Origin: a virus
Lineage: Duplodnaviria > Caudoviricetes
Virus record (IMG/VR): IMGVR_UViG_3300031994_000023
Location: 64,001 to 128,000 of that record
Length of the DNA stretch: 64,000 bases
Strand: one strand, 5' to 3'
Shown: in pieces, positions 1 through 64,000 of the stretch
How positions within the stretch are numbered: the first letter of the stretch is position 1
Layout of the letters: each line of letters begins with the position of its first letter
Notes under the pieces: generated by a model
The model's input: only the letters and a program-made list of their open reading frames with translations
The model's database searches: none
What the model was told of the DNA's origin: nothing
Made by a program: the position numbers and the translations under genes

Positions 1-349
1 CATATTGTAATGTTGCCACACCGTTTGAAACACTCACAGGAGTTCCAATGTTTGTCCCGCCGAGTTGGAATTGTACTGTACCTTCATTTACATTTTGTGT
101 TGTATTGTACTTTACATACGCCCTAAATGTTGCTGTTTCACCAATACTGGCAAGTACGTCGTCCACTGTTATTGTTGTAGGAATTCTTATTTCGGCGGTA
201 TTATATCCCGTACCTTCCATGTAATGGTCGTTTTGGACGTATGTTGCATATATTGTATGGGTTCCAGGAACAGTGTCCCCAGGAATTACATATGACACTT
301 CTGCTCTTCCCTGAGACACTGTAGAGGTTCCCGCAGGTATTTTAGTCAA
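1..349 (-). CDS. Ig-like (Big_3-type) repeat structural protein, runs off the window start
   Basis: Translated by hand from TTG at 349: MTKIPAGTSTVSQGRAEVSYVIPGDTVPGTHTIYATYVQNDHY...VNEGTVQFQLGG...VSNGVATLQY. Open to position 1 and similar to 6528..7787. Absent from the ORF track because it has no stop. Confidence 0.75.
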   Translation of the reverse strand, partial: MTKIPAGTSTVSQGRAEVSYVIPGDTVPGTHTIYATYVQNDHYMEGTGYNTAEIRIPTTITVDDVLASIGETATFRAYVKYNTTQNVNEGTVQFQLGGTNIGTPVSVSNGVATLQY

Positions 350-391
350 TTTTTATCTTTTTTTCACTCCTTGTCTTTTTTTGGGGGTGAA

Positions 392-2710
392 TTAAATTTC
401 TAAACTATATCCGGAGGTGGATTTGACCCTTGTGGAAAGTTTTCCAGTTTCATCCAATGCCATGCTCACACCTACGTTAATAAGTGTTACAACACCTGCA
501 AGAACAATAGATACTGGTACAAATATATGATAACTATTTATTACCTCAATCTCTCCTATGTTAACACTTCGGATAACTTCACATTCATCTAATACTTCTT
601 TGGCTACTGTTTCGAGCAGTGCACGGAAGGATTCTATGTTAGTTGTGAAATTGTTTATTCCAAGACCATTCTCAAATTGTAACCTTTTAAGTAAGTATGT
701 TACACTTCTTATATGGTTTGTGTGCCATCCACTTGGCATGATACTGTTGTTAACATAGAATGTTTTATCTAAACGGTTTTTAGGTCTTATAATTTGTATA
801 CCTGCTTGGTTCAATAGTGTTCCCGCATCATTTTCGCCGAGGAATGGTTCTTCATCGATGTAAGTTAATCCAGGGATTGTTTGATAAGTGAGGTCTTGAC
901 TAATGTTTAGACTACATATCCATCCACACATATGTGCTGCCAGTTCCATTGGAGTTACCGTTTCTCCGTTTATTATTCCTCCTTGGTAGAACAATCCACA
1001 TGTAGATAATTCGTTGGTTTTTCTTTTGAATAATTTTGCAATATCTAACGCTCCGAATTCTGCGATGTTCCAGAATGGATTGGAACCATCGGGGTTGTAT
1101 CTTTTGGCAGCTGCGTTTTCGGCGTCCTCATTTTGGTACAAGGTTTTTAGTTTGGAATTTAATTTAATGTAGTTACTTGGTACACCATCATATGTTATTG
1201 TTACATCTCTTCCTTCTGGTGTTCCTTGGGTGCATATGGCTCCCACATAATTTACTGGACGGTGGCTTGTAAATTCGTTGTCGACGAAGTCTAGTATGTA
1301 ATTGTATACATCTCCAAGGTTTCTGATGTATTTTCCTTGGTTAGTTCTTCCGTAGACTGTTTCATCGTTTTCGTCTGTTACTACGAATGATTGGGCTACA
1401 GGTACATTGAACACCACATGCTTTATAAGTTCTGGGTCATCATAAGCTAATCTTGAGTATGTACCTCCATCTTCCGCAGTGTATTGGTATGATGGGTATT
1501 TTTTTCCATCTACATATTCTCGAAATACTATGACCGCTTTTTGTTCATTTGTTCCGAGTTGCAGTTCGTCTCCCGTTGTTTTATCATATACTGGTTTTAA
1601 GTAGGTTTTACCATTTTTCGTGACTGTTAATAATTCACCTGTTGTTTTGTCTAGGAGTGCTCTCCATGTTTTTTCAACACCTGTTCTGGTTATGGTTCTT
1701 TTTGGCTTGGCTCCTACAGGTACACTTGTCTGATAGTACGCTTCCACTGTTTTAGTTGTGTCGGAAGAACCTGTGAATACAACAAACCGAATTAACTCAG
1801 GACTGGTGTAATCAAGCATTGTTTTTGTTCCAACGACCTTTCCTTGTGCATTAGTAAGTTCTATTGTTTTCTGAGGATATTTTTCTCCATTAATGTATTC
1901 TCTGAAAACAACCACTGCCTTTTTCTCTGTAGTATCTAATTCTACTTCTTCTCCAGTGTTTAAGTCGTATGGTGATTTGAGATAAATTTTTCCATTAGAT
2001 ATTGTTGTTACGAGAGCGTTGGTCTCTTTATCTAGAATTACTGACCATCCTTTTTCTCCCTCTTTGGTTATTGTTTTTTTAGGGATTGCACCAAGAGGTA
2101 CGGCATATTGGTCGTACAGTTCATTTACTGTCAGAGGGTGGTTGAATATTTCACGTAGGTCTCCACTGATGAAGAGTAAATCCATATCTTCATCGGCTAT
2201 CTGGTGTAATGCGTTCTGTAGTTTAGGGAATGATAATGATATATCATTTTTGATTGTTTCACTTGGTTGTATATCTGCGTGTGATGTTGTGTCATTACCT
2301 GAAACAATGGATGCTGTCACTTGGTCGAATTTTTCTTCTTCCACTACACTGTCAATGTATTCTTTTTGTATTTCTGTTGGGTTTGTTGGTTTGAGGGTAC
2401 ATGTGTTCAAGCAGGTTATACTGTTTGCACCACCGTATCCTCTTATTCCTTCCATGAATATTCTTCGTGCAGCTCTTACTCCGTCGTACCAGTATACGTC
2501 TGTGGTTCCTATGGTTACTCCATAATGTCCTACTATTTGTGAGTAATTTTCGGCAGCAAATATTTTTTGTTTACTACTTGGAAATGCACCGATTAGTGCA
2601 ACTTTTCCTGCGGTTCCGAGTTTGTTTGTTTCTCGTTGTGTTTCGTTTCTTAGTTCGACTCTTGTTCGTATATCTACGTTTGTCATTTTTTTGTATTTAT
2701 CCTCCTCCAA
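392..2710 (-). CDS. Probable tail sheath protein with inserted tandem domain duplication
   Basis: 772 aa, downstream of neck genes. N-term KVALIGAFP and C-term LAAHMCGWICSLNISQDLTY...LLNQAGI...VNNS have a sheath-like pattern. Confidence 0.6.
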   Translation of the reverse strand: MEEDKYKKMTNVDIRTRVELRNETQRETNKLGTAGKVALIGAFPSSKQKIFAAENYSQIVGHYGVTIGTTDVYWYDGVRAARRIFMEGIRGYGGANSITCLNTCTLKPTNPTEIQKEYIDSVVEEEKFDQVTASIVSGNDTTSHADIQPSETIKNDISLSFPKLQNALHQIADEDMDLLFISGDLREIFNHPLTVNELYDQYAVPLGAIPKKTITKEGEKGWSVILDKETNALVTTISNGKIYLKSPYDLNTGEEVELDTTEKKAVVVFREYINGEKYPQKTIELTNAQGKVVGTKTMLDYTSPELIRFVVFTGSSDTTKTVEAYYQTSVPVGAKPKRTITRTGVEKTWRALLDKTTGELLTVTKNGKTYLKPVYDKTTGDELQLGTNEQKAVIVFREYVDGKKYPSYQYTAEDGGTYSRLAYDDPELIKHVVFNVPVAQSFVVTDENDETVYGRTNQGKYIRNLGDVYNYILDFVDNEFTSHRPVNYVGAICTQGTPEGRDVTITYDGVPSNYIKLNSKLKTLYQNEDAENAAAKRYNPDGSNPFWNIAEFGALDIAKLFKRKTNELSTCGLFYQGGIINGETVTPMELAAHMCGWICSLNISQDLTYQTIPGLTYIDEEPFLGENDAGTLLNQAGIQIIRPKNRLDKTFYVNNSIMPSGWHTNHIRSVTYLLKRLQFENGLGINNFTTNIESFRALLETVAKEVLDECEVIRSVNIGEIEVINSYHIFVPVSIVLAGVVTLINVGVSMALDETGKLSTRVKSTSGYSLEI

Positions 2711-3335
2711 AGCCTATTTCGTCTTCTTTTTTATGTGTGTTTTGTTTTTGGTGTAGTTGTATGAGTTCTCCTTTTCTTAGTATGTCTGGGTATACTTTGT
2801 GCCATTCTTTGTCTGTGTTTTCGATTCCTATTTGTACACATAGGTCTACTCGTAGGTCGTTACTGCATATTGATGGGTATGCTGTTTTTTCGTTTATTTC
2901 ATATGTTAGTAGTTCTAGTGTGTATTCTCTTAGGTGTCCTGGTTTTTCGTATCTTGGCACTACTTGGTTTATTTTGCAGTATTTACTTAATGGGGATAGT
3001 TTTATGTGTTGGTCTATGCATTTGACGGTTGTTTTTAGTAGTTGTTGGGCTTGTATGTAGTTGTAGTTGCTTGTTCTTATTATTATTTCTACGAGTGTGT
3101 TGTATCCGTCTCCTTCCATTGTGGTGGGTTTGCCGTCGGTGGTCATGCGGTCTCTTACTATGTATATTCTGTTTATTTCTTCCATGTCTTCCGATGTATA
3201 GGAGTCATCCATGAATTGTATTTGGAATAGGTTTAGTATTTGGTCGCCTTCTTGTTGTTTTTGGATTAGTAAGTTGTATATTTCGGTGTCGGATTCTAGC
3301 CATTCGTATCCTTTTCTTGTGTTCATGTTTTCCAT
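2697..3335 (-). CDS. Putative tail terminator/neck protein
   Basis: Position between the gp10-like gene and the sheath; size fits. Confidence 0.4.
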   Translation of the reverse strand: MENMNTRKGYEWLESDTEIYNLLIQKQQEGDQILNLFQIQFMDDSYTSEDMEEINRIYIVRDRMTTDGKPTTMEGDGYNTLVEIIIRTSNYNYIQAQQLLKTTVKCIDQHIKLSPLSKYCKINQVVPRYEKPGHLREYTLELLTYEINEKTAYPSICSNDLRVDLCVQIGIENTDKEWHKVYPDILRKGELIQLHQKQNTHKKEDEIGFGGG

Positions 3336-3421
3336 ATTATGTAATGTTTTCTAATATATGTGTGTGTGGTTATAAAAAGTAAATTTCTTAAGAATTTTTT
3401 TTACAGTAAATACTCTTTCTC

Positions 3422-3832
3422 CTAAAAATATCTACTTAGAACACTGTCTACTACTTCATCCACATTAGCGAGGAGTGGAGTCCATGTTTCATCACTCCAT
3501 GGACGAGGTCTTAAATTTCTAGTACCATCATGTATTTTGGGAGCGTAGGGTATATTGGTACCTATACGAATTTCATTATCGGAAGGTGCCATAATATCTA
3601 CACTATCTCTTAGTCTACCTGTTCTAACCGCATCATGCTCCACAATATATCCTCTTTGTAACTCTTGACTAGTAGAACCTAGTGTGTCAAGAATTACACT
3701 TCCTGCCATGTTTAAGGTTTGGATTGTTTTTTTTATTTCTTCTTCTATTATTGACCTGCATATTGGGGGCAGAGCCGTGTCTAATGTTGCAGTAACTTCA
3801 ACCCTTATTATGTGTCCATACCAATCAGACAT
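3422..3832 (-). CDS. HK97 gp10-like tail-completion protein
   Basis: RTGRLRDSV...IGTNIPYAPKIHDGT...RPRPW motif. Confidence 0.75.
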   Translation of the reverse strand: MSDWYGHIIRVEVTATLDTALPPICRSIIEEEIKKTIQTLNMAGSVILDTLGSTSQELQRGYIVEHDAVRTGRLRDSVDIMAPSDNEIRIGTNIPYAPKIHDGTRNLRPRPWSDETWTPLLANVDEVVDSVLSRYF

Positions 3833-3851
3833 AAAAACACCATTTTACCTA

Positions 3852-4067
3852 TTATATTCGTTCTAAATACTCTTTCAACTGTTTATGTGTTCTGTGAATT
3901 AAATAAACATCCAATATTAAAATAATTATATCTGCCATCATAAGCAAGCCATAATCATTATATACCATATGCCTAACTAAGAAAACAATTATCAATAGGG
4001 CAAGTATAGTAATTGCCATAAATCCATAGGTAATATGCAATACATTATCTCTTTGTTGCTTTTTCAT
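3852..4067 (-). CDS. Small 2-TM membrane protein
   Basis: Two hydrophobic segments in 71 aa. Confidence 0.55.
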   Translation of the reverse strand: MKKQQRDNVLHITYGFMAITILALLIIVFLVRHMVYNDYGLLMMADIIILILDVYLIHRTHKQLKEYLERI

Positions 4068-4125
4068 CTTTTATCCATTAGTTCATTAAATTTTATTAAT
4101 ATATTGAGAGGATATTATTCCCAGT

Positions 4126-4332
4126 TTAGGGTTTGGTTCTCACACTTAGTATGGTGGAAATCACAAGATAAAATAATATAACAAAACACCACCATACAAG
4201 ACCAGTTAATCCTAAATAATTAGCCAAAGTTACACCAACAACTATAGTAATAATCAAAGGAATAAATAAAATAATCAATACCATTATGAACAAACCAATA
4301 ATTCCCAATCCTAATATATATTCTTTAATCAT
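4126..4332 (-). CDS. Small membrane protein
   Basis: 68 aa, almost entirely hydrophobic. Confidence 0.55.
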   Translation of the reverse strand: MIKEYILGLGIIGLFIMVLIILFIPLIITIVVGVTLANYLGLTGLVWWCFVILFYLVISTILSVRTKP

Positions 4333-4347
4333 AAAATCATCATTTCC

Positions 4348-6531
4348 TTAAAATTGTGATAAGTGAGCATTCCTTATACTCTGCAATGTTCCATCAGAAA
4401 CCGACACATCACACATATACTCAACATCCTTCATATGAATAACACCAGTAATAGCCAAAAACAAATAATCATTAAAATAAGTGTTGTTCTCATCCAATGT
4501 AGGAATAGTATATGTTCCAATACTTGTTCCATCCTGTAAAGTATCCAATTGATGGTCATTTAATCTGAACTCGATGGTGTGCCATGTATTGTTACTCATC
4601 CTTGTTCCACCATGTCTGTTCTGACTGTTTTTTGGTCCATTAGTCCAATTTCTACTACTTCCAAGACCATACCACCAACTCTTTACATTAGTCATATGGT
4701 CATTGTTGTATTTTTTCATAGTACCTAGTATGATTGCATTGTTGGAAGCATTACTGTAAATCTTAAATTTGAACAAACCTTCACTTCCAATTACCAATGG
4801 ATATTTCCAATAAACCCTCTGATAATCACCAGATGGTGATTTTACAGCAGTTGAACCACCAACAGTAGCCAATGTTGCAGAATTACCAGAATCAGTAACA
4901 TTCCAATTATTTAATGAATTACATAAATCATAAATCATTCCCTGATATGGCAGTACATGAATACTCTTAGATGATGCTGAAATTATGTTTGTTCCACCAT
5001 ATCCAACACTTAAATTATTGTTATAATCATTGAGATTTTCAAGCGTGTAATTGAATGTGAAATCACCATTGGAATCTGTTGTAACAGTCATTAAAACATT
5101 GTTGTTGGAATCACTTACTGTGATGTTTGCTTCAGAAATACCTGTTCCATTTGTTGTTAATGTTCCAGTGATTGTTTTCTGTTCTCCAGATATGGTTTCT
5201 ATGGTGTTTACATTGGTGGTAATTGTTGATGGTTTTTTATTCACATTAACTGTTAATGTGTTACTTCGGCTTGTGTTGTATTCTGTTCCACTATCTGTGT
5301 AGATAGCATATATGTTGTGTGTTCCTGTGGTTGAGGGTGTGAATGTTATTTGTGTACTGTTACCTGTGATTGCATAGTTTTGTTGTACTATGTCTGTTCC
5401 ATCGTATACGGTTATGTATCCAGTGGTTAGGGTTGTGTTGTTGTTGTTTTCTTTTACAATTATTGATAAAGTCAAGTTTTCTCCTATTGTAACACTCGAA
5501 GTACCACTTATTGTTGTAGTGGTTGGATACCGGAGTATTTCCAGTTCACCAATTCCTACTGAACCCTCATAACCATCATTCTCCAAATACCGTGCAGTAA
5601 TCTGATAAGTCTGACCCGCAACAAAATCATTACTGGAATGACCATTTTCAAAAGTAAGGGTTGATTGAGTAATAGTTTCCTCAGAATAATTCCATATATA
5701 CTCATGGTCATTCAAAGTAACATAAGGATAAGAATAATCAGGATACTCCATACCAGACATATAAGTAACAAGAACAGTGTTTGCTCCACTAACAAATTCC
5801 AAATCATCATGTGGAACATAACTAATCCCATTTTCAGGGTCAATCGTATACCCTTCCACATCTATGTCATTAAATAATGTCTGAATATTGCTAGTAGGAT
5901 ATACATAAAGTAAAAGGTCATCGCCATCACTCCAACCCCAATCTCCTTCAACATCAACATTTTCAATAGGGAATGATAAATCAAAAGCCCAACATTCCAC
6001 CAAACCATTAGAATAAAAAGCAGGATACACGGAATATGGCTTTAAAACATCATATCCTGTGGTACTTATCCCGTTTTTAACAGTTGTGGTGGCGGTTGCA
6101 ATTATATCATTAGTAACTTCAACACTTCGAGTAACATTATAATTTGTACCCCCTCTTCTGAAAGTAACTGTTACATTGTATGTACCAGTTTGAGAATAAG
6201 TGGATTCCCACATAACACAATTGGGTTTTGTATGATTGGTACTTTTAACAAGGTCATCCCATTGACCAATAACTCCATTAGGAATGGATGTGGTGTTGGC
6301 AATTGCAACCTCACCACGCTGTGAAATGACATAAGCTGAAGTATCTGTGACTTCTGTGAAAGAACAACTCAAATATATAATAGGTCTTGTGCCTGACCCA
6401 ATCCATTCTACACCCTCGGTATTATGAAAATAACATATACATGATTCCCCAACAACAACTCTTTCAGGAACAACCAATGAATCTGTTAAATAGGAAATAT
6501 ATTCATCAAGATTACTTACCTGTATCGTCAT
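4348..6531 (-). CDS. Ig-like repeat adhesin/fibre protein with C-terminal lectin-like (ConA/LamG-type) domain
   Basis: Thr-rich Ig repeats (GTHNIYAIY..YNTS); C-term NTWHTIEFRLND...DGTSIG beta-sandwich pattern. Confidence 0.65.
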   Translation of the reverse strand: MTIQVSNLDEYISYLTDSLVVPERVVVGESCICYFHNTEGVEWIGSGTRPIIYLSCSFTEVTDTSAYVISQRGEVAIANTTSIPNGVIGQWDDLVKSTNHTKPNCVMWESTYSQTGTYNVTVTFRRGGTNYNVTRSVEVTNDIIATATTTVKNGISTTGYDVLKPYSVYPAFYSNGLVECWAFDLSFPIENVDVEGDWGWSDGDDLLLYVYPTSNIQTLFNDIDVEGYTIDPENGISYVPHDDLEFVSGANTVLVTYMSGMEYPDYSYPYVTLNDHEYIWNYSEETITQSTLTFENGHSSNDFVAGQTYQITARYLENDGYEGSVGIGELEILRYPTTTTISGTSSVTIGENLTLSIIVKENNNNTTLTTGYITVYDGTDIVQQNYAITGNSTQITFTPSTTGTHNIYAIYTDSGTEYNTSRSNTLTVNVNKKPSTITTNVNTIETISGEQKTITGTLTTNGTGISEANITVSDSNNNVLMTVTTDSNGDFTFNYTLENLNDYNNNLSVGYGGTNIISASSKSIHVLPYQGMIYDLCNSLNNWNVTDSGNSATLATVGGSTAVKSPSGDYQRVYWKYPLVIGSEGLFKFKIYSNASNNAIILGTMKKYNNDHMTNVKSWWYGLGSSRNWTNGPKNSQNRHGGTRMSNNTWHTIEFRLNDHQLDTLQDGTSIGTYTIPTLDENNTYFNDYLFLAITGVIHMKDVEYMCDVSVSDGTLQSIRNAHLSQF

Positions 6532-7787
6532 CCTGTATCATTAGAGTTATTATCATCAATGTTTGTTTCCATTTCAAATTGTGTTTGTCCTTCATTTACA
6601 TTGGTATTGTTCTCATCCACTACTGTTGCATTAACATCCACTGTTTCTCCAACATTTCCTTGCACTGCATCTACTGAGACTTGTGTTTGGTGTCTTAATA
6701 ATATGCTCGAAGTTATACTAGTTGTTTGATAATTTTCATTTTCAAGATAAGTTAATGTAAATGGGATTTCGTCACCATAATTAAATCCGAATGGTATTTC
6801 ATATTCATATTCTTGAGAGTCTTGTTCTAAATAAATTGTTTGTTTATCATTATTGCATTCAAACTCTACGAATCCTTCATGTACATTAGTACCATCTGCT
6901 GTGATGTTTAATACTATTTTTGCAGTTTGTTGTATGAGTGTTCCATTTTCTATGAGTGTAGGCGTGGCGTATACGGGAGAATCGTCAATTGTTACATGTG
7001 GTTTAATGTAAAGTTTTCCTTCAACCTCTCTTTCATCAAATTTATTGTTTCCCGAATAAACAATCCTAAACACATGCTCCCCCTCACTCATCGAAGAAGG
7101 AATTGTGTAATCATATAATATTAAACTATTGGAGAAGACTGTGGTAGTGTATATTGGGGTGTTATCTAGAATTATGCTTAGTTCTCCTCCATTTAATTCT
7201 TCAGGAGGATACGCACCTAATTCTATATGGAATGTTTCTGTTTGGTCAGGTTTTGTTTTTATATTATTTGTGTTAATTGTCAACGATTGTTTAGTGCTAA
7301 CAGTACAATAATTATGTGTTTCAGAGGCACTATATTTGTTTGTACCCCAATATATCGCCTTTACTTGAAAATCAGTTGTTTCTTCTTCGGATAATTCATA
7401 CCCATAGACTGCAACACCATCAGTAACTTCTACTAATGGTCCTATGTTGGTGAATGATTCTTGTCCATCCCTTCTTGCTTGAAATTGTACTAATCCTTCT
7501 GTTACAGGTTCAAGAGTATTTAAATCGTTTAATATGACTGTTAAGGTTATGAATCGTGGTTCTTCACCATTTGGTGCCCCTGCTCTGATTATTTCATTTT
7601 CAAAGAGGATGTTGGTTGGTGTTTTAATATATATGTTTTCCCAGTTTTCACTTAGAAGGTAGTCGTCAGAGTCTGTGTAAGTTACATATAGTTTTCGTTT
7701 ACCTGTTTGTATCCCATGTGGTACTTCCCATATGTATTCTGCATTACCTCCATTTACTGTGGCGGTTCCTATTATTTTTTTAATCAT
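6528..7787 (-). CDS. Ig-like repeat protein that begins and ends with half-domains
   Basis: Repeated V.EG.V.F...G...V.DG.A...Y...AIY.G..KY..S units. Confidence 0.7.
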   Translation of the reverse strand: MIKKIIGTATVNGGNAEYIWEVPHGIQTGKRKLYVTYTDSDDYLLSENWENIYIKTPTNILFENEIIRAGAPNGEEPRFITLTVILNDLNTLEPVTEGLVQFQARRDGQESFTNIGPLVEVTDGVAVYGYELSEEETTDFQVKAIYWGTNKYSASETHNYCTVSTKQSLTINTNNIKTKPDQTETFHIELGAYPPEELNGGELSIILDNTPIYTTTVFSNSLILYDYTIPSSMSEGEHVFRIVYSGNNKFDEREVEGKLYIKPHVTIDDSPVYATPTLIENGTLIQQTAKIVLNITADGTNVHEGFVEFECNNDKQTIYLEQDSQEYEYEIPFGFNYGDEIPFTLTYLENENYQTTSITSSILLRHQTQVSVDAVQGNVGETVDVNATVVDENNTNVNEGQTQFEMETNIDDNNSNDTG

Positions 7788-7867
7788 TTATCCTCTAAAA
7801 AATTATGTTTTTTTTTATTTATAATCCGTTTTTTTTTCAATCAGTAATCCATTTTTTTCTCTTTTTT

Positions 7868-8692
7868 TTATTCTTCATAAATGTAAAATGTGACTTTGCC
7901 TTTGTCACATGGTTTACTACCTTCATACACTCTTGCTCTAAGATGAACAGTCCCACCAGTTTCCGTGATAACAGGTTCTATGGTTAGTTTGTATTTGTTC
8001 TCATATCTTCTTTTTATCCACAATGGCTCAGTATACTCTGGTTTACATGGGTCATGTGGCTTGTGTGGAGATAACTGTTTATGAAACGGCTTCTTATGAT
8101 GATGAGGTTTATAAGGTTTATAATAGGGGTTTTCATGGTAATGACCATGAATTAAACGCTCCTTTTCTTCACCACCCCATGGGTCATCTTTTGATGGTGG
8201 AGGTGGAGGTGGTACACGGTTCCTTCTTGGTCGAGGTACACTTTCGGATTTCATATATTCTTCCCAGTACCATTCGTCACCACTGACAGTGAAAAAGTCT
8301 TCACCTTTACGAACATAAGGTTTAAGTAGTCTTCGGGCTTCTTCTATGAGGAGAGTACTTTCTTGTATTTTTTCGTCTTTGAAATGGGCTTTTTCACTTA
8401 AAAGTCCAGCTGCCCAGTAACAGATGGCTTGGTGTATAGAAGGATGACTTGGGAATTGACTTCTGCGAAGGTAGTTTAATGCGTGTACTTTGGCTTTGTC
8501 ATAACTTGTAAGAACTTCTCGACTGGAAACTTCTTTACGAGTCATGTTACTGATTCTTGCTTCTTCTTCGTCGAGGAAGGAGTCTACTCTTCGTGTTTCT
8601 TTGGGATGGTCATTGCATTTCCATCCATCTAAATGGAAGAGTACGTCATTTATTATTTTTTGTTCTCTTATGCTTAGTTGTTTCGTTTTTAT
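7868..8692 (-). CDS. Putative head-tail adaptor with Pro/His-rich linker and C-terminal half-Ig domain; start probably upstream of the annotated 8545
   Basis: Second gene after the MCP. Helical KAKVHALNYL...QAICYWAAGLL adaptor-like pattern. Frame is open up to ATA at 8692, behind a GGGAG SD. Confidence 0.55.
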   Translation of the reverse strand: MKTKQLSIREQKIINDVLFHLDGWKCNDHPKETRRVDSFLDEEEARISNMTRKEVSSREVLTSYDKAKVHALNYLRRSQFPSHPSIHQAICYWAAGLLSEKAHFKDEKIQESTLLIEEARRLLKPYVRKGEDFFTVSGDEWYWEEYMKSESVPRPRRNRVPPPPPPSKDDPWGGEEKERLIHGHYHENPYYKPYKPHHHKKPFHKQLSPHKPHDPCKPEYTEPLWIKRRYENKYKLTIEPVITETGGTVHLRARVYEGSKPCDKGKVTFYIYEE

Positions 8693-8829
8693 TCAACTCC
8701 CTACACGCTTGTAAGTAGAACATGATTGTTATTATGAATAACCATCTTATCATTTGTGTGTTTATCTTCTCTTTTTTTTCCGTGTTTTTTTTTTGATTAA
8801 TTATGTTTCCCCTTTTTTATGTTAGGGTG

Positions 8830-9186
8830 TTATTTTTTTTCGTCTGATTCTTCTGGTTTAGACTGTTTTGTGGTTGTTTCTTCTTTGGAAGTTGAAGATT
8901 TTTTAGTGCTTTTTTTGGTTGTTTTTTTTGCAGTTTTTTTAGTTGTTTTTTTGGTTGTTTCTTCTTTTGGAATTGGTTCTAGTTCTGCAATTATATTTAA
9001 TGGTGACCCATCCACTGTGAGTTGTTCTGTTCTTTTCAGATAACCTGCTTTTGATAGAGTGAATGTATATTGCCCTACTGCAATATTTTTTAGGTCTGCA
9101 CATCCATTTTCATCTAACTCTCCATCATAGTCAAATGTGTCATTTTTTAATCTCCATTTGGCACCTTTCAAGTAATGTTCTGTCAC
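8830..9186 (-). CDS. PEGA/carboxypeptidase-regulatory-like beta domain with Lys/Thr-rich tail (possible capsid decoration)
   Basis: LDENG.A....I.VGQYTFTLSKAGY motif; TTKK repeats; immediately after the MCP. Confidence 0.55.
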   Translation of the reverse strand: MTEHYLKGAKWRLKNDTFDYDGELDENGCADLKNIAVGQYTFTLSKAGYLKRTEQLTVDGSPLNIIAELEPIPKEETTKKTTKKTAKKTTKKSTKKSSTSKEETTTKQSKPEESDEKK

Positions 9187-9339
9187 GATTCTTTTACCTC
9201 TAAACTAATTATCTTTTATTTTTTATATTACAAGTTTGAAACGGTTTACGTTTTTATTCTAAAAAAAACAAAGAGAAAAAAAAGAGAAATGCTCCGATTC
9301 GTTTTTTTCTCTTTTTTCAAATAGTCTTGCCTATTCTCC

Positions 9340-10506
9340 TTATGGGTTTCCACCATTACCTGGAGTTATGGAACCACTAGTTCCATGAGTTGCATCATAG
9401 TTTGGATTGTGACTTGGTTGGTCACGGAGTGGCTCGTAAGCGTTTTTGTTGATGTACTCATAGGTACCTTTACCATTGTGGTGGAAGTTAGTGTAGTCAA
9501 CTCCTTCTTCAACGATTTTTGCTTCCGCTTTATCGGTTTCTGGGTGTGCACATACACATACATATGGGTTTTCAAATGCTTGGTCAACTTCCATTGTAAG
9601 TACAAAGTCGGTTAATCTTCTTCTTACATTTCTATCTCTTTCAATAGTTACGTTTTCAAAGATACCATATACAAGGTTGTCTGGGTTTACGAGCATTGCG
9701 GTTGTACCTACTCCTTCTAGAGTGGAGGCTTCATTTAATACAGGTGCCTCTCTGATTTCAATACCTTTGTATGGTCTTGCAATGAAATTGGTGATTGCGT
9801 CGTCACCAACAAGAGTTGGTCTTTCTCCTACTTGGTCTACATAGTCGTCGAAGGTGTCACTGTCAAGGTAGAATCTGAGGTTTCTTCTGTCTCCTCTATA
9901 TTCTTGTGGATATTTTTTGAGCATTTCTTTTAACATGAGTTTGACATCTCCGTCTTCTACTGCGGAACCATCAAAGTCTGTGTCGGCTCCACCACCATAA
10001 ATGTGGTTTCTGCATTTTGCAATCCAACCATTCTGCTCTGTTAATAATGGGTCTACTGTGTCATCATCTGCAAGTAATCTGTTTCCGAGTACTGCATAGG
10101 ATTCCCAGTCCACCCCTGCTTGTCCTGCCATCATGTTGATAAGGGTGTCTTCATATCCATCTCTTTCAATGTTTCTACGAAGGGCTTGGTCTGTGATGGC
10201 AACGTCAGCAATAAGTTCGTTGGCAACAAGTCTTTCTTGTCTTACTTCAGGTTTACTTCTTCTTGGTTTTTCTGTTTCTCTGCCTGGTTCAAGAATACGA
10301 CCTGTGAATCCAGTTCTGTCTATGTTGACTACTTGGTTATTCATCACAATTTGTCTTGCGTCTACTAGTATAGAAGTATCTCTTGTTGCATATTCAACAT
10401 ATTTGTCGAAGTATTCCGGTTGCAGTACACTTGCTCCGAAATTGTCAATTACCATTGATTTGTATGATTCTTCTATTTTATCCATTATGCTTTGTGTGTC
10501 TTCCAT
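9340..10506 (-). CDS. Major capsid protein (HK97 fold)
   Basis: 388 aa; GASVLQPEYFDKYV...ILVDAR...NIER...LVNPDNLVYG pattern; follows the protease gene. Confidence 0.85.
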   Translation of the reverse strand: MEDTQSIMDKIEESYKSMVIDNFGASVLQPEYFDKYVEYATRDTSILVDARQIVMNNQVVNIDRTGFTGRILEPGRETEKPRRSKPEVRQERLVANELIADVAITDQALRRNIERDGYEDTLINMMAGQAGVDWESYAVLGNRLLADDDTVDPLLTEQNGWIAKCRNHIYGGGADTDFDGSAVEDGDVKLMLKEMLKKYPQEYRGDRRNLRFYLDSDTFDDYVDQVGERPTLVGDDAITNFIARPYKGIEIREAPVLNEASTLEGVGTTAMLVNPDNLVYGIFENVTIERDRNVRRRLTDFVLTMEVDQAFENPYVCVCAHPETDKAEAKIVEEGVDYTNFHHNGKGTYEYINKNAYEPLRDQPSHNPNYDATHGTSGSITPGNGGNP

Positions 10507-10735
10507 GATTTGTAAATAATTCTCCTTTTGTTGTATTTTTTTTTGGTTTTTATTTTTTTATTATTTTTTTATACTTCTTTTGGTAGTGGGGTGCTTTATA
10601 CTGTTATCCCTCTCTTTTTGTGACGTTCCATTATTTTTTTTTTAGAGAATATATTTTTTTTGATGAACTATGTAAAAAAAAGGATGGAACACGGTAATAA
10701 CATTGAATCTTATCTTAATCCCCCTTTTTCCAAAT

Positions 10736-12229
10736 CTATTTTTTTCTTAATCTTCTACCGTACACGTCACGGTCACTCATTCTTGAGGTGTACCCTTTTT
10801 TTGATTCTTCTTGAAAACCATCGGATTCTGGATTGATGGCTTTGCTATAGGATTTAATGGATTCTTTCTGGGCTTTTTTGATGTTGCCCATCAAATCAGA
10901 TTTAAATGAAGAGAATTGTTCTTCGAAGATGGATTCAACCATTTCTTTGGTTGCATATTTTTCTATGGGTTCTACCTGTTCATCTTCTTCCTTTTTTTCT
11001 GGTTCTTCTGGTTTTGGTGGTGTTTCTTTGAAACTTCCTGCGAATTCGTAATCATCAAGGGCTTCTTGTATTCCATCAAACACCATCTGCTCAATTTCTT
11101 CTGCGTATCTTTGTAATGTGGTTCTGATGAGGTCTTCTACATCTTCTTGTGCAAGGTATAATACTGATTTTTCAGATTCTTTATTTACACATTTTTTAGA
11201 TTCTTTGCCTTTGCATTTTTCTGATTCTTTTCCACCACATTTCTCTGATTCTTCTTCGGTTACTTTTTCTTTCTGTGCTTCTTTAACTTTACCTTGGCTT
11301 GTTCCACCATTTCCGCCATTGTCTGTTGGCATTTCGGTTTCGGTTTCGTTTTCTCCTTCTCCAGTTGTGGTTGTGGTGTCTCCACTTGTAGTTGTGGTGT
11401 CTCCACCAGTGGTTGTAGAGTCTCCACCGTTACCTCCAGAACCTTCAGTTCCGTCATCTTCTTTTTTAGATTCTTCTGGTGATACTTCTTCTAATTCTTC
11501 AAGGTCTGCTTCACTTTTGTATTCTTTTACACTTTCTTCTTCTACATCTAATCCATCAATGAAAGTGTTTAATTCTGCTTTTATTTTATCTTTAAGACTC
11601 ATGTTTGATTTTGTGTTCTCCTTTAATTTATCTTTGTTTACAATAAGACAAGATTTCCGACAAAATTTGGCTCCGTAAACGCAAGGTTGACGAACTAATG
11701 AAACTGTGAAAGCAACGGGGTCTTTGACATCTTTCATAAGTATTCTTTTAGGTGTTTTTGTGAATGCCTTTTCGCTTTCAATTACACTTTCAGGGATTAG
11801 TAATTCTTTTTGACTTACATAATCCATGATGGCATTGGCGTGACTTCTTTCTTTCACAGTCACACTAAAACCAGTTAGTTGTCCCTTATTGTATAACTTC
11901 ATTGCCTCAGGGTCGGTAATTTTTACGCTAATTATCCATGTCCCTTGGGGGTATTTTCGATTAAATCCATCTAATCCTTTGAGGTATAGTTCATCTTCAC
12001 TGATGTAACTGTTAAGTAGTTTTCCTCTTTGTATTGGTTTCTGATGGTTTATTAATCTTTTAGTGTATTCATGTTGTAAATCTATTATTTTATACTTTTG
12101 AAAACTATCTGCTAACAGTTTTATTTTGTCTGGTGGAAGTACCTCTTCACCGTATTGATATTCACAATCAGGTGCGTATGGTATCAAGACAGGTGCTGTT
12201 ACTACAGGGTATTGTTTTATTTCTGTCAA
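10736..12229 (-). CDS. XkdF-like prohead serine protease fused to an acidic scaffold region
   Basis: VTAPVLIP..PD, IDLQHEY, PQGTWIISVKI, KGQLTGFSV motifs; long acidic low-complexity C-terminus. Confidence 0.85.
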   Translation of the reverse strand: MTEIKQYPVVTAPVLIPYAPDCEYQYGEEVLPPDKIKLLADSFQKYKIIDLQHEYTKRLINHQKPIQRGKLLNSYISEDELYLKGLDGFNRKYPQGTWIISVKITDPEAMKLYNKGQLTGFSVTVKERSHANAIMDYVSQKELLIPESVIESEKAFTKTPKRILMKDVKDPVAFTVSLVRQPCVYGAKFCRKSCLIVNKDKLKENTKSNMSLKDKIKAELNTFIDGLDVEEESVKEYKSEADLEELEEVSPEESKKEDDGTEGSGGNGGDSTTTGGDTTTTSGDTTTTTGEGENETETEMPTDNGGNGGTSQGKVKEAQKEKVTEEESEKCGGKESEKCKGKESKKCVNKESEKSVLYLAQEDVEDLIRTTLQRYAEEIEQMVFDGIQEALDDYEFAGSFKETPPKPEEPEKKEEDEQVEPIEKYATKEMVESIFEEQFSSFKSDLMGNIKKAQKESIKSYSKAINPESDGFQEESKKGYTSRMSDRDVYGRRLRKK

Positions 12230-12292
12230 ATTATTTTAAATCACCCACCTCAGAATTAATGTTCTGGTTAATTCTTTTCTATGTTTTCAGTT

Positions 12293-12892
12293 TTATTCAA
12301 TGTCAACTATGGTCACAGTATACTCTTTATTCTCTGACCAATGAGTTCTAAACCATTTTTCTTTATGTATGTCTTTTACTTTGAATGATTCCGTGTTAAC
12401 CCATGATTCTCCTTCATTAACTGCGTAATCAGTCCATCGAGTGATATTAAAATGTCCTACACGGTTGTTTGTTCTGAAAACAACAAGTTCATCATCAGAG
12501 TCGAACATGAAACTAGCATAGTCTTTTGTTTGTTCTATATGTCTACTGAACGCTTTTAATGGTTTGTTGAAATGGATTGGTTCTCCTTTTTTTATGTCTT
12601 CTTTGGGTACGGATGTTCCCATTATTTCCACCCTCGTCAAATGCTCCAAGTCATGTTCCATATGTGATAACACATATTCCATTTCTTCTTCACCTAATAA
12701 ATCTGATGGTGCAGTACTGTGTCCATGAGCGTCGGGGACGGTTATGTGGTCTTGCCACATTTGGATGATGTGAGTTAAATCTTGGAAGAATTGTGGGGTA
12801 TGTCCTTCAAGAGGTATTTTGTCACCATTTTTCAAGGTAAATGTTTCGTCTGAGAATAATGTGTTCAGAGTGCTGTTTCCTTTACTTGCCAT
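12293..12892 (-). CDS. MASK protein 1: ADP-ribosyltransferase-like (ExE)
   Basis: MASKGNSTLNT start; LTRVE...GEPIHFNKPLKAFS...LVVF...NEGESWV. Confidence 0.55.
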   Translation of the reverse strand: MASKGNSTLNTLFSDETFTLKNGDKIPLEGHTPQFFQDLTHIIQMWQDHITVPDAHGHSTAPSDLLGEEEMEYVLSHMEHDLEHLTRVEIMGTSVPKEDIKKGEPIHFNKPLKAFSRHIEQTKDYASFMFDSDDELVVFRTNNRVGHFNITRWTDYAVNEGESWVNTESFKVKDIHKEKWFRTHWSENKEYTVTIVDIE

Positions 12893-12918
12893 GGTTTTTT
12901 CCACATTATCTTTTTTTT

Positions 12919-13554
12919 TTATTCTAATTCAACAAAAGTAACATTGTAATCAAAATTTGCACCTAATATTTCTTCAAGTTCTCTCATTAATTTTGGGTTT
13001 TCACGGTCTTTGTAATTTTTATTATACACTGCGGTTACTTTGTATTCTCTACGACAATCCAACCACAACTCTTGCTCATGTTTCACCACTGACCAATCAT
13101 ATGTTTTAAAGTAGGATGGATTTCCTTTCACTTTGAATATGACTAACTCATCATCTGGTTGAAATGTTGATTCCATGTAATCTTGAGTGCCATGTTCAGT
13201 TTCACTAAACGCTTTTAATGGTTTGTTAAATTTGATGTTTTTTCCAATTACAAAATCTTCCTTAGGGACACTTGTGCCAATTTGTTCTACTCGAGTAATA
13301 CTTTCACGGTCATTTTGCATGTGTTCATAAACATATTTTAATTGGTCGTCGGTTAAGATGTCGGAGGGTGCAGCACTGTGTCCGAATGCATCGGGGACAT
13401 CTTCGTGAAGAATCCATCTGCCTATCGCTTCATATAAATCTGGATGTTTTTTAATTTGTTCTCGTATGTGTTCGGGGAAATAACTTTCAACACCTTGGAT
13501 TATGTTATCTGAGTCATATGTGTTTAGTACGGTTTCACTGTATTTACTTGCCAT
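12919..13554 (-). CDS. MASK protein 2: ADP-ribosyltransferase-like (ExE), paralog of protein 1
   Basis: MASKYSETVLNT; ITRVE...IGKNIKFNKPLKAFS...LVIFKVKG...HEQELWL. Confidence 0.55.
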   Translation of the reverse strand: MASKYSETVLNTYDSDNIIQGVESYFPEHIREQIKKHPDLYEAIGRWILHEDVPDAFGHSAAPSDILTDDQLKYVYEHMQNDRESITRVEQIGTSVPKEDFVIGKNIKFNKPLKAFSETEHGTQDYMESTFQPDDELVIFKVKGNPSYFKTYDWSVVKHEQELWLDCRREYKVTAVYNKNYKDRENPKLMRELEEILGANFDYNVTFVELE

Positions 13555-13565
13555 ATCTTTTTGAT

Positions 13566-14168
13566 TCACTTATCTTCTTGTTCAATATATATCAAGCGGA
13601 TGGGTTTGTTATTGAGTATTTTTTGGTCATCCTCATCCCTAAACAAGGATGGTGGAAAATAATCTTTGTATTTTGTGGTTTCAATTTTTTTTACAACCCA
13701 GTTTTCTGAAGGTACAAATGTTTCTGATTGATGTGCAAAGGGAACACCATCCAATGGGAAATTAGGTGTTCCTTTGGGTGCAACTAGAATATCTAATGTT
13801 GGATACTGCTCAAAATACTTCTTTCTCGAACCTAAAACCCAATCGTCAACTACAAAATTTTGGAAGTTTTGTTTGTCATAACTGAATGATGACATGTCTC
13901 TACGAGTGAAGGGAACTGTATCCCCTACTTGTAGCTGGGAATATTTGGTAGGTGAACGATTTCTTAATTCTTCCATGGTAGGGTAAGTGAAACGGTATAA
14001 TTCATCTTTAGAAGGTTCCATTAATTCTCTCATCAAAGGGATTAATTCTTTAAAGTGTTCATTAAAGTTGGTACCATATTCATACACCCATTTATCAAAT
14101 TCCCAGTGTTCCTCCACAAATGCTTCACTTGCCTCCGAGTTCAGTGTAGTGTTTCCTTTACTTGCCAT
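13566..14168 (-). CDS. MASK protein 3: ADP-ribosyltransferase-like (R-S-QxE)
   Basis: MASKGNTTLNS; LYRF...VGDTVPF...MSSFS...ILVAPKGT...HQSETFV. Confidence 0.65.
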   Translation of the reverse strand: MASKGNTTLNSEASEAFVEEHWEFDKWVYEYGTNFNEHFKELIPLMRELMEPSKDELYRFTYPTMEELRNRSPTKYSQLQVGDTVPFTRRDMSSFSYDKQNFQNFVVDDWVLGSRKKYFEQYPTLDILVAPKGTPNFPLDGVPFAHQSETFVPSENWVVKKIETTKYKDYFPPSLFRDEDDQKILNNKPIRLIYIEQEDK

Positions 14169-14249
14169 ATACTTGAATTTTTTTTTGATAATGAAATGAA
14201 TATTTTTATATACTCTTGTTTTGTAATATATTATTAGGTGAAATAGAAT

Positions 14250-14549
14250 TTGACAACTTTAAAATATTTTTTAGACAGATTTAAGTGTAAGAATAGATTT
14301 GCAGATAACGTGGAAGCAATTGAGTTGGGTGATGTACAATTTGATGACATGTCATATGGTGACAATGTTATATTGTTCACAAACTCTGAAAACAATGAGG
14401 TGGTTCTGAGAATTGACTTAGACCGAAGAGACATATATCTTTACACGGTTATAAACGAAAAAGAAGTGAAAGTATCTCGTTGGTTAATCCATAACCAAGA
14501 CACACAAAAACTCACAATAACAGTACCAAGAGAACGAGTGAACATGTAA
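14250..14549 (+). CDS. Small plus-strand protein convergent on a peptidase (candidate immunity)
   Basis: Upstream TTTATATA and AGGTGA SD; N-term MTTLKYFLDRF resembles the other convergent genes. Confidence 0.6.
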   Translation: MTTLKYFLDRFKCKNRFADNVEAIELGDVQFDDMSYGDNVILFTNSENNEVVLRIDLDRRDIYLYTVINEKEVKVSRWLIHNQDTQKLTITVPRERVNM

Positions 14550-14609
14550 AAAAAAAGACCCGACCCCACCACACACCATCCACCCCCACCCCATGATACA
14601 AAGAGGGGA

Positions 14610-15449
14610 TTATCCTTTTTTTCTATCGAATTCATAAAAGAAACCACGAACAACTTCAAAAACATCTTCATCTGTTTTACAATCAAGAATAGTGTTCGCA
14701 ACCCTATCCAGATTCGGATTCATCCTCTTCCATTGAGCATAGGATACGGGCTCAGAATACTGATTACCATTTGGATTAGATACTACTGCCATACTAGGAT
14801 TTGTTCTATGCATCGCAACAATCTTAAAGGCATCTGCCCAATTCTCAGAATACCTATTTTCATAATTTAATTTACTATTTTTATCGAATGTGGCGTTAGC
14901 ATAACCACTTGATTTCTCAGTTTCAGATAGGTTCTTAAACCAATCCATACTAGGAATGTTTCTGAGTTTAGGATGGTCTTCCATACAATGTGCCATCTCA
15001 TGATATAATGTGTTTTGGGGCGAATTATAATTTTGATAAAACAATGATTTATTCCCAATGTACACATCATGAGTTCCATAAGGAACCGACCCATACTCTG
15101 CTAGATAATTCTGAGGGTCATAATCAAAGATAATTTTATCTACATTTTTCTTCATCAAATCTGGTGCCTCATTAACATACCGTAACAGGTCTTCCATAGT
15201 GTATGGTACCTCACCATCATTTTTTCGTTGATAGTATTCTAGATTGTCAAGGTAGTGTGTTGTGAATTCTACAGGTATGCCATCAGGTGATGTGAGGTAT
15301 ATTTTTTTTTCGTCATATGAATTTATTATGTAATTTTGTTGTTTACTCGCTTCGAGCAATAGTTTTGCAGAATTCTTTTTTATGTAGGGATTGTCTAAGA
15401 TGTTAGTTGTAGTTATTGTGTTTAAGATGGTACTTCCTTTACTAGACAT
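14610..15449 (-). CDS. MASK protein 4 (MSSK): zincin metallopeptidase, lethal-factor-like
   Basis: HEMAH...SGYA...SENWADAF. Confidence 0.7.
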   Translation of the reverse strand: MSSKGSTILNTITTTNILDNPYIKKNSAKLLLEASKQQNYIINSYDEKKIYLTSPDGIPVEFTTHYLDNLEYYQRKNDGEVPYTMEDLLRYVNEAPDLMKKNVDKIIFDYDPQNYLAEYGSVPYGTHDVYIGNKSLFYQNYNSPQNTLYHEMAHCMEDHPKLRNIPSMDWFKNLSETEKSSGYANATFDKNSKLNYENRYSENWADAFKIVAMHRTNPSMAVVSNPNGNQYSEPVSYAQWKRMNPNLDRVANTILDCKTDEDVFEVVRGFFYEFDRKKG

Positions 15450-15485
15450 ACTGTTCTTCGTGTTCTCATTTTTCTAGAGGAGTTT

Positions 15486-15878
15486 TTATAATGTGATTCC
15501 TTGTTCTTCTAATTCTTGTATTCTCTGGTTGAGTTCTCTCATTTCATCCCTCACCCTGTTATGTGCTTCCCTTGTTTCATCATATATTCTTTGTCTTCGT
15601 CCGAGTGTTGTGAGTAGTGGTGCGGATTCTCCTCTTACCTGTATCTGTGCCTTGATTTTTTCTAGGTCTTCTCTTGCACCCGCTAATTCGGCTCGGAGGA
15701 CGTTCATTTCAACACCTAAATCCCATACTCTTGCCCATTTATCGTTTAACTCTTGATGAAGTGCTTCTGTTTCAGATGGAATTAACCCTAATTTTCTATT
15801 TAATTCAACAAAATTCAGTTCACTTTCACCAGTTGTTTCTGTTCCATTTCCAGAGTTTCCTGTTCCTTTACTTGCCAT
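15486..15878 (-). CDS. MASK protein 5: coiled-coil
   Basis: MASKGTGNSG; heptad-rich body. Confidence 0.65.
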   Translation of the reverse strand: MASKGTGNSGNGTETTGESELNFVELNRKLGLIPSETEALHQELNDKWARVWDLGVEMNVLRAELAGAREDLEKIKAQIQVRGESAPLLTTLGRRQRIYDETREAHNRVRDEMRELNQRIQELEEQGITL

Positions 15879-15947
15879 GATTTTTTTTTTCCTTTATTTT
15901 CAAAAAACTAAATTTATATAAAAAATATGGGGAATATATTAAGTATT

Positions 15948-16067
15948 ATGACTATTCAAATCAAAGACATAATCAAAAAATATCATACAAACATTGAATT
16001 AACTAAAATGACACCTGAACTTCAAAATGTGGATATATTCCAAGATAATGTTAATGTAAATAATTAA
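15948..16067 (+). pseudogene. 39-aa truncated member of the convergent small-gene family
   Basis: MTIQIKDIIKKYHTNIELTKMTPELQNVDIFQDNVNVNN*; TTTATATA at 15913-15920. Confidence 0.4.
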
Positions 16068-16077
16068 TCACTCGTGG

Positions 16078-16563
16078 TTATAAATTGTATTGTGGATGAA
16101 TAATACTTCTTGCTCTTGATGTTAAGTCTAAATATTCTTTTAATTCGGGTGTGTCATTAATATTTTCTACTTCAAAGGAGCCGTCAAGTTTTTCTTGTAA
16201 ACTGTCCAGTTTACTTCTTGCTTCATTTAATAATGATTTTGTCTCATTATATACTGAGTTATTATATTCTGTGGTGATTAAGGGATGTTCTGCCACCCAC
16301 TGTGTATCTTGTTGTTGTCCTACTGTCCATTGATTTGTATTTTGTTGTCGTTGTAAATCCTGTTCTAAGAAATATAATTCATTTCGAAGGTTATTAACTC
16401 TTTCTTGTTGTTGTGTGTTGTTTCTTACGTTAGCCATATATTCTCCCCATGTGGATTCGGTTTGTGCACCACCTTCACTGTTGAGATATATTGCATAGTC
16501 ATCTATTCCTTCGTCGGTGTATGATGTTCCTCCACCTCCACCGCCTGTTCCTTTACTTGCCAT
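16078..16563 (-). CDS. MASK protein 6 (GIDDY leader), helical body
   Basis: MASKGTGGGGGGTSYTDEGIDDYAIYLNSE. Confidence 0.7.
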   Translation of the reverse strand: MASKGTGGGGGGTSYTDEGIDDYAIYLNSEGGAQTESTWGEYMANVRNNTQQQERVNNLRNELYFLEQDLQRQQNTNQWTVGQQQDTQWVAEHPLITTEYNNSVYNETKSLLNEARSKLDSLQEKLDGSFEVENINDTPELKEYLDLTSRARSIIHPQYNL

Positions 16564-16567
16564 GTTA

Positions 16568-17542
16568 TCATTTTATCTTTTTTAAATCTTTGAAGATTTG
16601 TTCTGCTTCCTCTCTTGTTTTACAATCCCATAGTCTGTTCCCCAATTTTGCAGATTCGGGGAATTCTTTCTCCCAACTATTATAATCCATTAGTTTCACA
16701 TGGTTTCCATTATATTCTGCATAAGTATCGGTAATATAATAACGGTTACCTACTCGTATGCGGGCATCGTCGTATCCGAGCCTATGAGAACCCACAACTT
16801 TCATGATTTCTGCAAGAGATTCTGTGTAATATCTAGGATTCGGTACGCCACGTACCATTTCACCACCGCTCTCATAGTTATATGTGTATGTTCCAGCATA
16901 AGTGGACACATTTTGTTTTTGTGTTTTCATTAATCTTCGGAAAGAGGGGTTGGAGGATAATGTAAATTCGTTTTGGTGTCCTCCATTATAGTCAAAGTTA
17001 TGGGTTATTTCATGAATAATAACACCCCTAACATCCCATGCATCATCTTTTTCATAGGATAAAAATGTTTTTTTGATTTCAACAATTCCATCTCTTTCTG
17101 GTCCATCATAATAACTACTCCCAGTTCTACCACTTAGTTTTACTTCTTTTAATGTCTCTTTGAACAAACTTGGTATTTTATCGATAGTTGTTAAGCAGTC
17201 TTCGAGGGTGGCTTGAGAGTGGGAACTCATACTTTCTTGTCTAAACCCTAATTTACAGTCTACAATGTATGTGCCAGTGTCTGTTTTTCCTTCGAATATT
17301 ACTGTTCCATCACTTTTAATTGTTTGAATAACCATATTCGCACTATTTGCTGATGAAAGAACATTCTGAATGTCTTCTTCTGAGAACTTTTTATATTTTC
17401 TCATTTTTTCGGCTTGTTCTTCATTGTAATTAAGTTCGGATGGTGTGAGAGTATGGTCGTCTTGTAAAATAGGGGAGAAATTAGTTTGATAGTCATCTAA
17501 TGTTAACTGGGTGTTTAATGTTATGTTACCTTTGCTCGCCAT
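16568..17542 (-). CDS. MASK protein 7: zincin metallopeptidase
   Basis: MASKGNITLNT; HEITH...VSTYA...TESLAE. Confidence 0.7.
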   Translation of the reverse strand: MASKGNITLNTQLTLDDYQTNFSPILQDDHTLTPSELNYNEEQAEKMRKYKKFSEEDIQNVLSSANSANMVIQTIKSDGTVIFEGKTDTGTYIVDCKLGFRQESMSSHSQATLEDCLTTIDKIPSLFKETLKEVKLSGRTGSSYYDGPERDGIVEIKKTFLSYEKDDAWDVRGVIIHEITHNFDYNGGHQNEFTLSSNPSFRRLMKTQKQNVSTYAGTYTYNYESGGEMVRGVPNPRYYTESLAEIMKVVGSHRLGYDDARIRVGNRYYITDTYAEYNGNHVKLMDYNSWEKEFPESAKLGNRLWDCKTREEAEQIFKDLKKIK

Positions 17543-17553
17543 GTTCCTTTTAT

Positions 17554-19284
17554 TTAGTCATTACTCCAGTATCCTTTGAAGTCGTTGGGATTTCTTATGT
17601 TTTTTATAACATCTGTGTTTTCACGATGGTCTTTTTCCTCTTCTATGGTTGGTACATTTGGTATCATTCCATAATTTTTGGTTTCATCAAGGTTGTTAGG
17701 GTCTACTGGACTTTCCATACTCTCAGGGTTAATGCCTAGTTGTGCCATTTGTAATTTTGTGGATATGTCATTCATCCACATTTGTTGCTGTTGTCTTTGT
17801 GTGTCAAGACTGTGTGATTCTTGACTCATTCCTGCATTGGCAAACATTAAACTTAATGGTGTTCCTCCGACAAAATATTCATCAAGGTATGGGTTGTCAG
17901 GGTCTGCCACTGCCCCTAATGGTTTTCCAAGGCTTTCACTTATTTGTCTTGGAGTCATCGCTCCCAAACTGAAAAGTATGCTCGCACTTTGAAGGTCACG
18001 GGCGTAGTCTCTTTTGTCAATATCTTCTATTTTGAATAACCATGAGAGGTATTTTTCCCCGTGTAAACGATAATATTCGTCACTGAGTATTTGGTTTACT
18101 ATGTCTTCATTTTTCTTTTTAATTGGTTGAATGATACTTGTGTTGTAAATGTTGGATGATTCTACACTAGTGTTTCCACCGAGACTCCCATTTATTGCCA
18201 TACCTATCCTGTATGGTGGAACTCCATGTGCACTTAGGACTTCGTCACGGTTGTCCGCTCGGTATAATCTGAAACTTGCCTCGTTACTTCCTCCTGCGTT
18301 TAGTTTTGTGAAACTTACATGCACGTTTCCTTCGGTGGATGGTACGAGCATGGCGAAGGCACTGTGAGGATTTTTAACGGCTTGTTCCATGTTTTCCTTA
18401 ATTTTGTATTTAAGGGTTTTTGTTTCATCATAGTCTGGGTCTTCTTCGTCCATCCCTGGGTCGAAGTCTCCTGTGACTGTTACTGCATATGAGGGCATTC
18501 CATAATTTTGGAAGAAACTACTGTTAAATCGGCTTCTTCCAAGGTCTCCGAAGATGGCTCTTATGACTGGTACTACTTTTGCACTTCCATATACTGGTGC
18601 GTGTGGTGCATAGTTTACTCCCCATATTAATTCGTTTGCTCTTTCGCTTGGGTCTAAACTGTTGTATTCGACTTGTTCTCCAGTGTCACAGTCGACATCG
18701 AATTTGACTCCATCGGGTGTGGTGTTTTTTCCATATAATATGAACCATCTATGTTTTTTTCCAACTCTTTGTAATACTCGTACTCCGTCTCGGTGTACTT
18801 TCATGTTGAATATGGGTGTGGGGTTAAGGTCGACTATGTCGCTTTCACTTGTGTTCCTTCTGAGAATTTCCATGCATCCACACCCGAGAGCTCTTTTATC
18901 ATAACAGAATCTGTATAATGCCGTGTTTATGGGTGTGTATAATTGTAGTAGGAAATCTTCTATGAATTGTTTCTGGTTTTTTGCTTCGTTAGATTCGTCT
19001 TCCACTTGGTTTCGTGGGACTAAACTGTACCCATATCCACTGGCGTCTTCCGCTACGACTTCGCAACATCTTCTATGGTATGTGTTGTTGTCTAATAATT
19101 CGCAGAGTCTTCTTAAATTATATTGGGGTCGTTTAAATTCGGCGTAATCGTATCCGTCATCATCGACTGCCTTCGTTCTTGCACGTGCTTCGTCCTCTTT
19201 GATAACATACCTGTCTAAGACACTTTTTTCTATTACTTCCCAGTCATTGTTTTTTTGGGTAACTACAAATTGTTCTATTGCCAT
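17554..19284 (-). CDS. Portal protein (PBSX-like)
   Basis: FFQNYGMPSY, EASF..YR..NRDEVLSAHGVPPYRIG...SLGG motifs. Confidence 0.9.
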   Translation of the reverse strand: MAIEQFVVTQKNNDWEVIEKSVLDRYVIKEDEARARTKAVDDDGYDYAEFKRPQYNLRRLCELLDNNTYHRRCCEVVAEDASGYGYSLVPRNQVEDESNEAKNQKQFIEDFLLQLYTPINTALYRFCYDKRALGCGCMEILRRNTSESDIVDLNPTPIFNMKVHRDGVRVLQRVGKKHRWFILYGKNTTPDGVKFDVDCDTGEQVEYNSLDPSERANELIWGVNYAPHAPVYGSAKVVPVIRAIFGDLGRSRFNSSFFQNYGMPSYAVTVTGDFDPGMDEEDPDYDETKTLKYKIKENMEQAVKNPHSAFAMLVPSTEGNVHVSFTKLNAGGSNEASFRLYRADNRDEVLSAHGVPPYRIGMAINGSLGGNTSVESSNIYNTSIIQPIKKKNEDIVNQILSDEYYRLHGEKYLSWLFKIEDIDKRDYARDLQSASILFSLGAMTPRQISESLGKPLGAVADPDNPYLDEYFVGGTPLSLMFANAGMSQESHSLDTQRQQQQMWMNDISTKLQMAQLGINPESMESPVDPNNLDETKNYGMIPNVPTIEEEKDHRENTDVIKNIRNPNDFKGYWSND

Positions 19285-19377
19285 GGTTATCTAGTTTAAT
19301 AGTATATATATGATAAAGTTTATAAGTAAAAAATATGATTAGATTCTCTTTTTTTATATAGATGAGGTGATTTGTTA

Positions 19378-19701
19378 ATGGTTAAAATAAAAGAATTAAT
19401 TAGTGAAACGGGCATTGATGTGAATGTTACAGATGCACTGTTGGAGTTGGAACCTATTAAAAAGTTCAAACTATTAAAATATGATAAAAGTAATATACAT
19501 GGACACAGATTCAAAGGAATTAGCAGTGAAGAGGGTGAAGAATACCGAGTAGTGATTGAAGTAAACGAACACTTTCAATCAATAACCCTAATAGAATACA
19601 AAGAAAAAGTAATTAAAAACAGATGGAACAAGGATGGAATATGGGACAACCCCCAACTACATTACATGCCAACACAAAACGAACTAAAACCTCACCCATA
19701 A
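19378..19701 (+). CDS. Small plus-strand protein convergent on a peptidase (candidate immunity)
   Basis: GAGGTGAT SD before the ATG; MVKIKELISETGIDVNVTDALLELE; 3' end overlaps the peptidase stop. Confidence 0.65.
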   Translation: MVKIKELISETGIDVNVTDALLELEPIKKFKLLKYDKSNIHGHRFKGISSEEGEEYRVVIEVNEHFQSITLIEYKEKVIKNRWNKDGIWDNPQLHYMPTQNELKPHP

Positions 19702-20681
19702 CGCTCCAAGTACAAAGCGTCCATCTTATCCAACCACTCACGAGGAGTTTTAGACTCACGAAACAAACGAGCCACATGGTCTAACTCAGGCTCCAACCTA
19801 ACATGCTCCTCATACGAAATATCCCCCGCAATAGTATACTGTGAACCATTAACATAACCCACCTTACCAGAACCAGGAGTAGAATCCTGAGCCTTTGCAC
19901 GAGTAGGATTAGAAATAGCAGTACCCAGAGGCATAACTGAACATGCAAGATTCTCAGTATGATACATTTCCCTCATTTCTTGTTCAGGATTATTTTTAAA
20001 CCCTCTTGCATACTCTGACGCACTATGCTCCTCTGACAACTTCTTAAAATAAGGATGGTCAGAAAGTGTAGTGTAAGATTCGCCACTTAAATAATCTACT
20101 TTATGAGTTCCTTCATGTTCCATCACATTCTTATAACCACTACTAGCCCATGGGTCTTTTTTATCAAAAATACTGAAAGAATCATAAATTATGACATCAT
20201 TTCCAGGGTCGTAATGTCCACTCTCTCCTTGGTCGTCACCATAAAATATCTGTGCTCCACCATAATACTTGAAAATTTCGGGGTAATCCTTGGCGTAATA
20301 TTTAAAAAACTGTTCGGGTGTAACAATTAATTCTCCGTTGTGCATTGCAGAGAGTACACTTGAATCTAAGAGTAATGCTTGATTATCAAAGTATGCCACA
20401 AATTCTTCATCTTCCATATAAAATTGGTCATAACCTAATTCTTTTAGAGTTTTCAGAAGTTTTGTTGCATCTTCTTCATTGAGGCTCGTGTTCTCAGTTA
20501 AGTATTCTATTGTTTCCGCTTCTTCTTGTTTTGTTGATTCTCTCATCATCATAACCCTTTCGTTGGGATGATGTTCACTACTACTTATCCAGTCACCATA
20601 TGAGTCTATGTATTTGTTGTAATCTTCCAACTCCTTGGTGGAACTTAAACTCATCAGTGATGTGTTTCCTTTACTTGCCAT
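19692..20681 (-). CDS. MASK protein 8: zincin metallopeptidase
   Basis: HEGTH...LSDHPYF...ASEYA...TENLA. Confidence 0.7.
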   Translation of the reverse strand: MASKGNTSLMSLSSTKELEDYNKYIDSYGDWISSSEHHPNERVMMMRESTKQEEAETIEYLTENTSLNEEDATKLLKTLKELGYDQFYMEDEEFVAYFDNQALLLDSSVLSAMHNGELIVTPEQFFKYYAKDYPEIFKYYGGAQIFYGDDQGESGHYDPGNDVIIYDSFSIFDKKDPWASSGYKNVMEHEGTHKVDYLSGESYTTLSDHPYFKKLSEEHSASEYARGFKNNPEQEMREMYHTENLACSVMPLGTAISNPTRAKAQDSTPGSGKVGYVNGSQYTIAGDISYEEHVRLEPELDHVARLFRESKTPREWLDKMDALYLERYG

Positions 20682-20857
20682 AAAACCTTTTTTTTTATGA
20701 TTCTTTTATTTGTAAATTCTCTCTCTCTTTTAATGAAAAACGTGTAAAAATTCCAAAAACACTCATCATTTGTGTGCCAAAATAACACCGTCCATACTCC
20801 ATTTTTCAACAGGGGACTTAATTAATTATATACTTCTTAAACAACATACAAGAATAC

Positions 20858-21166
20858 ATGACCAAACTAAAAAACATACTTCAAAAATTTAATTTAAATC
20901 CTGAGTTAACAGAAGCATTATTTGAGTTAGATTTTGTTGATATTTATGATAATTACCAGAATGAAACTGTAGATGGCAACAAGTTCCTTGTGTTAAGAGG
21001 TACGACCACCACACCAGAGGGGGAAATATACCCTCAAGAATTGGTTATTGATGAACAAAACCAAAAAGTAGTGGCATACGGTTATCCATTCAATGACACA
21101 AAATATGAGAAAGCACCTATTTTTTATCAGGAATATGATAAAAATGGTGAAATTATAGGAATATAA
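20858..21166 (+). CDS. Small plus-strand protein convergent on a peptidase (candidate immunity)
   Basis: TTATATA about 26 nt upstream (leaderless); MTKLKNILQKFNLNPELTEALFELD. Confidence 0.65.
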   Translation: MTKLKNILQKFNLNPELTEALFELDFVDIYDNYQNETVDGNKFLVLRGTTTTPEGEIYPQELVIDEQNQKVVAYGYPFNDTKYEKAPIFYQEYDKNGEIIGI

Positions 21167-21207
21167 AAAAAAGAGTACAGTATTCTTTTCTCCCTATTTT
21201 TTTTTAT

Positions 21208-22083
21208 TTATTTGAGTATTTGTGGTGTGGGCTCTGTTGGTTCTAAATATGTTTGTGCATAGAGTTTAGGGTTTTCTATAAATTCGCCTGCTAATTTTAT
21301 CATTTGTTTGTTTTCATCTTTTTTTGCCCAAGTCTTGTATGGCATAAGACCTTCTTTTGTAGGTACAATTATGTTTTCACCATGTTTTTTGGCTAATTGA
21401 ACATATGCTCCTACTTCTGCCAAGTTTTCTGCCCTTTTTCTCCAATCCGTAGACCTTGGGTCAATTGATACTGCATATGCATATTCTGTTGGTGTTTTAC
21501 CATCAGACGCTTCTTTCCACGCTTTGTTCTTAGAGAAAAAGCCTCGCACACTATTACTACTCCGGTATGCCCAGTCAAGAGAATGTATTGACTCATGATT
21601 CAAAGAATATTCTAAACTTTGTGGACTGTTCTTTGAGTGTAGTAAATTTCCAGCAGTGATTATGATTACGTTGGCACTTGGAACGAATTGTCCGAGAACT
21701 TCCCTACCATTTGGATTATATTTTGGTCCAGTGAATGTTATTTGGTTAACATGTCCTTTAATGTTAGGATTTAAGTTTGTATAATACTCCATAACATCCC
21801 TCAAAGTGTATCGTCCATCAGGTAAATTGTCATTTAATCCGAACCTTGAATTAGTAAGAAATGCTCCTCTAAATACCAATCTTTCGTTAGGTGCATTAGG
21901 GTCAGAGTTTGATAGGATGAGAGAATCTATTTTTTTATCATAGGTTGCGTTGAACCCATATTCTTTGGCTACTGTTTCAATGTATTTTATTTGATTGTCC
22001 ATTAAGTAACCCATTTGGTTGAGGTTTTTAATTTCAACGGAGTCTGTGGATATTGCGTTTAGTGAAGAGTATTTACTTGCCAT
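21208..22083 (-). CDS. MASK protein 9: zincin metallopeptidase
   Basis: HESIH...PTEYA...AENLAE. Confidence 0.7.
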   Translation of the reverse strand: MASKYSSLNAISTDSVEIKNLNQMGYLMDNQIKYIETVAKEYGFNATYDKKIDSLILSNSDPNAPNERLVFRGAFLTNSRFGLNDNLPDGRYTLRDVMEYYTNLNPNIKGHVNQITFTGPKYNPNGREVLGQFVPSANVIIITAGNLLHSKNSPQSLEYSLNHESIHSLDWAYRSSNSVRGFFSKNKAWKEASDGKTPTEYAYAVSIDPRSTDWRKRAENLAEVGAYVQLAKKHGENIIVPTKEGLMPYKTWAKKDENKQMIKLAGEFIENPKLYAQTYLEPTEPTPQILK

Positions 22084-22130
22084 AATCCCTTTTTTATGTT
22101 AATCCTGTTTGTCGTTTTATACTTTTTTTT

Positions 22131-22697
22131 TTATTTGTATCTTTCACTGACTAGTGTGTCCATTGCTGTTTGTGCACTATAATATCTGTCAAAGAATTCT
22201 TCTAGGTACCCTTGGTTTCCGAGATATTCTATTTGTCGTTCTAAGTCTCTGTTGATTCGTTCATTGTTTAAACCTCTGGCTTGTATTGTTTCCTGCATTG
22301 CCTTTGAGGATATTATGGTGTTTAATCTGTTTTGAACATCTCGTCCTCTTGATAATGTACCCATGAGTTCGGAGTAGGCTTGTTCTAGTTGCTCCGTTGG
22401 TTCTCTCAGTTGATTAAATGGGTAATTTTCTGTTTCAATATTATGTACGAGTTGTCTTGCCATTGACACTCTTTGTCTTTCGAGGTCATCTAGTTTTTGG
22501 GTTACATTATCTATTATTTCATCTGTGTCTTGCAGTAAGTGTTCTCGACTTCCGAAGGCACTTTCATTAGTTTGTGTTCCTGTTTCTGTTTCAGTTAATT
22601 CTTCTCCTGTGAGTGGGTCTGTGTTGTGCCAGTTTCCTTCACCATCTATGTATCCTACTCCCATTTGAATATTACTTCCACCATCTTTACTAGCCAT
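22131..22697 (-). CDS. MASK protein 10: helical/coiled-coil
   Basis: MASKDGGS start. Confidence 0.65.
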   Translation of the reverse strand: MASKDGGSNIQMGVGYIDGEGNWHNTDPLTGEELTETETGTQTNESAFGSREHLLQDTDEIIDNVTQKLDDLERQRVSMARQLVHNIETENYPFNQLREPTEQLEQAYSELMGTLSRGRDVQNRLNTIISSKAMQETIQARGLNNERINRDLERQIEYLGNQGYLEEFFDRYYSAQTAMDTLVSERYK

Positions 22698-22852
22698 TAT
22701 TTTATTATTCTCCTATTATATCTCTTTTTTTTGTGCCACATTGTTAGTTTGTGGCACGGAATTTAATAGTTTTTTTTCTCTGAAAAAAAAAAGAATTCAT
22801 TACAATAATTAATAAAAAATTATATCATTTATTAAAAACAAAAAAGATAATT

Positions 22853-23185
22853 ATGACAACAATAAATGATATTTTTAAACAATTCGGTTTAGACTGCCAT
22901 CTTTGTGAAACATTAAAAAAACACACACTAAAATATAACCCTACAATAACAGATTACAATCATGAAAAAAACCCTCAAACAAACAAAGCAATATATGAGA
23001 GATATTCATTTACTGGAACCTGTAACAAAGAAGGAACACCATGTGACATAAAATTAAACATAATGGTATATGACAACAATACCAAATTACATTATCGTGT
23101 AGAAGATAACAGTCGCTTCAAATCACCATTAAACGAGGGCATAACCATAGACTGTGACGGAAACAAAGGCTACGACCTAGGATAA
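22853..23185 (+). CDS. Small plus-strand protein convergent on a peptidase (candidate immunity)
   Basis: MTTINDIFKQFGLD; AT-rich TATA-like upstream region. Confidence 0.6.
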   Translation: MTTINDIFKQFGLDCHLCETLKKHTLKYNPTITDYNHEKNPQTNKAIYERYSFTGTCNKEGTPCDIKLNIMVYDNNTKLHYRVEDNSRFKSPLNEGITIDCDGNKGYDLG

Positions 23186-23264
23186 AAAAAACCCATCCTA
23201 CACCCCAACTTCTTCACCAAACTCTCAATTCTTTTTTTTCCACAAAAAACAATAAACACTCCGT

Positions 23265-24212
23265 TTATAACTTGCTATCCATGAATGCCACCACTTCATC
23301 AACAGAATTTGCATTATACACAACATCCGCCAACTCTGCCAACTCCTTATGAGACTTTCTCCAATCACCATAAGGCATGTCATTACCTGGATTAGAAGGG
23401 TCTTCAATCATTGCAAGATGTCGTGTACTCTTATCTGACCAATATCTCATAGGCATAACCGCTTCCGCCAAGTTTTCACAATAATATTTCCTATTCTCAT
23501 CAGGGTCAGATGAATTTTTATAACTTAAACTATACCCCGAAGCTGCACTTTTATCCGAAATTTTCATGAAATAAGGATGATTTGAGATTATTCCACCACC
23601 ATTAAGTGCACCTTTTCCTCCGAAATCCAATCTATGCACATGCTCATGTAACATTGTATGTCCTAAATCATAACTAGTACCTTGACCTATTTGGAACAAT
23701 GGTGTAACACTTATATAAATCTCATTGTCTTCTGTGTAATAGTTTTGGTCAGAATATGCGAATATTACTTTTCCACCATTTGCATGGAATAAATCTGGTT
23801 GATTATTTATTTCATCTAAGATTGATGAAAAACGGTATGCTGAATCGAATGGGTTGATTGGTATTTCATCTTCCACAAATTCTAGGTATCTGTCAGATAT
23901 GAAATATATTTGATTGTCTTGTCGTAATGTTATTCCATTTATTCCTTCATGTTCGTATTCTGGTAATATTTCGAATCCTGCATTTTGTATGTCATAGTAT
24001 AAGTCGTAGTATGCGTCAATGTCAAGTGTTTCTTCGTCAACCGTTTTGCTTTTTTCTGCCAGAAAATCTTCGACATCATCTACTGATTCCATATTATAGT
24101 ATTCATCTAATGAAGGGTCGTATGTTTTTTCTTGTTCGTCGAATGTTTCTTCGTATTCTTCCTCTGTCTCAGAAACGGTTGTTGTGGAACCACCACCATA
24201 TTTACTTGCCAT
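23265..24212 (-). CDS. MASK protein 11: zincin metallopeptidase
   Basis: HEHVHRLDF...ISNHPYF...ASGYS...CENLAEAVMPMRY. Confidence 0.7.
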   Translation of the reverse strand: MASKYGGGSTTTVSETEEEYEETFDEQEKTYDPSLDEYYNMESVDDVEDFLAEKSKTVDEETLDIDAYYDLYYDIQNAGFEILPEYEHEGINGITLRQDNQIYFISDRYLEFVEDEIPINPFDSAYRFSSILDEINNQPDLFHANGGKVIFAYSDQNYYTEDNEIYISVTPLFQIGQGTSYDLGHTMLHEHVHRLDFGGKGALNGGGIISNHPYFMKISDKSAASGYSLSYKNSSDPDENRKYYCENLAEAVMPMRYWSDKSTRHLAMIEDPSNPGNDMPYGDWRKSHKELAELADVVYNANSVDEVVAFMDSKL

Positions 24213-24255
24213 TTTTTTTATGTTCCTTCCGTTAAAGTTTTATATTTTTTTTTGT

Positions 24256-25212
24256 CTAAAAGTATTCATCCATATATTCATCTTTTAAGTGTTGTGGATA
24301 TGATTCCCATTTTTTGTCCAAGAATGACACTATCTCATCTAATGAATTAGAAGAATAAACTTTCTCTGCAACCTCTGCTAATTCCGTGTGTGTTTTCCTC
24401 CAGTTCCCATAGGGTATGTCTTCTCCTGTGTCAGGGTCACTAATCATAGCCATATGTCTTGTAGATTTATTCGCATAATATCTCATAGGCATAACAGATT
24501 CCGCCAAATTCTCTCCAAAGTAATTTTGCCAATCTAATGGATTATCACTTTCTTTGTAAGATTTACTGTATGCCGATGCAGGACTGCTATTTGAAATTGC
24601 CCTAAAATATGGATGTCCAGATATAAGTCCTTCACGTTGTTGTTTTCCTTGTTCAAAATCAAGCCTATGTATATGTTCATGAAGAATAGTTTGCCCTATT
24701 GAACCAGAAGTTCCTTTTTTATCATTGTCGAGCATGGTTGTACTGAGAGTAATTTCATTACTATAAGGGTCATAATAATTTTGGAAGGTGTCTTCTAAAC
24801 GTACAAGACCACCCATTGACTTAATTAATGGAGGATGTGAATCAAACTCTGCTAGAATATCTTTTAAAGAGTAATCTGTCTGATAATCAAGGGTTCCTCT
24901 CTTTTCGTTAAGGTAGTCCTTGTATTCATCAGATAAAAAATAAACATTATTATCTTTTCGGAACATTATCCCATCAACACCATCATAGGAAAATGTTGGA
25001 AGAACTTCATAACTGTTTGCAGTTAATGCGTCATAAATCTGAGCTAATTCTTGTTTAATTTCTGGTTCATCCACTCCCATTTCTTCCATTTTGGTGTTTA
25101 TAAAATCTTCTTTCCCCATTTCTTTCATATCATAATATGAAGATAGTGAAGGGTCACGGAGATTCAATGTACTCTCCGATGAAAGTAGAATAGAACTATA
25201 TTTACTTGCCAT
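24256..25212 (-). CDS. MASK protein 12: zincin metallopeptidase, close paralog of protein 11
   Basis: HEHIHRLDF...ISGHPYF...ASAYS...GENLAESVMPMRY. Confidence 0.7.
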   Translation of the reverse strand: MASKYSSILLSSESTLNLRDPSLSSYYDMKEMGKEDFINTKMEEMGVDEPEIKQELAQIYDALTANSYEVLPTFSYDGVDGIMFRKDNNVYFLSDEYKDYLNEKRGTLDYQTDYSLKDILAEFDSHPPLIKSMGGLVRLEDTFQNYYDPYSNEITLSTTMLDNDKKGTSGSIGQTILHEHIHRLDFEQGKQQREGLISGHPYFRAISNSSPASAYSKSYKESDNPLDWQNYFGENLAESVMPMRYYANKSTRHMAMISDPDTGEDIPYGNWRKTHTELAEVAEKVYSSNSLDEIVSFLDKKWESYPQHLKDEYMDEYF

Positions 25213-25248
25213 TGTTTTTTTTTATAGTGTCTCTTTTAAAATTTACTC

Positions 25249-25839
25249 TTATGCCTCTTCAATATAAATTAAGCGTACTTTTTCGTTTTCCCTCAGTTCT
25301 TCATGAGTAGTATTTTTCCTGTCAAAGAAATCATAATAATTAACTGTTTTAATATCCTTAACAAGCCACCCCTCACCTTTACCGTCACCCCTCACTAAAC
25401 GTTCTGCCTGACCATATTCTTCTTGATAATAGTCAAGAGAAAACATGGGAGTACCTTTCGGTGCGATGAATATATTGTAGGGAGCATTGTTTAATTGTCT
25501 GTATCGGGGGTTTCTGAATATTTCAACAACACCCTCTTGAAACGAAGAGAAATCTTCACTAAACGATTTAAGTGTTCCTGTGAAGAATACGGAATCTCCA
25601 ATTTTCAAGTTATCATGTTCATTTTCATACGCTTCATCTCCATAGTTTGTATTGGATGGAGTGCTAAATCTATACAATACATCTTCTGATGGTTCCATAT
25701 GGTCAAGTATATACTGTTCTTGTTCGGGGCTAAAAAGATTGCCATCACCCGAAACCCATTTATCGAATGTTTCCAGATTATCTTGGATATATTGGTCAGA
25801 TAATTGTGATTGTAGTGTCACATTGCCCTTGCTCGTCAT
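25249..25839 (-). CDS. MASK protein 13 (MTSK): ADP-ribosyltransferase-like (R-S-QxE)
   Basis: VLYRF...IGDSVFF...LKSFS...IFIAPKGT...YGQAERLV; paralog of protein 3. Confidence 0.65.
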   Translation of the reverse strand: MTSKGNVTLQSQLSDQYIQDNLETFDKWVSGDGNLFSPEQEQYILDHMEPSEDVLYRFSTPSNTNYGDEAYENEHDNLKIGDSVFFTGTLKSFSEDFSSFQEGVVEIFRNPRYRQLNNAPYNIFIAPKGTPMFSLDYYQEEYGQAERLVRGDGKGEGWLVKDIKTVNYYDFFDRKNTTHEELRENEKVRLIYIEEA

Positions 25840-25930
25840 ACTCCTCTTCTTCTTCTTTTTTTTGTTCTGAACCTTTCTTTTTCCTTAGATTAACAAGTTA
25901 TACTCCTAATATAAGACTATTTGACATGTT

Positions 25931-27451
25931 TTACATTATAATTTTTGTTCGTTTATGAGTCCATTGTCGAGCACTGCCGGTGAGACTATCCACAATGTCA
26001 TCACGTTCACCTTCCACACCCGTGAAACTAATTAATTGTTCAATCATCTTATTATTCCATGGGGCACGAACGAATTTAACACAACGACTTTCTGCCAAAT
26101 TTTCCAAAGCGAAACTACGAATATTCTTTGCACCACGCACTTTATCACCACGAATATTCCATAACTTAAGACGAGGATGATTTGCAAAACTGTTAATAAG
26201 AATTCGACTACCACTACCAGGCTCTTCCTCAATCCTTATTCTCACATGTCTACCATCCTTCAATGCAATTCTCATAAATGTTTCATTAACCATTTTCGGA
26301 GTGAAATTCCCATTTACAAGGTCGAGAACATAGAGTGTTTCGCCATCATACGCAGTTAACACACCACTAGTTTCATCACCTTCAGGTTTATAGTTTGCCT
26401 TGGTTTTCTTGTTAGCTGCGAAATCCCAGTATCTCATCCGAGGTATTCCTTCGGGTACTTCATCTTTTTCTATTATGCATGTAGGCACCACTCCATCTTC
26501 ATCGTAGAACCATTCTCTTCGGAACACATATCCTTGTCTTACGGTAGGGTTGCCTTGATATACTGCGTTGAAGAGGTAAGAACCCATACTTCTCTTGGCT
26601 TCCATTAACACATTAATATCCCTTTGTTCTTCCCACAAGACTTCTCCTTCTTTTCTTCCTAGAAGGTCACGAGAAGGGTCTTCACATATTGCGGGGAAGT
26701 TAACATCAACCCATACTTCTTGAGGTATTGCCCCACCTTTCCTTAAAATCTCTAATGCCTCTTTAGCATCAATTGTTGGCTCATTTCGTTGAATGATTCC
26801 CTGCAAATCATTGATATGTAAACGTTGTGCGATTATGAGCATTATGGGTGGTAGTCCATTACTACGTTTTTGTAAACGAGTTTTTGCAGTTGCCTCAAAC
26901 CATGACCTTAATTTATCTTGCAATACAGGACTTTCCGCTTCGGCAATGTTTTTAATAGGGTCGTCAATTATGAAGAGCCCCGCACCGAAACCGAGGATAG
27001 AACCGGCAGCACCTACACTTAACATTTGTCCTTCAAATGGTTTTTGCATGTGAAACTTGTTTTTTGCCTTACTATCTGTTGCAAGTCCCGCTTTAAGAAG
27101 TGTTTGGTCACTATAATAGTTAAGAATGTCTTTTACTTCTCCTCCGAATTCACTGGCTAAACCCTGTGAATAAGAGGATAAAATCACCTGCTCATTTGGG
27201 AAGTTTGCAAGGAAATATGAACAAAATATTTTACTTATGAGTGTGGATTTTCCGTGTCGTGGTGGTACGGAGAGCATGAGTTTGGAGACTTTACCTTGGA
27301 TGGCATAATAAAGAAATTCTATGATTATTTTGTCAAAGTCTCTTGGTTTCCATGTTCCATTGGTTATTAATTTACCCCACATTGCAATATTTATGGAGGC
27401 AGGGTTGTACAAATCGTTAGGTAATTTTTTATCTATTTCTGTTTCGGTCAT
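25931..27451 (-). CDS. terL: Terminase large subunit
   Basis: Walker A PPRHGKS, Walker B FIIDDPIK, nuclease RYWDFA and DDIVDSL. Confidence 0.93.
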   Translation of the reverse strand: MTETEIDKKLPNDLYNPASINIAMWGKLITNGTWKPRDFDKIIIEFLYYAIQGKVSKLMLSVPPRHGKSTLISKIFCSYFLANFPNEQVILSSYSQGLASEFGGEVKDILNYYSDQTLLKAGLATDSKAKNKFHMQKPFEGQMLSVGAAGSILGFGAGLFIIDDPIKNIAEAESPVLQDKLRSWFEATAKTRLQKRSNGLPPIMLIIAQRLHINDLQGIIQRNEPTIDAKEALEILRKGGAIPQEVWVDVNFPAICEDPSRDLLGRKEGEVLWEEQRDINVLMEAKRSMGSYLFNAVYQGNPTVRQGYVFRREWFYDEDGVVPTCIIEKDEVPEGIPRMRYWDFAANKKTKANYKPEGDETSGVLTAYDGETLYVLDLVNGNFTPKMVNETFMRIALKDGRHVRIRIEEEPGSGSRILINSFANHPRLKLWNIRGDKVRGAKNIRSFALENLAESRCVKFVRAPWNNKMIEQLISFTGVEGERDDIVDSLTGSARQWTHKRTKIIM

Positions 27452-27555
27452 GGTTCAATTATAAAAAAAAATGTTGGTTTTATTCTAATGTTTCTTCTTC
27501 TTTAGTGAGGAATTTCCTTTTTCCGAGAGGGGGGTGTGTGTGTCGTGTAGTTTTT

Positions 27556-28071
27556 TTATCTGTCTTCGTATCCGTCACGTAACCAACCATATGCTGTCAC
27601 CCTATCACTATCCGGATGGTCTCTTAGATATTGGTACATGTCTTGGAGGTTCTGTTCGACATGTTGTTGAACATTTTGTTGATAGTACCTTTCAAATTGT
27701 GCGTATGATTTGAAAGCATGTTGGTATGGAAGATATTCTGCATCATACAGTTGGTGTAATCTGTCACGAGGATAATTTAAACCTTCTATACGACCTAGCT
27801 GTTCGGGATTAAACCTGTTTCTCTGAACATCAACAGTTAAATATTGTTCTAATTCTCTGTCAATTTCACCTTTGGTCATGTATCTACTGACTGGTGTGAG
27901 GTCTATTGTTTCACCATCTACTTCTACGGTTGTGGATGGATTATTCCATCTTTCTGCTCTTGCAGGGTTTGTGTCTGTTGCAACACTATTCAAATATGTT
28001 GGGTAGTCGTCTATTCCTGTGTCTTCATAGGAGGCTCCTCCACCACCCCCGCCTTCTCCTTTACTAGCCAT
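27556..28071 (-). CDS. MASK protein 14 (GIDDY leader)
   Basis: MASKGEGGGGGGASYEDTGIDDYPTYLNS. Confidence 0.7.
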   Translation of the reverse strand: MASKGEGGGGGGASYEDTGIDDYPTYLNSVATDTNPARAERWNNPSTTVEVDGETIDLTPVSRYMTKGEIDRELEQYLTVDVQRNRFNPEQLGRIEGLNYPRDRLHQLYDAEYLPYQHAFKSYAQFERYYQQNVQQHVEQNLQDMYQYLRDHPDSDRVTAYGWLRDGYEDR

Positions 28072-28540
28072 TTAATTTCTCCTGTATCATATTGTTAAGG
28101 TCTTCTTTGAATTCGCCTCGTAAAAACTTATTCGTATCTCTTTGATTACGATATTCCTTGTTATACTGATAAATATAAGATTCAACCATGTGGTCAACAA
28201 CTTCCTCTGGTGTTATATCACCATTTTTTTGTATAGTACGGTTAACTCTATTTACAACTTGATTTTCATAAGGAATTTGATATACTTCTAAACCGAAAGC
28301 TTGGTCAAAAGAGAACATTTCATCAAAACCAGTAGATTCTCTTCGGGTAACAATACTAATAACCCTATCCGCTAAGCCCTCTATATCAATATCAGATTCA
28401 CCATAGTTACTATGAAAATTATGATACTTCTCTTTTAACCCATTAGTGTTCACTGTTTCAGAGTTAAGATAAATAGGATAATCGTCTAGTCCTGTGTCTG
28501 TGTAGGAAGCACCACCACCACTACCATTTTTACTTGCCAT
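28064..28540 (-). CDS. MASK protein 15 (GIDDY leader)
   Basis: MASKNGSGGGASYTDTGLDDYPIYLNSE; start reassigned to the MASK ATG. Confidence 0.7.
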   Translation of the reverse strand: MASKNGSGGGASYTDTGLDDYPIYLNSETVNTNGLKEKYHNFHSNYGESDIDIEGLADRVISIVTRRESTGFDEMFSFDQAFGLEVYQIPYENQVVNRVNRTIQKNGDITPEEVVDHMVESYIYQYNKEYRNQRDTNKFLRGEFKEDLNNMIQEKLNG

Positions 28541-29210
28541 CTTTTCTACTATTACCCTCTTGTTTAACCATTTCATTGATAATATCTAACTGTTTATCAA
28601 TAAATCTCTTATCCATTATTGCCTCAGTGAATTCAGCATACCTTTTACTGGTATCTTCGTCACGTGTCGTGTTAACATCTGCATCAACAATAACCTCTTG
28701 TGTGTCCTGAATCATTTCAGGTAATCCAAGGAATCTTAAGGCAAGTTTACTTGTCACAGCATTGGCGTTGGAAAGATTCTGAATACTATTAGCGACGGTT
28801 GTACTGTTAACACGATTGTTCGGTTCAAATTCACCTGTTTTAGGATTAGGTATGAGTCCGAGGTCTATCATTAATTGTCCTAGTACTGCATCCGTTGCTT
28901 GATGGTATTGGTCAAGTTGTTCTAATCGTTTATCAAAATAAGCGTCTTGTTCTTGTTTTAGTCTTTCATTTCTTAGGTAGACGTCGTATTCGTCTTTTTG
29001 GTTGGCTCTGTCCACCCAGTGATATTTACTACTGTACACTTTTAGTTGTTGTAGGCTTATGTCATTGTTGTGTTTGGCTCTTGTTTTGTTTAGTGTACGG
29101 TTTGGTCCAAGGTTAAGGTAGGTGTTGAAGTAGGTGAACGCTTTTTGCGTTTCATTCTTCATCCTTTCTGACCATGAATAATTTTCGTCTTTATTGTCTT
29201 TTTTTGACAT
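28530..29210 (-). CDS. Probable terminase small subunit
   Basis: N-term HTH-like ETQKAFTYFNTYLNLGPNRTL...SSKYHWVDRA motif; upstream of terL. Confidence 0.65.
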   Translation of the reverse strand: MSKKDNKDENYSWSERMKNETQKAFTYFNTYLNLGPNRTLNKTRAKHNNDISLQQLKVYSSKYHWVDRANQKDEYDVYLRNERLKQEQDAYFDKRLEQLDQYHQATDAVLGQLMIDLGLIPNPKTGEFEPNNRVNSTTVANSIQNLSNANAVTSKLALRFLGLPEMIQDTQEVIVDADVNTTRDEDTSKRYAEFTEAIMDKRFIDKQLDIINEMVKQEGNSRKDGK

Positions 29211-29370
29211 TTTTCCTTCCTTTTTCAGAGTATTCTATTGTATCTTCTTCTAATATTGGGTTATGAACATTTCCGTCTGCGTCTATGGTTTCGAGAATGT
29301 ATCCTTCTTCATCATTGAGTATACTGTATTCTCCATCCCTAGTTACTTTGCTCAAAATTTTTTCAATCAT
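29191..29370 (-). CDS. 59-aa hypothetical protein
   Basis: Hand translation MIEKILSKVTRDGEYSILNDEEGYILETID...; overlaps the terS start. Confidence 0.4.
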   Translation of the reverse strand: MIEKILSKVTRDGEYSILNDEEGYILETIDADGNVHNPILEEDTIEYSEKGRKNVKKRQ

Positions 29371-29452
29371 GTATATAAGATATGTGTTAAATTAAAGTTT
29401 ACAAAAAATAATAAAAAAAAAAATAATAATAGGGAGGAGAGGATGCTTTTAT

Positions 29453-29860
29453 CTAAAGGTAAATCTGGAAATCTTCTTGTCGTGCAGGTTGAGGAATAAC
29501 TACTCTTCCCCCACTTCGTGGACGGAATATTCTATTAAATAAGTTTTGATAATTTCCTGTTTCATAGGCTTCTCGAAGGTCTTCTACGGGGATTTCTCCA
29601 CCGATTATTACATTTCCTGCATGGTCATATGCTGCCTCATCCATTTCCCCTAAATTATCCCTTATTGCCCTTCTTAAACCTATGTCAAATGTATGGGTTT
29701 CATCATCATCTATTTCTTCCAAGAAGTTATCTAGTTCTTCTTGTGTGTCTCCTGCGGGTGTTGTTCCTGCTTCTGTGTTAAGGTATGTTGGATAATCGTC
29801 TATTCCGGTGTCTTCGTAGGAGGCTCCTCCACCTCCACCACCTTCTCCTTTACTAGCCAT
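29453..29860 (-). CDS. MASK protein 16 (GIDDY leader)
   Basis: First 28 aa identical to protein 14; body unrelated. Confidence 0.7.
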   Translation of the reverse strand: MASKGEGGGGGGASYEDTGIDDYPTYLNTEAGTTPAGDTQEELDNFLEEIDDDETHTFDIGLRRAIRDNLGEMDEAAYDHAGNVIIGGEIPVEDLREAYETGNYQNLFNRIFRPRSGGRVVIPQPARQEDFQIYL

Positions 29861-29874
29861 TGATTATTCCCTCT

Positions 29875-30144
29875 TTATCCTCTGTTTCCTCTGTTATTTC
29901 CACTCTTACTCATATTTATTCTGTCGTCGACAGTACGAGTACCTTCATTTTCATTTATACCTGGTGCTCCCTCACGACCCATAAGTCTGTCTATGAAGTC
30001 ATCTACATCTGCATTTACATTTCCTGCGGGTGTGACCATTGCAGTTGCTGTTCCGTCGGCTCCACCACTTCTTGGTCCTCTTGTACGGGTGTTGTCTCCT
30101 GCTCCTGTTAGTCCACCGACTCCGTATCCTTGTTTGCTTGCCAT
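29875..30144 (-). CDS. MASK protein 17: Gly/Arg-rich small protein
   Basis: MASKQGYG start. Confidence 0.6.
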   Translation of the reverse strand: MASKQGYGVGGLTGAGDNTRTRGPRSGGADGTATAMVTPAGNVNADVDDFIDRLMGREGAPGINENEGTRTVDDRINMSKSGNNRGNRG

Positions 30145-30215
30145 TATTCTTTAAATTTCTCCTTTTTTTTATTAGTTCGTCTGTATTTTTATTATTTTGT
30201 TTTTTGATTGGGAAA

Positions 30216-30851
30216 TTAGTTTTCCCATAGGTATATTTCGTTTGTGTCTAGAAGGTATAATAGTAGTGTGAATTCGTGTTCCCATTTTTGCCAGTCGGGG
30301 TATATTTTTTTCATTTCGTTGTAGAATGGTGGGTTGTGGTTTAGGCAGTATGTGTGTATTAGTTCGTGGTATACTACATGTTCTATGTGTTTTTCGGGGA
30401 AGTATTTTAGTAGTATGTTGAATGTTAGTTTGTCTTTGTTTAGGTTGCACCTTCCCCATGACCCGTATAGTTCTTTGTATTCTATTTTTTTGGGTTTTTT
30501 TAGTTTGGGGTTTGTTTCACAATATTTTTTAATATTTTTTTCTACTATTGTTTTTAGTTGTTCTAGTGTTTTTGGTTCTAGTTTCAGGTTTTTTTCGTTT
30601 ATTTCTTTTTGGAATTTGGGTATTAGTTCTTCGTTTATTTTTTTGTATTTTTTTGCCCATGCCTTTGGTTTCCAGTGATTGAAGTAGTCGTATACCCATT
30701 GGTCGGGTGTGTTTTCGGGTAGTCGTAGTACTATGTGGTCGTGGGCGAATAGTCGTCTGTGTTTTTTAATTCTTTTGTCGTAAACTATGTTTATTTTGTA
30801 TGGTTCTTCGTCTATTTTGATGGTTAGGGTTTTGTTTTTTTTGTATTTCAA
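30216..30851 (-). CDS. YgjP-like (DUF45) zinc metallo-hydrolase
   Basis: SWGRCN...HVVYHELIH...NHNPPFY...YPDW. Confidence 0.8.
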   Translation of the reverse strand: MKYKKNKTLTIKIDEEPYKINIVYDKRIKKHRRLFAHDHIVLRLPENTPDQWVYDYFNHWKPKAWAKKYKKINEELIPKFQKEINEKNLKLEPKTLEQLKTIVEKNIKKYCETNPKLKKPKKIEYKELYGSWGRCNLNKDKLTFNILLKYFPEKHIEHVVYHELIHTYCLNHNPPFYNEMKKIYPDWQKWEHEFTLLLYLLDTNEIYLWEN

Positions 30852-30951
30852 TTTTGCACCTACTATAATAATATATTTGTCGTATATATTATAGTATGTA
30901 TTGCATAGTATTTAAATATTACCAATTACCCCCTACCAAAACACAAAAAAA

Positions 30952-31710
30952 TCAATCCTCATAAAACCGCAGAGACATATCCAACATCCGAACCTTCCGT
31001 TGCAACCTATCCCTCACCTCACGCTCAAACCTTTTCCTATCCTTACAACTCGAACAAACACCACACGGACGCTCACCATTATAATAACAACTCCACGTAT
31101 CACGAAGGTCAATACCAAAATCCATAGCCATCTCCAAAATCTCATGTTTATTCTTCTTCAACAACGGAGCCCTAATCTGAACAACCTTCAAATCACTCAT
31201 CATATTCAACAAATTAAACTGATGAACATACTCCGCACGACAATCCAAATAAACAGGATTCACATCACCAGTAGCACCATAATACACCCTCTCATAACCA
31301 TGTTGCAAAGCGTAACTAGTACCAATACTCAAAAAAGTCGAATTACGGGCAGGAACCAAAGTCTCATCATCCAAAACATGATTATTATTAGGAGCGAGAT
31401 TACCATCAATGGCATAAGAACTAATCTTAACAACTTCATGACTAACATTCAAACGTTCACAATGCCGTTTAGCCATCTGAATCTCCTTAATTGCCTCCTG
31501 CCCATAATCAAAACTAATCACATGCAAAGGCACCTTCTCATTCCATAACCAATAAAGCAGAGTTGTTGTGTCAAGACCACCACTCATTAAAAGAATAGAA
31601 GGTTTAAGTTCAATTTGACTAACTTCATTCAACATTGTTTCATAAGAAACATTCTGCTTATCCAACACCTTACCCAACCGTTGACTATGAAATTTATCCG
31701 CTACACTCAA
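30952..31710 (-). CDS. queC: 7-cyano-7-deazaguanine synthase
   Basis: SGGLDT, FDYGQ, VPARN, TWSCY...CGVCSSC. Confidence 0.9.
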   Translation of the reverse strand: MSVADKFHSQRLGKVLDKQNVSYETMLNEVSQIELKPSILLMSGGLDTTTLLYWLWNEKVPLHVISFDYGQEAIKEIQMAKRHCERLNVSHEVVKISSYAIDGNLAPNNNHVLDDETLVPARNSTFLSIGTSYALQHGYERVYYGATGDVNPVYLDCRAEYVHQFNLLNMMSDLKVVQIRAPLLKKNKHEILEMAMDFGIDLRDTWSCYYNGERPCGVCSSCKDRKRFEREVRDRLQRKVRMLDMSLRFYED

Positions 31711-31748
31711 AATTATCCATTCCCTCTGTTTATCTCTCTTCTTTTTGT

Positions 31749-32588
31749 TTAATTCACTCTTCTTCTCTTATTCCTTAATAAAGTAAAATAAGTTTTCCAA
31801 TAATTCTTGTAAAACTCTTGCCTCTGCAATTGCTTCAAAAAATATTTTCGCTCATACAAAGGACGATACTTCCTATTCGTTTCAGGAGTCTTAGGTATAC
31901 CTGAATGAAAATAATAATCTCTGATGGCACTCATATTCCAACCCGCACTATCAACACTATTAAAGGGTGTTTTCTTTAACTGCCTATCGTCATTGATTCC
32001 TAAGCCATGAACGTAGCAACCGTGTTTATGAGCGTACTTAACTAACTGAGTATATCCATTAGACGTAATCCCATCATTCCCACATATACTAATATTATCA
32101 TACTGACGACACATATGTTTGAATTCATTTATGCCCCATATTGGATGATACACTGCAATAATATTGGGAGTGATGGAAAGAAGTGCATCTCGTAGATGAC
32201 GAATAGAAGGCAAACCTAGATAAAGTAAATCCATATCAAAGTAACCTTGTATCCTTTTATCGTTTTTTGTTTCTTTAACAAAAGACAAATATTTTTCTAT
32301 GAATTTCCTTGTTTTTTCTTCTGACTGGGATTTAGCCGAAAAGTTGTAAATATAGGCACCACTATCAATCAGTAACTTCACATTAGGGAATTGTTTTAAC
32401 TTTTCATACTCCCCCCTATGTGCTTGAACCAAGAGATTCATTTTTTTGTTTTGAAAATCATCTACACCCACATAATCATGTGCCCTTTTGTCAATTACAG
32501 TGTATACATCCATTCCACAATCTTGCTGAATCATAATAATTCTACCATTCATACCCACATTTAGGGCAACGATAATGATTGGTTTCAT
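31749..32588 (-). CDS. TGT-fold transglycosylase-like protein (DpdA-type candidate)
   Basis: LLIDSGAY, FDMD, VYH, VHGLG, PFNSVDS..W motifs; between ParB-like and queC. The real start may lie downstream of 32588. Confidence 0.65.
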   Translation of the reverse strand: MKPIIIVALNVGMNGRIIMIQQDCGMDVYTVIDKRAHDYVGVDDFQNKKMNLLVQAHRGEYEKLKQFPNVKLLIDSGAYIYNFSAKSQSEEKTRKFIEKYLSFVKETKNDKRIQGYFDMDLLYLGLPSIRHLRDALLSITPNIIAVYHPIWGINEFKHMCRQYDNISICGNDGITSNGYTQLVKYAHKHGCYVHGLGINDDRQLKKTPFNSVDSAGWNMSAIRDYYFHSGIPKTPETNRKYRPLYERKYFLKQLQRQEFYKNYWKTYFTLLRNKRRRVN

Positions 32589-33180
32589 CCGAACTAACCA
32601 TTACTTCGTCTAGTACCTCACTCCCACTCTCCAAATGCTCCTTCGTCCGTTCTTCTCTTATTTCACGCCTACCATTACTTGGGTCTATATCATGACGCAG
32701 TTGTGGGGACTCTTCATCAAACAATGTATTGTCAATTTGTATTAACTCATCAATATTGAATGTGGAAAGTTCTACATCATCAAAGCCTGTTAAATCCATG
32801 TTGAAATTTGAAACTTGTAACTCATTCAATATGTTAGTTAATTTCCCATAATCCCAGTCACCACTAATCTTGTTTAACGCCAAATTCAAAGCTTTCTCAT
32901 GTTCATCATCTTTAATAGAGAGTTTATCATCTTCGAACACCCATCCTATGTCCCCAAGTCGTATCATAGAGAAATCTTTATCTGCACTTGTCTTGGAGAG
33001 TACGTTGTATCGTTGGTGTCCCCCAATAATATGATTATTTTTTAAGTTAACAATTATTGGGTCAACAAGTCCAAATTCTTTCAAGTTCTCTGCTAATCTT
33101 TTTTGTTCGTCGGGTGTGATTATTCTTGGATTATATTCTGCGGGTTGTAATTGATTAAGTTTTATGGTTTCAAATTTCAT
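32542..33180 (-). CDS. ParB/Srx-like N-terminal domain protein with C-terminal CPKC
   Basis: PAEYNPR...FGLVDPIIVN...IIGGHQR...LALNKISGDWD. Confidence 0.85.
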   Translation of the reverse strand: MKFETIKLNQLQPAEYNPRIITPDEQKRLAENLKEFGLVDPIIVNLKNNHIIGGHQRYNVLSKTSADKDFSMIRLGDIGWVFEDDKLSIKDDEHEKALNLALNKISGDWDYGKLTNILNELQVSNFNMDLTGFDDVELSTFNIDELIQIDNTLFDEESPQLRHDIDPSNGRREIREERTKEHLESGSEVLDEVMVSSDETNHYRCPKCGYEW

Positions 33181-33211
33181 GATAATTTATTATTTTAATG
33201 GGTCTTTTTTT

Positions 33212-33709
33212 TTATACCCTATTCCTTCCACTGTTTCTTCTACGATTTCTTCTAGACATCGTTTCTCGATAATTTTCTTCTAAATATTCAGTTCTTGTAT
33301 CCATGTACTCTCTAATCCCAGACAATGCTTCTTCATAGTGTCCTCTATAACCACCATTAAGGTTGTACAGGAAATAATTTTCATAGAAATCTGAAAGTTC
33401 AGCATAGGCTTGTTTTAATTCGGGAACATCATATCCTGCGTAGATTGACTCATGAAGAAAATCTTCGTCATCCCCACTATACGGGAATTCAGGATTATTT
33501 ATTAGTTCCCAATATTTTTCGTCAATTTCTGCCTTATACCTATCCCATTCGTCCCTACTCGCTTCCTGTGGGTTAAATGGAAGAGTACTTCCATCTTCTA
33601 CATACTCCAAAACATTAGTTTCACTGTTGAGGTAGGTTGGGTAGTCGTCTATTCCTTCATCGGCGTAGGATGCTCCCCCACCACTTCCTCCTTCTCCTTT
33701 ACTAGCCAT
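33212..33709 (-). CDS. MASK protein 18 (GIDDY leader), Arg-rich C-terminus
   Basis: MASKGEGGSGGGASYADEGIDDYPTYLNSE. Confidence 0.7.
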   Translation of the reverse strand: MASKGEGGSGGGASYADEGIDDYPTYLNSETNVLEYVEDGSTLPFNPQEASRDEWDRYKAEIDEKYWELINNPEFPYSGDDEDFLHESIYAGYDVPELKQAYAELSDFYENYFLYNLNGGYRGHYEEALSGIREYMDTRTEYLEENYRETMSRRNRRRNSGRNRV

Positions 33710-33737
33710 AAATAATTAATTGTTCATCTCCCTTATA

Positions 33738-34868
33738 TTATTTTTCTTTTCTTTTATAATCTTTATATTTTTCAAATATCTCAGAGTTTCTTTCACGATA
33801 ACTATAATACTCTTCATTCAAGAAGTTAATAATTTCTTTAGGTGTTTTAGCCTCACGAACATGTCTTCCAATATAATCACCATAACTATTATATTTCTGA
33901 TAATCCTCATATGAAGTCCGACGCCCCTTCGGACTGAGAGGTGTATCCACATAAGACTTGGAACCCGTATATATATTACCTAGAGGAGCGGTGGACTCTG
34001 CAAAATTTTCAACACGATAAATATCAGAAAAATAAGGATGTGGAGAAACACCATAATAACTATTACTATAGTCAGAAGCAGTCCATATTTCACTGGCAAT
34101 CTTGAACATAGGATGGTCTGAAATATATCTTCCTGCGAAAGCGTATTCCCTATCACTTGCACCCATACCCCCATAATTATCCAGACGGTGTGTCAACTCA
34201 TGCTCAAAAGTATTCTTAAAATCATACGTTTTCAGAAGGGTACTGTTCAGAGTTATAGTATTATATGTTTCACTATAGGCTCCACCTAGCACGCCCTCTG
34301 AAGAGGCATACTTGTCTAAACTATGGTCTGTGAGTATTATTCGACCAGGATAAAATTTGTAAATGTCTGGACACTCTGTGGAGAAATACTGCAAATATTG
34401 GTGTGGGGGAACAGAAAATGGTGCATCCTCATTGAATATGTTTTGCATGCCTTCATAACTAATACTAACAAGTTGATTTCCTAATCTGACATTAAAATAA
34501 TGTTCTCCTTCAAGAGTATCACTGTTTAATATTTGGTACCCTTCTTTTTTTAACTCATCCAAGAAGGCTTTTGCTCCTTCTTCAGTGTATCCTCCTTTTT
34601 CTATTAATTCTTGGAGGGCTTGTTTTTGTGTTATTTTTTTGTAGTCTTCGAATAGTTTTTCGTCTGTTATGGGTGTGTCTGATTCGTACCAGTCTTTTCC
34701 TTTGAGCACTTCTTCGTTGATGAATTCTAAGTCGGAGTCACTGTTTCTTATGTATATTCCGAAGTTGTCTTCGTTGAAGGGTCTGTAGTCTTGTTCGAAG
34801 TTATCTCCTTCTCCTTGGAAGTCTCCACCATATAGTGAGTCTAGGCTTGTTGCGTTTTTACTTGCCAT
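33738..34868 (-). CDS. MASK protein 19: zincin metallopeptidase
   Basis: HELTHRLD...ISDHPMF...ASDYS...VENFAE. Confidence 0.7.
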   Translation of the reverse strand: MASKNATSLDSLYGGDFQGEGDNFEQDYRPFNEDNFGIYIRNSDSDLEFINEEVLKGKDWYESDTPITDEKLFEDYKKITQKQALQELIEKGGYTEEGAKAFLDELKKEGYQILNSDTLEGEHYFNVRLGNQLVSISYEGMQNIFNEDAPFSVPPHQYLQYFSTECPDIYKFYPGRIILTDHSLDKYASSEGVLGGAYSETYNTITLNSTLLKTYDFKNTFEHELTHRLDNYGGMGASDREYAFAGRYISDHPMFKIASEIWTASDYSNSYYGVSPHPYFSDIYRVENFAESTAPLGNIYTGSKSYVDTPLSPKGRRTSYEDYQKYNSYGDYIGRHVREAKTPKEIINFLNEEYYSYRERNSEIFEKYKDYKRKEK

Positions 34869-34874
34869 GATTTT

Positions 34875-35258
34875 TTATAATATTATCGTTGTGGTGTTTT
34901 GTGTTTGGGTTATTCTAGGTGTGTTTCCCCTTGCTTCAGTTATTTCTTGTTGTATTTGTTGTTCTAGTTGTTCTAGTTGGTCTATGTTTTCGCCGAATTT
35001 TCGGAATTCTAGTCGTATTTGTCGTGTGCTTGTTGTGTGGTTTTGTATTAAGGAGTTTTGGAGTAGTTTGGCTTCTTCGTATGTTTTTAGTAGTTTTTTT
35101 ACTAGTTGTTCATGTTTCTTGCTTACAAAGTGTCTTGTTCTGTATTGTTCGGCTTTGTTAAGGATTGTTTCTTCGTCTTCTCGATGGTAATTTCCCCATC
35201 CGTTTGTGTTTCGGGGTGTCCATAAACTGTTTAATGTGTTTGTGCCTTTACTTGCCAT
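34875..35258 (-). CDS. MASK protein 20: helical, paralog of protein 21
   Basis: MASKGTNTLNSLWTP...FVSKKHEQLVKKL. Confidence 0.6.
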   Translation of the reverse strand: MASKGTNTLNSLWTPRNTNGWGNYHREDEETILNKAEQYRTRHFVSKKHEQLVKKLLKTYEEAKLLQNSLIQNHTTSTRQIRLEFRKFGENIDQLEQLEQQIQQEITEARGNTPRITQTQNTTTIIL

Positions 35259-35407
35259 GGTGCTCATCGATAGGTTTATAAAAAAAATTGTTTTCCATGT
35301 TTCTTTTTTTATGGGAAAGGTGGTGTGTTAAAAAAGAAAAAGTGTGGATTTACAAAAAAAATTAATGGTGGATTATTAAGAAAAAATATGATAATGGGGG
35401 TGGGGGG

Positions 35408-35986
35408 TTATTGTTTATGTACTAATAGGTATGAATATGCGTTTGCGAGTTCATCATATTCTTTGTAGTTTGGGTATACTTCAGATATTAATTCATAGAA
35501 TCGTGGGGTGTGTTCCCATTCTTCATAGTGGCATAATTCATGATATACATTGTATTCCACTAATTCTTTAGGAACATATTGTAATTTTGTACTAAATGAT
35601 AAATTGTGATTTTGTGAATGTGATGCCCAACTTCTATTCATGTCTGATTTGATGAATATTCGGTTGGGTGTTCCTTTGTAGGAGTATTTTTTTAAGTATT
35701 GGTTTATAAGATGTTGTAATTCTTCTTTTGTTCTGTATTCGAGGGTTAGGTTTTCGTTTTTAATCTTGTGTTGGAGGTGAGTTACTTGTTTTTCGTATTT
35801 TTTTAAGATGTTTTTCATCCAGTCTATGTGACTGTGTAGTATGTGTTCTATTTCGGTTATTGTGTGTTTTGGGTTGACTTTGATATAGAATTCGTCCCAG
35901 TGTATGAATAGTTTGTAGTTTTTTACTTGTTTGGTGTACCTTATTTGTACATTTTTGTGTATTTCGTTTATAAATATATTTGTCAA
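35408..35986 (-). CDS. Second YgjP-like (DUF45) metallo-hydrolase
   Basis: RSWASHS...YNVYHELCH...EHTPRFY...YPNY. Confidence 0.8.
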   Translation of the reverse strand: MTNIFINEIHKNVQIRYTKQVKNYKLFIHWDEFYIKVNPKHTITEIEHILHSHIDWMKNILKKYEKQVTHLQHKIKNENLTLEYRTKEELQHLINQYLKKYSYKGTPNRIFIKSDMNRSWASHSQNHNLSFSTKLQYVPKELVEYNVYHELCHYEEWEHTPRFYELISEVYPNYKEYDELANAYSYLLVHKQ

Positions 35987-36087
35987 ACGACCATCTCCGT
36001 TCTTTAAATATATTTATATAACTTATACTATAAATAATTTTCTATTTAACCCTGTTTTCACAATACAAAATTATAGAAGAAACCAGA

Positions 36088-36711
36088 TTATTCAGTGAAA
36101 TTTAATTTATACTCTTTATCGTCAACGGTATTTGTGATATTAGCATGATTCTGGTTAGAATTTGTGTTCGTCACCACATTTTCCTTGTTATCTGTATTGT
36201 GATTATATGTTAATACGGTTCGTGTGTTATCTTTGTTTTGTCCCCTATAAGTAGGGTCTCTTGTATATACAGGTACTATATTACCTGTTTTGTCTCGAAT
36301 AATTTTTCGTGCAATTTTACCCTTGTTTGCTGTTTTTATGGAATCGTTAATATCTTGTCTTTTTTGTATTTCCTGTTGGATTTGTTGGATTATTCTGTCG
36401 GCTTCTAATGTGCTTTCTCTTTTTGCAATACCATATTCGGCTTTGGTAAATACGTCTAGTTTGTTGTTGGTGAATCTTTGGATGGTGTTTGTGTATTCTA
36501 TGATTTCTTCTTTTTTTCGTTGTAGTTGTTCCATTAATTTCTCATGCTCTTCTGAGATGTATCCTTCGTTTTGTGTTTGTTCTTCTAGTTGGTTTATGGT
36601 TTGTATTGTTTTTTCTGAGTTGTAGGTTGTGTGTCCATCGTATGGTGTTGGTTCGTTGGGTATGGGTGTGAGTATGGATTGTAGTGTTTGGTTTGTTCCT
36701 TTACTTGCCAT
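36088..36711 (-). CDS. MASK protein 21: helical
   Basis: MASKGTNQTLQSILTP...YISEEHEKLMEQL. Confidence 0.6.
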   Translation of the reverse strand: MASKGTNQTLQSILTPIPNEPTPYDGHTTYNSEKTIQTINQLEEQTQNEGYISEEHEKLMEQLQRKKEEIIEYTNTIQRFTNNKLDVFTKAEYGIAKRESTLEADRIIQQIQQEIQKRQDINDSIKTANKGKIARKIIRDKTGNIVPVYTRDPTYRGQNKDNTRTVLTYNHNTDNKENVVTNTNSNQNHANITNTVDDKEYKLNFTE

Positions 36712-36772
36712 GGTTTTTTTTTGGGGATGGATTTTTTTTTAATGGTATTACCCTTCTTTTTTTGGGGGTGTT

Positions 36773-37285
36773 CTACCAGTATGGTTTTCCTGTGTCGTTT
36801 AAGTCATTTATTAGTTGGGTTCTTTGGTTTTGTAGTGTGTTTAGTTGATTCCTTAGTTGCTCTTCTCTTTGAGGTGTTACTCCTTGTGAAATTGTTTGCA
36901 TGATGTTTTCCATGCGTTCTATTAATTTGATTTGTTGTTTTTGCAATTGTATTGCATGGTCTAGGTTTGCATTGTCGGCTCGGAGTTCGGATTCATCAGA
37001 ACGGTAATCTTCTAACTTATTGGTATCTGTGGTTGTGGTGGTTTGGTTAATTAAATTTCTTAATTCAGAGTTGTTTCGATTCAACTGTTCTTGTAGTTGA
37101 GATATATTACTTTGTATCATTTCCTGTTCAGAAGGAACATCTATATCATATTCTTCTCTTAACTCATCATATTTGTTCATAAAACTGTCAGAAGTGGTGT
37201 TAAGATAAGTGGGATAGTCATCTATTCCTGTGTCCACATATGATGCTCCACCACCATTACCATTTCCACTATTTTTACTTGCCAT
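36773..37285 (-). CDS. MASK protein 22 (GIDDY leader), coiled-coil
   Basis: MASKNSGNGNGGGASYVDTGIDDYPTYLNT. Confidence 0.7.
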   Translation of the reverse strand: MASKNSGNGNGGGASYVDTGIDDYPTYLNTTSDSFMNKYDELREEYDIDVPSEQEMIQSNISQLQEQLNRNNSELRNLINQTTTTTDTNKLEDYRSDESELRADNANLDHAIQLQKQQIKLIERMENIMQTISQGVTPQREEQLRNQLNTLQNQRTQLINDLNDTGKPYW

Positions 37286-37325
37286 AATAATTTAATTTAA
37301 AACCTCTTACGTTACCTCTTTCTTT

Positions 37326-37607
37326 TCAGTCCAATTCCAATATTAACCGGAGATTGCGTATAGGATAAGCCATGAACCTTTCAATTATTTGTTCTTCGGT
37401 CATGCCTATTTCGTTCCACATGTTTATGTTTTGAGTATATAATGCACCACTCGCACTATATGCTCTTTCCATGAAACCTGTATCTTCTTTTAGGAAGTTT
37501 TCGAGTAATTCTGTTTTTTGTTGTTTAGTTAGTCCTCTGGCAGGTGTTTCGGAGAACATTGTTTTAACTTTTTTTTCAAATTCTTGGAATGATATGGGAT
37601 ATTTCAT
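37326..37607 (-). CDS. Small non-MASK protein directly after the GNAT-like gene
   Basis: 93 aa, GAGG SD. Confidence 0.55.
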   Translation of the reverse strand: MKYPISFQEFEKKVKTMFSETPARGLTKQQKTELLENFLKEDTGFMERAYSASGALYTQNINMWNEIGMTEEQIIERFMAYPIRNLRLILELD

Positions 37608-37637
37608 ATATAATTACCTCATTGTTTATTTTATGTT

Positions 37638-38246
37638 TTAATCAAAAGTTTTGTAATTGCGTCCTGTTGCCCATTCATTTAGTGTTATGTTGTCTTTTAC
37701 CATTTGTTTCGCTACACTCGGGTCATGCTCAAACCAAATTATTCTTTCAGTACCATAGTCTGGTGTCCATCCTTGGCTCATCATGTCGTCATTGTATTGA
37801 GAGTCCCAGTTTACCCATCCTACAGGTTTATATCCACAGTGTAAGTAGAAATCCCAATTCCCTTCGAAACTGTCGAAGTTGGTTCCGCCTTTGTCTATTG
37901 CAATTTCGTTTATGGCTCTCATGTTGTCTAATGATTCGCCGTTAGCGTCTCTGGCAGAACTTAAACTTATCAATGTGTGTGTGTCTCTGGTTATTGCGAA
38001 TGTACTTCCGTTTTCCGTTATGTACATGTCTGCGTTTTTTAGGGCTTCTTCGTCTGGTGTGTCTACTCTCCATGAGATTTCTGGGTCTGTGTTGTTTTTG
38101 TTTTGTTGTACGTTTTGTATGAATTCTGTTGTGTCATATGTTTGTCTGTATTTGATTTGAGGGTAACTATCTGTTGCACTGCTTTTGTTGGGTGATGTGT
38201 ATGTGGTGTAGCCACTTGTCGTGTTTGAACTGTATTTGCTTGCCAT
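37638..38246 (-). CDS. MASK protein 23: GNAT-like acetyltransferase
   Basis: AIDKGGTNFDSFEGNWDFYLHCGYKPVGWVNW matches the C-terminal FY...G[FY] pattern of phage polyvalent-protein GNATs. Confidence 0.55.
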   Translation of the reverse strand: MASKYSSNTTSGYTTYTSPNKSSATDSYPQIKYRQTYDTTEFIQNVQQNKNNTDPEISWRVDTPDEEALKNADMYITENGSTFAITRDTHTLISLSSARDANGESLDNMRAINEIAIDKGGTNFDSFEGNWDFYLHCGYKPVGWVNWDSQYNDDMMSQGWTPDYGTERIIWFEHDPSVAKQMVKDNITLNEWATGRNYKTFD

Positions 38247-38423
38247 TTTTCTTTTTTTTTGTGAGTTGTTGTGTGTTCAATATTTCTTCTTTTTTTTTTG
38301 AGGGGTGTGGGAAAACAGAACATATTATACTAATTGTATAATATATACTCTATTGTATGGGATATAAATACTTAACCCCAAAACCACCACCACAACCCTA
38401 CAAAAAAAAAACATAAAATGAAA

Positions 38424-38499
38424 TGCGTGTTACATGAATCGAACATGTGCCTCACTACAGGAATGCAGTGTGTAACTTACCACTTATTACCAAACACGC
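38424..38499 (-). tRNA. tRNA(-like) gene, Gly-like acceptor stem, atypical 8-nt anticodon loop CATTCCTG
   Basis: GCGTGTT/AACACGC acceptor, GTAA/TTAC D-stem with TGG, CACTG/TAGTG anticodon stem, ACATG-TTCGATT-CATGT T-arm, discriminator A. Confidence 0.75.
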
Positions 38500-38566
38500 A
38501 AAAAAAAGTAAAAAAAAAAGCATGGAAAAAAAATCAAACCCATACCAAAAACAATAAACAATATTA

Positions 38567-38803
38567 CTATGAATAAACTATCTTCCAATCCTCACTCATC
38601 AAATCCGTTTGACTAGGCACCCATGGTACAAAATCATCATCCACAGTCTTCAAATAAATATAAGGCACTGTCATTTTACTATCTGGAGTAGGCACTTGCA
38701 TAGTTATAAACATCCCATCCCCATTCCACATTTCCCTCGTTAATTTTTTACCATTTTTAACATGTTTCAAAGCTTCACTAAACGTCATATACACTGTTTC
38801 CAT
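38567..38803 (-). CDS. DUF2829 / Tad2-like nucleotide-signal sponge
   Basis: MTFSEALKHVKNGKKLTREMWNGDGMFI...VPWVPSQTDLMSEDW. Confidence 0.8.
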   Translation of the reverse strand: METVYMTFSEALKHVKNGKKLTREMWNGDGMFITMQVPTPDSKMTVPYIYLKTVDDDFVPWVPSQTDLMSEDWKIVYS

Positions 38804-38850
38804 CTTTTTTCCTAGTCCTCCTTATTAATTTCGTTCTTCCAATTTAAGTA

Positions 38851-39468
38851 TCATAATTCTTTAGGATAAGGTTTCCGTCTACATTCTAAGATTTTGCGTT
38901 GTTTCTTAGTGAGAGGATAACAATATTTATGTCTTCCTTTATCGGGAATATAATATGCGTTTTTATCAATATGTTGTTGAATCCACTTAAGACTAGATGT
39001 TCCATACCTAGAACTAGCACTCCTTGCATGTACTTTTTCACCATTAATCATCATCCATGATTTTCGTGAGATTGTACCTAAATATATCCAATTACCCGCT
39101 TGATAAATAACACCCAAATGATTCTGGTTTCTATCTGCATAACTCACTATTACTTCAATTTGTGGTTGTGTTTTTTTTATTAGTTTAATTGTTTCACTGA
39201 TTATTTTAGTAACAGGAGTTTTATGTTCCTTCAAAGCAACTCGTGCCAACTCACAAACACCACCCCTATTTTGAGGAGTGAATTCTGCGTATAACATCCG
39301 AGAACCTCTATTATAAATTACTGAACCAATAAATTTTCCATCTTCCCATGCCCCAAACAGTAACTTTTTATCAGATGGCATTTGTTTACTGTAATGATAA
39401 TGTTCCACTGCAAACTTAGACGCTTGGTAAGTACAAGGTGCTACGTGGATGGAGGGTTTATTTTTCAT
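38851..39468 (-). CDS. Mom-like DNA modification enzyme (GNAT fold)
   Basis: EHYHYS...GAWEDGKFIG...ELARVAL...IVSYAD...H.G.IYQAGNWIYLG. Confidence 0.8.
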   Translation of the reverse strand: MKNKPSIHVAPCTYQASKFAVEHYHYSKQMPSDKKLLFGAWEDGKFIGSVIYNRGSRMLYAEFTPQNRGGVCELARVALKEHKTPVTKIISETIKLIKKTQPQIEVIVSYADRNQNHLGVIYQAGNWIYLGTISRKSWMMINGEKVHARSASSRYGTSSLKWIQQHIDKNAYYIPDKGRHKYCYPLTKKQRKILECRRKPYPKEL

Positions 39469-48268: not shown

Positions 48269-49834
48269 CACAACACACAACAACCAAAAACAACAAACCA
48301 CAACAAAACTAAGAAAAAACAACAAGACATATAGGGCAAACAACAAAAAAACAACAAAAAACAAACCACCCACAAACAAACCACAAAAAACAACAACCAA
48401 AACAAAGAAACCACAACAAAGTTTTCATTTAATCACACACAACTACAATTAAACAATAATAAAAAAAAAAGAATACACAAACCAAAAAAAAAAGAAACTT
48501 CAAAATAAAAACACCATCACAAACAATCCACACCACATTCCTTATAAAGTAACGTCAAATACTTAATATTCCAACGAGTGCTTTTATTCATAATATAAGG
48601 ACACAACTTAAAAAGAGAATTATCCTCAGAATACATTGGAACGGTAATCTCGGAAATACTTTCCAAATAATTATCACTAACATGTTGCTTGATTTTGTTT
48701 ATTTTCACAGTGAAATATAATGTTCTGTCATCATCACAATAAAATTGTTCTGGGAACGCACCAAACACATCCAGCACAGTTTTTCCAATATTCATAACAT
48801 AGGGATACATTAACTGATAAAATCCATCCTGTTGGTGTAAAATGTTTTTTCTAGAAGCATGAATCCAATAGTTATCATTTGTTGGTTGTTTCAGTATGTC
48901 CTTCCTGTTTTTATAAAATTGATATTTGTATTTCATTCTTTTGTCAACTCTTCATATTTTCTAAGGAATGCTTGATACTCTTCGTTTGTTTCTTCTTTGT
49001 TACTTTCTTTTGTTGAATTTTGTCCTATACCATACTTTGCTCTTCTTTTATTTTGATGAATTAACATCCTCTCATCATAATTTCTTACCATAATATCATT
49101 TCCTCCAGTAATTTATATTTCAATTCTTTTCTTGCAACTGGTCAAGTTTTTTTCTAAGCATAACATTCTCCTGAACTACAAAAGACAGTGATTCAAGAGT
49201 ATCATCATACTCATTCAGAGTTTTAATACATTTTGTCAATGAAAGATACTTGTCTGCAATCTGGTCATATACTTTACCACTCTTTAGTCTAAACCTTTCT
49301 CTCATTATAACATCATCCTCTAAATTCATATTTTCTTTATATTTGGTTTCCTTTTTCCAACCAGTATGCTTTATTAGTTCCTTTGAAATCATACTGTCGA
49401 ATTATTCTCTGTTTATAGTCCACACAACACGTTCGATTTTCTACAAATTCATGTAACGAGACACAGAGTTTTTTCATAACTTTACCATTATATACAGTTT
49501 TCCATCCATTATATATGCAAGAATCACATATCATATTAATCACCATTATATGACTCTTTGTTACATTATATGTACATTCCATTTAATCCCCTACTAACTT
49601 AACTAATCCATTTTCAATTATGATTTCGTGAATATCACAATATCCGTATCCGCCATCATACAAAATTCCGATTGGCAACTCATCATCAAAGTATTCCAAT
49701 GCTTTTTTTAAAGAGGCAACAGTGGCTCTGTAATCAGTCCTAAATCCAAATTGGGTTTTAAAATCTTTTTGTTCGACTTTAACTCTTTTTTCTTCCATCA
49801 TCTTTTTCACCGTCTTATTTGTTCATTGAAAAAT

Positions 49835-50163
49835 TGGGTGGGGGAGGATTTGCACCTCCTACAAAACAAGCCTCCTTTAGGTGTTCTATGTTCATATTGT
49901 TCTTGTTCATATCCTTTTTTTTAGGGGTAAAAATCAAGGTATTACTGGTGATGTCTTCTCCTGAGAGAGTTAATCTTTGGAACTCGCACTACTCATCACA
50001 CATTTAGTTATAGTCCTCATCCATAACATGTAATGTAATTAATGAAATGGAAATTATAATTGTGGGGTAGACGTAGACATGGAGAGGTTTTACATCACCA
50101 TTTTATTTTTATGTAATTAAAAAAGAATACCGAGAAACATATACATATTCTCATTACCCACCC
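49835..50163 (-). ncRNA. Candidate ~330-nt structured RNA with tRNA-like acceptor stem and T-arm
   Basis: 5' GGGTGGG pairs with 3' CCCACCC-A, preceded by GGAGG-TGCAAAT-CCTCC; internal TGGTGATGT/ACATCACCA helix; no minus-strand ORF of 60 aa or more. Confidence 0.5.
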
Positions 50164-52534
50164 GTATTAAATTATTTGAAAGGCATTTCTCCTTTTTTAG
50201 AGTACCCTATCACCTCAATTCTCCATATTTATTCCATAATGGTTTCATGAAGTATATCCATTCTTTTTTTCTATCATAACGTGGATGTACTTTGTAAAAC
50301 ATGCAAATTTTTTTGTTCACACATTCTATGAGTGTAAGACAAGCAACTGGTTTGTTTCCATCCTTAACTACATGAATACAGGTTTTACACAATTCGTCAT
50401 TCTCCATCATCTTCCACTTCCACATTAACTATCCATGTTCCATGGATTTTCATTTGTTTAAACACCAAATCACTGCATTCAAAATAATATTCATCACCAT
50501 TTGTACTGTGAAGATATAGGTGATGTTGTATTGTTGACTTGTATTTTACAAGGTGTTGTATGAAATTAACAGAATCCCTATGAAAAAGAATGTTTTCCCC
50601 ATAAACTGTTAAATTAACAGGTTTACCTTTTAAGGAATATTCATAGCCATGTGTGTTCTCTGGAGAGTTGTATTCATCACTAAGAGTACAATGTTTTTCA
50701 AAGAAAGTTTTCCAATCCATCATATTCCACCTATTCACCCTCATCATCTTCAATTCTTTTTAGCTCCATTGTAATTTGAACAGATTCGGATACATAATCG
50801 GTTACTACAGAAAAATTTTTTACATATTTCTCGAAGTATTCATATTTCTCGAAGCATAAGTATTTGCAGATTCTATTCTGGTCATAAATGGAATGACCTT
50901 CACAAGGAATTATTTTCAACCGATTACCGGATAATTCAATAATCCAACCATCTGAAAGATTCAACACTTCCCTTATCCGTGATTCGGCTTGTTTTTTCTG
51001 TAGCATGAATCTTCTCCTATCTTGTTGATAAATGTAGAAAATACTTTGCAAATTTCTTTCAACATCATTTTTCATTTCCGACATATCTCATATCTCCTTT
51101 TGCAAATAAATCACCATATTAGTCTTCGAAATATTCTGAGAACTCTTGTATCATTACATTTATTACTTTTTCAACATCATTACCCAGTGATTTGGAACGG
51201 TATACTGCATAACCTAACAGGTCAGCACTGATATGGTCGAGAGTAACTGTTAATTCCACCTTATCTTCCCATAAATCTACATCTGCCCATTCATCATCAT
51301 CTAAAATCTTTTTTAGTTTTTTGTATCCATCTTCAAATTTCATCATTTTAAGTTTCCTCGTTCTGTTTTTATATTCTTCAAGTAATTCACCTAATAAAGA
51401 AGTATCCTCACAGTTAAGTGTTGCTCTTTCATTCCACATCCTTTGAGGACAATCTTTGTTATAAGTCATCTACTGTCACGAACTCCTTTTCAAATTCATT
51501 TCTTGTCGGTGTCATAAACGCAACCAAATTCTTCGATTCCTCAAACAATCTTATTCTATTCCTAATGCTTTCATCTTCACTTCTTAGTTTAACATCACTA
51601 CCAAAATTGGTTATAATATAATACCCTTGCAGTGTGTGGTTTATCCAAGCAGTTATACCTTTGGATGTTATGATGATTTTTAAGTCATCATCTTTTTCAG
51701 TTGGTGTAATTTTCACTTTCATATTAATCAATTATAATTGTTATAAAATTAGCATAATCAGGTTCTAATTTAGTAAGTTCTGATAAATAATGCAATTCTT
51801 TTTCAAATAAACTATCCACATCATCTATACCTGTATGAATTTTGATTAGCAACTCTTTTGTACCTAATTCTGGGTCATTATAAACAGATAAACATGGTTT
51901 TACATTGTTAAAATATTCTTGAGTTAAACTACTAACCGTTTTTAAAATATTTTCAATAAACTCTTTCTCATATAAATTATCTTTTAAATATTTTTCAAGT
52001 TTTTGTTCACCACCATCACCACACCATCTCAAACCTACAATACCATCTGGAATTATCATTTTTCACTCCAACTCCTTTTTTAGCATTTTGATTAGGTTGG
52101 TCATTCCCATAACCAATCCGATGGCATCTATTGTTTCCTGTGTGAATGTTTCACCATCCTCCTTTATTATTTGTTTTGCGAGTAAGAGGTTTCTCCAAGC
52201 CTTCACACTAGTAACCAATTGTTCTGTGTCTTTGTCTACACTACTTCCCATCATTTCTTCAAACATTTTATTGATATTATGAGGCACTTGTGGTTCTCGT
52301 TTAGGTAACCATTCTGGTCTTCCCATGAATGGATTAATTATATCTTTCCATTCGCCATCAATCTCTACTTTTCCAAGTGTTTCATAATGTCCCCATGGTG
52401 GATAGAATGTTAATTCATCCCCAAACTCGAATGTTAATTCATCTCCAAACTCAGAGTTAAGTATTTTTTTTATGTTTTCTTGTATTTTATCTCTCATGTT
52501 TTTCAAATCTTTTTTATCCTTTTCTTCTGTCATT

Positions 52535-53134
52535 TTAATCTCCTTCCTTTTCTATACACAGTATGCTTCCTTCCCAGTCATAATGGTAATTGTAGATAAT
52601 GTAATTGTTCCATCTGAGGTAATCTGTTATTCTTTGTATCATCTTTTTATCCAGTTTGTAATGATTTTCGGAGTCATCATAAGTTATGAATAGTTTTTCC
52701 TTGAAGGAGTCATAATAGCAGACAATATTGTTTTCAGGAACATACAATATATGGCATTTCATGGGGTCTGTGCATAATTCCACTTCCTGAGAATAAAGGT
52801 ATGGTGGTTCTGGTGGTGTGTCCTTTTCATCAACAATTATTTCATAGCCACCATAATCTTTTGAGGTGATGTGAGTATACTCTATAATTCGGGTATTGGT
52901 GATAGGTTTCATTGTCTTGTTTCTCAGTATTTCCCAGTCATCTGCAACAATGTCCTCGTATTCAAGGTAGGATTTTGTAGGTATCGATGAATTATAATAT
53001 TTTCGCATAACCTCTTCATGTTCAAAGTAAACATAATGATTTACAAAAGACCATGCGGGTTCTGCATACTTCCTACGGTATGCTTTCATTCCTTTTTTAA
53101 GTTGTGGTAATATTTCCTCGAATTTCATCTTCAA
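52535..53134 (-). CDS. Protein with N-terminal DUF2829-like domain fused to a second domain
   Basis: MKFEEILPQLKKGMKAYRR...EDIVADDWEIL. Confidence 0.55.
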   Translation of the reverse strand: MKMKFEEILPQLKKGMKAYRRKYAEPAWSFVNHYVYFEHEEVMRKYYNSSIPTKSYLEYEDIVADDWEILRNKTMKPITNTRIIEYTHITSKDYGGYEIIVDEKDTPPEPPYLYSQEVELCTDPMKCHILYVPENNIVCYYDSFKEKLFITYDDSENHYKLDKKMIQRITDYLRWNNYIIYNYHYDWEGSILCIEKEGD

Positions 53135-56100
53135 TCACTATCCCATTTTTTTATGTTGGTATAAATACAGGCATTATCCGTGTTGGTTTCTCCTGTTCAT
53201 GTTCAAATTGTGTTAATCTGTATTTTCTGATAATTTGTTTCTTTTCAGTATAATTGCATTCGGTATAAGATTTGTTGTATTCTTCATAGCACATATCATC
53301 AAGGATGACATTATTTGAATATTTGTATCTTTCTGTTTCATCCTTTGAGGAATCATCAACAACAATAATTCCTGTAACTATGATGGCAATCAATACCAGT
53401 ATCATTACTACTGCATTGAGTTTTTGTTCAATCATCACTACCACACAACCTCAGACTTATCATTTTCTTCTGTCATTTTAATCTCCTTCTATTTGTTCCA
53501 TTCGTGTACCTCTCTTATCATCTTGAAGAATGCATGTTTATCCTCTATCCAACCAGTACGCATAGTAACTCCATAATCACCATACAATTCTACGAGGCAA
53601 CACCAAAAGTTTTCTCCAAAATAATCTCTTATAGGTACTTCTGCCCCATTTTCATTGGTTATGGGTCTGTTGTATGTGATGTAGGGTGTTCCATCTTCAT
53701 CAAGTTTTCGTAATTGTGGAATGTTTTTGAGTAATGTTTCTTCAAGACCCTGTTCAAAGATAATATTAGCAATCAATGTTTCACAATCATTCATTTTCTT
53801 GTTGCGTCCTCGTTTTCCATGATTGACGCCTGTTAAAATATTCTTTAAAATCTTCTTCAACTGTTGTATCTTTCCCACAATGTCTACAAGTCCATGTAGT
53901 TCTTCCCTCACTTAGTGTGAATGGAACCATGAACCTACGATACCCACATTGTGAGCATACGGGGAGGTCTTTGAATAATCCTCCTATTTCTTCATCTAAT
54001 TTCTTGTTTGTAGAATCTTTGAGTATATTTTCTGTGAAGTAATCATCTAATTCTTCTGATAGTAATACTACTGGAGAATTTTGTCTTTGTATATGTTCTT
54101 GTAGTATATGGTAATTTGCGAGTAGTAACTCGTTTGTTAGTTGCTGTTTTTTGTTTAGTTCTTCTAATTTTTTCAGTATTTTTTCTTCAGTATTAATCTC
54201 ATTAGTCATTTCCTTGTTGCCCCCTCCCAGTTATCTAGTCCCACTCTTCAACGAGTAATTCATGTTCTACTGCAATTAATATTTCTGCTCGGAACACATC
54301 ATACTTATCTTCAATCACAGCACGAATCTTCTTTGATACACATCGAAGTACAGAATCATCATGTTCTTTCAACGCTTGTTTATACAACCACACATTTACA
54401 AATGGAACACGATACTTCATACATAGCTTAAAATAAACATCCTCTGAGAATATATTCTTAGGGTCATAAGATACAAGAGGTACCACATATTTATTCGCAC
54501 ATGATTCATGAGGGTCTATGAGCATGAGAGTAAAGTATGCGTTTCCACCTATTAGTACAATGTCATTCATTCTTATGCCATTATAGTCTCCGGTTTTCAT
54601 GAATACGAGAACATTCAATATTATGTCATTTTTTGACAATCCACCCCAACAGCCAACCAATGTATCTTCGTGTAAAAGGTTGATTATCTTTTTTTCTTTG
54701 TCTGTGAGGTTATTGTATGTTTTGCTTTTTTTGTCTAATTGTTGATTGTTACATAATTTGTCTATCTCTGTTAGTACTTCTTCAGAGATTGTTCCTTTGA
54801 GTTCCATTTCTTGTTACCTCCTCTTTGTATTTACAAGATGGTTTTGGATTATCCTCATCAAAATGTACCCTTTGGTTTTTAAAACATTCAAAACATGGAA
54901 ATTCATCATCTAAGTTTTCATAATACTCATAATCAAGATATAAGTGTTTGCAGTCATGACATTCATGACAAATATCTTCTAACAAATCAGAGAAATAATT
55001 TTTATCTTCTTCAGATACAGTCATTTCATAGTTGCCCCCTATCAACTTTTCATAATACTCCTCTCTTTTCTAATTCATAAGACTCGTTTCTAAGCATTTC
55101 ACATATTTCCATTTTTTCTTTGAAGAGTTCTTCATCGGATAATTCAGTTTCTATTTCACCATTTATCTTTTTCTGATTCACTTCAAATAGTAATAGATTC
55201 GCTTCGTACAACAGAAATAGTTGGTCATCAGTCATGTCATAGTATGGATTTTCTATTTTGTACTTCATTCTTGTTATCTGGTCTTCAATGATTTCTTCAG
55301 CAGAAGTTATCTTCTCATGCCCCATTGTTGTCACCTTTATTATCTTTTTTAGCACCTATTTCAAGAACATAAGTTACTGTAATATCAGCATTGAACCATA
55401 TTGAGAAGGGTCTACCTACTGATTGAATGATTTCCAACTCAGAATCATGAATCACATACTCCCTATCTATAACTACATCTATACTTCCGGAGGTAATGGT
55501 TATCTTTTTAATATCACTTAACCCTTTTTTGAGAAAATATCCCATGAGTATATTCTTCAACTGGTTCTGAACAGGTTCAAGGTATTCTATCATCCTTGAT
55601 AAACGGAGCAAGTTATCCTCCACACTATCTGCATATCTTTCAGTATCCTTGTATTCATAAACTATTCTTTCATAGTTTTCAATGTCATCAGTTATCATTT
55701 TTTTATTTCACCATATGTTTATCTCTTCATCGAATGGGTTTCCAATACCAAACTCCAATGTTATTCTCAGAGAATCAATGTGTGTATTGTTAGAGTCATA
55801 GGTTATTCCACTATTCTTCAATGGACTTATAGAGTAGTTTTCCACTCCCAATGTTTCTGTTAATTCTTCAAGGTCTTCACAGTCAATCCAAGTGTTGTAC
55901 AATAAGTGTAACAATACTGTTGTATGTGATATTGGTATTACTGCAAACAGTTTTTCATTGAACTGAAGATACTGTATTTCATCATCTCCCATACCAAAAT
56001 CAGAGGTTAACCATTTATGATATTCATATAATTGTACATATTCTTTGTCATATGACTGGTTAGGATTGCCTTCTTTGAGCAGTTCATTTATTGTTTTCAG

Positions 56101-57450
56101 TTGTAACTCTTCCTTGAATGTTCCCACTATTTTAGTTTTCAGTTTTACCTTGTACCTTAAATGCTCTGGTTCTCTTTTACTTTCCTCATGTACTGTTTCA
56201 ATTTTTGGAGTGTTTTCTGAAATGAAGTAAAAGTCAAGGCATTCCTCCAGACTTAAACCTTCCTCAGTGTATAACAGTACCACAAATAATGTTAGCAAGG
56301 TTCTGTCTGCAAACGGTAACGTATTGATTAATTTTGTGTCCCATCCTGTCATCAAGGCTTGTATTATTTCATTGAATTTTTCATTGTTGTATTTTTGGTT
56401 GTGTTTGATGACATGTTCTATCTCTGTTTCCTCTTTCTCATCATTGGCTTCTGTCCATCTGTGAAACCATCTTAGAGTTATTAGTTCTTCATCTGTTATG
56501 TATCCTTCGACTTTGATGATGTCTTTTGTTTTTTGTATTGTTTTAGTCATTTATCCAACCTTCATGAATTATTTTCTTATATTATTGACAAACCACCTTA
56601 ACAATTTTCCATCTTCCGTGTTCTTGTGTATTTCTTCCGTTATTTCATCATAGATACAAAGTTCTTCTGCGAGGTAAGGTATGTACGGTAATTCAGCACC
56701 CTTGAGTTTTTTTCTGTGTTCTTTCCATTTTTCAACTATAGTCATCTTTTTTGGCATTATTCACTCAATCCCTCCGACATTGAAATTTGACATTCTTCCA
56801 GTATTGTATCAAGTATATCTTCATCAAAAAGGAAGTTACACTCATCTCCAGCACGACATCCTTTAGGGGATGATAATTCACATAATGCACATTCCCTATC
56901 ATCGTCAAGACCATATATGAGTTTGTTTTTGAGTTTGGTTATGTTTATCAATTTTATCTTATCCATCAATATTCACCCTCATAATCTTCCATTCTTTCCA
57001 GAACTTTCTTCGCAATATAATCCAATTCATAATCAGTCAAACATTGGGGATTGATATTGGATTTGCATTCTTGTATACAAAGACAAGCTTCTTCATAATC
57101 ATAATAGACACATGAAACAAAATAATTACTTATTCCACAGTAATGTGTTAATTCATTCATTAACCTTTGTGAAACACCCCTGTATACTGGAGGTTCATCC
57201 CTATAATCTGGCTCAATATACAGTTTTTTCATATCTTTGCTGTAATCCATGTACACTGTGAAAGGTTCATTTTCAAATCTTATGATGTGAATATATTTGT
57301 TGTGTTGATAATTCATGTGTTCTAACAAGGTACTATTGAGTCGCAGTTGTCCTTTTACAGAACCAAAACCATCATATTCCACATATTCTCCGATGTCTGT
57401 TTTTATTTCATCACGAATCCATCTTAGGATATTTTCCTTTTTATGCATTA

Positions 57451-57828
57451 TTAATCACCTACTTCCCTCATTTCAAAAACAATTTCCTCTTCAATTTTTC
57501 TTAAAAATTTTAAATATCTGGCTACTTGATTCATTTTAGAAATTGCAAATAAATCAATTTTTTCAATATCTGAGGGAATTTTCAACCTATCACGATTTGT
57601 AACAGTTTCATTATTTCCTGTATAATCATCAGATTTTCCGAATAAATATTCTGATGAGCAATTGTATAATAAACATAATTTATCAAGAGTGACTGAGTTC
57701 ATGTTTCTTCGTCCTTTTTCCATTTTTGAAAAAGTATTTGGGCTAATTCCTAAATAATCTGCAACTTGTTTTTGAGTATAATTGTTGTTTTCCCTCAGCT
57801 TTTTCAACCGTTCATAAGTAACTCCCAT
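57451..57828 (-). CDS. XRE-family HTH transcriptional regulator
   Basis: RLKKLRENNNYTQKQVADYLGISPNTFSKMEKG. Confidence 0.85.
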   Translation of the reverse strand: MGVTYERLKKLRENNNYTQKQVADYLGISPNTFSKMEKGRRNMNSVTLDKLCLLYNCSSEYLFGKSDDYTGNNETVTNRDRLKIPSDIEKIDLFAISKMNQVARYLKFLRKIEEEIVFEMREVGD

Positions 57829-60052
57829 AATACACTACCATCCGTTTTTAATCAATATTGAAAGTGATTTCCTCCTTTAATACACCCTCATTAACTTCAA
57901 TATATTTATGAATATATTTCCTGGTTTTTAGGAACTCTTCTGCTTCTTCTGGTATGTTATCATAGAACACACCATTTTCTTCATAGAGTCTTTTTTGTTC
58001 TTCATCGTTATACCTTATGAATTTGACTTCATTTCCAGACACATATACTTCTGAGGCATTGAAATGTGTTCGCAGTATGGATTCAAATATTTGTCTATCT
58101 ATTTTGAAAAAGTTCTCTGCTTCTTCTACCTTTTTAAGATAATCCTCCCTTGCCTGTTGATAATCATGCATGGCTTCTTCCAGAGGTATTAGTTCATTCA
58201 TGTTCATTCTTCTCCTTTCATGTTCTTCAGTTTCACAACAAATTTAACAGTACCATCATTAAAATCCACATCACAGTTAATGTTCCATCCTATTTCTTCA
58301 AGCAAAGCCCATAATCTGGATACATCTGAGAAAGTAGATTTATCCCAACCATAAATTTTCAGTATATTTTCTGATAAGTGAATAACCCAACTCTCTGAAA
58401 GTTCAAGTTGTTCCCGTAGTATTAATTCTGTTTTAAATTTTTTTGTGATGTACATTTTGAAAAACTTATCTGATAATTCAGGATTACACTCTGTTGTTCC
58501 ACACTCATCTACCACATACCACTTGTAATAGTGCTGGTGGAGAGATATTATGTTTTTCAAGGATTCAATTTTATCCATTTCCTCTTTTGGTTCAGTTTGT
58601 AAGGGGAATTGACATTGGTGGATATATTTTAGAATATCTTTTAGAAACTGAGGATAAATTTCAAATGATATGGTATCTTCAAATACCATTAGTATGTGTT
58701 TCACTCCCTCCCAGTCATTTGTATCCCATGATGCAAATAACATTTCAACATACTCCTCATTGATTGAGTATTTTGTGGCAATATTTTCTATAGATAATGA
58801 AGTTTTTCCATCATTGCCCTTTTTAATAAGGTTTTCATTTGTGGATATATCTTTCATTTTATCCCCACCTCATTTTCTTCAATCGTTTTGGGTTCAGATA
58901 TAATATCTTGCATTCGCTCCCATGAATAGCTATGTATTATACTTTCACGTTCTATTACAAAGGGATAGTCATTTAGCCTAAGGTCATATAATATTTCCAT
59001 AAAGTAAGGTAACATCTCAACCGGCATGTTAATCGTGTACTCTACCTTATTTTTTGTTATCAATTCAGCTCTAAAATCTACATACTCAAATAGTAATCTT
59101 TTAGATATGAGGGATTCTAATGTGTTTATAGTGTAGTTTCCATTGTATTTTTCATATTTGATAATTAATTTGGTTGTTATGTAACAGTATCTTGTTTTTT
59201 CATCCAATTCTCTTTTGTTTGCTCTGCCTTGTAAATAATGTATCAAATTATAATTAATCATTCCCATCACTTTTCTTCAATCAGTTTGGGTTCAGGTCTA
59301 ATATCTTCTTCCTTAACTTTTTCTGATTCGATTTCCTTGCGAATATCGAACCTTCTTTTAGTTTCCGATATGGAATAAGCTATTTTCAGTTCATACCCAT
59401 ATTCCCAAAATTCTCCCAATATTTCTTTTGCCATGTGAAACTGGAATCCAGTTATTCCATCTCCTACCATGTATGAACAATCATCTGCAATATATGTTAG
59501 TATTGGTATTATGGCTTCTCGGGGTTTGTTTGTGATATAGTTTTCCATCTTTTCAGACCACCTTTCTAAGAAATGGAATACTGCTCCACCATAATCTTCA
59601 GGGCCATCATAGTGGTTATTATATTTCCATTTGTTGTATTCTAATAATTTTATGGGTTTTATGTTTACCATTATCCCCTTCTCCTCTCTTCTCTTTCCAT
59701 AAACTCTGTATTCATATCTTTCATTCAACCACCACCCATTTTGTAATTGTTTGTTCTGGTATGGTTTTTTGTACTTTTCTAAGGACGTGGAACTCTGATT
59801 TATATTTGGTTTCCATTTTTTCAGGAATCCATTCATGTTGTATATCTACTCGGATTAAGTATTCATTTTCTTGAGTCATTTCCATAAGTAATTCCTTTTT
59901 GATATGTTTACTGGCATTTCTTACCTGATATAATCTTGAAGCACCAATGTACCATAATGATTGTTCTATCACTGCATCATCATAGATTCTTTTGAAATTG
60001 GTGTTGTGTTTGGATTGTGTGAGTGTATCTTGTTTGGGAGAGTATATCATCA

Positions 60053-60508
60053 TTATTTTTCTCCAGTTTCCTTTGTGTTTGGATAATGTGCCACCTCTTC
60101 CAATCTACATATACTGTCATTAGCGATGGTATGAATTAATTCCAAATCCTTATTTTCAAGATGTGGTTTTGTAATATCCATTATCATCACCAAATTATGA
60201 ATTAGGGTATTTATTTGTTCATTTTCTTTTGATTCGTCATATGGTTCATAGGCTTTTTCGAAGTAATCCTTTTTAACTGTGTAATAATCCAATTCTTCCT
60301 CTTTCACAACATAATCACCCTTAGTGCAAGAGGCAATTACCCTTTTATCTGTGGGAGAAGCCGTTATACATAATTCATCAACATAAGATATAACAGCTCT
60401 TTCACCAATCCATTCCTTAATCGATTCATCATTGTATTGAACGGCTTCTACAGGCACTATTTTTTTAATGTATTTTCTAACTTTTTCCAATGTCTTAACC
60501 TCCCACAC
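60053..60508 (-). CDS. Member of a widespread phage family (KK.V.VEAVQ...GDY....Y....D.F...YE)
   Basis: KYIKKIVPVEAVQY...KGDYVVK...YTVKKDYFEKAYEP. Confidence 0.55.
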   Translation of the reverse strand: MWEVKTLEKVRKYIKKIVPVEAVQYNDESIKEWIGERAVISYVDELCITASPTDKRVIASCTKGDYVVKEEELDYYTVKKDYFEKAYEPYDESKENEQINTLIHNLVMIMDITKPHLENKDLELIHTIANDSICRLEEVAHYPNTKETGEK

Positions 60509-62266
60509 TAATAAGCATCATATTATACTTTATTATAAAACCTTTATTTTGGATATAATCTACCATTGCAATATTTTCTAAAATATTTGTACATGGGTAA
60601 ATTCATATTTCTACCCAAGCAATATCCTAATCAGTCCCATTCCTCAGAACTATATTCCATAGGATTATGATTCCAATTCGTATCACTATTGGCATAATGA
60701 TTATACAACAACAGATTTCTTACAAAACCATTCACAACCCCCCTTGACTCGTTGTCCAAATCTATGTACCGAGGCATTTTATAAAGTTGCTTTGTGATTT
60801 TGTTACACAAATTTACCATCTGAAATACCAAATCCATATTAATTTCACTTAATTGTTTTACTTCTTCCATAGTTTTTTCATTATCCATCATAACAGCACA
60901 CCCCTAAAATTGTTCCTCTTCCATCATCAACCTTATCAATTGTGAAAGTTTTAAAGCCAAATCAATTGAATCTTTATACTCGTCAGAACTCAAATACTTA
61001 GGAATTCCTATTTGGGCTTGTTGGTGGTCCATAATAATTTTATATCTGTCTGCTTGTAGAAAATCAATTAAATCACCTCTTGTTTCATTTATTCTTTTTT
61101 TATTTGCTTTTCGAAGTTCTGAAGTCATTTCATCCAAACCACTATTACTCATCATATTATTAATAAATTCCATAAAATCTTCGTTATCCATCCTTTTTTC
61201 CTCCAACAATCATATTTACTGTCCTTAGTGTATAATTCATATAAACTCACTTAAAAGCATATTTTTTTTCCAACTTTAACCAAACTATTGTTTTTATCCA
61301 CCCATACTGATTACAATTAACAACCCGATTATGAATTGTAACACATAAAAGAGTATGCAGATTATAATTATACAAAACAGTGAGATTAGACTTATAGTTA
61401 TTATATCATTGCTCCACTCCATTTTTTTAATCAACCCCCATCTCGTTTTTTTATCCATTCTTCCAACAGTTTTCTGTTTTCATCGATAGAATTGTATGGA
61501 CTTAACTGTTCCCATAAACTCACATATAACTGCTGTTCCTCATCGGTCGTACGGGCACATTGCAAATCACCATACTCAAAGATGAATGAAATTTCTTCAA
61601 GAGGCAGGTTTGTGTGAATATCAATATCTTCAACAAAGGAATCAGTTTTATCGTATAAGCAAATCATTAGGTTGTAATCAACCTCTTTTGATTGGATAAT
61701 CATTATTTTTTCGATTCTTTGAGAACTGTAAGATACTAGGTGGTCATCACCTAATTTAACTTCCAATCCTATAGGAGGATTAAGATAGTAAACATACCAG
61801 GTGGTATTTTCTGTTTTGTCTGTTTCTATTGTTTCGGTGAAATGGTATTTCATTTCATGGTATGGGACTGCTATTTCTGTGAACGAATTTGGTTCTTTAT
61901 AACACACATTATTCCACCATTCAAGGAATTTATCCTTGTTTGTGGGAGATGTTGTTTCTTCTACACCCTGTTTTGCTCTGAATATTTCAACCAATCTGTT
62001 TGATGAGTAAGTATTAGTAGATAAGTTTGTGTTTATTCCGAGGACTATGTTTTTTTTATTGAGAAATACACCCATAATAATATCATCAGTCACTGAAAAT
62101 TCAATATAATCGCTTGCCTTTTCTTCTTCATGTATTACTAACACAGTTTTCCCATCAAGTTCAATTGTATTGTTTGCCAGTTCATAACTCATTTCATATC
62201 AAGTTCCTAACTTTTTTTTTTGAAAATTGTGGAATAGGATGTGTTATATATACATCCAAATTCGAA

Positions 62267-62908
62267 TTATTCTTTCTGCACATACTTAATTGCTTCATAA
62301 GTTACTGGTTGTAATACTGTTTCTATAAGTACTTTGGTTATGTATTGTGTCATTACAAAGCCACATAATGACCAGAAAGACATTGTACCAAGGAATCCTA
62401 TAGTTAGGAATAGTATTGTATCAACTAATTCTCCACCAATAGTACTACCAATAGTTCTTGCAAATAAGTATTTTCCATTTGTTTTTTCTTTCATAATTGT
62501 CATCATACGAGCGTTAACATATTGTCCACAGTAGCAACCGATGTATGAACCTAGAACAATTCGTGGCACGAAAGTAAATATATATTCAAAGTGAGGTTGT
62601 GCCGTGAATGTTGAAGGATAAGGTAATCCTACAGCTATAATGCCCGTAACTATCATTATCAAATTAGCGAATAATGATAGAAGGACTGTTTTCATCATTA
62701 CTTTTTCACCATATTCTTCTGTGATAACATCACCAAGAAGGTAGGTGAATGGAAACAATATTGTCCCAGAGGTTATTGTTAGAAATCCAATTTGGCTTGT
62801 TTTTGTTGCGAGTATGTTGCATATGATGAGCATACTGGCGAATAGTGCGATACATGTTATTTTTTTATCGTTGTAACTTAATTTGAAGTCTTCTTTTGTT
62901 AATATCAT
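62267..62908 (-). CDS. yhhQ: Queuosine-precursor transporter (YhhQ/VUT family)
   Basis: NILATK...GTILFPFTYLLGDVITEEYG...PRIVLGS...RTIGSTIGGELVDTILF. Confidence 0.85.
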   Translation of the reverse strand: MILTKEDFKLSYNDKKITCIALFASMLIICNILATKTSQIGFLTITSGTILFPFTYLLGDVITEEYGEKVMMKTVLLSLFANLIMIVTGIIAVGLPYPSTFTAQPHFEYIFTFVPRIVLGSYIGCYCGQYVNARMMTIMKEKTNGKYLFARTIGSTIGGELVDTILFLTIGFLGTMSFWSLCGFVMTQYITKVLIETVLQPVTYEAIKYVQKE

Positions 62909-62914
62909 AATTTG

Positions 62915-63106
62915 TTATTTCTCCCTGTATATTGCCTCTGTTGGACAATTCATTGCACAGAGTTCACATTCTGCACATTCTTGACTTATTTGTGGGTAAT
63001 TTTCGTGGAAGGTTATGTTGTTTAGAGCACAGATTGCAACACATACTCCGTTGTTTGGACAGTTTTGTTTTCCTGTGCATTTTTGTTTGTTTATTTTTAG
63101 TGGCAT
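62915..63106 (-). CDS. 4Fe-4S ferredoxin
   Basis: CAECELCAMNCP plus an N-terminal Cys set. Confidence 0.8.
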   Translation of the reverse strand: MPLKINKQKCTGKQNCPNNGVCVAICALNNITFHENYPQISQECAECELCAMNCPTEAIYREK

Positions 63107-63139
63107 ATTATTCTTTTATCTCCCCAATCTTTTTTTTTG

Positions 63140-63679
63140 TTAGTATAGGTCTATGAAATCATATTCCCAATTGTTTTTTATGAGTAAGTCTCTTTCATTA
63201 ACGGCTTCATCTATCGTTTTAAATATTCCATAATGTCCACCATTGTATCTTATGCGATAGGTGTTGTTTTTGGCATATTGGATGTATCGTGGTAAGTTAT
63301 GTTTTTGTCGGTGATTGTAGGTTAATGCATCCTTATTCCACCCATTTTTTTCTAGTTGTTTTTTGTATTCTTGTATGGTTTCATAGGAATCTGAAGAGCA
63401 GAAGTATTGTTTTCCTTTTTGGATGAAGTATGTTCCGTTTTGGTTTTGGTATATGTAAATTGAGTTTGGGTGTTTTTTGTGGTGTTTTTTCTTTGCATAT
63501 TTTTGTTTGATTTTTTTCATTAGAGGCTCATAGAATTTGTTGTTTTTGCACTCTTCGTATATGGGTGTTATTTCTTCAAGTGTTCTTCTTGAAGCAACAT
63601 ACGTGTTTTTCACGTAGATAATATAATTCGATGTGCCATTGTTTTGTGAGTATTTGTAAAGGTATTTTTTGATTTTCAA
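63140..63679 (-). CDS. Repeat-domain DNA-binding-like protein (AP2-like repeats)
   Basis: Three repeats ending in YGIFKTIDEAVNERDLLIKNNW-type motifs. Confidence 0.5.
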   Translation of the reverse strand: MKIKKYLYKYSQNNGTSNYIIYVKNTYVASRRTLEEITPIYEECKNNKFYEPLMKKIKQKYAKKKHHKKHPNSIYIYQNQNGTYFIQKGKQYFCSSDSYETIQEYKKQLEKNGWNKDALTYNHRQKHNLPRYIQYAKNNTYRIRYNGGHYGIFKTIDEAVNERDLLIKNNWEYDFIDLY

Positions 63680-63732
63680 TTAATATCCCATCCCATTGAA
63701 CCCCATTTTTTTTTATTCTGTTTTTACTTCAG

Positions 63733-64000
63733 TTATTTCTGAAAAGTTGCATATTCCCTTTTTTCATCCCACACCATATCATATATGCCTATTGTTAAGT
63801 GGAATATGTTGTTTTCTTCTTCTAATTCGAAAGGTATGCTCTCTTTTGTGAGATAATTTGTTAGTTGTTTTATTTCATCTGTGATTGTACTTACTTGTAG
63901 TTGTATTGTGTCATCTATTACTTCGGTTGTGGCATTATTTTTTCCATTGCCTATTTTTTGTGTGGTGTATTGTTCTAGGTCATATATGGAATCCCAATAC
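63733..64000 (-). CDS. 3' part of a hypothetical gene entering from outside the window
   Basis: Open frame ...NATTEVIDDTIQLQVS...EYATFQK*. Confidence 0.45.
   Translation of the reverse strand, partial: YWDSIYDLEQYTTQKIGNGKNNATTEVIDDTIQLQVSTITDEIKQLTNYLTKESIPFELEEENNIFHLTIGIYDMVWDEKREYATFQK

Follow-up and report, generated by a model that had tools for sequence, protein, structure and literature searches.

Proteins encoded in the window, the whole 64,000-nt stretch analyzed here from the roughly 142-kb genome of a tailed virus, begin in the middle of an Ig domain, end there, or both. We find that this half-domain boundary is real, that a large family conserves it, and that it falls at one and the same loop in three proteins, unlike the usual artifacts (PMC4443539). 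The reading that we favor, and hold to be rather likely, is that non-covalent complementation between half-domains builds poly-Ig fibers on a head-tail adaptor; we infer the trans association of the halves, the order of the subunits, the neck location, and the function of the fibers. The host of the virus is probably to be sought among gut methanogens. When candidate lysis proteins and other neighboring proteins were scanned with Pfam for a clue to the host, only an XkdF-type prohead protease was matched.

Half-domains at the ends of three proteins

All of the peptides quoted in the first-pass annotation of this DNA were found on the minus strand, where they belong to the following features.

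7868..8692, minus strand: gene of the adaptor-like protein; ATG at 8545, giving 225 aa (ORF 7868-8545)
7871..7996, minus strand: C-terminal Ig first half of the adaptor-like protein (strands A, B, and C), Big_3_5-like, with acidic tail YEE
7788..7867, minus strand: A-rich spacer of 80 nt that splits the Ig domain
6528..7787, minus strand: gene of the 419-aa Ig-chain protein (three full domains between a second half at the start and a first half at the end, the latter with a 9-aa acidic tail)
7620..7787, minus strand: second half at the N-terminus of the 419-aa protein, with strands C', E, F, and G and the basic start MIKK
6531..6695, minus strand: first half at the C-terminus of the 419-aa protein (...GQTQFEMETN...)
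1..349, minus strand: 5' part of the gene of the 386-aa Ig protein; TTG start at 349, remainder at G000:C1:63189-64000
185..349, minus strand: second half at the N-terminus of the 386-aa protein (MTKIPAGTSTV...)

A repeat HMM built solely from the internal repeats of this genome was run on its 446 ORFs. The 386-aa protein, whose whole gene (G000:C1:63189-64349) runs past the window edge, reads as hmm 45-85, three full copies, and hmm 1-39, and the 419-aa protein as hmm 42-81, three copies, hmm 1-43, and then the 9-aa tail; the terminal half-matches have E values of 1e-10 to 1e-11 among the 446 ORFs. In the adaptor-like protein, which runs from a helical N-domain through a His/Pro-rich linker into the Ig first half and the end ...KVTFYIYEE*, the last ~40 residues align to hmm 3-38. 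The conserved N-terminus of this ORF stays open in frame to 8692, without an ATG, GTG, or TTG. These matches bear out the earlier proposal that the adaptor-like protein ends in a first half, that the 419-aa protein carries a second half at its start and a first half at its end, that the 386-aa protein starts with a second half, and that the internal repeats of the latter two hold both halves joined. The 386-aa protein also ends with a first half (...GTVNYEIE*), in a part outside the window, and no half-domains beyond these three proteins were found among the 446 ORFs of the genome.

Residues 1-116 of the 386-aa protein match the Pfam family Big_3_5 (PF16640; bacterial Ig-like domain, group 3) at E = 8.9e-9, with 36.2 bits versus a gathering cut-off of 35.5, and nearly all homologues of the protein carry PF16640 as a precomputed annotation. 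The 419-aa protein has no Pfam match and is recognized by the repeat HMM built from the 386-aa protein. In each case the break falls in the C-C' hairpin loop of the Big_3_5-type Ig domain, that is, between strands C and C', with first halves spanning hmm 1-39/43 and second halves hmm 42/45-85. Taken singly, neither half can make a beta-sandwich, since each of the two sheets draws strands from both halves. First halves outnumber second halves by one in each genome, and one end would therefore be unpaired or capped.

On gene order, the first-pass annotation needs a correction. The gene after the 419-aa gene encodes a 727-aa protein without a half-domain start, and the 386-aa gene follows 6 kb farther along, behind the sheath gene.

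Conservation of the boundaries and independence of the genes

The conservation of the breakpoints in relatives, a check that the first-pass annotation had suggested, holds widely. About 70 homologues of the 386-aa protein (40-100% identity, nearly all of 384-396 aa) keep the start M-[TV]-[KR]-x-x-I-G and the end G-T-V-x-Y-E-I-E, and the half-domain layout is also present in about 20 further 50%-cluster representatives. Breakpoints are thereby found at one and the same loop in three protein families and about 90 cluster representatives. The terminal halves are conserved to the same degree as internal halves, with the core-forming pattern likewise kept as in full domains. In 7 loci, 10 of the 11 second-half starts are preceded by an in-frame stop at a distance of 0-15 codons, which rules out gene-calling errors as the source of the boundaries.

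Most partial domains in databases are artifacts (PMC4443539), and one extra apparent split, a third one in which the 386-aa gene of L004 falls into 84 + 292 aa, was rejected here as a run of N's in the scaffold. For the boundaries described above, however, an origin in assembly or annotation has almost no probability left, as identical boundaries occur in independent assemblies from many samples and the stops and starts were verified in the DNA. Assembly error in particular was rejected, since independent contigs carry the same breakpoints.

Alternatively, the split might be mended when the genes are expressed, through an RNA intron or through recoding (a frameshift, stop read-through, or ribosomal bypassing), to yield a single polypeptide. 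A -1 frameshift is known to add Ig domains to capsid proteins of methanogen viruses (PMC11375127), and the 80-nt spacer is rich in A runs. We nevertheless regard such mending as very improbable, and recoding or an intron was rejected because neither the length nor the frame of the spacer is conserved (80 nt with another frame in the window, 18 nt with the same frame in L003, and 223 nt in L009) and because a TAA directly before the downstream ATG closes that frame. Every downstream gene carries a ribosome-binding site and a start of its own; in the window, the TAA of the adaptor gene stands just before the spacer, an AGAGGA ribosome-binding site lies inside it, and the second TAA is immediately 5' of the next ATG. 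Moreover, the gene preceding the 386-aa gene is that of the sheath, which offers no Ig half for joining, and no slippery site or conserved frame relation was found at the junctions.

Probable pairing of the terminal halves

One indication of which halves belong together comes from relatives in which the adaptor and the Ig chain form one ORF. This is the case in P0072, P0073, P0074, P0083, and L007, where the join lies exactly at the break seen in the window, and on the adaptor tree fused and split states are interleaved, with at least four changes forced by well-supported branches. When the L003 adaptor, read through its TAA, was modeled with AlphaFold2 together with the first 56 residues of the next protein, a complete 7-strand Ig domain was predicted (residues 221-325; pLDDT 92-97), in which the segment equivalent to the first half of the adaptor supplies strands A-C. 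The predicted domain resembles MG/Ig domains with Z of 10-10.8 across both halves; PDB sequence searches found no solved relative. That the C-terminal half of the adaptor-like protein and the N-terminal half of the 419-aa protein form one domain is thus well supported, if indirectly. The proposal in the first-pass annotation that terminal halves fold together is accordingly supported in part: for this junction indirectly but well, by the fused relatives, the tree switches, and the read-through model, whereas for the link to the 386-aa protein it is plausible only. A continuous ORF in relatives, which the same annotation had listed as evidence against complementation, is present at this one junction only. 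It instead argues for complementation, because several lineages retain the split form, complete with a separate ribosome-binding site and start codon.

That the chain extends to the 386-aa protein is plausible, with indirect support from gene adjacency in L007, from the similarity of C-terminal "sockets," and from covariation between the protein's own ends. The fused protein of L007 has a first half at its end, and a 386-family gene lies 25 nt downstream; in L006, 17 nt separate a 386-like gene from a further gene downstream whose product also begins with a second half; L008 has a 386-family gene without a neighbor ending in a first half. Across five genomes, the C-terminal halves of the Ig-chain and 386-aa proteins are 34-62% identical, and in four of these genomes no internal first half comes as close to the C-terminal half of the Ig chain. 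The window is the exception, with one internal first half marginally closer (38% versus 36%). Searches found no natural fusion of the 386-aa protein with any partner, which is weak evidence, and no loci related by the adaptor-like protein.

Covariation between the N- and C-terminal ends of the 386-aa family resembles that between the halves of intact domains, and a stricter test at exact positions is negative. Among 76 family members (Neff 57), the block pairing the C-terminal with the N-terminal half holds 32 column pairs above the 99.5th percentile. At the same percentile, true domains of the family hold 15-23 pairs and mismatched halves mostly 1-10, with one exception at 17 (the C-terminal half against the second half of D1). 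Of the top strand pairs between the two ends, 18/30 fall into the Ig contact classes A-G, B-E, C-C', and C-F (p = 0.001, with the strand-class definition fixed after the top pairs had been seen), compared with 17, 16, and 12 for the intact domains and 5-11 for all 12 mismatched combinations. Exact-position covariation maps of the two ends gave no significant agreement (r = 0.011, versus 0.07-0.11 among true domains).

The same covariation would fit pairing in cis as well as in trans, and the constant length of about 386 aa would also suit a protein whose halves close on each other, so that the adaptor and 419-aa halves pair while the 386-aa protein forms a four-domain ring and no polymer. We consider such a ring unlikely. 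In the best AlphaFold2 model of the 386-aa monomer (pLDDT 90; contacts inferred from the DSSP string), both ends stay open even though the coupling is present in the alignment: the ends keep only the F-G and A-B hairpins, and they are read as open because strands C', E, and C are without partners in the model. The linkers of 3-4 residues between domains would usually give rods rather than tight rings, and the neighbors in L007 and L006 that end or start with halves suggest partners in trans.

It is similarly unlikely, if by a slightly smaller measure, that the terminal halves stay unpaired, either as flexible or sticky ends with some other target, such as the capsid, the sheath, or Ig proteins of the host surface, or as tolerated remnants of gene fission. 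The surplus first half in each genome and the negative exact-position test are in keeping with this, and host adhesin-like proteins carry Big_3_5 too (PMC11532034). Against it stand the core-forming pattern, conserved as in full domains, the cutting of one loop in three families, and the fused relatives, in which at least one pair is a single domain; furthermore, the ORFs of the genome hold no other half-domains or partners.

Proposed fibers, known systems, and the neck

Under the favored reading, complementation in trans, the first half of one polypeptide (strands A, B, and C with a short acidic tail) and the second half of another (a short basic start with C', E, F, and G) would combine into one ordinary Ig domain. 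Because the polypeptide runs into an Ig domain at one pole and out at the opposite one, each joint would continue the string of beads. The chain would start at the head-tail adaptor-like protein, with its helical ring domain, disordered His/Pro linker, and first half, and continue with the 419-aa protein and then probably with one or more copies of the 386-aa protein, which could add to itself because its own two ends fit each other. The end product would be non-covalent poly-Ig fibers hung from the neck, probably serving adhesion by analogy with other Ig-decorated gut viruses. More tentatively, at somewhat less than an even chance, the 386-aa protein may be a self-complementary "daisy-chain" subunit whose C-terminal half captures the N-terminal half of the next copy, giving non-covalent fibers of open-ended length, primed by the half-Ig of the adaptor.

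In chaperone-usher pili, an N-terminal extension donates strand G, the last strand and the only one lacking, to the neighboring subunit, and a periplasmic chaperone and an outer-membrane usher are needed. Donor-strand complementation in pili and strand-complemented archaeal surface filaments have been reviewed (PMC2500206, PMC7616799). Like both systems, the proposed fibers would consist of Ig beads strung head to tail without covalent bonds, each incomplete Ig-like fold being completed by the subunit that follows. They would differ from chaperone-usher pili in that the cut lies mid-domain (3 + 4 strands), so that both sheets rather than the G strand alone are shared, and in that different gene products are chained, in a virus particle. 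No chaperone or usher families were found among the neighboring genes scanned.

Three-dimensional domain swapping, including "runaway" swaps, is similar in that chains exchange part of a fold and self-complementary ends can polymerize openly. Classical swappers, however, also have a closed monomer, whereas here the gene boundaries are permanently half a domain off, which leaves no closed monomer encoded, and the partners include different proteins. As in split GFP and the proposed split PH domain of PLC-gamma1/TRPC3 (PMC2254754), two part-domain polypeptides would fold on binding, and the adaptor/419-aa pair looks like a natural fission with fused relatives; the difference is that one loop cut recurs in three families and would be used repeatedly along a fiber. 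Ig-like decoration of virions with a likely adhesion role is also known from gut methanogen viruses, such as MSTV1, whose capsid protein gains an Ig-like domain by programmed -1 frameshift (PMC11375127). There, in contrast, whole domains are placed on one polypeptide, by fusion or -1 frameshift.

Chaining of separate virion proteins into bead-like fibers through half-Ig ends, as is most likely the case here, was found described for no virus; the self-complementary "daisy-chain" assembly, if true, would equally be a principle described for no virus. If the halves pair in trans, long modular fibers could be made from short genes, and modules could be exchanged by simple gene fission and fusion. 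The strand complementation of cellular pili would then have a counterpart in virions, where half-domains complement each other. Large tailed viruses of gut methanogens, about which little is known, would gain a concrete structural feature, and a compact natural split-Ig connector (about 40 + 45 residues) would be at hand for protein engineering.

Anchoring of the fibers at the neck is suggested by gene order and by modeled fold matches to phage neck complexes. Residues 6-137 of the N-domain match the GP4 portal-tail complex (Z 9.2), the Pa223 tail (Z 9.0), and the P74-26 neck (Z 9.0), values that lie below the level trusted for helical folds. Pfam and PHROG gave no matches on the adaptor domain or on bare adaptor homologues, and an Atlas hint linking the adaptor-like protein to SU10_adaptor scored only 0.88. 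The gene order runs from capsid through a 118-aa decoration-like protein, the adaptor-like protein, and the Ig proteins to a Neck1-like protein (PHROG 5, E = 1e-5) and the sheath, and L003, L004, L007, and L009 have the same order. The adaptor-like gene thus sits between capsid/decoration and neck/tail genes, as for head-to-tail adaptors (gp6/gp15-like).

The structural module and its half Ig domains

The window covers bases 64001-128000 of an IMG/VR virus record of 141,779 bp. The minus strand of the region under study carries a head-to-tail structural module, with the following genes:

minus strand: prohead protease/scaffold (Peptidase_S78_2)
minus strand: capsid protein
minus strand: decoration-like protein, 118 aa
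7868-8545, minus strand: adaptor-like protein
6528-7787, minus strand: Ig protein, 419 aa (the Ig chain)
4348-6531, minus strand: Ig/lectin-like protein, 727 aa
minus strand: two small membrane proteins
minus strand: Neck1/tail-completion-like protein (PHROG 5)
minus strand: 212-aa protein
392-2710, minus strand: tail sheath (Atlas structure matches to Phage_sheath_1 clusters, TM 0.75-0.85 by target)
349 to beyond the window end, minus strand: Ig protein, 386 aa
minus strand: 133-aa ORF, putative tail tube by size and position only, for which a family match was sought and none found
minus strand: 1351-aa ORF, putative tape measure by length and position

Several homologues of the 386-aa protein derive from Methanosphaera-binned contigs, and a methanogen host is likely for this virus.

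When an HMM trained solely on the internal Big_3_5-type repeats of this virus genome is applied, the 386-aa protein reads as hmm 45-85, three full copies, and hmm 1-39, and the 419-aa protein as hmm 42-81, three copies, and hmm 1-43 with a short tail. The final ~40 residues of the adaptor-like protein align with the first half of the repeat (strands A, B, and C). The first-pass annotation had described a terminal first half on the adaptor-like protein, a second half (C', E, F, and G) opening and a first half closing the 419-aa protein, and a second half opening the 386-aa protein, all of which are borne out here; the first half that ends the 386-aa protein lay beyond its view. The direct succession of the two Ig genes that it implied is wrong, as the 419-aa gene is followed by that of the 727-aa protein, which has no half domains.

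The cut position is constant, after the 'G-x-V-x-F/Y-x-I/L' strand and 3-6 residues ahead of 'I-G-T-A-x-V', with acidic residues closing first halves (YEE, EME, and EIE) and basic residues opening second halves (MIKK and MTK). At the seven loci checked, 10 of 11 second-half starts have in-frame stops 0-15 codons upstream, and consequently, no first half is hidden there. Every genome carries a surplus first half. Conservation of the breakpoints in relatives, a check proposed in the first-pass annotation, is evident: ~70 homologues of the 386-aa protein (40-100% identity, nearly all 384-396 aa) keep both termini, the layout of half, three full copies, and half recurs in ~20 more 50%-identity cluster representatives, and the related locus L003 (sheath identity, 65%) keeps all breakpoints. 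Conservation is as strong in the terminal halves as in the internal ones.

We propose that complementation of these halves links the adaptor to the 419-aa protein, the latter to the 386-aa protein, and this in turn to more 386-aa copies, which would produce poly-Ig fibres on the neck. As the polypeptide would enter an Ig domain at one pole and exit at the other, every joint could extend the rod. Our literature searches found such a half-domain fibre system described in no virus; the nearest reported case is that of methanogen-virus capsids, which gain Ig domains through fusion or a -1 frameshift (PMC11375127).

Fused and split forms of the adaptor and Ig chain

A continuous ORF in relatives, named in the first-pass annotation as a sign of assembly error or simple gene fission, does exist at the adaptor/Ig-chain junction. 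Searching longer proteins with the adaptor as query identified the adaptor domain, linker, and entire Ig chain as a single ORF in P0072 and P0073 (both on ~139-kb contigs) and in P0074, as well as in P0083 and locus L007. The fused junction (e.g., ...FYLYEE-NTRK-LLGTT...) falls at the exact site of the break in the window (...FYIYEE-stop / MIKK-IIGTA...), and therefore both halves belong to one domain in these viruses. Besides the window, L003 and L009 have the split form, as do several cluster representatives; one split form, P0088, lies within the otherwise fused L007/P0083 clade. The two states alternate across the adaptor-domain tree, whose well-supported branches require no fewer than four changes between them. 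Such repeated switching at one loop implies, as complementation predicts, that fused and split states are functionally interchangeable. Fused proteins still terminate in a first half.

Recoding across the break was considered and excluded, as the spacer varies: 80 nt with a change of frame in the window, 18 nt with the frame retained in L003, and 223 nt in L009. The downstream genes all possess a ribosome-binding site and an ATG of their own, and in the window a TAA immediately precedes the ATG. An additional split in L004 is only apparent and reflects a scaffold gap.

To mimic a linker-joined heterodimer, the L003 adaptor gene was modeled with its TAA read through as Gly and residues 1-56 of the following protein appended. 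The model comprises a helical N-domain (pLDDT ~90), a disordered His/Pro linker, and a complete seven-strand domain (residues 221-325; pLDDT 92-97, with only the artificial linker low), the last matching macroglobulin/Ig domains across both halves (Z 10-10.8). For the helical N-domain, the matches are to chains from three complexes of phage necks or portal-tails (Z ~9), which is suggestive, though Z-scores of this size are not reliable for helical folds.

Proposed pairing of the 386-aa protein ends

The 386-aa monomer was modeled from a 50-sequence alignment (mean pLDDT 90), with strands read from the DSSP string alone. Its termini form strands only as an F-G hairpin (29-37 and 46-54) and an A-B hairpin (347-351 and 366-370). 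As no strands form for C', E, and C, whose required partners lie in the opposite half, the ends are open in the model and not closed in cis.

Covariation was analyzed as APC-corrected mutual information over 76 family members (Neff 57). In the block pairing C-terminal and N-terminal halves, 32 column pairs exceed the 99.5th percentile, compared with 15-23 in each of the three intact domains and 1-10 for mismatched halves, with one exception of 17. With strand classes defined after the top covarying pairs had been viewed, 18 of the top 30 strand-strand pairs between the terminal halves fall into the Ig contact classes A-G, B-E, C-C', and C-F (P = 0.001), the counts being 17, 16, and 12 for intact domains and 5-11 for all 12 mismatched combinations. 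A stricter exact-position correlation of the covariation maps was not significant. Given this null result and the timing of the class definitions, we regard the evidence as moderate that the two ends form one domain, whether between copies (in trans) or within one (in cis).

In five genomes, the C-terminal half of the Ig chain shares 34-62% identity with that of the 386-aa protein and mostly 25-33% with internal first halves, which fits the two being sockets for the same plug. In L007, the 386-family gene begins 25 nt beyond the fused gene, which closes with a first half, and in L006, a gap of 17 nt separates a 386-like gene from a subsequent gene opening with a second half. A search for natural fusions of the 386-aa protein found none, which is weak evidence.

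Observations on neighbouring genes

In L006, an open frame (1353-1475) 5' of the ribosome-binding site and ATG of the 386-like gene encodes first-half strands B-C (ETVTLEASILDD...GSLIRFFV) and may be either a relic of a neighbouring gene's end or part of an extended isoform whose first domain would be nearly complete. L008 (1352-7253) has a 386-family gene, with no terminal first half among its neighbours, within a ~70-kb element that also encodes an integrase and a Peptidase_C39/PG_binding protein; 140-kb sheath-bearing (contractile-tailed) viruses are thus not the only carriers of the module.

Upstream of the adaptor-like ATG at 8545, the frame stays open over ~49 codons of conserved N-terminus (8545-8692, minus strand; ...EQKIINDVLFHLDGW...) and contains no ATG, GTG, or TTG; a TTG after GGGAG lies in another frame beside an A run. 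Two explanations fit: translation from an uncommon codon (ATA/CTA), or a frame disrupted by a homopolymer indel or frameshift.

The 727-aa gene (4348-6531, minus strand) overlaps the stop of the 419-aa gene (ATGA). Its product is ~95% identical between the window and L003, where neighbours reach merely 50-65%, and is replaced by proteins of 482 and 914 aa in L004 and of 911 and 246 aa in L009. The 727-aa protein resembles a receptor-binding cassette that can be swapped.

The tail sheath (392-2710, minus strand; L004, 17902-20850) contains a ~110-aa insertion as a tandem duplicate, with the motif '...GAxPKxTITxxGExxW...NGKxYLK...VFREYxxGxKYP' occurring twice. As sheaths of relatives span 581 to 982 aa, its copy number seems variable. 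Further along the window (12000-43000, minus strand; e.g., 76293-101285 of the full virus record, G000), about two dozen paralogous genes begin with MASKG or MASKY.

Follow-up and report, generated by a model that had tools for sequence, protein, structure and literature searches.

The protease-scaffold protein of a virus of ~142 kb (141.8-kb genome) that probably infects methanogens repeats a short motif, E-[SA]-x-K, through its scaffold part, and the same motif occurs once in the N-terminal leader of the capsid protein encoded directly downstream. The motif is enriched, conserved, fixed in position, general across the XkdF family and avoided in the capsid body, and the proposed catalytic residues of the fused protease are conserved as well. 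We therefore favor the view that the shared motif is probably a prohead-protease cleavage site, cut after its Lys by the fused XkdF-type protease. That the motif is cut, that the fused protease is what cuts it and that the Lys bond is the one broken are conclusions that we infer from sequence.

A protease-scaffold fusion beside the capsid gene

The window (the whole stretch of DNA that was analysed, 64,000 nucleotides) contains a head module in the order portal, terminase, protease-scaffold, capsid, with the protease-scaffold gene directly upstream of an XkdG/HK97-fold capsid gene; the order is identical in the Methanobacterium viruses PhiF3 and Drs3 and in loci L001-L012. The genome has no match to pseudomurein endoisopeptidase (PF12386), but control genomes lack one too.

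The product of the fusion gene is an XkdF-type (HK97-like) serine protease at its N-terminus and a scaffold at its C-terminus: the same ORF holds the protease (residues 1-150), a helical core (355-397) and a basic tail (479-497). PF14550 Peptidase_S78_2 (XkdF) was the only family returned by a Pfam scan (residues 9-125, E 6.2e-13, with 49.3 bits where the curated threshold is 24), and a representative library yielded 210 homologues at E<=1e-3. His53 and Ser122, which we take to be catalytic by analogy with His65/Ser114 of HK97 gp4, are conserved in 100% of 134 aligned homologous domains, alongside Asp21 (96%) and Asp50 (94%), and are also invariant in an alignment of 14 homologues (A1, 50-63% identity). 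A profile comparison of the protease-scaffold with HK97 gp4 using hhalign was not significant (probability 0.7%), and the HK97 link thus rests on the Pfam family and the His/Ser pattern. Neither the protease-scaffold nor the capsid protein has a sequence match in the PDB, and a literature search returned no paper with experimental cleavage or specificity data for any XkdF-type protease.

Motif statistics and site positions

The initial annotation had noticed S-x-K repeats in the protease-scaffold (ESEK, ESVK, ESKK, a tandem block, GSFK, SSFK, ESIK and ESKK) and an EESYK/SM sequence in the capsid leader; all of these peptides are present, the latter at capsid residues 12-18. The repeats exceed what composition predicts, S.K occurring 14 times against 4.75 expected and ES.K 9 times against 0.66 (p<2e-4 for each, 5,000 shuffles), with control patterns at 4 against 4.7 (mirror K.S) and 1 against 5.2 (S.E). 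The excess persists after removal of two tandem copies, at 12 against 4.2 for S.K (p=4e-4) and 7 against 0.57 for ES.K, a count reached in 0/20,000 shuffles (p<5e-5).

This enrichment is a property of the family. Across ~125 representative XkdF fusions, scaffold parts contain [SA].K 754 times against 417 expected (Z 19), [SA].K[ESAGDC] 522 times against 184 (2.8x expectation, Z 27) and [SA]-hydrophobic-K-[SA] 110 times against 12 (Z 28), while six mirrored or shifted control patterns stayed at <=1.0x. The family prefers A/S at P3, F/L/I/V at P2 and S at P1', where Gly is also enriched (1.5x) and Tyr depleted (0.4x), giving the consensus [AS]-hydrophobic-K/S.

Coordinates of the protease-scaffold, capsid and tagged-gene features (Table 1) place the scaffold sites around conserved domains; in the 14 homologues of A1 the sites themselves form conserved islands amid variable linkers. 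At the end of the protease domain, Glu153 and Lys154 of site 1 are invariant in the form E-[SAV]-E-K, and family-wide [SA].K clusters fall at query positions 129-139 and 151-161; a further [SA].K, at query position 193 at the end of the middle segment, is present in 65 of 135 family members. Site 2 has invariant Glu232, Ser233 and Lys235, and in site 3 Glu253 (100%), Lys256 (93%) and Asp258 (93%) are conserved. Within the variable linker 226-355, 12 of the 20 well-conserved residues belong to four E-[SA]-x-K(-acidic) sites, the remainder being the GLDV end of the preceding segment, Gly275, Gly313 and Lys314. Tandem Repeats Finder reports the tandem block as 3.7 copies with a period of 24 nt (11167-11253); only its last unit, ESEK 351-354, which directly precedes a conserved VLYLAQ helix, is conserved (Glu351 93%, Lys354 93%; earlier units 29-43%). 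A helix is predicted at 361-395 in the scaffold core (low-confidence model). Toward the C-terminus, SFKS also occurs near the end of the Drs3 protein, and across the family an x-K/S site usually lies ~20 residues from the C-terminus. The tail that follows is probably the capsid-binding end, by analogy with other scaffolds. Typical XkdF-fusion tails resemble MGRDxxGRxIR; a loose pattern for this tail ([RK]D...?G or G[RK]D, last 25 residues) is found in 75 of 134 representative fusions.

Table 1. Positions in the window of the protease-scaffold, capsid and tagged-gene features
Feature	Position	Strand	Remarks
Protease-scaffold fusion, 497 aa	10736-12229	minus	
Protease domain, residues 1-150	11780..12229	minus	Pfam PF14550
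Proposed catalytic His53	12071-12073	minus	DLQHE context
Proposed catalytic Ser122	11864-11866	minus	TGFSVT context
Site 1, ESEK 151-154, protease domain end	11768..11779	minus	candidate self-release cut
Conserved middle segment, residues 155-231 (PKRILMKDV...PCVYGAKFC...IDGLDV)	11537..11767	minus	many invariant A1 columns
Site 2, ESVK 232-235	11525..11536	minus	adjoins unalignable linker
Site 3, ESKK 253-256	11462..11473	minus	form E-[SA]-x-K-[ED]-D-G
Site EAQK 317-320	11270..11281	minus	Glu317, Ala318, Lys320 86% each
Tandem block 327-354, four E-S-x-K units	11168..11251	minus	ESEKCGGK-ESEKCKGK-ESKKCVNK-ESEK
Conserved helical scaffold core, residues 355-397	11039..11167	minus	highly conserved in A1
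Site GSFK 398-401	11027..11038	minus	directly after helix; relatives [SA]-[YF]-K-E-[DT]; Lys401 86% conserved
Site SSFK 440-443	10901..10912	minus	Phe442, Lys443, Ser444 invariant
Site ESIK 456-459	10853..10864	minus	Glu456, Ser457, Ile458, Lys459, Ser460 invariant
Site ESKK 475-478, final site ahead of C-terminal tail	10796..10807	minus	Lys478 86% conserved
Basic C-terminal tail, residues 479-497 (...DRDVYGRRLRKK)	10739..10795	minus	loose tail pattern
Capsid protein gene	9340-10506	minus	
Capsid leader, residues 1-16, ends ESYK	10459..10506	minus	predicted to be removed
Predicted mature capsid protein, residues 17-388, HK97 fold	9343..10458	minus	phrog_1623
Zone of 24 M-[AST]-S-K-tagged genes, interleaved with portal and large terminase	12293..42806	minus	
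Portal	17554-19284		within tagged-gene zone
Large terminase	25931-27451		within tagged-gene zone

The capsid protein has ES.K once (expectation 0.05), as ESYK at residues 13-16; since EESYKSM spans 12-18, the Lys of the site is residue 16. This Lys is invariant in all 78 homologues found (33-100% identity), within [SA]-[FYIMV]-K-[SAED], and is one of only 20 invariant columns among 58 aligned capsid homologues; a Lys occupies the matching place in PhiF3, Drs3 and Clostridium phage Clo-PEP-1. The leader upstream of it varies in sequence and in length, from 6 to ~40 residues. In an AlphaFold2 model of the capsid protein (mean pLDDT 78.7), residues 1-24 are of low confidence and the ordered fold begins at about residue 28; the PHROG match (phrog_1623, E 2e-57) starts at residue 21, and at E about 1e-13 the best Foldseek matches of the model are P2-like capsids (phiRSA1 and the P4 procapsid). 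The motif is rarer than expected in the capsid bodies of the 78 homologues, with [SA].K at 98 against 152 and the strict motif at 1 against 5.9, a comparison whose Z-scores are inflated by the relatedness of the sequences.

Six related viruses keep the protease, the scaffold sites and the capsid site EESYK/SM, and their scaffolds have 12-14 E-[SA]-x-K sites. Two small relatives whose genomes lack the tags described below follow the same plan: L008 has DASFK/EL in its capsid protein and E[SA].K 4 times against 0.7 in its scaffold, and L009 has EESIK/SI and 5 against 0.5.

Candidate explanations of the motif and of the MASK tag

The initial annotation had proposed that the motif is a site for the XkdF-type protease, and in the scaffold and the capsid leader it behaves like one: firstly, it is enriched; secondly, it is conserved in position and placed at domain borders; thirdly, it is avoided in mature capsid bodies. 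In the mechanism that we propose, the basic C-terminal tail of the scaffold would bring the protease-scaffold into the procapsid and, after assembly, the protease would cut behind the Lys of E-[SA]-x-K. Cuts at the ~nine groups of conserved sites would release the protease domain, break the scaffold down to fragments of <= ~80 residues, linkers 257-320 and 321-354 being largely disordered, and detach the final 19-residue tail. In the capsid protein, a single cut behind Lys16 would remove the acidic 16-residue leader, and the mature protein would therefore start at Ser17 (SMVIDNF). Cuts of this kind would be invisible to ordinary virion proteomics because trypsin also cuts after Lys.

The motif might instead be a repeated contact or structural element that stays uncut, for example a Lys unit joining the scaffold to the capsid N-arm or to the acidic inner capsid surface, in which case the leader would stay in place; we consider this unlikely, though some points speak for it. 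Capsid Lys16 is conserved on both flanks ([SA]-hydrophobic-K-x-hydrophobic-T), as expected of a structural element of the N-arm, and many phages with a separate scaffold, such as P22 and SPP1, leave their capsid protein unprocessed. A predicted helix, and not a linker, holds two of the scaffold sites, SSFK 443 and ESIK 459. The AlphaFold2 model of the whole protease-scaffold is of low confidence (mean pLDDT 41.6) and too poor to use, and the conservation pattern is therefore the main basis for placing the sites in exposed linkers. Against a contact element, the fusion includes a protease domain in which His and Ser are fully conserved, and such a protease needs substrates; capsid bodies also avoid the motif, which binding would not require. 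The motif is moreover directional and specific in its spacing, its copies fall where domains meet and within linkers that resist alignment, and its preference for P1 Lys and P1' Ser fits HK97 cleavage.

There are 24 genes with M-[AST]-S-K starts, all of which lie at 12.3-42.8 kb of the window, with only one further such start in the whole 141.8-kb genome. The initial annotation had grouped this MASK tag with the scaffold and the capsid leader under a common [AS]-x-K motif and had likened it to a T4 capsid-targeting leader ending in a protease site. The evidence supports the grouping for scaffold and capsid but not for the tag, nor does it support the likeness: MASK fits small-x-K literally, but it has neither the P4 Glu nor the hydrophobic P2, and relatives with unchanged protease sites use other tags. 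Homologous cargo genes of six related viruses start with MGKNR, MGKSR, MGNN[TPS] (which has no Lys) or M[AGT][SG]KY, at least three unrelated cargo families having homologues in relatives, and tags differ even between two close relatives with identities of 92% in the portal, 89% in the capsid and 98-99.6% in tail proteins.

It is thus improbable that the protease has a further target in the M-A-S-K of the 24 cargo proteins, for docking, cutting or both, after the model of T4, where the capsid-targeting sequence finishes with a gp21 site. The tagged genes are confined to the head-gene zone, and A-S-K/G does fit P3 Ala, P1 Lys and P1' Gly; P2 Ser, however, is not hydrophobic, and the Tyr that follows the tag Lys in 5 of 24 tags is disfavored at P1'. 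A cut behind residue 4 would leave no leader for docking. Nor is the motif enriched within the 24 cargo proteins, where ES.K occurs 3 times against ~2 expected and internal [SA].K[ESAGDC] 16 times against ~11, without N-terminal clustering, and none of their C-termini has a scaffold-like tail (RD..G). The cargo does resemble packaged effectors, having effector-like zincin-like and ART-like domains, types also reported for the polyvalent proteins that are packaged in capsids (Iyer et al. 2017, PMC5512222).

Many tags are followed by an L-N-[ST] element, which we weighed as a possible further site of cutting. Neither the scaffold nor the capsid protein contains anything that corresponds to it.

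Sequence comparison does not support the MASK tag as part of the protease cleavage code. The tag is probably a different signal, genome-specific, fast-changing and not defined by the protease motif, that serves as an address for head loading. Such an N-terminal address of 4-5 residues (MASK here; MGKNR, MGKSR, MGNN and MxSKY in relatives) may bring some two dozen effector enzymes, each encoded by its own gene, into the capsid independently of the protease. The tags would be exchanged between close relatives as a complete set, and the address would therefore evolve together with a receptor. With the tag not supported as a protease site, work on the 24 tagged cargo genes, the more unusual feature, is redirected toward a genome-specific receptor. 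We can only tentatively suggest that one archaeal virus head uses two separate short-peptide codes, a protease cleavage code, [AS]-hydrophobic-K/S, and an N-terminal cargo address.

For the scaffold and capsid sites, cutting by a host protease in place of the fused viral one seems quite improbable. Its precedent is Staphylococcus phage 80alpha, which uses the host protease Prp, and nothing in it is specific to this virus; the motif accompanies XkdF fusions across Methanobacteriales, Clostridium and ~125 diverse metagenomic representatives, and because it travels with them in very different hosts, the shared factor is the viral protease. Finally, although the protein is rich in Glu, Lys and Ser (68, 62 and 38 residues) and four motifs fall in a single 24-nt tandem repeat, we rejected as scarcely credible an artefact of composition and recent tandem duplication, since the ~12-fold excess survives shuffles, mirror controls and collapse of the repeat, the sites hold fixed positions in homologues and the excess is family-wide.

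Comparison with known prohead proteases

T4, phiKZ and HK97 are well-known cases in which the prohead protease has a short, readable cleavage code. The code of T4 gp21 is (L/I)-x-E and that of phiKZ gp175 is (S/A/G)-x-E. As with the motif described here, such a three-residue code is present in numerous copies in scaffold or core proteins and in a single copy close to the N-terminus of the capsid protein, so that enrichment of the motif reveals it from sequence. The T4 and phiKZ proteases, however, belong to family S77 and cut after Glu, whereas the residue here is Lys.

The related protease family has HK97 as its type member. Its gp4 (MEROPS S78) is a serine protease as well, has a His/Ser pair and is encoded beside the capsid gene; Ser stands in a G-x-S-V context in both, and the Pfam name here is Peptidase_S78_2. 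HK97 cuts after Lys with Ser at P1', the same preference as in the predicted cleavage here. Its protease cuts the capsid protein gp5 at K103/S104, in a flexible stretch before the N-arm (PMC10275583). The context of that cut, TFNK/SLGS, nonetheless differs (TFNK/S as opposed to [AS]-hydrophobic-K/S). In addition, the HK97 scaffold is the 103-residue delta domain of its capsid protein and the protease a separate protein of 225 aa, whereas this virus joins protease and scaffold in one protein and has a capsid leader of only 16 residues.

In architecture the fusion recalls P2 gpO, which likewise joins an N-terminal serine protease to a C-terminal scaffold in one polypeptide. P2 gpO cleaves itself, removes a short N-terminal stretch from the capsid protein gpN and then exits the head; the solved structures closest to our capsid model are also P2-like (phiRSA1 and the P4 procapsid). 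The Pfam scan gave PF14550 only and showed no sequence relation to gpO; the likeness lies in architecture and not in family, and P2 cleavage sites are not known to follow this Lys motif.

Members of the XkdF family are common among Firmicutes, Actinobacteria and Vibrio phages, in the PBSX element and in methanogen viruses. If the cleavage reading is correct, [AS]-hydrophobic-K/S would indicate where the mature capsid protein starts and which fragments the scaffold yields in hundreds of phages and methanogen viruses, a simple rule that would aid annotators as well as model building for cryo-EM maps.

For the cargo alone, the nearest parallels are the T4 capsid-targeting sequence and the polyvalent proteins, in that unrelated effector-like domains among the head genes share a short N-terminal leader. 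The T4 internal-protein leader ends in a protease site, which the MASK tag does not; the tag has only 4-5 residues, followed by a Gly/Ser/Asn-rich linker, and differs between close relatives. Finally, the modules here are ~24 separate genes, as opposed to the giant fused polyvalent proteins.

Motif enrichment in the protease-scaffold and its family

The virus is represented by a single contig of 141,779 bp (34% G+C; CheckV completeness 92%), of which the window covers bases 64001–128000, with almost every gene on the minus strand. All of the S-x-K peptides listed for the protease-scaffold in the initial annotation were found in the sequence. Shuffling of the protein revealed that S.K occurs 14 times as compared to 4.75 expected and ES.K 9 times as compared to 0.66 (both p<2e-4), while the mirror K.S is flat (4 versus 4.7) and the control S.E is depleted (1 versus 5.2). 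A 24-nt tandem repeat accounts for four of the motif copies; after removal of two tandem copies, ES.K still numbers 7 against 0.57 expected, a count reached in 0 of 20,000 shuffles. When all ORFs of the window were compared, ES.K fell mostly in the protease-scaffold; the capsid protein has a single copy, at residues 13–16 (expectation 0.04–0.05). The shuffles, the mirror controls and the tandem-removed recount therefore rule out composition alone as the origin of these counts, the objection that the initial annotation had raised against its own proposal.

To extend this to the XkdF family, a protease-domain search of the full library returned 210 homologues, from which the best 150 representatives (50%-identity clusters) were taken, and motifs were counted in the 125–126 of these with at least 100 residues past the protease part. 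Three patterns are in excess: firstly, [SA].K (754 versus 417 expected, Z 19); secondly, [SA].K[ESAGDC] (522 versus 184, Z 27); thirdly, [SA]-[FLIVMY]-K-[SA] (110 versus 12, Z 28). In the same scaffold parts K.[SA], [SA]K, [SA]..K, [SA].R, [SA].E and [TG].K show no excess, all being at or below expectation. Around the Lys, Ala or Ser is preferred at P3, Phe, Leu, Ile or Val at P2, and Ser at P1' (3.95x where P3 is Ala or Ser), while Tyr is disfavoured at P1'. In the domain alignment [SA].K clusters at segment borders, namely 129–139 and 151–161, just past the catalytic core, and 193. A conserved C-terminal tail (typically MGRDxxGRxIR-like; 75 of 134 representatives match a loose pattern) usually lies about 20 residues beyond an x-K|S, and the window scaffold tail ...DRDVYGRRLRKK, which follows ESKK478, fits this pattern.

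Features of the window and conserved sites of the protease-scaffold (nt, window positions; aa, protein residues)
Feature	Position	Strand	Remarks
Capsid protein	9340-10506 nt	-	388 aa, HK97-fold; phrog_1623, E 2e-57
Capsid C-terminal extension	9340-9510 nt		about residues 333-388
Protease-scaffold	10736-12229 nt	-	497 aa; residues 9-125 = Pfam PF14550 ('putative phage serine protease XkdF')
Scaffold tail RDFNGCRIRKR	10739-10795 nt		C-terminal
KESEKCGG tandem repeat	11168-11251 nt
Cargo zone	12293-42806 nt		tags MASK[GYN]
Portal	17554-19284 nt		upstream of protease-scaffold and capsid genes
Large terminase	25931-27451 nt		upstream of protease-scaffold and capsid genes
tRNA-like gene	38423-38500 nt	-	ARAGORN 'tRNA-???', two-base anticodon undetermined; within cargo zone
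E-[SAV]-E-K154	154 aa		end of protease domain
E232-S233-x-K235-E236	232-236 aa		linker
E253-x-x-K256-x-D258	253-258 aa		linker
E317-A318-x-K320	317-320 aa		linker
E351-S352-x-K354	351-354 aa		linker
[SA]-[YF]-K401	401 aa		directly after conserved helix 355-397
SFK443-S	443 aa
ESIK459-S	459 aa		invariant
E-[ST]-x-K478	478 aa		19 residues from C-terminus

Conserved sites in the scaffold and the capsid leader

The PF14550 match of the protease-scaffold (E 6e-13, 49.3 bits versus a cut-off of 24) contains His53 and Ser122, which are 100% conserved across 134 domains; outside it the protein is rich in Glu, Lys and Ser. Aligning 14 scaffold homologues (50–63% identical) revealed a mid-protein linker, residues 226–355, that is not alignable and is acidic or Gly/Thr-rich. 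Just 20 linker residues are at least 85% conserved, and 12 of these fall in four E-[SA]-x-K-type sites, the remainder being Gly275, Gly313, Lys314 and the GLDV that closes the preceding conserved segment. Relatives' scaffolds also carry one or two internal Cys-containing units, SEKCGG-TKTIYGRKVK (alignment columns about 280–310 and 440–470), which resemble the C-terminal tail and have [SA]-x-K sites on either side of each copy; the window scaffold has the KESEKCGG repeat in place of this unit.

In the capsid protein Lys16 is invariant in 78 of 78 homologues, with identity down to 33%, and is among only 20 invariant columns of a 58-sequence alignment. Its context is always [SA]-[FYIMV]-K-[SAED]-[IVLM]-[TV], and the leader upstream varies in sequence and in length (about 6 to 40 residues). 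Measured from the conserved LNPE element, a Lys stands in the corresponding place in PhiF3 (TTMK|QITV), Drs3 (VANK|ASAL) and Clostridium phage Clo-PEP-1 (MSKVNK|AVFN). The AlphaFold2 model (mean pLDDT 78.7), for which P2-like capsids are the top structural matches, has low confidence over residues 1–24 and an ordered fold from about residue 28. The 78 homologues have fewer [SA].K in their capsid bodies than expected (98 versus 152), and the strict motif is likewise scarce there (1 versus 5.9), a depletion whose Z-score is inflated because the sequences are related.

Methanobacterium viruses PhiF3 and Drs3 are the closest isolates (capsid identity 32% and 27%, respectively) and a Methanobrevibacter MAG carries an annotated capsid protein with 54% identity, so the host is likely a member of the Methanobacteriales. 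A clade of capsid homologues (P0038–P0045, one from a Methanobrevibacter MAG) has a ~20-residue insertion, VGGH[FL]YEGGT.VG..AMR, directly after the invariant Lys site; this insertion would therefore lie at the new N-terminus of the mature protein. The His/Asn/Gly/Pro-rich C-terminal extension of ~55 residues, modelled with low confidence and lacking in homologues of 320–335 aa, may be a surface or decoration-binding tail. When HK97 gp5 (L007 1529-2686) was compared with relatives' capsid leader MSELQSIMDKVEESYK (L001 11880-13058, L010 10001-11188), the leader resembled delta-domain residues 1–17, MSELALIQKAIEESQQK; this could be chance, or a vestige of an N-terminal helix for scaffold contact common to both.

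Proposed cleavage by the fused protease

The HK97 protease is the type prohead protease of a related family, and the HK97 capsid protein is cut at K103/S104 within an unstructured stretch (PMC10275583). The context of that cut is TFNK|SLGS. E-[SA]-x-K is accordingly best interpreted as the mark of bonds that the fused protease would cleave, an interpretation that we consider reasonably probable; the main rival, in which the motif serves as a contact element and is never cleaved, seems unlikely. Cleavage at these bonds would free the protease domain, break the scaffold into fragments, separate its putative capsid-binding tail, and take off the acidic 16-residue capsid leader. The arrangement, with a single polypeptide joining protease to scaffold, a short leader on the capsid protein and a P2-like capsid fold, recalls the workings of P2 gpO/gpN, although no sequence relation was found between the protease-scaffold and gpO. 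The proposed mechanism is ordinary among tailed viruses; a specificity rule for the XkdF family may be novel, and a literature search found no paper on the specificity of this family.

The MASK tag on cargo genes

An M-[AST]-S-K start (ATGGCAAGTAAA or a near variant) is found on 24 genes, every one at 12.3–42.8 kb, with only one further such start elsewhere in the genome. Six related contigs have the same head module and the same EESYK|SM capsid site, with 12–14 E-[SA]-x-K sites in each of the three scaffolds counted. Their cargo tags differ: MGKNR in L001, L010 and L012, MGKSR in L011, MGNN[TPS], without Lys, in L002, and M[AGT][SG]KY in L003. Here and in these relatives a linker rich in Gly, Ser, Asn and Thr comes after each tag, and the cargo bodies (zincin-like, ART-like and a small helical family) are homologous between genomes at 21–38% identity. 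The small relatives L008 and L009 keep the motif in scaffold and capsid protein and have no tagged genes, and the cargo proteins show neither a motif excess nor a scaffold-type tail. Of the site initially proposed to be shared by scaffold, capsid leader and MASK tag, the first two thus hold together, whereas the inclusion of the tag, and with it the suggested role as a docking or maturation site, is not supported. On sequence grounds, therefore, we take the tag to be a separate, genome-specific signal.

Most plausibly, the tag would serve as an address by which effectors are loaded into the head; the classic packaged modules include domains of the MuF, zincin and ART types (PMC5512222). L002 and L011 are close kin (portal 92%, capsid 89%, scaffold 87% and tail proteins 98–99.6% identical) and yet their tags are different; a whole set of tags is thus exchanged rapidly, and it probably co-evolves with a partner. 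All 24 tagged genes encode the tag Ser (third codon) with AGT or AGC even though AGY makes up only 40% of Ser codons in window genes, which suggests a common descent of the tags through duplication or recombination as opposed to independent origins.

Follow-up and report, generated by a model that had tools for sequence, protein, structure and literature searches.

Four small genes in the head-morphogenesis block of a large, uncultured tailed virus raise the question of whether they encode ADP-ribosyltransferases (ARTs), whether their two signatures, ExE and QxE, stand for two acceptor chemistries, and where in the viral cycle such enzymes would act. All coordinates refer to the window, the 64,000-nt stretch that corresponds to positions 64,001-128,000 of IMG/VR record IMGVR_UViG_3300031994_000023 (Caudoviricetes; genome size 141,779 bp, ~142 kb). 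The terminase, portal, and capsid proteins have their best matches in viruses of Methanobacteriales, and we therefore regard the virus as an archaeal one, infecting rumen methanogens. The large terminase subunit (TerL; 25931..27451, minus strand; PHROG 38, E = 3e-67; Pfam Terminase_6C and Terminase_6N) is 58.5% identical to TerL of Methanobacterium virus Drs3, the portal protein (17554..19284, minus strand; Pfam Phage_portal, PHROG 12) is 43% identical to the Drs3 portal, and the major capsid protein (9340..10506, minus strand; PHROG 1623, E = 2e-57) is best matched by the capsid protein of Methanobacterium virus PhiF3. Judged from these relationships, the predicted host is an archaeon, a methanogen of the rumen. 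PF12386, the pseudomurein endoisopeptidase that marks Methanobacteriales, was sought and not found. Searches for relatives with family profiles A1 and A2 and with TerL gave none in IMG/VR, GTDB genomes, and JGI metagenomes; no provirus was among the scanned sequences, and hence there is no direct host link.

All four reading frames are open on the minus strand. ART-E1 (12293..12892, 199 aa; N-terminal tag MASKGNSTLNT) carries LTR (R87), KAFS (S116), and EGE (E160-G-E162), and ART-E2 (12919..13554, 211 aa; tag MASKYSETVLNT) carries ITR (R88), KAFS (S117), and EQE (E160-Q-E162). ART-Q1 (13566..14168, 200 aa; tag MASKGNTTLNS) has LYR (R59), SSFS (S94-F-S96), VAPKGT, and QSE (Q147-S-E149), and its partner ART-Q2 (25249..25839, 196 aa; tag MTSKGNVTLQS) has LYR (R57), KSFS (S94), IAPKGT, and QAE (Q144-A-E146). 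The motifs LYR / [SK]SFS / [IV]APKGT / QxE at 13566 and 25249 and [LI]TR / KAFS / ExE at 12293 and 12919, on which the preliminary description had based its two pairs, are thus present in the translations. Its start positions for the ExE genes, 12904 and 13569, are upstream GTG codons and had to be revised; the likely starts are ATG codons at 12892 and 13554, which yield the MASK N-terminus common to 22 other genes. The database gene call for 12919-13554 (P0009, 211 aa) agrees with the corrected start. A near-identical variant of ART-Q2 (P0008) likewise begins with MASK.

The members of each pair are 36-37% identical (37% for ART-E1 and ART-E2), and the QxE pair is homologous to the ExE pair (hhalign 95.3%, E = 2e-8), in an alignment that brings the corresponding motifs together. 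Run against the 141,779-bp genome, a family HMM returned exactly four matches, the four ART genes, with ART-E1 at E = 9e-63. In a family alignment of 13 sequences, a shallow one with 13-64% identity to the first sequence, only W27, R59, G82, F95, S96, and E149 are invariant after Met1. Identity within the pairs, homology between them, invariance, and the specificity of the HMM place the motif pattern beyond chance; we rejected the possibility that the R, S, and E motifs are fortuitous matches to short patterns, given that they do not vary within the family and lie on the canonical strands. The QxE forms are monophyletic (tree support 100/98), as is the MASK-tagged ExE clade (98/98); ExE is the commoner state in the family, and the QxE clade is derived. 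The split between the two signatures is real: orthologues from other samples keep it, and it agrees with the tree.

The ART genes are under purifying selection. The 40 best-supported differences in strains from goat guts comprise 27 synonymous and 13 non-synonymous changes, with none at the triad; in ART-E1 the ratio is 9 to 6, again with the triad untouched. Short contigs of <90% identity around 13654-13692 in the read layout have indels and dissimilar flanks; they were judged to be other sequences and ignored.

Sequence databases gave little to which these proteins could be tied. Neither the Pfam scan (hmmscan, E up to 1) nor the PHROG scan assigned the four proteins to an ART family, the same scans of the homologues yielded sub-threshold noise only (e.g., ADPRTs_Tse2 at E = 0.023 for P0012), and sequence searches of the PDB with family profiles A1, A2, and A3 found no ART. 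The PF03496 HMM, run at E up to 10, had no match in the six-frame translation of the genome. Neither the three-gene ART block (blastn) nor ART-Q1 (tblastn) had a meaningful match among 50,697 phage records. The four genes belong to one rare, very divergent family, so far found only in viruses related to Methanobacteriales viruses. The ART assignment rests on predicted structure and on one profile-profile match of moderate probability.

Predicted structure points toward ARTs. AF2 models computed without templates reached a pLDDT of 83.4 and 82.3, and their top Foldseek matches in the PDB were R-S-E ARTs (E = 5e-6 to 1e-5). An exhaustive search across 48,161 chains put ART-fold domains in each of the first 23 rows, which include the ART-like, catalytically dead domain of anthrax lethal factor, and unrelated folds scored ≤3.4; the TM-scores were modest (0.36-0.46). 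Neighbours in BFVD and the ESM Atlas fell into PF03496, Mod_ADP_RT, and PF01129 clusters and included MuF-ART and portal-ART fusions. Each protein would be a small (196-211 aa) single-domain mono-ADP-ribosyltransferase of the R-S-E class, with four N-terminal helices and a split-sheet NAD-binding core as in the structures of C3, VIP2, iota, Tre1, and ModB; the split beta-sheet is present in the models. The arginine (R59, R57, R87, or R88), invariant in 13 sequences, lies in predicted strand 57-60 or 85-91. S94-F-S96 closes strand 92-96 and is followed by helix 99-111; this middle motif, [SA]-F-S, is a variant of the classical S-T-S, and its F and last S are invariant. The catalytic glutamate (E149, E146, or E162), also invariant, opens strand 149-153 or 162-166, and the loop that precedes E149 is modelled with lower confidence. 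Structure prediction, which the preliminary description had proposed as a check, hence yields an ART fold with the R-S-[EQ]xE triad in canonical strands. We consider fold and homology very probably correct, and activity as mono-ADP-ribosyltransferases likely.

The one sequence-profile link to a known family leads to ModA and ModB of phage T4 (PF26816, Mod_ADP_RT). Compared with a seven-sequence alignment of Mod proteins, our family profile gave an hhalign probability of 83.5% (E = 8.3e-6) over 112 columns, with 25% identity in aligned columns. In the alignment with ModB, R59 corresponds to R73, S-F-S to S99-F-T, and Q147/E149 to E171/E173, and ModB is also among the structural matches in BFVD. 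The profile match supports shared ancestry, but the hhalign probability is too low to justify membership in PF26816. ModA and ModB have in common with the proteins described here a size of ~200 aa, a single domain of the R-S-E ART class, a tailed virus as their source, and genes that are adjacent paralogues. They differ in identity (<15%; 13-14% in structural alignments), in that their genes lie outside the head module, in having no common N-terminal tag, in both being ExE enzymes, and in the bacterial host. The T4 Mod genes are early genes. From C3, VIP2, iota Ia, C2-I, CDTa, and Certhrax (PF03496), our proteins are set apart by the failure of the PF03496 HMM and by S-F-S in place of S-T-S. 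Moreover, C3 and the binary toxins are secreted bacterial proteins that act on Rho or actin of eukaryotes, neither of which a methanogen has. Tre1, the arginine-modifying type VI effector of Serratia (PDB 6dre/6drh), and ExoS/ExoT are, unlike these ARTs, delivered by secretion systems; furthermore, Tre1 has its own immunity protein, Tri1, whereas no such partner and no ARH or Macro domain was found here. In sum, the family is a divergent new addition to a known class of ARTs.

What the two signatures mean for chemistry depends on a rule that the preliminary description had invoked and that is indeed present in the literature: EXE enzymes alone modify arginine, and QXE enzymes modify cysteine, asparagine, or guanine or only hydrolyse NAD (PMC3102197). 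Rat ART2, a QxE enzyme, is a mere NAD glycohydrolase, and pierisin is a QXE enzyme that modifies DNA (PMC3102197). The published ARTT pattern, X-X-aromatic-X-X-[EQ]-X-E (PMC7827354), fits ART-Q1 (VPFAHQSE) and most family members, but ART-E1, ART-E2, and ART-Q2 have no aromatic residue at the canonical third position. The form typical of C3-like, Asn-specific ARTs, X-X-aromatic-X-X-Q-X-E, is found in ART-Q1 and its orthologue P0005; in ART-Q2 (QEEYGQAE) the aromatic residue is off by one, and P0006 and P0007 have methionine. With the acceptor read from a single residue, a difference in chemistry between the clades is somewhat more probable than a common one. The ExE clade (12293, 12919) would most likely use NAD+ to ADP-ribosylate host proteins on arginine side chains, and the QxE clade (13566, 25249) would use another acceptor, most likely a non-arginine side chain of a protein and less probably nucleic acid or water.

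The setting of the genes bears on where the enzymes would act. ART-Q2 lies directly downstream of the large terminase gene, and immediately downstream of ART-E1 follows the gene for an XkdF-type prohead serine protease with a fused acidic, scaffold-like tail (10736..12229, minus strand; Pfam Peptidase_S78_2, E = 6e-13), whose scaffold region is of low complexity. The ART genes are thus interleaved with those for terminase, portal, and prohead protease. Furthermore, they share a short N-terminal peptide with other genes: a start M[AST]SK occurs in 24 genes, the four ARTs included, all within 12.3-42.8 kb of the window, and it is disordered in both AF2 models. The tagged genes are not confined to the head block; upstream of the terminase they continue for ~15 kb, in the company of methyltransferase-like and ParB-like genes. 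Most of them have the nucleotides ATGGCAAGTAAA at the tag, the serine codon of the tag is AGY in 24/24 genes versus 39% in gene bodies, and the upstream regions are A-richer. Because AGY is used throughout, the constraint on the tag may lie in its nucleotides and serve translation or regulation, and not protein targeting. Distant homologues in sister viruses have a different tag, MGK[NT]R, which is likewise common to unrelated neighbour genes.

Two kinds of head-borne ARTs serve as precedents. T4 Alt has ~680 aa, and the T4 CTS is cut by the gp21 protease, in place of which the present virus has the XkdF-type enzyme. Alt is head-associated, has a CTS common to unrelated head-internal proteins, is delivered with the DNA, and modifies host proteins (Mullaney & Black 1996; Koch et al. 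1995; both listed in PMC9958956). The BFVD matches include Alt-type models named "RNA polymerase ADP-ribosyltransferase"; in size and sequence, the four ARTs are nearer to ModA and ModB than to Alt. The likeness to Alt and its CTS lies in a head-associated ART with a short N-terminal peptide common to unrelated proteins, packaging being deduced in our case. The Alt-like reading advanced in the preliminary description is plausible, with gene position in the head module and the common tag as its basis. The second precedent is that of MuF-ART toxins and polyvalent head proteins (Jamet et al. 2017, PMC5576092; Iyer et al. 2022, PMC9503650), whose ART cargo is encoded in the head block and would be packaged and injected. 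Phage ARTs often adjoin head genes or are fused to MuF or portal domains, from which their packaging was deduced (PMC9503650). The ARTs described here also lie in a head-morphogenesis block, and MuF-ART and portal-ART fusions are structural neighbours; however, PF04233 has no match in the genome, the proteins are free-standing with a tag of 4-11 residues, and 196-211 aa leave no room for a MuF domain. The head-block position and the MASK tag point to late synthesis followed by loading into the procapsid, and the ARTs would then probably be released into the next archaeal cell together with the DNA, by the logic of T4 Alt. For packaging in the virion and injection as such, we see about even chances.

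Taken as a whole, a set of R-S-E ARTs that have two chemistries, are loaded into the head, and are injected is the reading we favour, with slightly better than even confidence. Active ARTs could also do without packaging and act late in the cytoplasm of the producing cell, where host proteins, defence systems, or viral proteins of assembly would be their targets, with MASK as a translation or regulatory element of late genes. The conservation of the tag at the nucleotide level and the tagged genes beyond the head block would agree with this, as would the closest sequence relatives, T4 ModA and ModB, which are not virion proteins. We nevertheless hold it to be unlikely: a nucleotide-conserved 5' end is also expected from tagged cassettes that spread by duplication or recombination, the sister viruses keep the same cargo families with the MGKNR peptide, which fits a virus-specific protein address, and the ART genes stand between those for terminase, portal, and protease. 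A different doubt concerns the QxE clade, which may not modify proteins at all and instead ADP-ribosylate nucleic acid (guanine in DNA, or RNA ends) or, as an NAD+ glycohydrolase, drain or reshape the host NAD+ pool. Pierisin and Scabin ADP-ribosylate guanine in DNA. The presence of a DNA modifier and an NADase among the QXE members of the R-S-E class (PMC3102197) is in line with such activities, and in one related sequence (L001) tagged ART homologues lie among three N6/N4 DNA methyltransferase genes, a DNA-modification neighbourhood; still, we give this only a small chance.

The two remaining alternatives fare worse. Polymorphic toxins for competition or superinfection exclusion, like the MuF-ARTs of temperate phages, would need immunity proteins to protect the producer. 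Macro, ADP-ribosylhydrolase, and MuF domains were not found in the genome, the small opposite-strand genes track HExxH/M91-like genes (four pairs) and not the ARTs, with ART-Q2, ART-E1, and ART-E2 having none, and a non-systematic look at the genome has so far given no evidence of an integrase, so that this role is very improbable. It is hardly credible that the four are catalytically dead ART-fold proteins that serve the head as structural or binding components: apart from W27, G82, and F95, only the arginine, serine, and catalytic glutamate never vary among the 13 sequences, whose identity falls as low as 13%, the S-F-[ST] variant occurs in an active enzyme, T4 ModB, and strain variants spare the triad.

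To our knowledge, little is known about host reprogramming by archaeal viruses. ARTs of archaeal viruses have so far been no more than incidental annotations, made for two tailed viruses of haloarchaea (PMC8651126). The general idea of bacteriophage ARTs that are encoded beside head genes and packaged has been published (PMC9503650); new are the host domain and the sequence family, and no new principle is involved. Nonetheless, the four ART genes in the head block of a large rumen methanogen virus, which are under constraint, fall into two catalytic types, and have no match in Pfam or PHROGs, offer a concrete enzyme set for mapping targets in Methanobacteriales. A further step would see in them a virion-delivered kit of two ADP-ribosylation chemistries for takeover of the archaeal cell, in which ExE enzymes might modify arginines of methanogen transcription, translation, or division factors and QxE enzymes a non-arginine acceptor or nucleic acid without bacterial or eukaryotic precedent. 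This we regard as rather doubtful; if true, it would provide, for the first time in Archaea, a mechanistic example of takeover of the host by ADP-ribosylation. In any case, the ARTs are cargo proteins with which the MASK tag here and the MGKNR tag in sister viruses can be tested as capsid-loading addresses, and a natural ExE/QxE pair within one family is useful for the study of acceptor specificity. Both types also occur on a related contig (L004), beside the XkdF protease, and at another locus (L005) the terminase is followed by a QxE ART in the same order as here.

All four ART-like open reading frames lie within the minus-strand head-morphogenesis block of the window, which holds the genes for the large terminase (25931-27451), the portal (17554-19284), an XkdF-type prohead protease with a fused acidic, scaffold-like tail (10736-12229), and the major capsid protein (9340-10506). 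ART-Q2, a QxE form (25249-25839), is directly downstream of the terminase, and the other three, ART-Q1 (QxE; 13566-14168), ART-E2 (ExE; 12919-13554), and ART-E1 (ExE; 12293-12892), form a tandem directly upstream of the protease. The motifs that the preliminary description gave for the four ORFs are present in the translations, but two of its starts have to be moved to the ATGs at 12892 and 13554, which yield the N terminus MASK; the latter start matches an independent gene call (P0009, 211 aa).

None of the four proteins or their profiles matched an ART family in the sequence libraries, and none reached the threshold for PF03496 membership. Structure prediction, proposed earlier as a check, did yield an ART fold: template-free AlphaFold models of ART-Q1 (pLDDT 83.4, pTM 0.83) and ART-E2 (pLDDT 82.3, pTM 0.78) both returned Foldseek lists of R-S-E ADP-ribosyltransferases (E about 1e-5), i.e., Certhrax, Plx2A, C3, CDTa, iota Ia, VIP2, Vis, C2-I, and Tre1. 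In the ART-Q1 model, the motif residues occupy the places that the ART fold demands: the arginine is on strand 1 (57-60), S-F-S closes strand 2 (92-96) and is followed by a helix, and the catalytic glutamate stands at the start of the next strand, beyond a loop of lower confidence at the ARTT position. Matches in the ESM Atlas comprised PF03496, Mod_ADP_RT, PF01129, and MuF-ART and portal fusions, and those in BFVD were phage ARTs, ModB and Alt-type proteins among them. Furthermore, in a possible link to the Mod family, the family profile matched an alignment of seven T4 ModA/ModB relatives (83.5% probability, E 8.3e-6), pairing R59 (ART-Q1 numbering) with R73, S-F-S with S99-F-T, and Q147/E149 with E171/E173. 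The published ARTT pattern, X-X-aromatic-X-X-[EQ]-X-E (PMC7827354), is fitted by ART-Q1 and most family members and imperfectly by ART-E1, ART-E2, and ART-Q2. By predicted membership, the four proteins are R-S-E ARTs; the fold and triad are established so far as computation can establish them, and catalysis is only predicted.

The two types belong to one family. Identity within each pair is 36-37%, and the pairs are homologous over their full length (hhalign 95.3%, E 2e-8), with LYR/LTR, SFS/AFS, PKGT/VKGN, and QxE/ExE in register. Members are scarce: only about a dozen relatives emerged from a word-indexed search across 5.8 billion proteins combined with a full HMM search across 1.84 billion representatives, and the family HMM picked out these four genes and no others in the 141,779-bp genome. 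In the alignment of 13 sequences (13-64% identity to the first), the positions invariant after Met1 are W27, R59, G82, F95, S96, and E149, a set that includes the arginine, serine, and catalytic glutamate of the triad. The QxE sequences group as one clade in the maximum-likelihood tree (support 100/98) and the MASK-tagged ExE sequences as another (98/98), with more distant ExE forms between them. One related contig (L004) carries both types adjoining an XkdF protease, and in another (L005) the terminase is followed by a QxE form; the ExE/QxE split thus arose before these viruses diverged and has persisted since.

The three-gene ART block was also found in sheep-gut runs, probably the source of the window sequence, and in goat-gut and other runs of independent studies. 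Contigs from four runs differed from the window by about 3%; among the 40 best supported of 71 differences, 27 were synonymous and 13 non-synonymous, which is indicative rather than a formal dN/dS, and none fell on an Arg, Ser, Gln, or Glu motif residue.

As to the acceptors, the ExE signature accompanies arginine modification in all pairs of related ARTs studied so far, while QXE relatives act on Cys, Asn, or guanine, or do no more than hydrolyze NAD (PMC3102197). From the signature, we propose that the ExE proteins would modify arginine. The best structural neighbors of the ExE model are the Arg-specific enzymes Tre1, ExoT/S, and Ia, and it is also close to NAD:arginine ART clusters in the ESM Atlas; since the neighbors score within about 1 Z of one another, these models favor arginine specificity only weakly. 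The QxE model is much nearer to the protein-modifying C3/VIP2/iota group than to Scabin, DarT, or pertussis toxin, and therefore a non-arginine protein seems a more likely acceptor than DNA.

A start of the form M[AST]SK is found in 24 minus-strand genes of the window (12293-42806) and nowhere else in the 142-kb genome. The tag is predicted to be disordered and sits on genes that otherwise differ, of which some give weak metalloprotease-like matches; ART homologues in other viruses carry MGK[NT]R instead, in common with their unrelated neighbors. In a published survey, about 44% of phage ARTs either adjoin head genes or occur as fusions with MuF or portal, and the survey regards them as likely to be packaged (PMC9503650). 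Gene position among terminase, portal, and protease, the tag, its counterpart in the homologues, this survey, and the precedent of T4 Alt/CTS suggest by analogy that the ARTs are probably delivered by the virion, in the manner of Alt. The tag could, however, be not purely a protein address and reflect cassette duplication or a role at the RNA level: it is conserved at the nucleotide level, reading ATGGCAAGTAAA in most of the 24 genes, with AGY as the Ser codon in 24/24 versus 39% in gene bodies. The 15 nt upstream of tagged genes are also A-richer than those of other genes. ART-Q2 starts with MTSK (25837-25839) and the near-identical P0008 from another contig with MASK, and thus the second position tolerates Ala or Thr (also Ser, at 15449).

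In function, the four proteins would resemble T4 Alt/ModA/ModB and MuF-ART cargo; no MuF, Macro, or ARH domain was found in the genome. The record is a linear IMG/VR viral contig (CheckV completeness 92%). Its terminase shares 58.5% identity with the terminase of Methanobacterium virus Drs3 and its portal 43% with the Drs3 portal (the next portal hits being PhiF3, MSTV1, psiM2, and psiM100); its major capsid protein best matches PhiF3. These matches, the G+C content (30-39% over the whole window and 34-39% within the head block), and the source in a ruminant gut point most probably to a host in the Methanobacteriales; neither a provirus nor a spacer link turned up, so the host genus is an inference. 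At 142 kb versus 37 kb for Drs3, despite the similar terminase, the genome is unusually large for a tailed virus of the Methanobacteriales-virus lineage. Two haloarchaeal tailed viruses already have annotated ARTs (PMC8651126), and our literature search found no paper joining ARTs with archaeal viruses of methanogens. A known kind of enzyme is represented by a very divergent family in a new host domain.

Other tagged genes accompany the ARTs. Immediately downstream of the portal, the minus-strand gene at 16568-17542 encodes a MASK-tagged protein of 324 aa with a weak "head morphogenesis" PHROG match (phrog_4728, E 4e-4) and no Pfam match to MuF; this could be a head-internal protein of divergent MuF/gp7-like type. 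Seven minus-strand paralogues (16078-16563, 27556-28071, 28064-28540, 29453-29860, 33212-33709, 36773-37285, and 42282-42806) have a longer leader of MASK, a Gly-rich linker, and a SY.D.GIDDYPTYLN-like block, with differing C-terminal parts; one is also present in L004. Four plus-strand ORFs of about 100 aa with similar N termini (14250-14549, 19372-19701, 20858-21166, and 22853-23185) are each convergent with one MASK-tagged gene, two of these four partners having weak Peptidase_M91 or SprT-like matches, and L004 has a clear homologue at the same position (2052-2342). These small proteins might act as immunity or inhibitor partners for the protease-like cargo. Untagged genes interleaved with tagged ones (31749-33180 and 38851-41743) have N termini that, read by eye, are ParB-like (..YNPR..) and DNA methyltransferase-like (FSGIGGF), and in the related contig L001 (1152-4154) MGK-tagged genes alternate with three genes for N6_N4 methyltransferases.

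Follow-up and report, generated by a model that had tools for sequence, protein, structure and literature searches.

The window analysed here, 64,000 nucleotides of a viral genome (positions 64,001 to 128,000 of record IMGVR_UViG_3300031994_000023), covers the head-assembly region of a tailed virus of about 142 kb. In this region small plus-strand genes converge on minus-strand genes for HExxH metallopeptidase-like proteins (zincins), which raises the question of whether the small genes are real and whether they encode inhibitors of the enzymes beside them. An integrase gene makes a temperate lifestyle probable, and the likely host is a methanogen of the Methanobacteriaceae. The portal gene serves as the landmark of the head module and reveals the lineage of the virus. 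An expanded set of genes for cargo-type enzymes lies in this region; their products bear a short N-terminal MASK tag (5-10 residues on the zincins), and we infer that the tagged proteins are packaged into the capsid.

Small plus-strand genes

Four plus-strand open reading frames (ORFs), here named by their first coordinate (14250, 19378, 20858 and 22853), lie where the original prediction placed them (Table 1), and they are indeed the only plus-strand ORFs of at least 90 aa in the gaps between minus-strand genes from 1 to 45 kb; the remaining long plus-strand ORFs of that interval are shadows of minus-strand genes. All four are tail-to-tail with a HExxH gene, across gaps of 60 nt (14250), 41 nt (20858) and 79 nt (22853) or with a 10-nt overlap (19378, at 19692-19701). 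A fifth copy, truncated, converges on the coiled-coil MASK gene at the end of a portal–zincin–coiled-coil unit, and the copy shares 44% identity over 34 aa with L004:9322-9678 (L numbers denote related contigs).

Table 1. Features of the head-assembly region discussed in the text.
Feature	Position	Strand	Remarks
MASK R-S-E-motif protein	13566..14168	-	conserved neighbour of family B
Family-B gene, 99 aa, TTG start	14250..14549	+	family-B HMM E 2.9e-39
Convergent gap	14550..14609	.	A9/T9 run at 14250 stop; G-rich tract on minus strand
MSSK-tagged zincin, HEMAH	14610..15449	-	no family-A partner in window virus
Family-A remnant, 39-46 aa, N-terminal motif alone	15927..16067	+	family-A HMM E 6.8e-5
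MASK coiled-coil-like protein	16078..16563	-	between zincin 16568 and A remnant
MASK zincin, HEITH	16568..17542	-	directly downstream of portal gene
Portal protein	17554..19284	-	PF04860; 43% identical to Methanobacterium virus Drs3 portal
Family-A gene, 107 aa	19378..19701	+	family-A HMM E 1.5e-20
MASK zincin, HEGTH...ENLA	19692..20681	-	partner of 19378
Family-A gene, 102 aa, pI 4.3	20858..21166	+	converges on zincin 21208-22083
MASK zincin, HESIH, E219, Y201, pI 8.7	21208..22083	-	partner of 20858
Family-A gene, 110 aa	22853..23185	+	family-A HMM E 3.6e-22; converges on zincin 23265-24212
MASK zincin, HEHVH	23265..24212	-	partner of 22853
MASK zincin, HEHIH	24256..25212	-	own small partner absent
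Seventh zincin paralog, HELTH	33738..34868	-	no small partner; outside 14250-24212

Genes 19378, 20858 and 22853, together with the remnant, form one small, new protein family, designated A. Its profile gave 28 matches among 1.84e9 protein representatives, about 25 of them true members of 86-121 aa with an N-terminal motif in common, and viruses and proviruses together supply a coherent set of about 40 sequences. The related N-termini proposed for all four proteins are real and family-wide, but 14250 lies outside family A, shares the N-terminal helix alone, and goes undetected by the family-A HMM; it belongs to a second family, B. Searches of Pfam and PHROG matched the small ORFs to no family. 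Their products tend to be acidic (pI 4.3-6.4), and the family-A proteins lack the tag borne by all putative cargo. Between 19378 and a 95%-identical copy in L010, dN/dS is about 0.31 on just 7 changes, and the substitutions are conservative.

The AF2 model of the 20858 protein (m7dd07e2378b5), built from an alignment of only 29 sequences, reached a pLDDT of 94.7 and predicts a six-stranded antiparallel sheet with two short N-terminal helices. No known fold matched it convincingly, inhibitors and immunity proteins included, the best VIA Z of 5.7 being background; a resemblance to PepSY (TM 0.47, to a low-quality Atlas model) is a lead only.

The TATA-like promoters attributed to the small genes are plausible, if weakly supported: TTTATATA-like boxes lie 25-45 nt upstream in a background of 66% A+T. 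Ribosome-binding sites of the AGGTG/GAGGT type precede two of the five small genes, with AGGTGA at 14250. Oligo-T runs occur on both strands of the convergent gaps and are compatible with separate transcription units. A T7 run lies just within the 3' end of 14610, and the adjoining gap is likely a two-way terminator region, judging by its sequence.

Zincins and R-S-E proteins

The MASK HExxH proteins encoded near the small genes, six in all, are paralogous, and H, E, H, Y and E are invariant among them. The zincin active site is intact, with H163, E164 and E219 invariant, H167 conserved in 16/17 and Y201 nearly invariant. An AF2 model of the 21208 zincin (m36d97e1b75d9, pLDDT 85) found its best VIA match in the catalytic domain (domain IV) of anthrax lethal factor (Z 11.6, 200 residues aligned), and it also matched PPEP-3 (Z 9.6) and PPEP-2 (Z 8.2). 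All seven zincins of the window are predicted to be gluzincin peptidases with an anthrax-lethal-factor/PPEP-like fold.

A full-length family-A partner accompanies only three of the seven. The remnant is all that 16568 has, and 14610, 24256 and 33738 are without a family-A partner. Zincin 24256 is encoded directly upstream of 23265-24212 and is 41% identical to it. The slot of 16568 is filled in relatives by MuF or MuF–zincin genes, and its product weakly matches the C-terminal part of a 'head morphogenesis' PHROG family; no MuF domain was found in the whole window virus, zincins included. At the spot syntenic to 14610, an A gene separates the B gene from the zincin in two relatives.

Gene 14250 is also head-to-head with the gene for an R-S-E-motif protein (13566-14168), and B genes adjoin R-S-E genes in L005, L008 and L042. 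In the R-S-E alignment R59, G82, F95 and S96 are invariant and E149 nearly so; Pfam and PDB sequence searches with the 13566 protein returned no match, and it is possibly an ADP-ribosyltransferase. All four R-S-E proteins of the window virus bear the tag, and three are encoded without a partner. Since 14250 belongs to family B, whose conserved neighbour is the R-S-E gene, 14250 and 14610 are probably not a pair.

Conservation of the pairing

The pairing of family A with zincins is conserved in relatives. All resolved contexts, on roughly 10 viral contigs and in roughly 10 proviruses of Methanobacteriaceae, have a zincin-family neighbour beside the A gene, in three orientations, and the proviruses show the gene order TerL, portal, MuF(PF04233)–zincin, A. 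On viral contigs, a neighbour could be read for 19 full-length A genes, and in all 19 cases the immediately adjoining gene is of the zincin family. The arrangement is convergent in 17; one A gene (L005:8043-8363) is co-directional and upstream, and another, in L013, is co-directional and follows a MuF–zincin fusion. The pairs outlast large rearrangements, TerL being downstream of the portal gene in L004 and upstream in the window.

Among 314 Methanobacteriaceae genomes, 17 encode the zincin, 19 encode A and seven encode both (about one expected); the two share a contig in all seven and are adjacent in six. When further zincin loci were re-read, the next ORF downstream was A-like or motif-like in four of six. 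Zincin and A also diverge jointly (Mantel Pearson 0.50, permutation p = 5e-5), and for 8 of the 22 pairs both members point to the same nearest relative, where 1.0 would be expected. The module 19378/19692 is orthologous in L015, with 45% identity for the zincin and 32% for the small protein. Family A follows the zincin domain, and B the R-S-E domain, whichever carrier (MuF or tag) is used. Natural zincin–A fusions were absent from the 1.84e9 representatives.

Some distant A-like genes of host genomes have no zincin nearby, including chromosomal copies beside purC/S/Q in three genomes. These orphans match the N-terminal part of the profile only and may serve another function.

Proposed function and alternatives

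The best-supported reading, drawn from gene context, is that family A is an inhibitor or immunity protein, to which we assign a probability of roughly 0.55. The claim that each small gene is the cognate partner of the zincin it faces finds strong support for three of the four in conserved adjacency, MuF order and co-divergence, and probably fails for 14250 and 14610. Inside a producing cell or a lysogen, each A protein would bind the zincin of its own module in the cytoplasm; as it has no tag, we propose that it is not loaded into the capsid with the enzyme. With a promoter of its own on the opposite strand, the small gene would be expressed separately from the late structural operons, so that the antidote could be present ahead of the zincins or independently of them. 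The producing cell would be protected, or zincins ejected by a superinfecting relative would be neutralised. The system may derive from the MuF polymorphic toxin and immunity module of smaller methanogen proviruses, the zincin having shed its MuF carrier, acquired a short tag and multiplied, while the antidote gene was inverted. Family B could play the corresponding role for R-S-E-motif cargo.

A strict model of one antidote per toxin does not fit, because only three of the seven zincins are matched by a full-length partner; either the other four are harmless to the producer, or paralogs' partners cross-protect, or the partner's function is non-essential. A zincin of L008 whose motif is disrupted (HEFVYAH) still has its partner, and this is unexpected if the partner solely neutralises catalysis. 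Moreover, A and B have an N-terminal helix in common while their partner enzymes differ, a possible sign of a shared role distinct from blocking the active site.

These last two observations lend some credit to a less likely alternative, that the small proteins serve as chaperones or loading adaptors, each for a specific cargo, comparable to type III secretion chaperones, with any inhibition as a side effect. Such an adaptor, itself unpackaged, would hold the zincin (A) or R-S-E enzyme (B) in a soluble or partly unfolded state and pass it on to the assembling procapsid. Retention beside the disrupted zincin would fit, the common helix could touch a common assembly component and the variable sheet the cargo, and the small size, acidic tendency, adjacency to a cognate delivered enzyme and joint divergence as modules would all suit a chaperone. 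However, the partner is also kept beside MuF-fused zincins, for which MuF already provides capsid targeting; it is missing for four of seven zincins and three of four R-S-E genes although all are tagged; and opposite-strand genes split from the late cargo operon would be odd for a stoichiometric assembly factor.

The inhibitor reading has a sub-case with a different beneficiary, which we consider rather doubtful as the main role: genes of the 'moron' type, expressed in lysogeny, that serve superinfection exclusion or kin discrimination, with producer protection secondary. Their targets would be zincins from incoming related viruses, and orphan copies captured by host chromosomes would defend the cell. 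The opposite strand, TATA-like boxes and flanking oligo-T runs are in line with this, as are the integrase, the integrases or prophage contexts of relatives and the A-like chromosomal genes without zincins; in the MuF model, too, prophage-encoded immunity shields siblings (PMC5576092). Yet the orphans fit only part of the profile and may function otherwise, and divergence between viruses is so extreme that an antidote would seldom fit an incoming, non-identical zincin.

It is improbable that the two proteins have no direct link, the small genes being unrelated accessory genes (anti-defence or regulators) that co-travel in a common mobile cassette, or acting as transcriptional insulators or antisense brakes at the ends of minus-strand units. 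All of the plus-strand small genes do lie exactly at transcription-unit boundaries, the 3' overlaps (10 nt at 19692-19701; 4 nt in L004) could cause transcriptional interference, and linkage by itself can yield co-divergence. However, adjacency is kept in co-directional layouts (upstream in L005:8043, downstream in L013 and the proviruses), in which insulation and antisense action are not possible; protein sequence and fold are conserved beyond position, and A tracks the zincin and B the R-S-E enzyme irrespective of carrier. That the ORFs are chance frames was rejected as next to impossible: they are short, lie in AT-rich surroundings and have no Pfam or PHROG match, but the profile search of representatives and the confident AF2 model argue against chance, as do some 40 homologs with conserved motifs and the lack of any competing frame in the gaps.

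Comparison with known systems

Like the lethal factor and PPEP gluzincins (MEROPS M34), the window zincins have an HExxH helix, a downstream Glu ligand and a conserved Tyr, and both would be delivered effectors, delivery here being our proposal. Pfam and PDB profile searches gave no significant sequence similarity to M34, and the Tyr-to-Glu spacing differs. The internal proteins and Alt of phage T4 similarly comprise several enzymes or anti-defence proteins with a short common N-terminal sequence, presumed to be head-loaded and co-ejected with DNA. The T4 capsid-targeting tag is cut by the prohead protease, and T4 capsid cargo is not known to have cognate antidote genes.

The serralysin inhibitor Inh/I38, emfourin and PepSY propeptides are small inhibitors encoded beside a target bacterial metallopeptidase. 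Family A resembles Inh/I38-type inhibitors in its length of about 100 aa, its place beside a zinc peptidase gene and the proposed block within the producer; no sequence or fold match to such inhibitors was obtained, and the resemblances are leads only. 'Tox-ALF metallopeptidase' toxin domains are paired with Imm-SuFu immunity proteins (Zhang et al., 2012; PMC3482391); unlike these, the family-A partner is not SuFu-like.

A close parallel is with the MuF polymorphic toxins of temperate phages, which have downstream immunity genes (PMC5576092; Zhang et al., 2012, PMC3482391). Metallopeptidases make up 20% of MuF toxins, and a small putative immunity ORF follows 89% (Jamet et al., 2017; PMC5576092); immunity through protein-protein interaction has been demonstrated experimentally for Apk2 toxins (PMC12226406). 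In both systems the head module of a tailed virus that is probably temperate encodes an enzymatic 'toxin' domain beside the portal gene, cargo domains of the metallopeptidase and ADP-ribosyltransferase types are common, and a small, fast-evolving ORF of no known family adjoins the toxin gene. The window virus differs in having a short N-terminal tag instead of a MuF domain, seven zincin copies rather than one, convergent partner genes on the opposite strand rather than co-directional downstream ones, a new partner family, and archaeal hosts, which go unmentioned in the 2017 MuF survey (PMC5576092). Its relatives nevertheless display the full MuF layout of portal, MuF–zincin and then an A gene.

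Zincins and small plus-strand genes of the head region

The minus strand carries nearly all genes of the window (bases 64001-128000 of a virus record that is 141.8 kb long and about 92% complete). All pairs of a MASK-tagged HExxH peptidase gene (zincin) and a small plus-strand gene sit between the genes for the terminase large subunit (TerL) and the prohead protease, where about 15 gene products start with MASKG, MASKY or similar. In the whole record, 17 ORFs begin with M[AST]SK[GYD], and two more begin so at an internal Met. Zincin 16568-17542 begins 12 nt past the portal gene, and the portal protein, after its best match in virus Drs3, is closest to those of other methanogen and haloarchaeal viruses. 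The tyrosine integrase gene of the record suggests that the 142-kb virus is temperate.

Coordinates and matches of features in the virus record and in one related virus
Feature	Coordinates	Strand	Remarks
XkdF-type prohead protease/scaffold	10736-12229		Flanks the pair region, as does the capsid gene
R-S-E paralog, MASK-tagged	12293-12892	minus	
R-S-E paralog, MASK-tagged	12919-13554	minus	
R-S-E paralog, MASK-tagged	13566-14168	minus	The one of the four with family B beside it
R-S-E paralog, MASK-tagged	25249-25839	minus	
Truncated fifth small gene	15927-16067	plus	N-terminal 39-46 residues only; found by searching the virus with one small protein
Portal	17554-19284		PF04860; 43% identical to Methanobacterium virus Drs3 portal
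TerL	25931-27451		Flanks the pair region
Seventh zincin paralog	33738-34868	minus	
Tyrosine integrase/recombinase	G000:C1:26473-27066		Same virus record, outside the window; PF00589, 40.9 bits
MuF–zincin fusion	L013:3295-4947		32-kb related virus; PF04233, 44.9 bits

The four small plus-strand ORFs of the original prediction (14250, 19378, 20858 and 22853) exist as claimed, and between 1 and 45 kb no other plus-strand ORF of at least 90 aa escapes being a shadow of a minus-strand gene. All four converge tail-to-tail on an HExxH gene. The relatedness proposed for their N-termini holds for 19378, 20858 and 22853, which share a motif and are here called family A, and extends to 14250 only as a shared N-terminal helix; the family-A profile does not detect this gene. 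As for promoters of their own, TTTATATA-like boxes do lie upstream of each small gene, AGGTG/GAGGT ribosome-binding sites precede two of the five (14250 and 19378), and oligo-T runs occur on both strands within the convergent gaps; because the DNA is 66% A+T, these signals are only suggestive. The truncated fifth gene is a family-A remnant. It converges tail-to-tail on a coiled-coil MASK gene, the last gene of the unit formed with the portal and zincin 16568. Wherever one minus-strand unit here gives way to the next, a small plus-strand gene is therefore present.

Two further plus-strand ORFs in gaps between minus-strand genes, 29263-29499 (78 aa) and 29860-30111 (83 aa), match neither small-gene family. 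At 14551-14600, directly past the stop of zincin 14610, the plus strand has a C-rich tract whose minus-strand sequence is GGGGTGGGGGTGGATGGTGTGTGGTGGGGTCGGG and then T9; it may act as a terminator formed by a G-quadruplex and T-run.

Conservation of the zincin/family-A pair

The closest relative compared, the virus L004/L005 (137 kb; portal 76% identical to that of the window), carries the tag MGKNRK and a rearranged gene order. It encodes seven zincins, each adjoined by a family-A gene, six of them convergent; family-A gene L005:8043-8363 is co-directional and lies 10 nt upstream of its zincin. The pairing recurs in L008/L009 (tag MGKSRQ), L012 (MGNN/MGHN), L015, L014, L006, L018/L019 and L020, and was found in three orientations. 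The co-occurrence that had been expected in related genomes was thus observed: on viral contigs, 19 of 19 full-length family-A genes with a readable neighbour directly adjoin a zincin. Tags on the putative cargo occupy the same N-terminal position throughout; they are uniform within a virus and differ between related viruses (MASKG/MASKY in the window, then MGKNRK, MGKSRQ and MGNN/MGHN).

Similarity matrices of 22 zincin/A pairs are correlated (Pearson 0.50 with permutation p = 5e-5, Spearman 0.34 with p = 0.003). In 8 of the 22 pairs, where 1.0 would be expected, the zincin and its small partner have their nearest relatives in one and the same other module. An earlier mirror-tree test with 12 pairs was marginal (p ~0.03), and it took the inclusion of orthologous modules to bring out a clear signal. 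Such modules include window 19692/19378 and its counterpart in L015 (zincin 45%, small protein 32% identical), L005c and L020 (55% and 45%) and L004d and L018 (40% and 42%). The two families diverge together, which shows the pair to be the unit of inheritance; alone, this is no proof of contact.

Gene 14250 and the R-S-E proteins

The proposed pairing of 14250 with zincin 14610 is probably not a true one. Gene 14250 and five orthologs define a separate family B (motif IGDYTF...W[LF]RI.DDR...V.VTSW), and its conserved neighbour is the R-S-E gene 13566-14168. In every locus, family B adjoins a tagged gene with the R-S-E motif, either head-to-head (the window, L005, L008) or co-directionally downstream (once in L008 and twice in L042, in the order R-S-E, B, R-S-E, B). 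At the spot syntenic to 14250, two relatives have a family-A gene between the family-B gene and the zincin, and this gene is missing in the window, so the apparent 14250/14610 pair is most likely an accident of its loss.

In the R-S-E proteins one Arg is invariant and one Glu nearly so, and an F-S dipeptide lies within a conserved SFS-type motif; searches of Pfam and PDB gave no sequence match. From this motif pattern, they are possibly capsid-delivered ADP-ribosyltransferases.

Predicted structures of the partners

Six nearby HExxH proteins of the window are paralogs in which five residues (H, E, H, Y and E) do not vary. In a 17-sequence zincin alignment, H163 and E164 never vary, 16 sequences have H167, and Y201 is near-invariant; E219, the predicted third zinc ligand on a downstream helix, is invariant within an E[NS]xA[ED] motif. 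A weak profile match (E 0.11) aligns this motif with ENIAD of ECE-1. The exception to HExxH is L008:11510-12307 (minus strand), which reads HEFVYAH; its downstream Glu motif is retained, and a family-A gene (11204-11500) still converges on it. A word-indexed search for zincin homologs obtained only three. No Pfam family scored above cut-off, the only weak matches being Peptidase_M91 (E 0.0035) and SprT-like (E 0.01), and a PDB profile search gave no match below E 0.06.

An AlphaFold2 model of the zincin (pLDDT 85, tag disordered) aligned best in VIA-align with the catalytic domain of anthrax lethal factor (1yqy_A, Z 11.6, rmsd 4.3, 200 aligned residues), followed by Pro-Pro endopeptidases (9g0j_A, Z 9.6; 6fpc_A, Z 8.2). 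The top Foldseek rows were all zinc peptidases, but at E ~0.1.

For family A, a profile built from eight copies was searched against 1.84 billion representative proteins and gave 28 matches, about 25 of which are proteins of 86-121 aa. Members share M-x-T-[LI]-[KN]-[ED]-[LI]-[LI]-x-K-[FY]-N, a 'DG..IHVF' strand and a C-terminal 'YD.[ND]G'. The AlphaFold2 model of the 20858 protein (29-sequence alignment; pLDDT 94.7, pTM 0.85) is a six-stranded antiparallel sheet with two short N-terminal helices packed on it. Foldseek gave no match to this model below E 0.1, and an exhaustive VIA-align search found no convincing relative, its best Z of 5.7 being within background. In that search the immunity and inhibitor chains TriTu, CdiI, Ugi and staphostatin scored Z 4.3-4.7, likewise background. 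Pfam assigned no family in common to 29 family-A members, and PHROGs, a PDB profile search and the ESM Atlas yielded no usable match for the small proteins; a DUF1779 match of one member (E 2.4e-4) and a PepSY-like Atlas row (TM 0.47) are leads only. Another sample yielded a copy of 19378 at 95% identity, with three synonymous and four conservative changes; these seven substitutions give dN/dS little weight.

Two long profile matches considered as zincin–A fusions (P0008 and P0028) proved to be unrelated repeat proteins, and no natural fusion of this kind was found among the 1.84 billion representatives. In P0015, L031:1498-2100 and L048:1441-2268 (176, 200 and 275 aa), the family-A domain is duplicated in tandem inside a single protein.

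MuF fusions, proviruses and host genomes

In L013, a 32-kb integrase-bearing virus, a 550-aa protein joins Phage_Mu_F (MuF, PF04233) to a C-terminal zincin (E 1.4e-22), with a co-directional family-A gene 53 nt downstream. PF04233 matches were also found in L050, L051 and L052, and none across the whole 142 kb of the window virus. Among 314 Methanobacteriaceae genomes, family A was present in 19, the zincin in 17 and both in seven, against about one expected; in these seven the two always share a contig, and in six they are adjacent. The family-A gene is downstream and co-directional in L013, and in proviruses L049-L053, L054, L056 and L058. The provirus gene order of TerL, portal, MuF–...–zincin (578-1071 aa) and A is the layout described for MuF polymorphic toxins. 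Six further zincin loci were re-read, namely five without an adjacent family-A match at strict threshold and one in genome G185. Three have an A-like ORF directly downstream, one has a motif-like ORF, the G185 locus has family A two genes away, and one has an unrelated small ORF.

Relative L004 encodes a short stand-alone MuF protein (11683-12579; PF04233, 33.4 bits) after the portal, and this gene overlaps the start of a tagged zincin (12572-13387) by 8 nt; the arrangement resembles a stage midway between MuF–zincin fusions and zincins that, as in the window, are free and tagged. In provirus L049, an 856-aa protein with a C-terminal zincin (3525-6095, minus strand) occupies the position of the fusion. 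No MuF match was found in it, and residues 444-532 are LAGLIDADG-like (E 1.8e-4, just under the Pfam cut-off), which may mark an inserted intein or homing endonuclease.

Distant A-like genes that match mainly the N-terminal motif occur in three Methanobacteriaceae genomes (L028, L044, L046) with no zincin within 1.5 kb. They follow a gene for a small secreted-looking protein and a transporter-like gene, and the other flank in L028 is purC/purS/purQ-like; they could be orphan or domesticated copies. For P0017, a match beside host genes at L007, a genome scan found nothing, and in the Methanosphaera and Methanobrevibacter genomes reached through the flanking host gene, no family-A gene occupies that spot. 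An orphan copy or a provirus edge are candidate readings.

Function of the small proteins

Family A is best read as the cognate inhibitor or immunity partner of a putatively capsid-delivered zincin, and we infer here the packaging of tagged proteins, binding, inhibition and the timing of expression. The toxin–immunity interpretation of the original prediction is therefore borne out in part: adjacency of zincin and family A is kept in relatives, and the 14250/14610 pair most likely drops out of it. The window would be a derived, multiplied and inverted MuF toxin–immunity module.

The alternative that survives best is a chaperone or loading adaptor for the zincins. A full-length family-A partner is missing for four of the seven window zincins, the L008 relative keeps its partner beside a zincin with a broken HExxH, families A and B share a helix though the enzymes they serve differ, and some distant A-like genes on host chromosomes have no zincin nearby. 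These four points count against a strict antidote and keep the chaperone or adaptor role alive. Since zincin and small gene stay together in co-directional arrangements too, the small genes are unlikely to act by position alone, whether as insulator or antisense brake.

Taken as an antidote, family A would fit a wider reading, to which we give a probability of roughly one in five. At least seven capsid-delivered lethal-factor-like peptidases and the R-S-E enzymes would each, as a class, have their own antidote family, encoded here on the opposite strand. These antidotes would serve mainly in virus-versus-virus conflict, through superinfection exclusion and kin discrimination among gut or rumen methanogen viruses. 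Orphan antidotes taken up by methanogen chromosomes would be a new antiviral defence that disarms ejected viral effectors.

On the immunity reading, the logic of phage-head polymorphic toxins would be the same in viruses of methanogenic archaea, and the locus would show how such a module is rebuilt: a tag of a few residues takes the place of MuF, one toxin gene becomes seven, and the antidote gene is inverted. Both small families are directly testable as inhibitors, and for family A there is a confident structural model. Should the zincins be ejected effectors, their substrates would reveal what an archaeal virus must cleave on entry, and the antidotes would already be specific inhibitors of peptidases of the lethal-factor type. 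A possible use of the short tags is as tools to load proteins into archaeal virus capsids.

Comparison with known systems

To our knowledge, it is only from bacteria that polymorphic toxins delivered by phage heads, together with their immunity genes, have been described and in part tested. What is new here is the two small protein families (A linked to zincins, B to R-S-E proteins), the archaeal virus setting and the unusual gene arrangement.

The zincins share HExxH, the downstream Glu and the fold of the catalytic domain with the M34-like gluzincins of MEROPS (lethal factor and PPEP), but are not members of MEROPS M34 or of the lethal factor–PPEP Pfam families by sequence. Zhang et al. (PMC3482391) list a metallopeptidase toxin of the anthrax-lethal-factor type, and their MuF capsid route extends to Euryarchaeota. 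In MuF polymorphic toxins, muf follows the portal gene, metallopeptidases make up 20% of toxin domains, ADP-ribosyltransferases are frequent and a small putative immunity ORF follows 89% of the toxins (PMC5576092). Immunity proteins of Apk2-type MuF toxins were found experimentally to inhibit by protein-protein contact and to be mostly specific for their own partner (PMC12226406). In contrast to the MuF system, the window zincins carry the short MASK tag and no MuF carrier domain, and their partners are all convergent, whereas the MuF immunity ORF is co-directional and downstream. The same zincin domain is found on several carriers, namely MuF (L013 and proviruses) and the four tags MASKG, MGKNRK, MGKSRQ and MGNN/MGHN. 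Like T4-type capsid-targeting cargo, several head-module proteins of the window virus share a short N-terminal sequence, and, as in the MuF system, its zincins lie in the head module beside the portal of an integrase-bearing virus.
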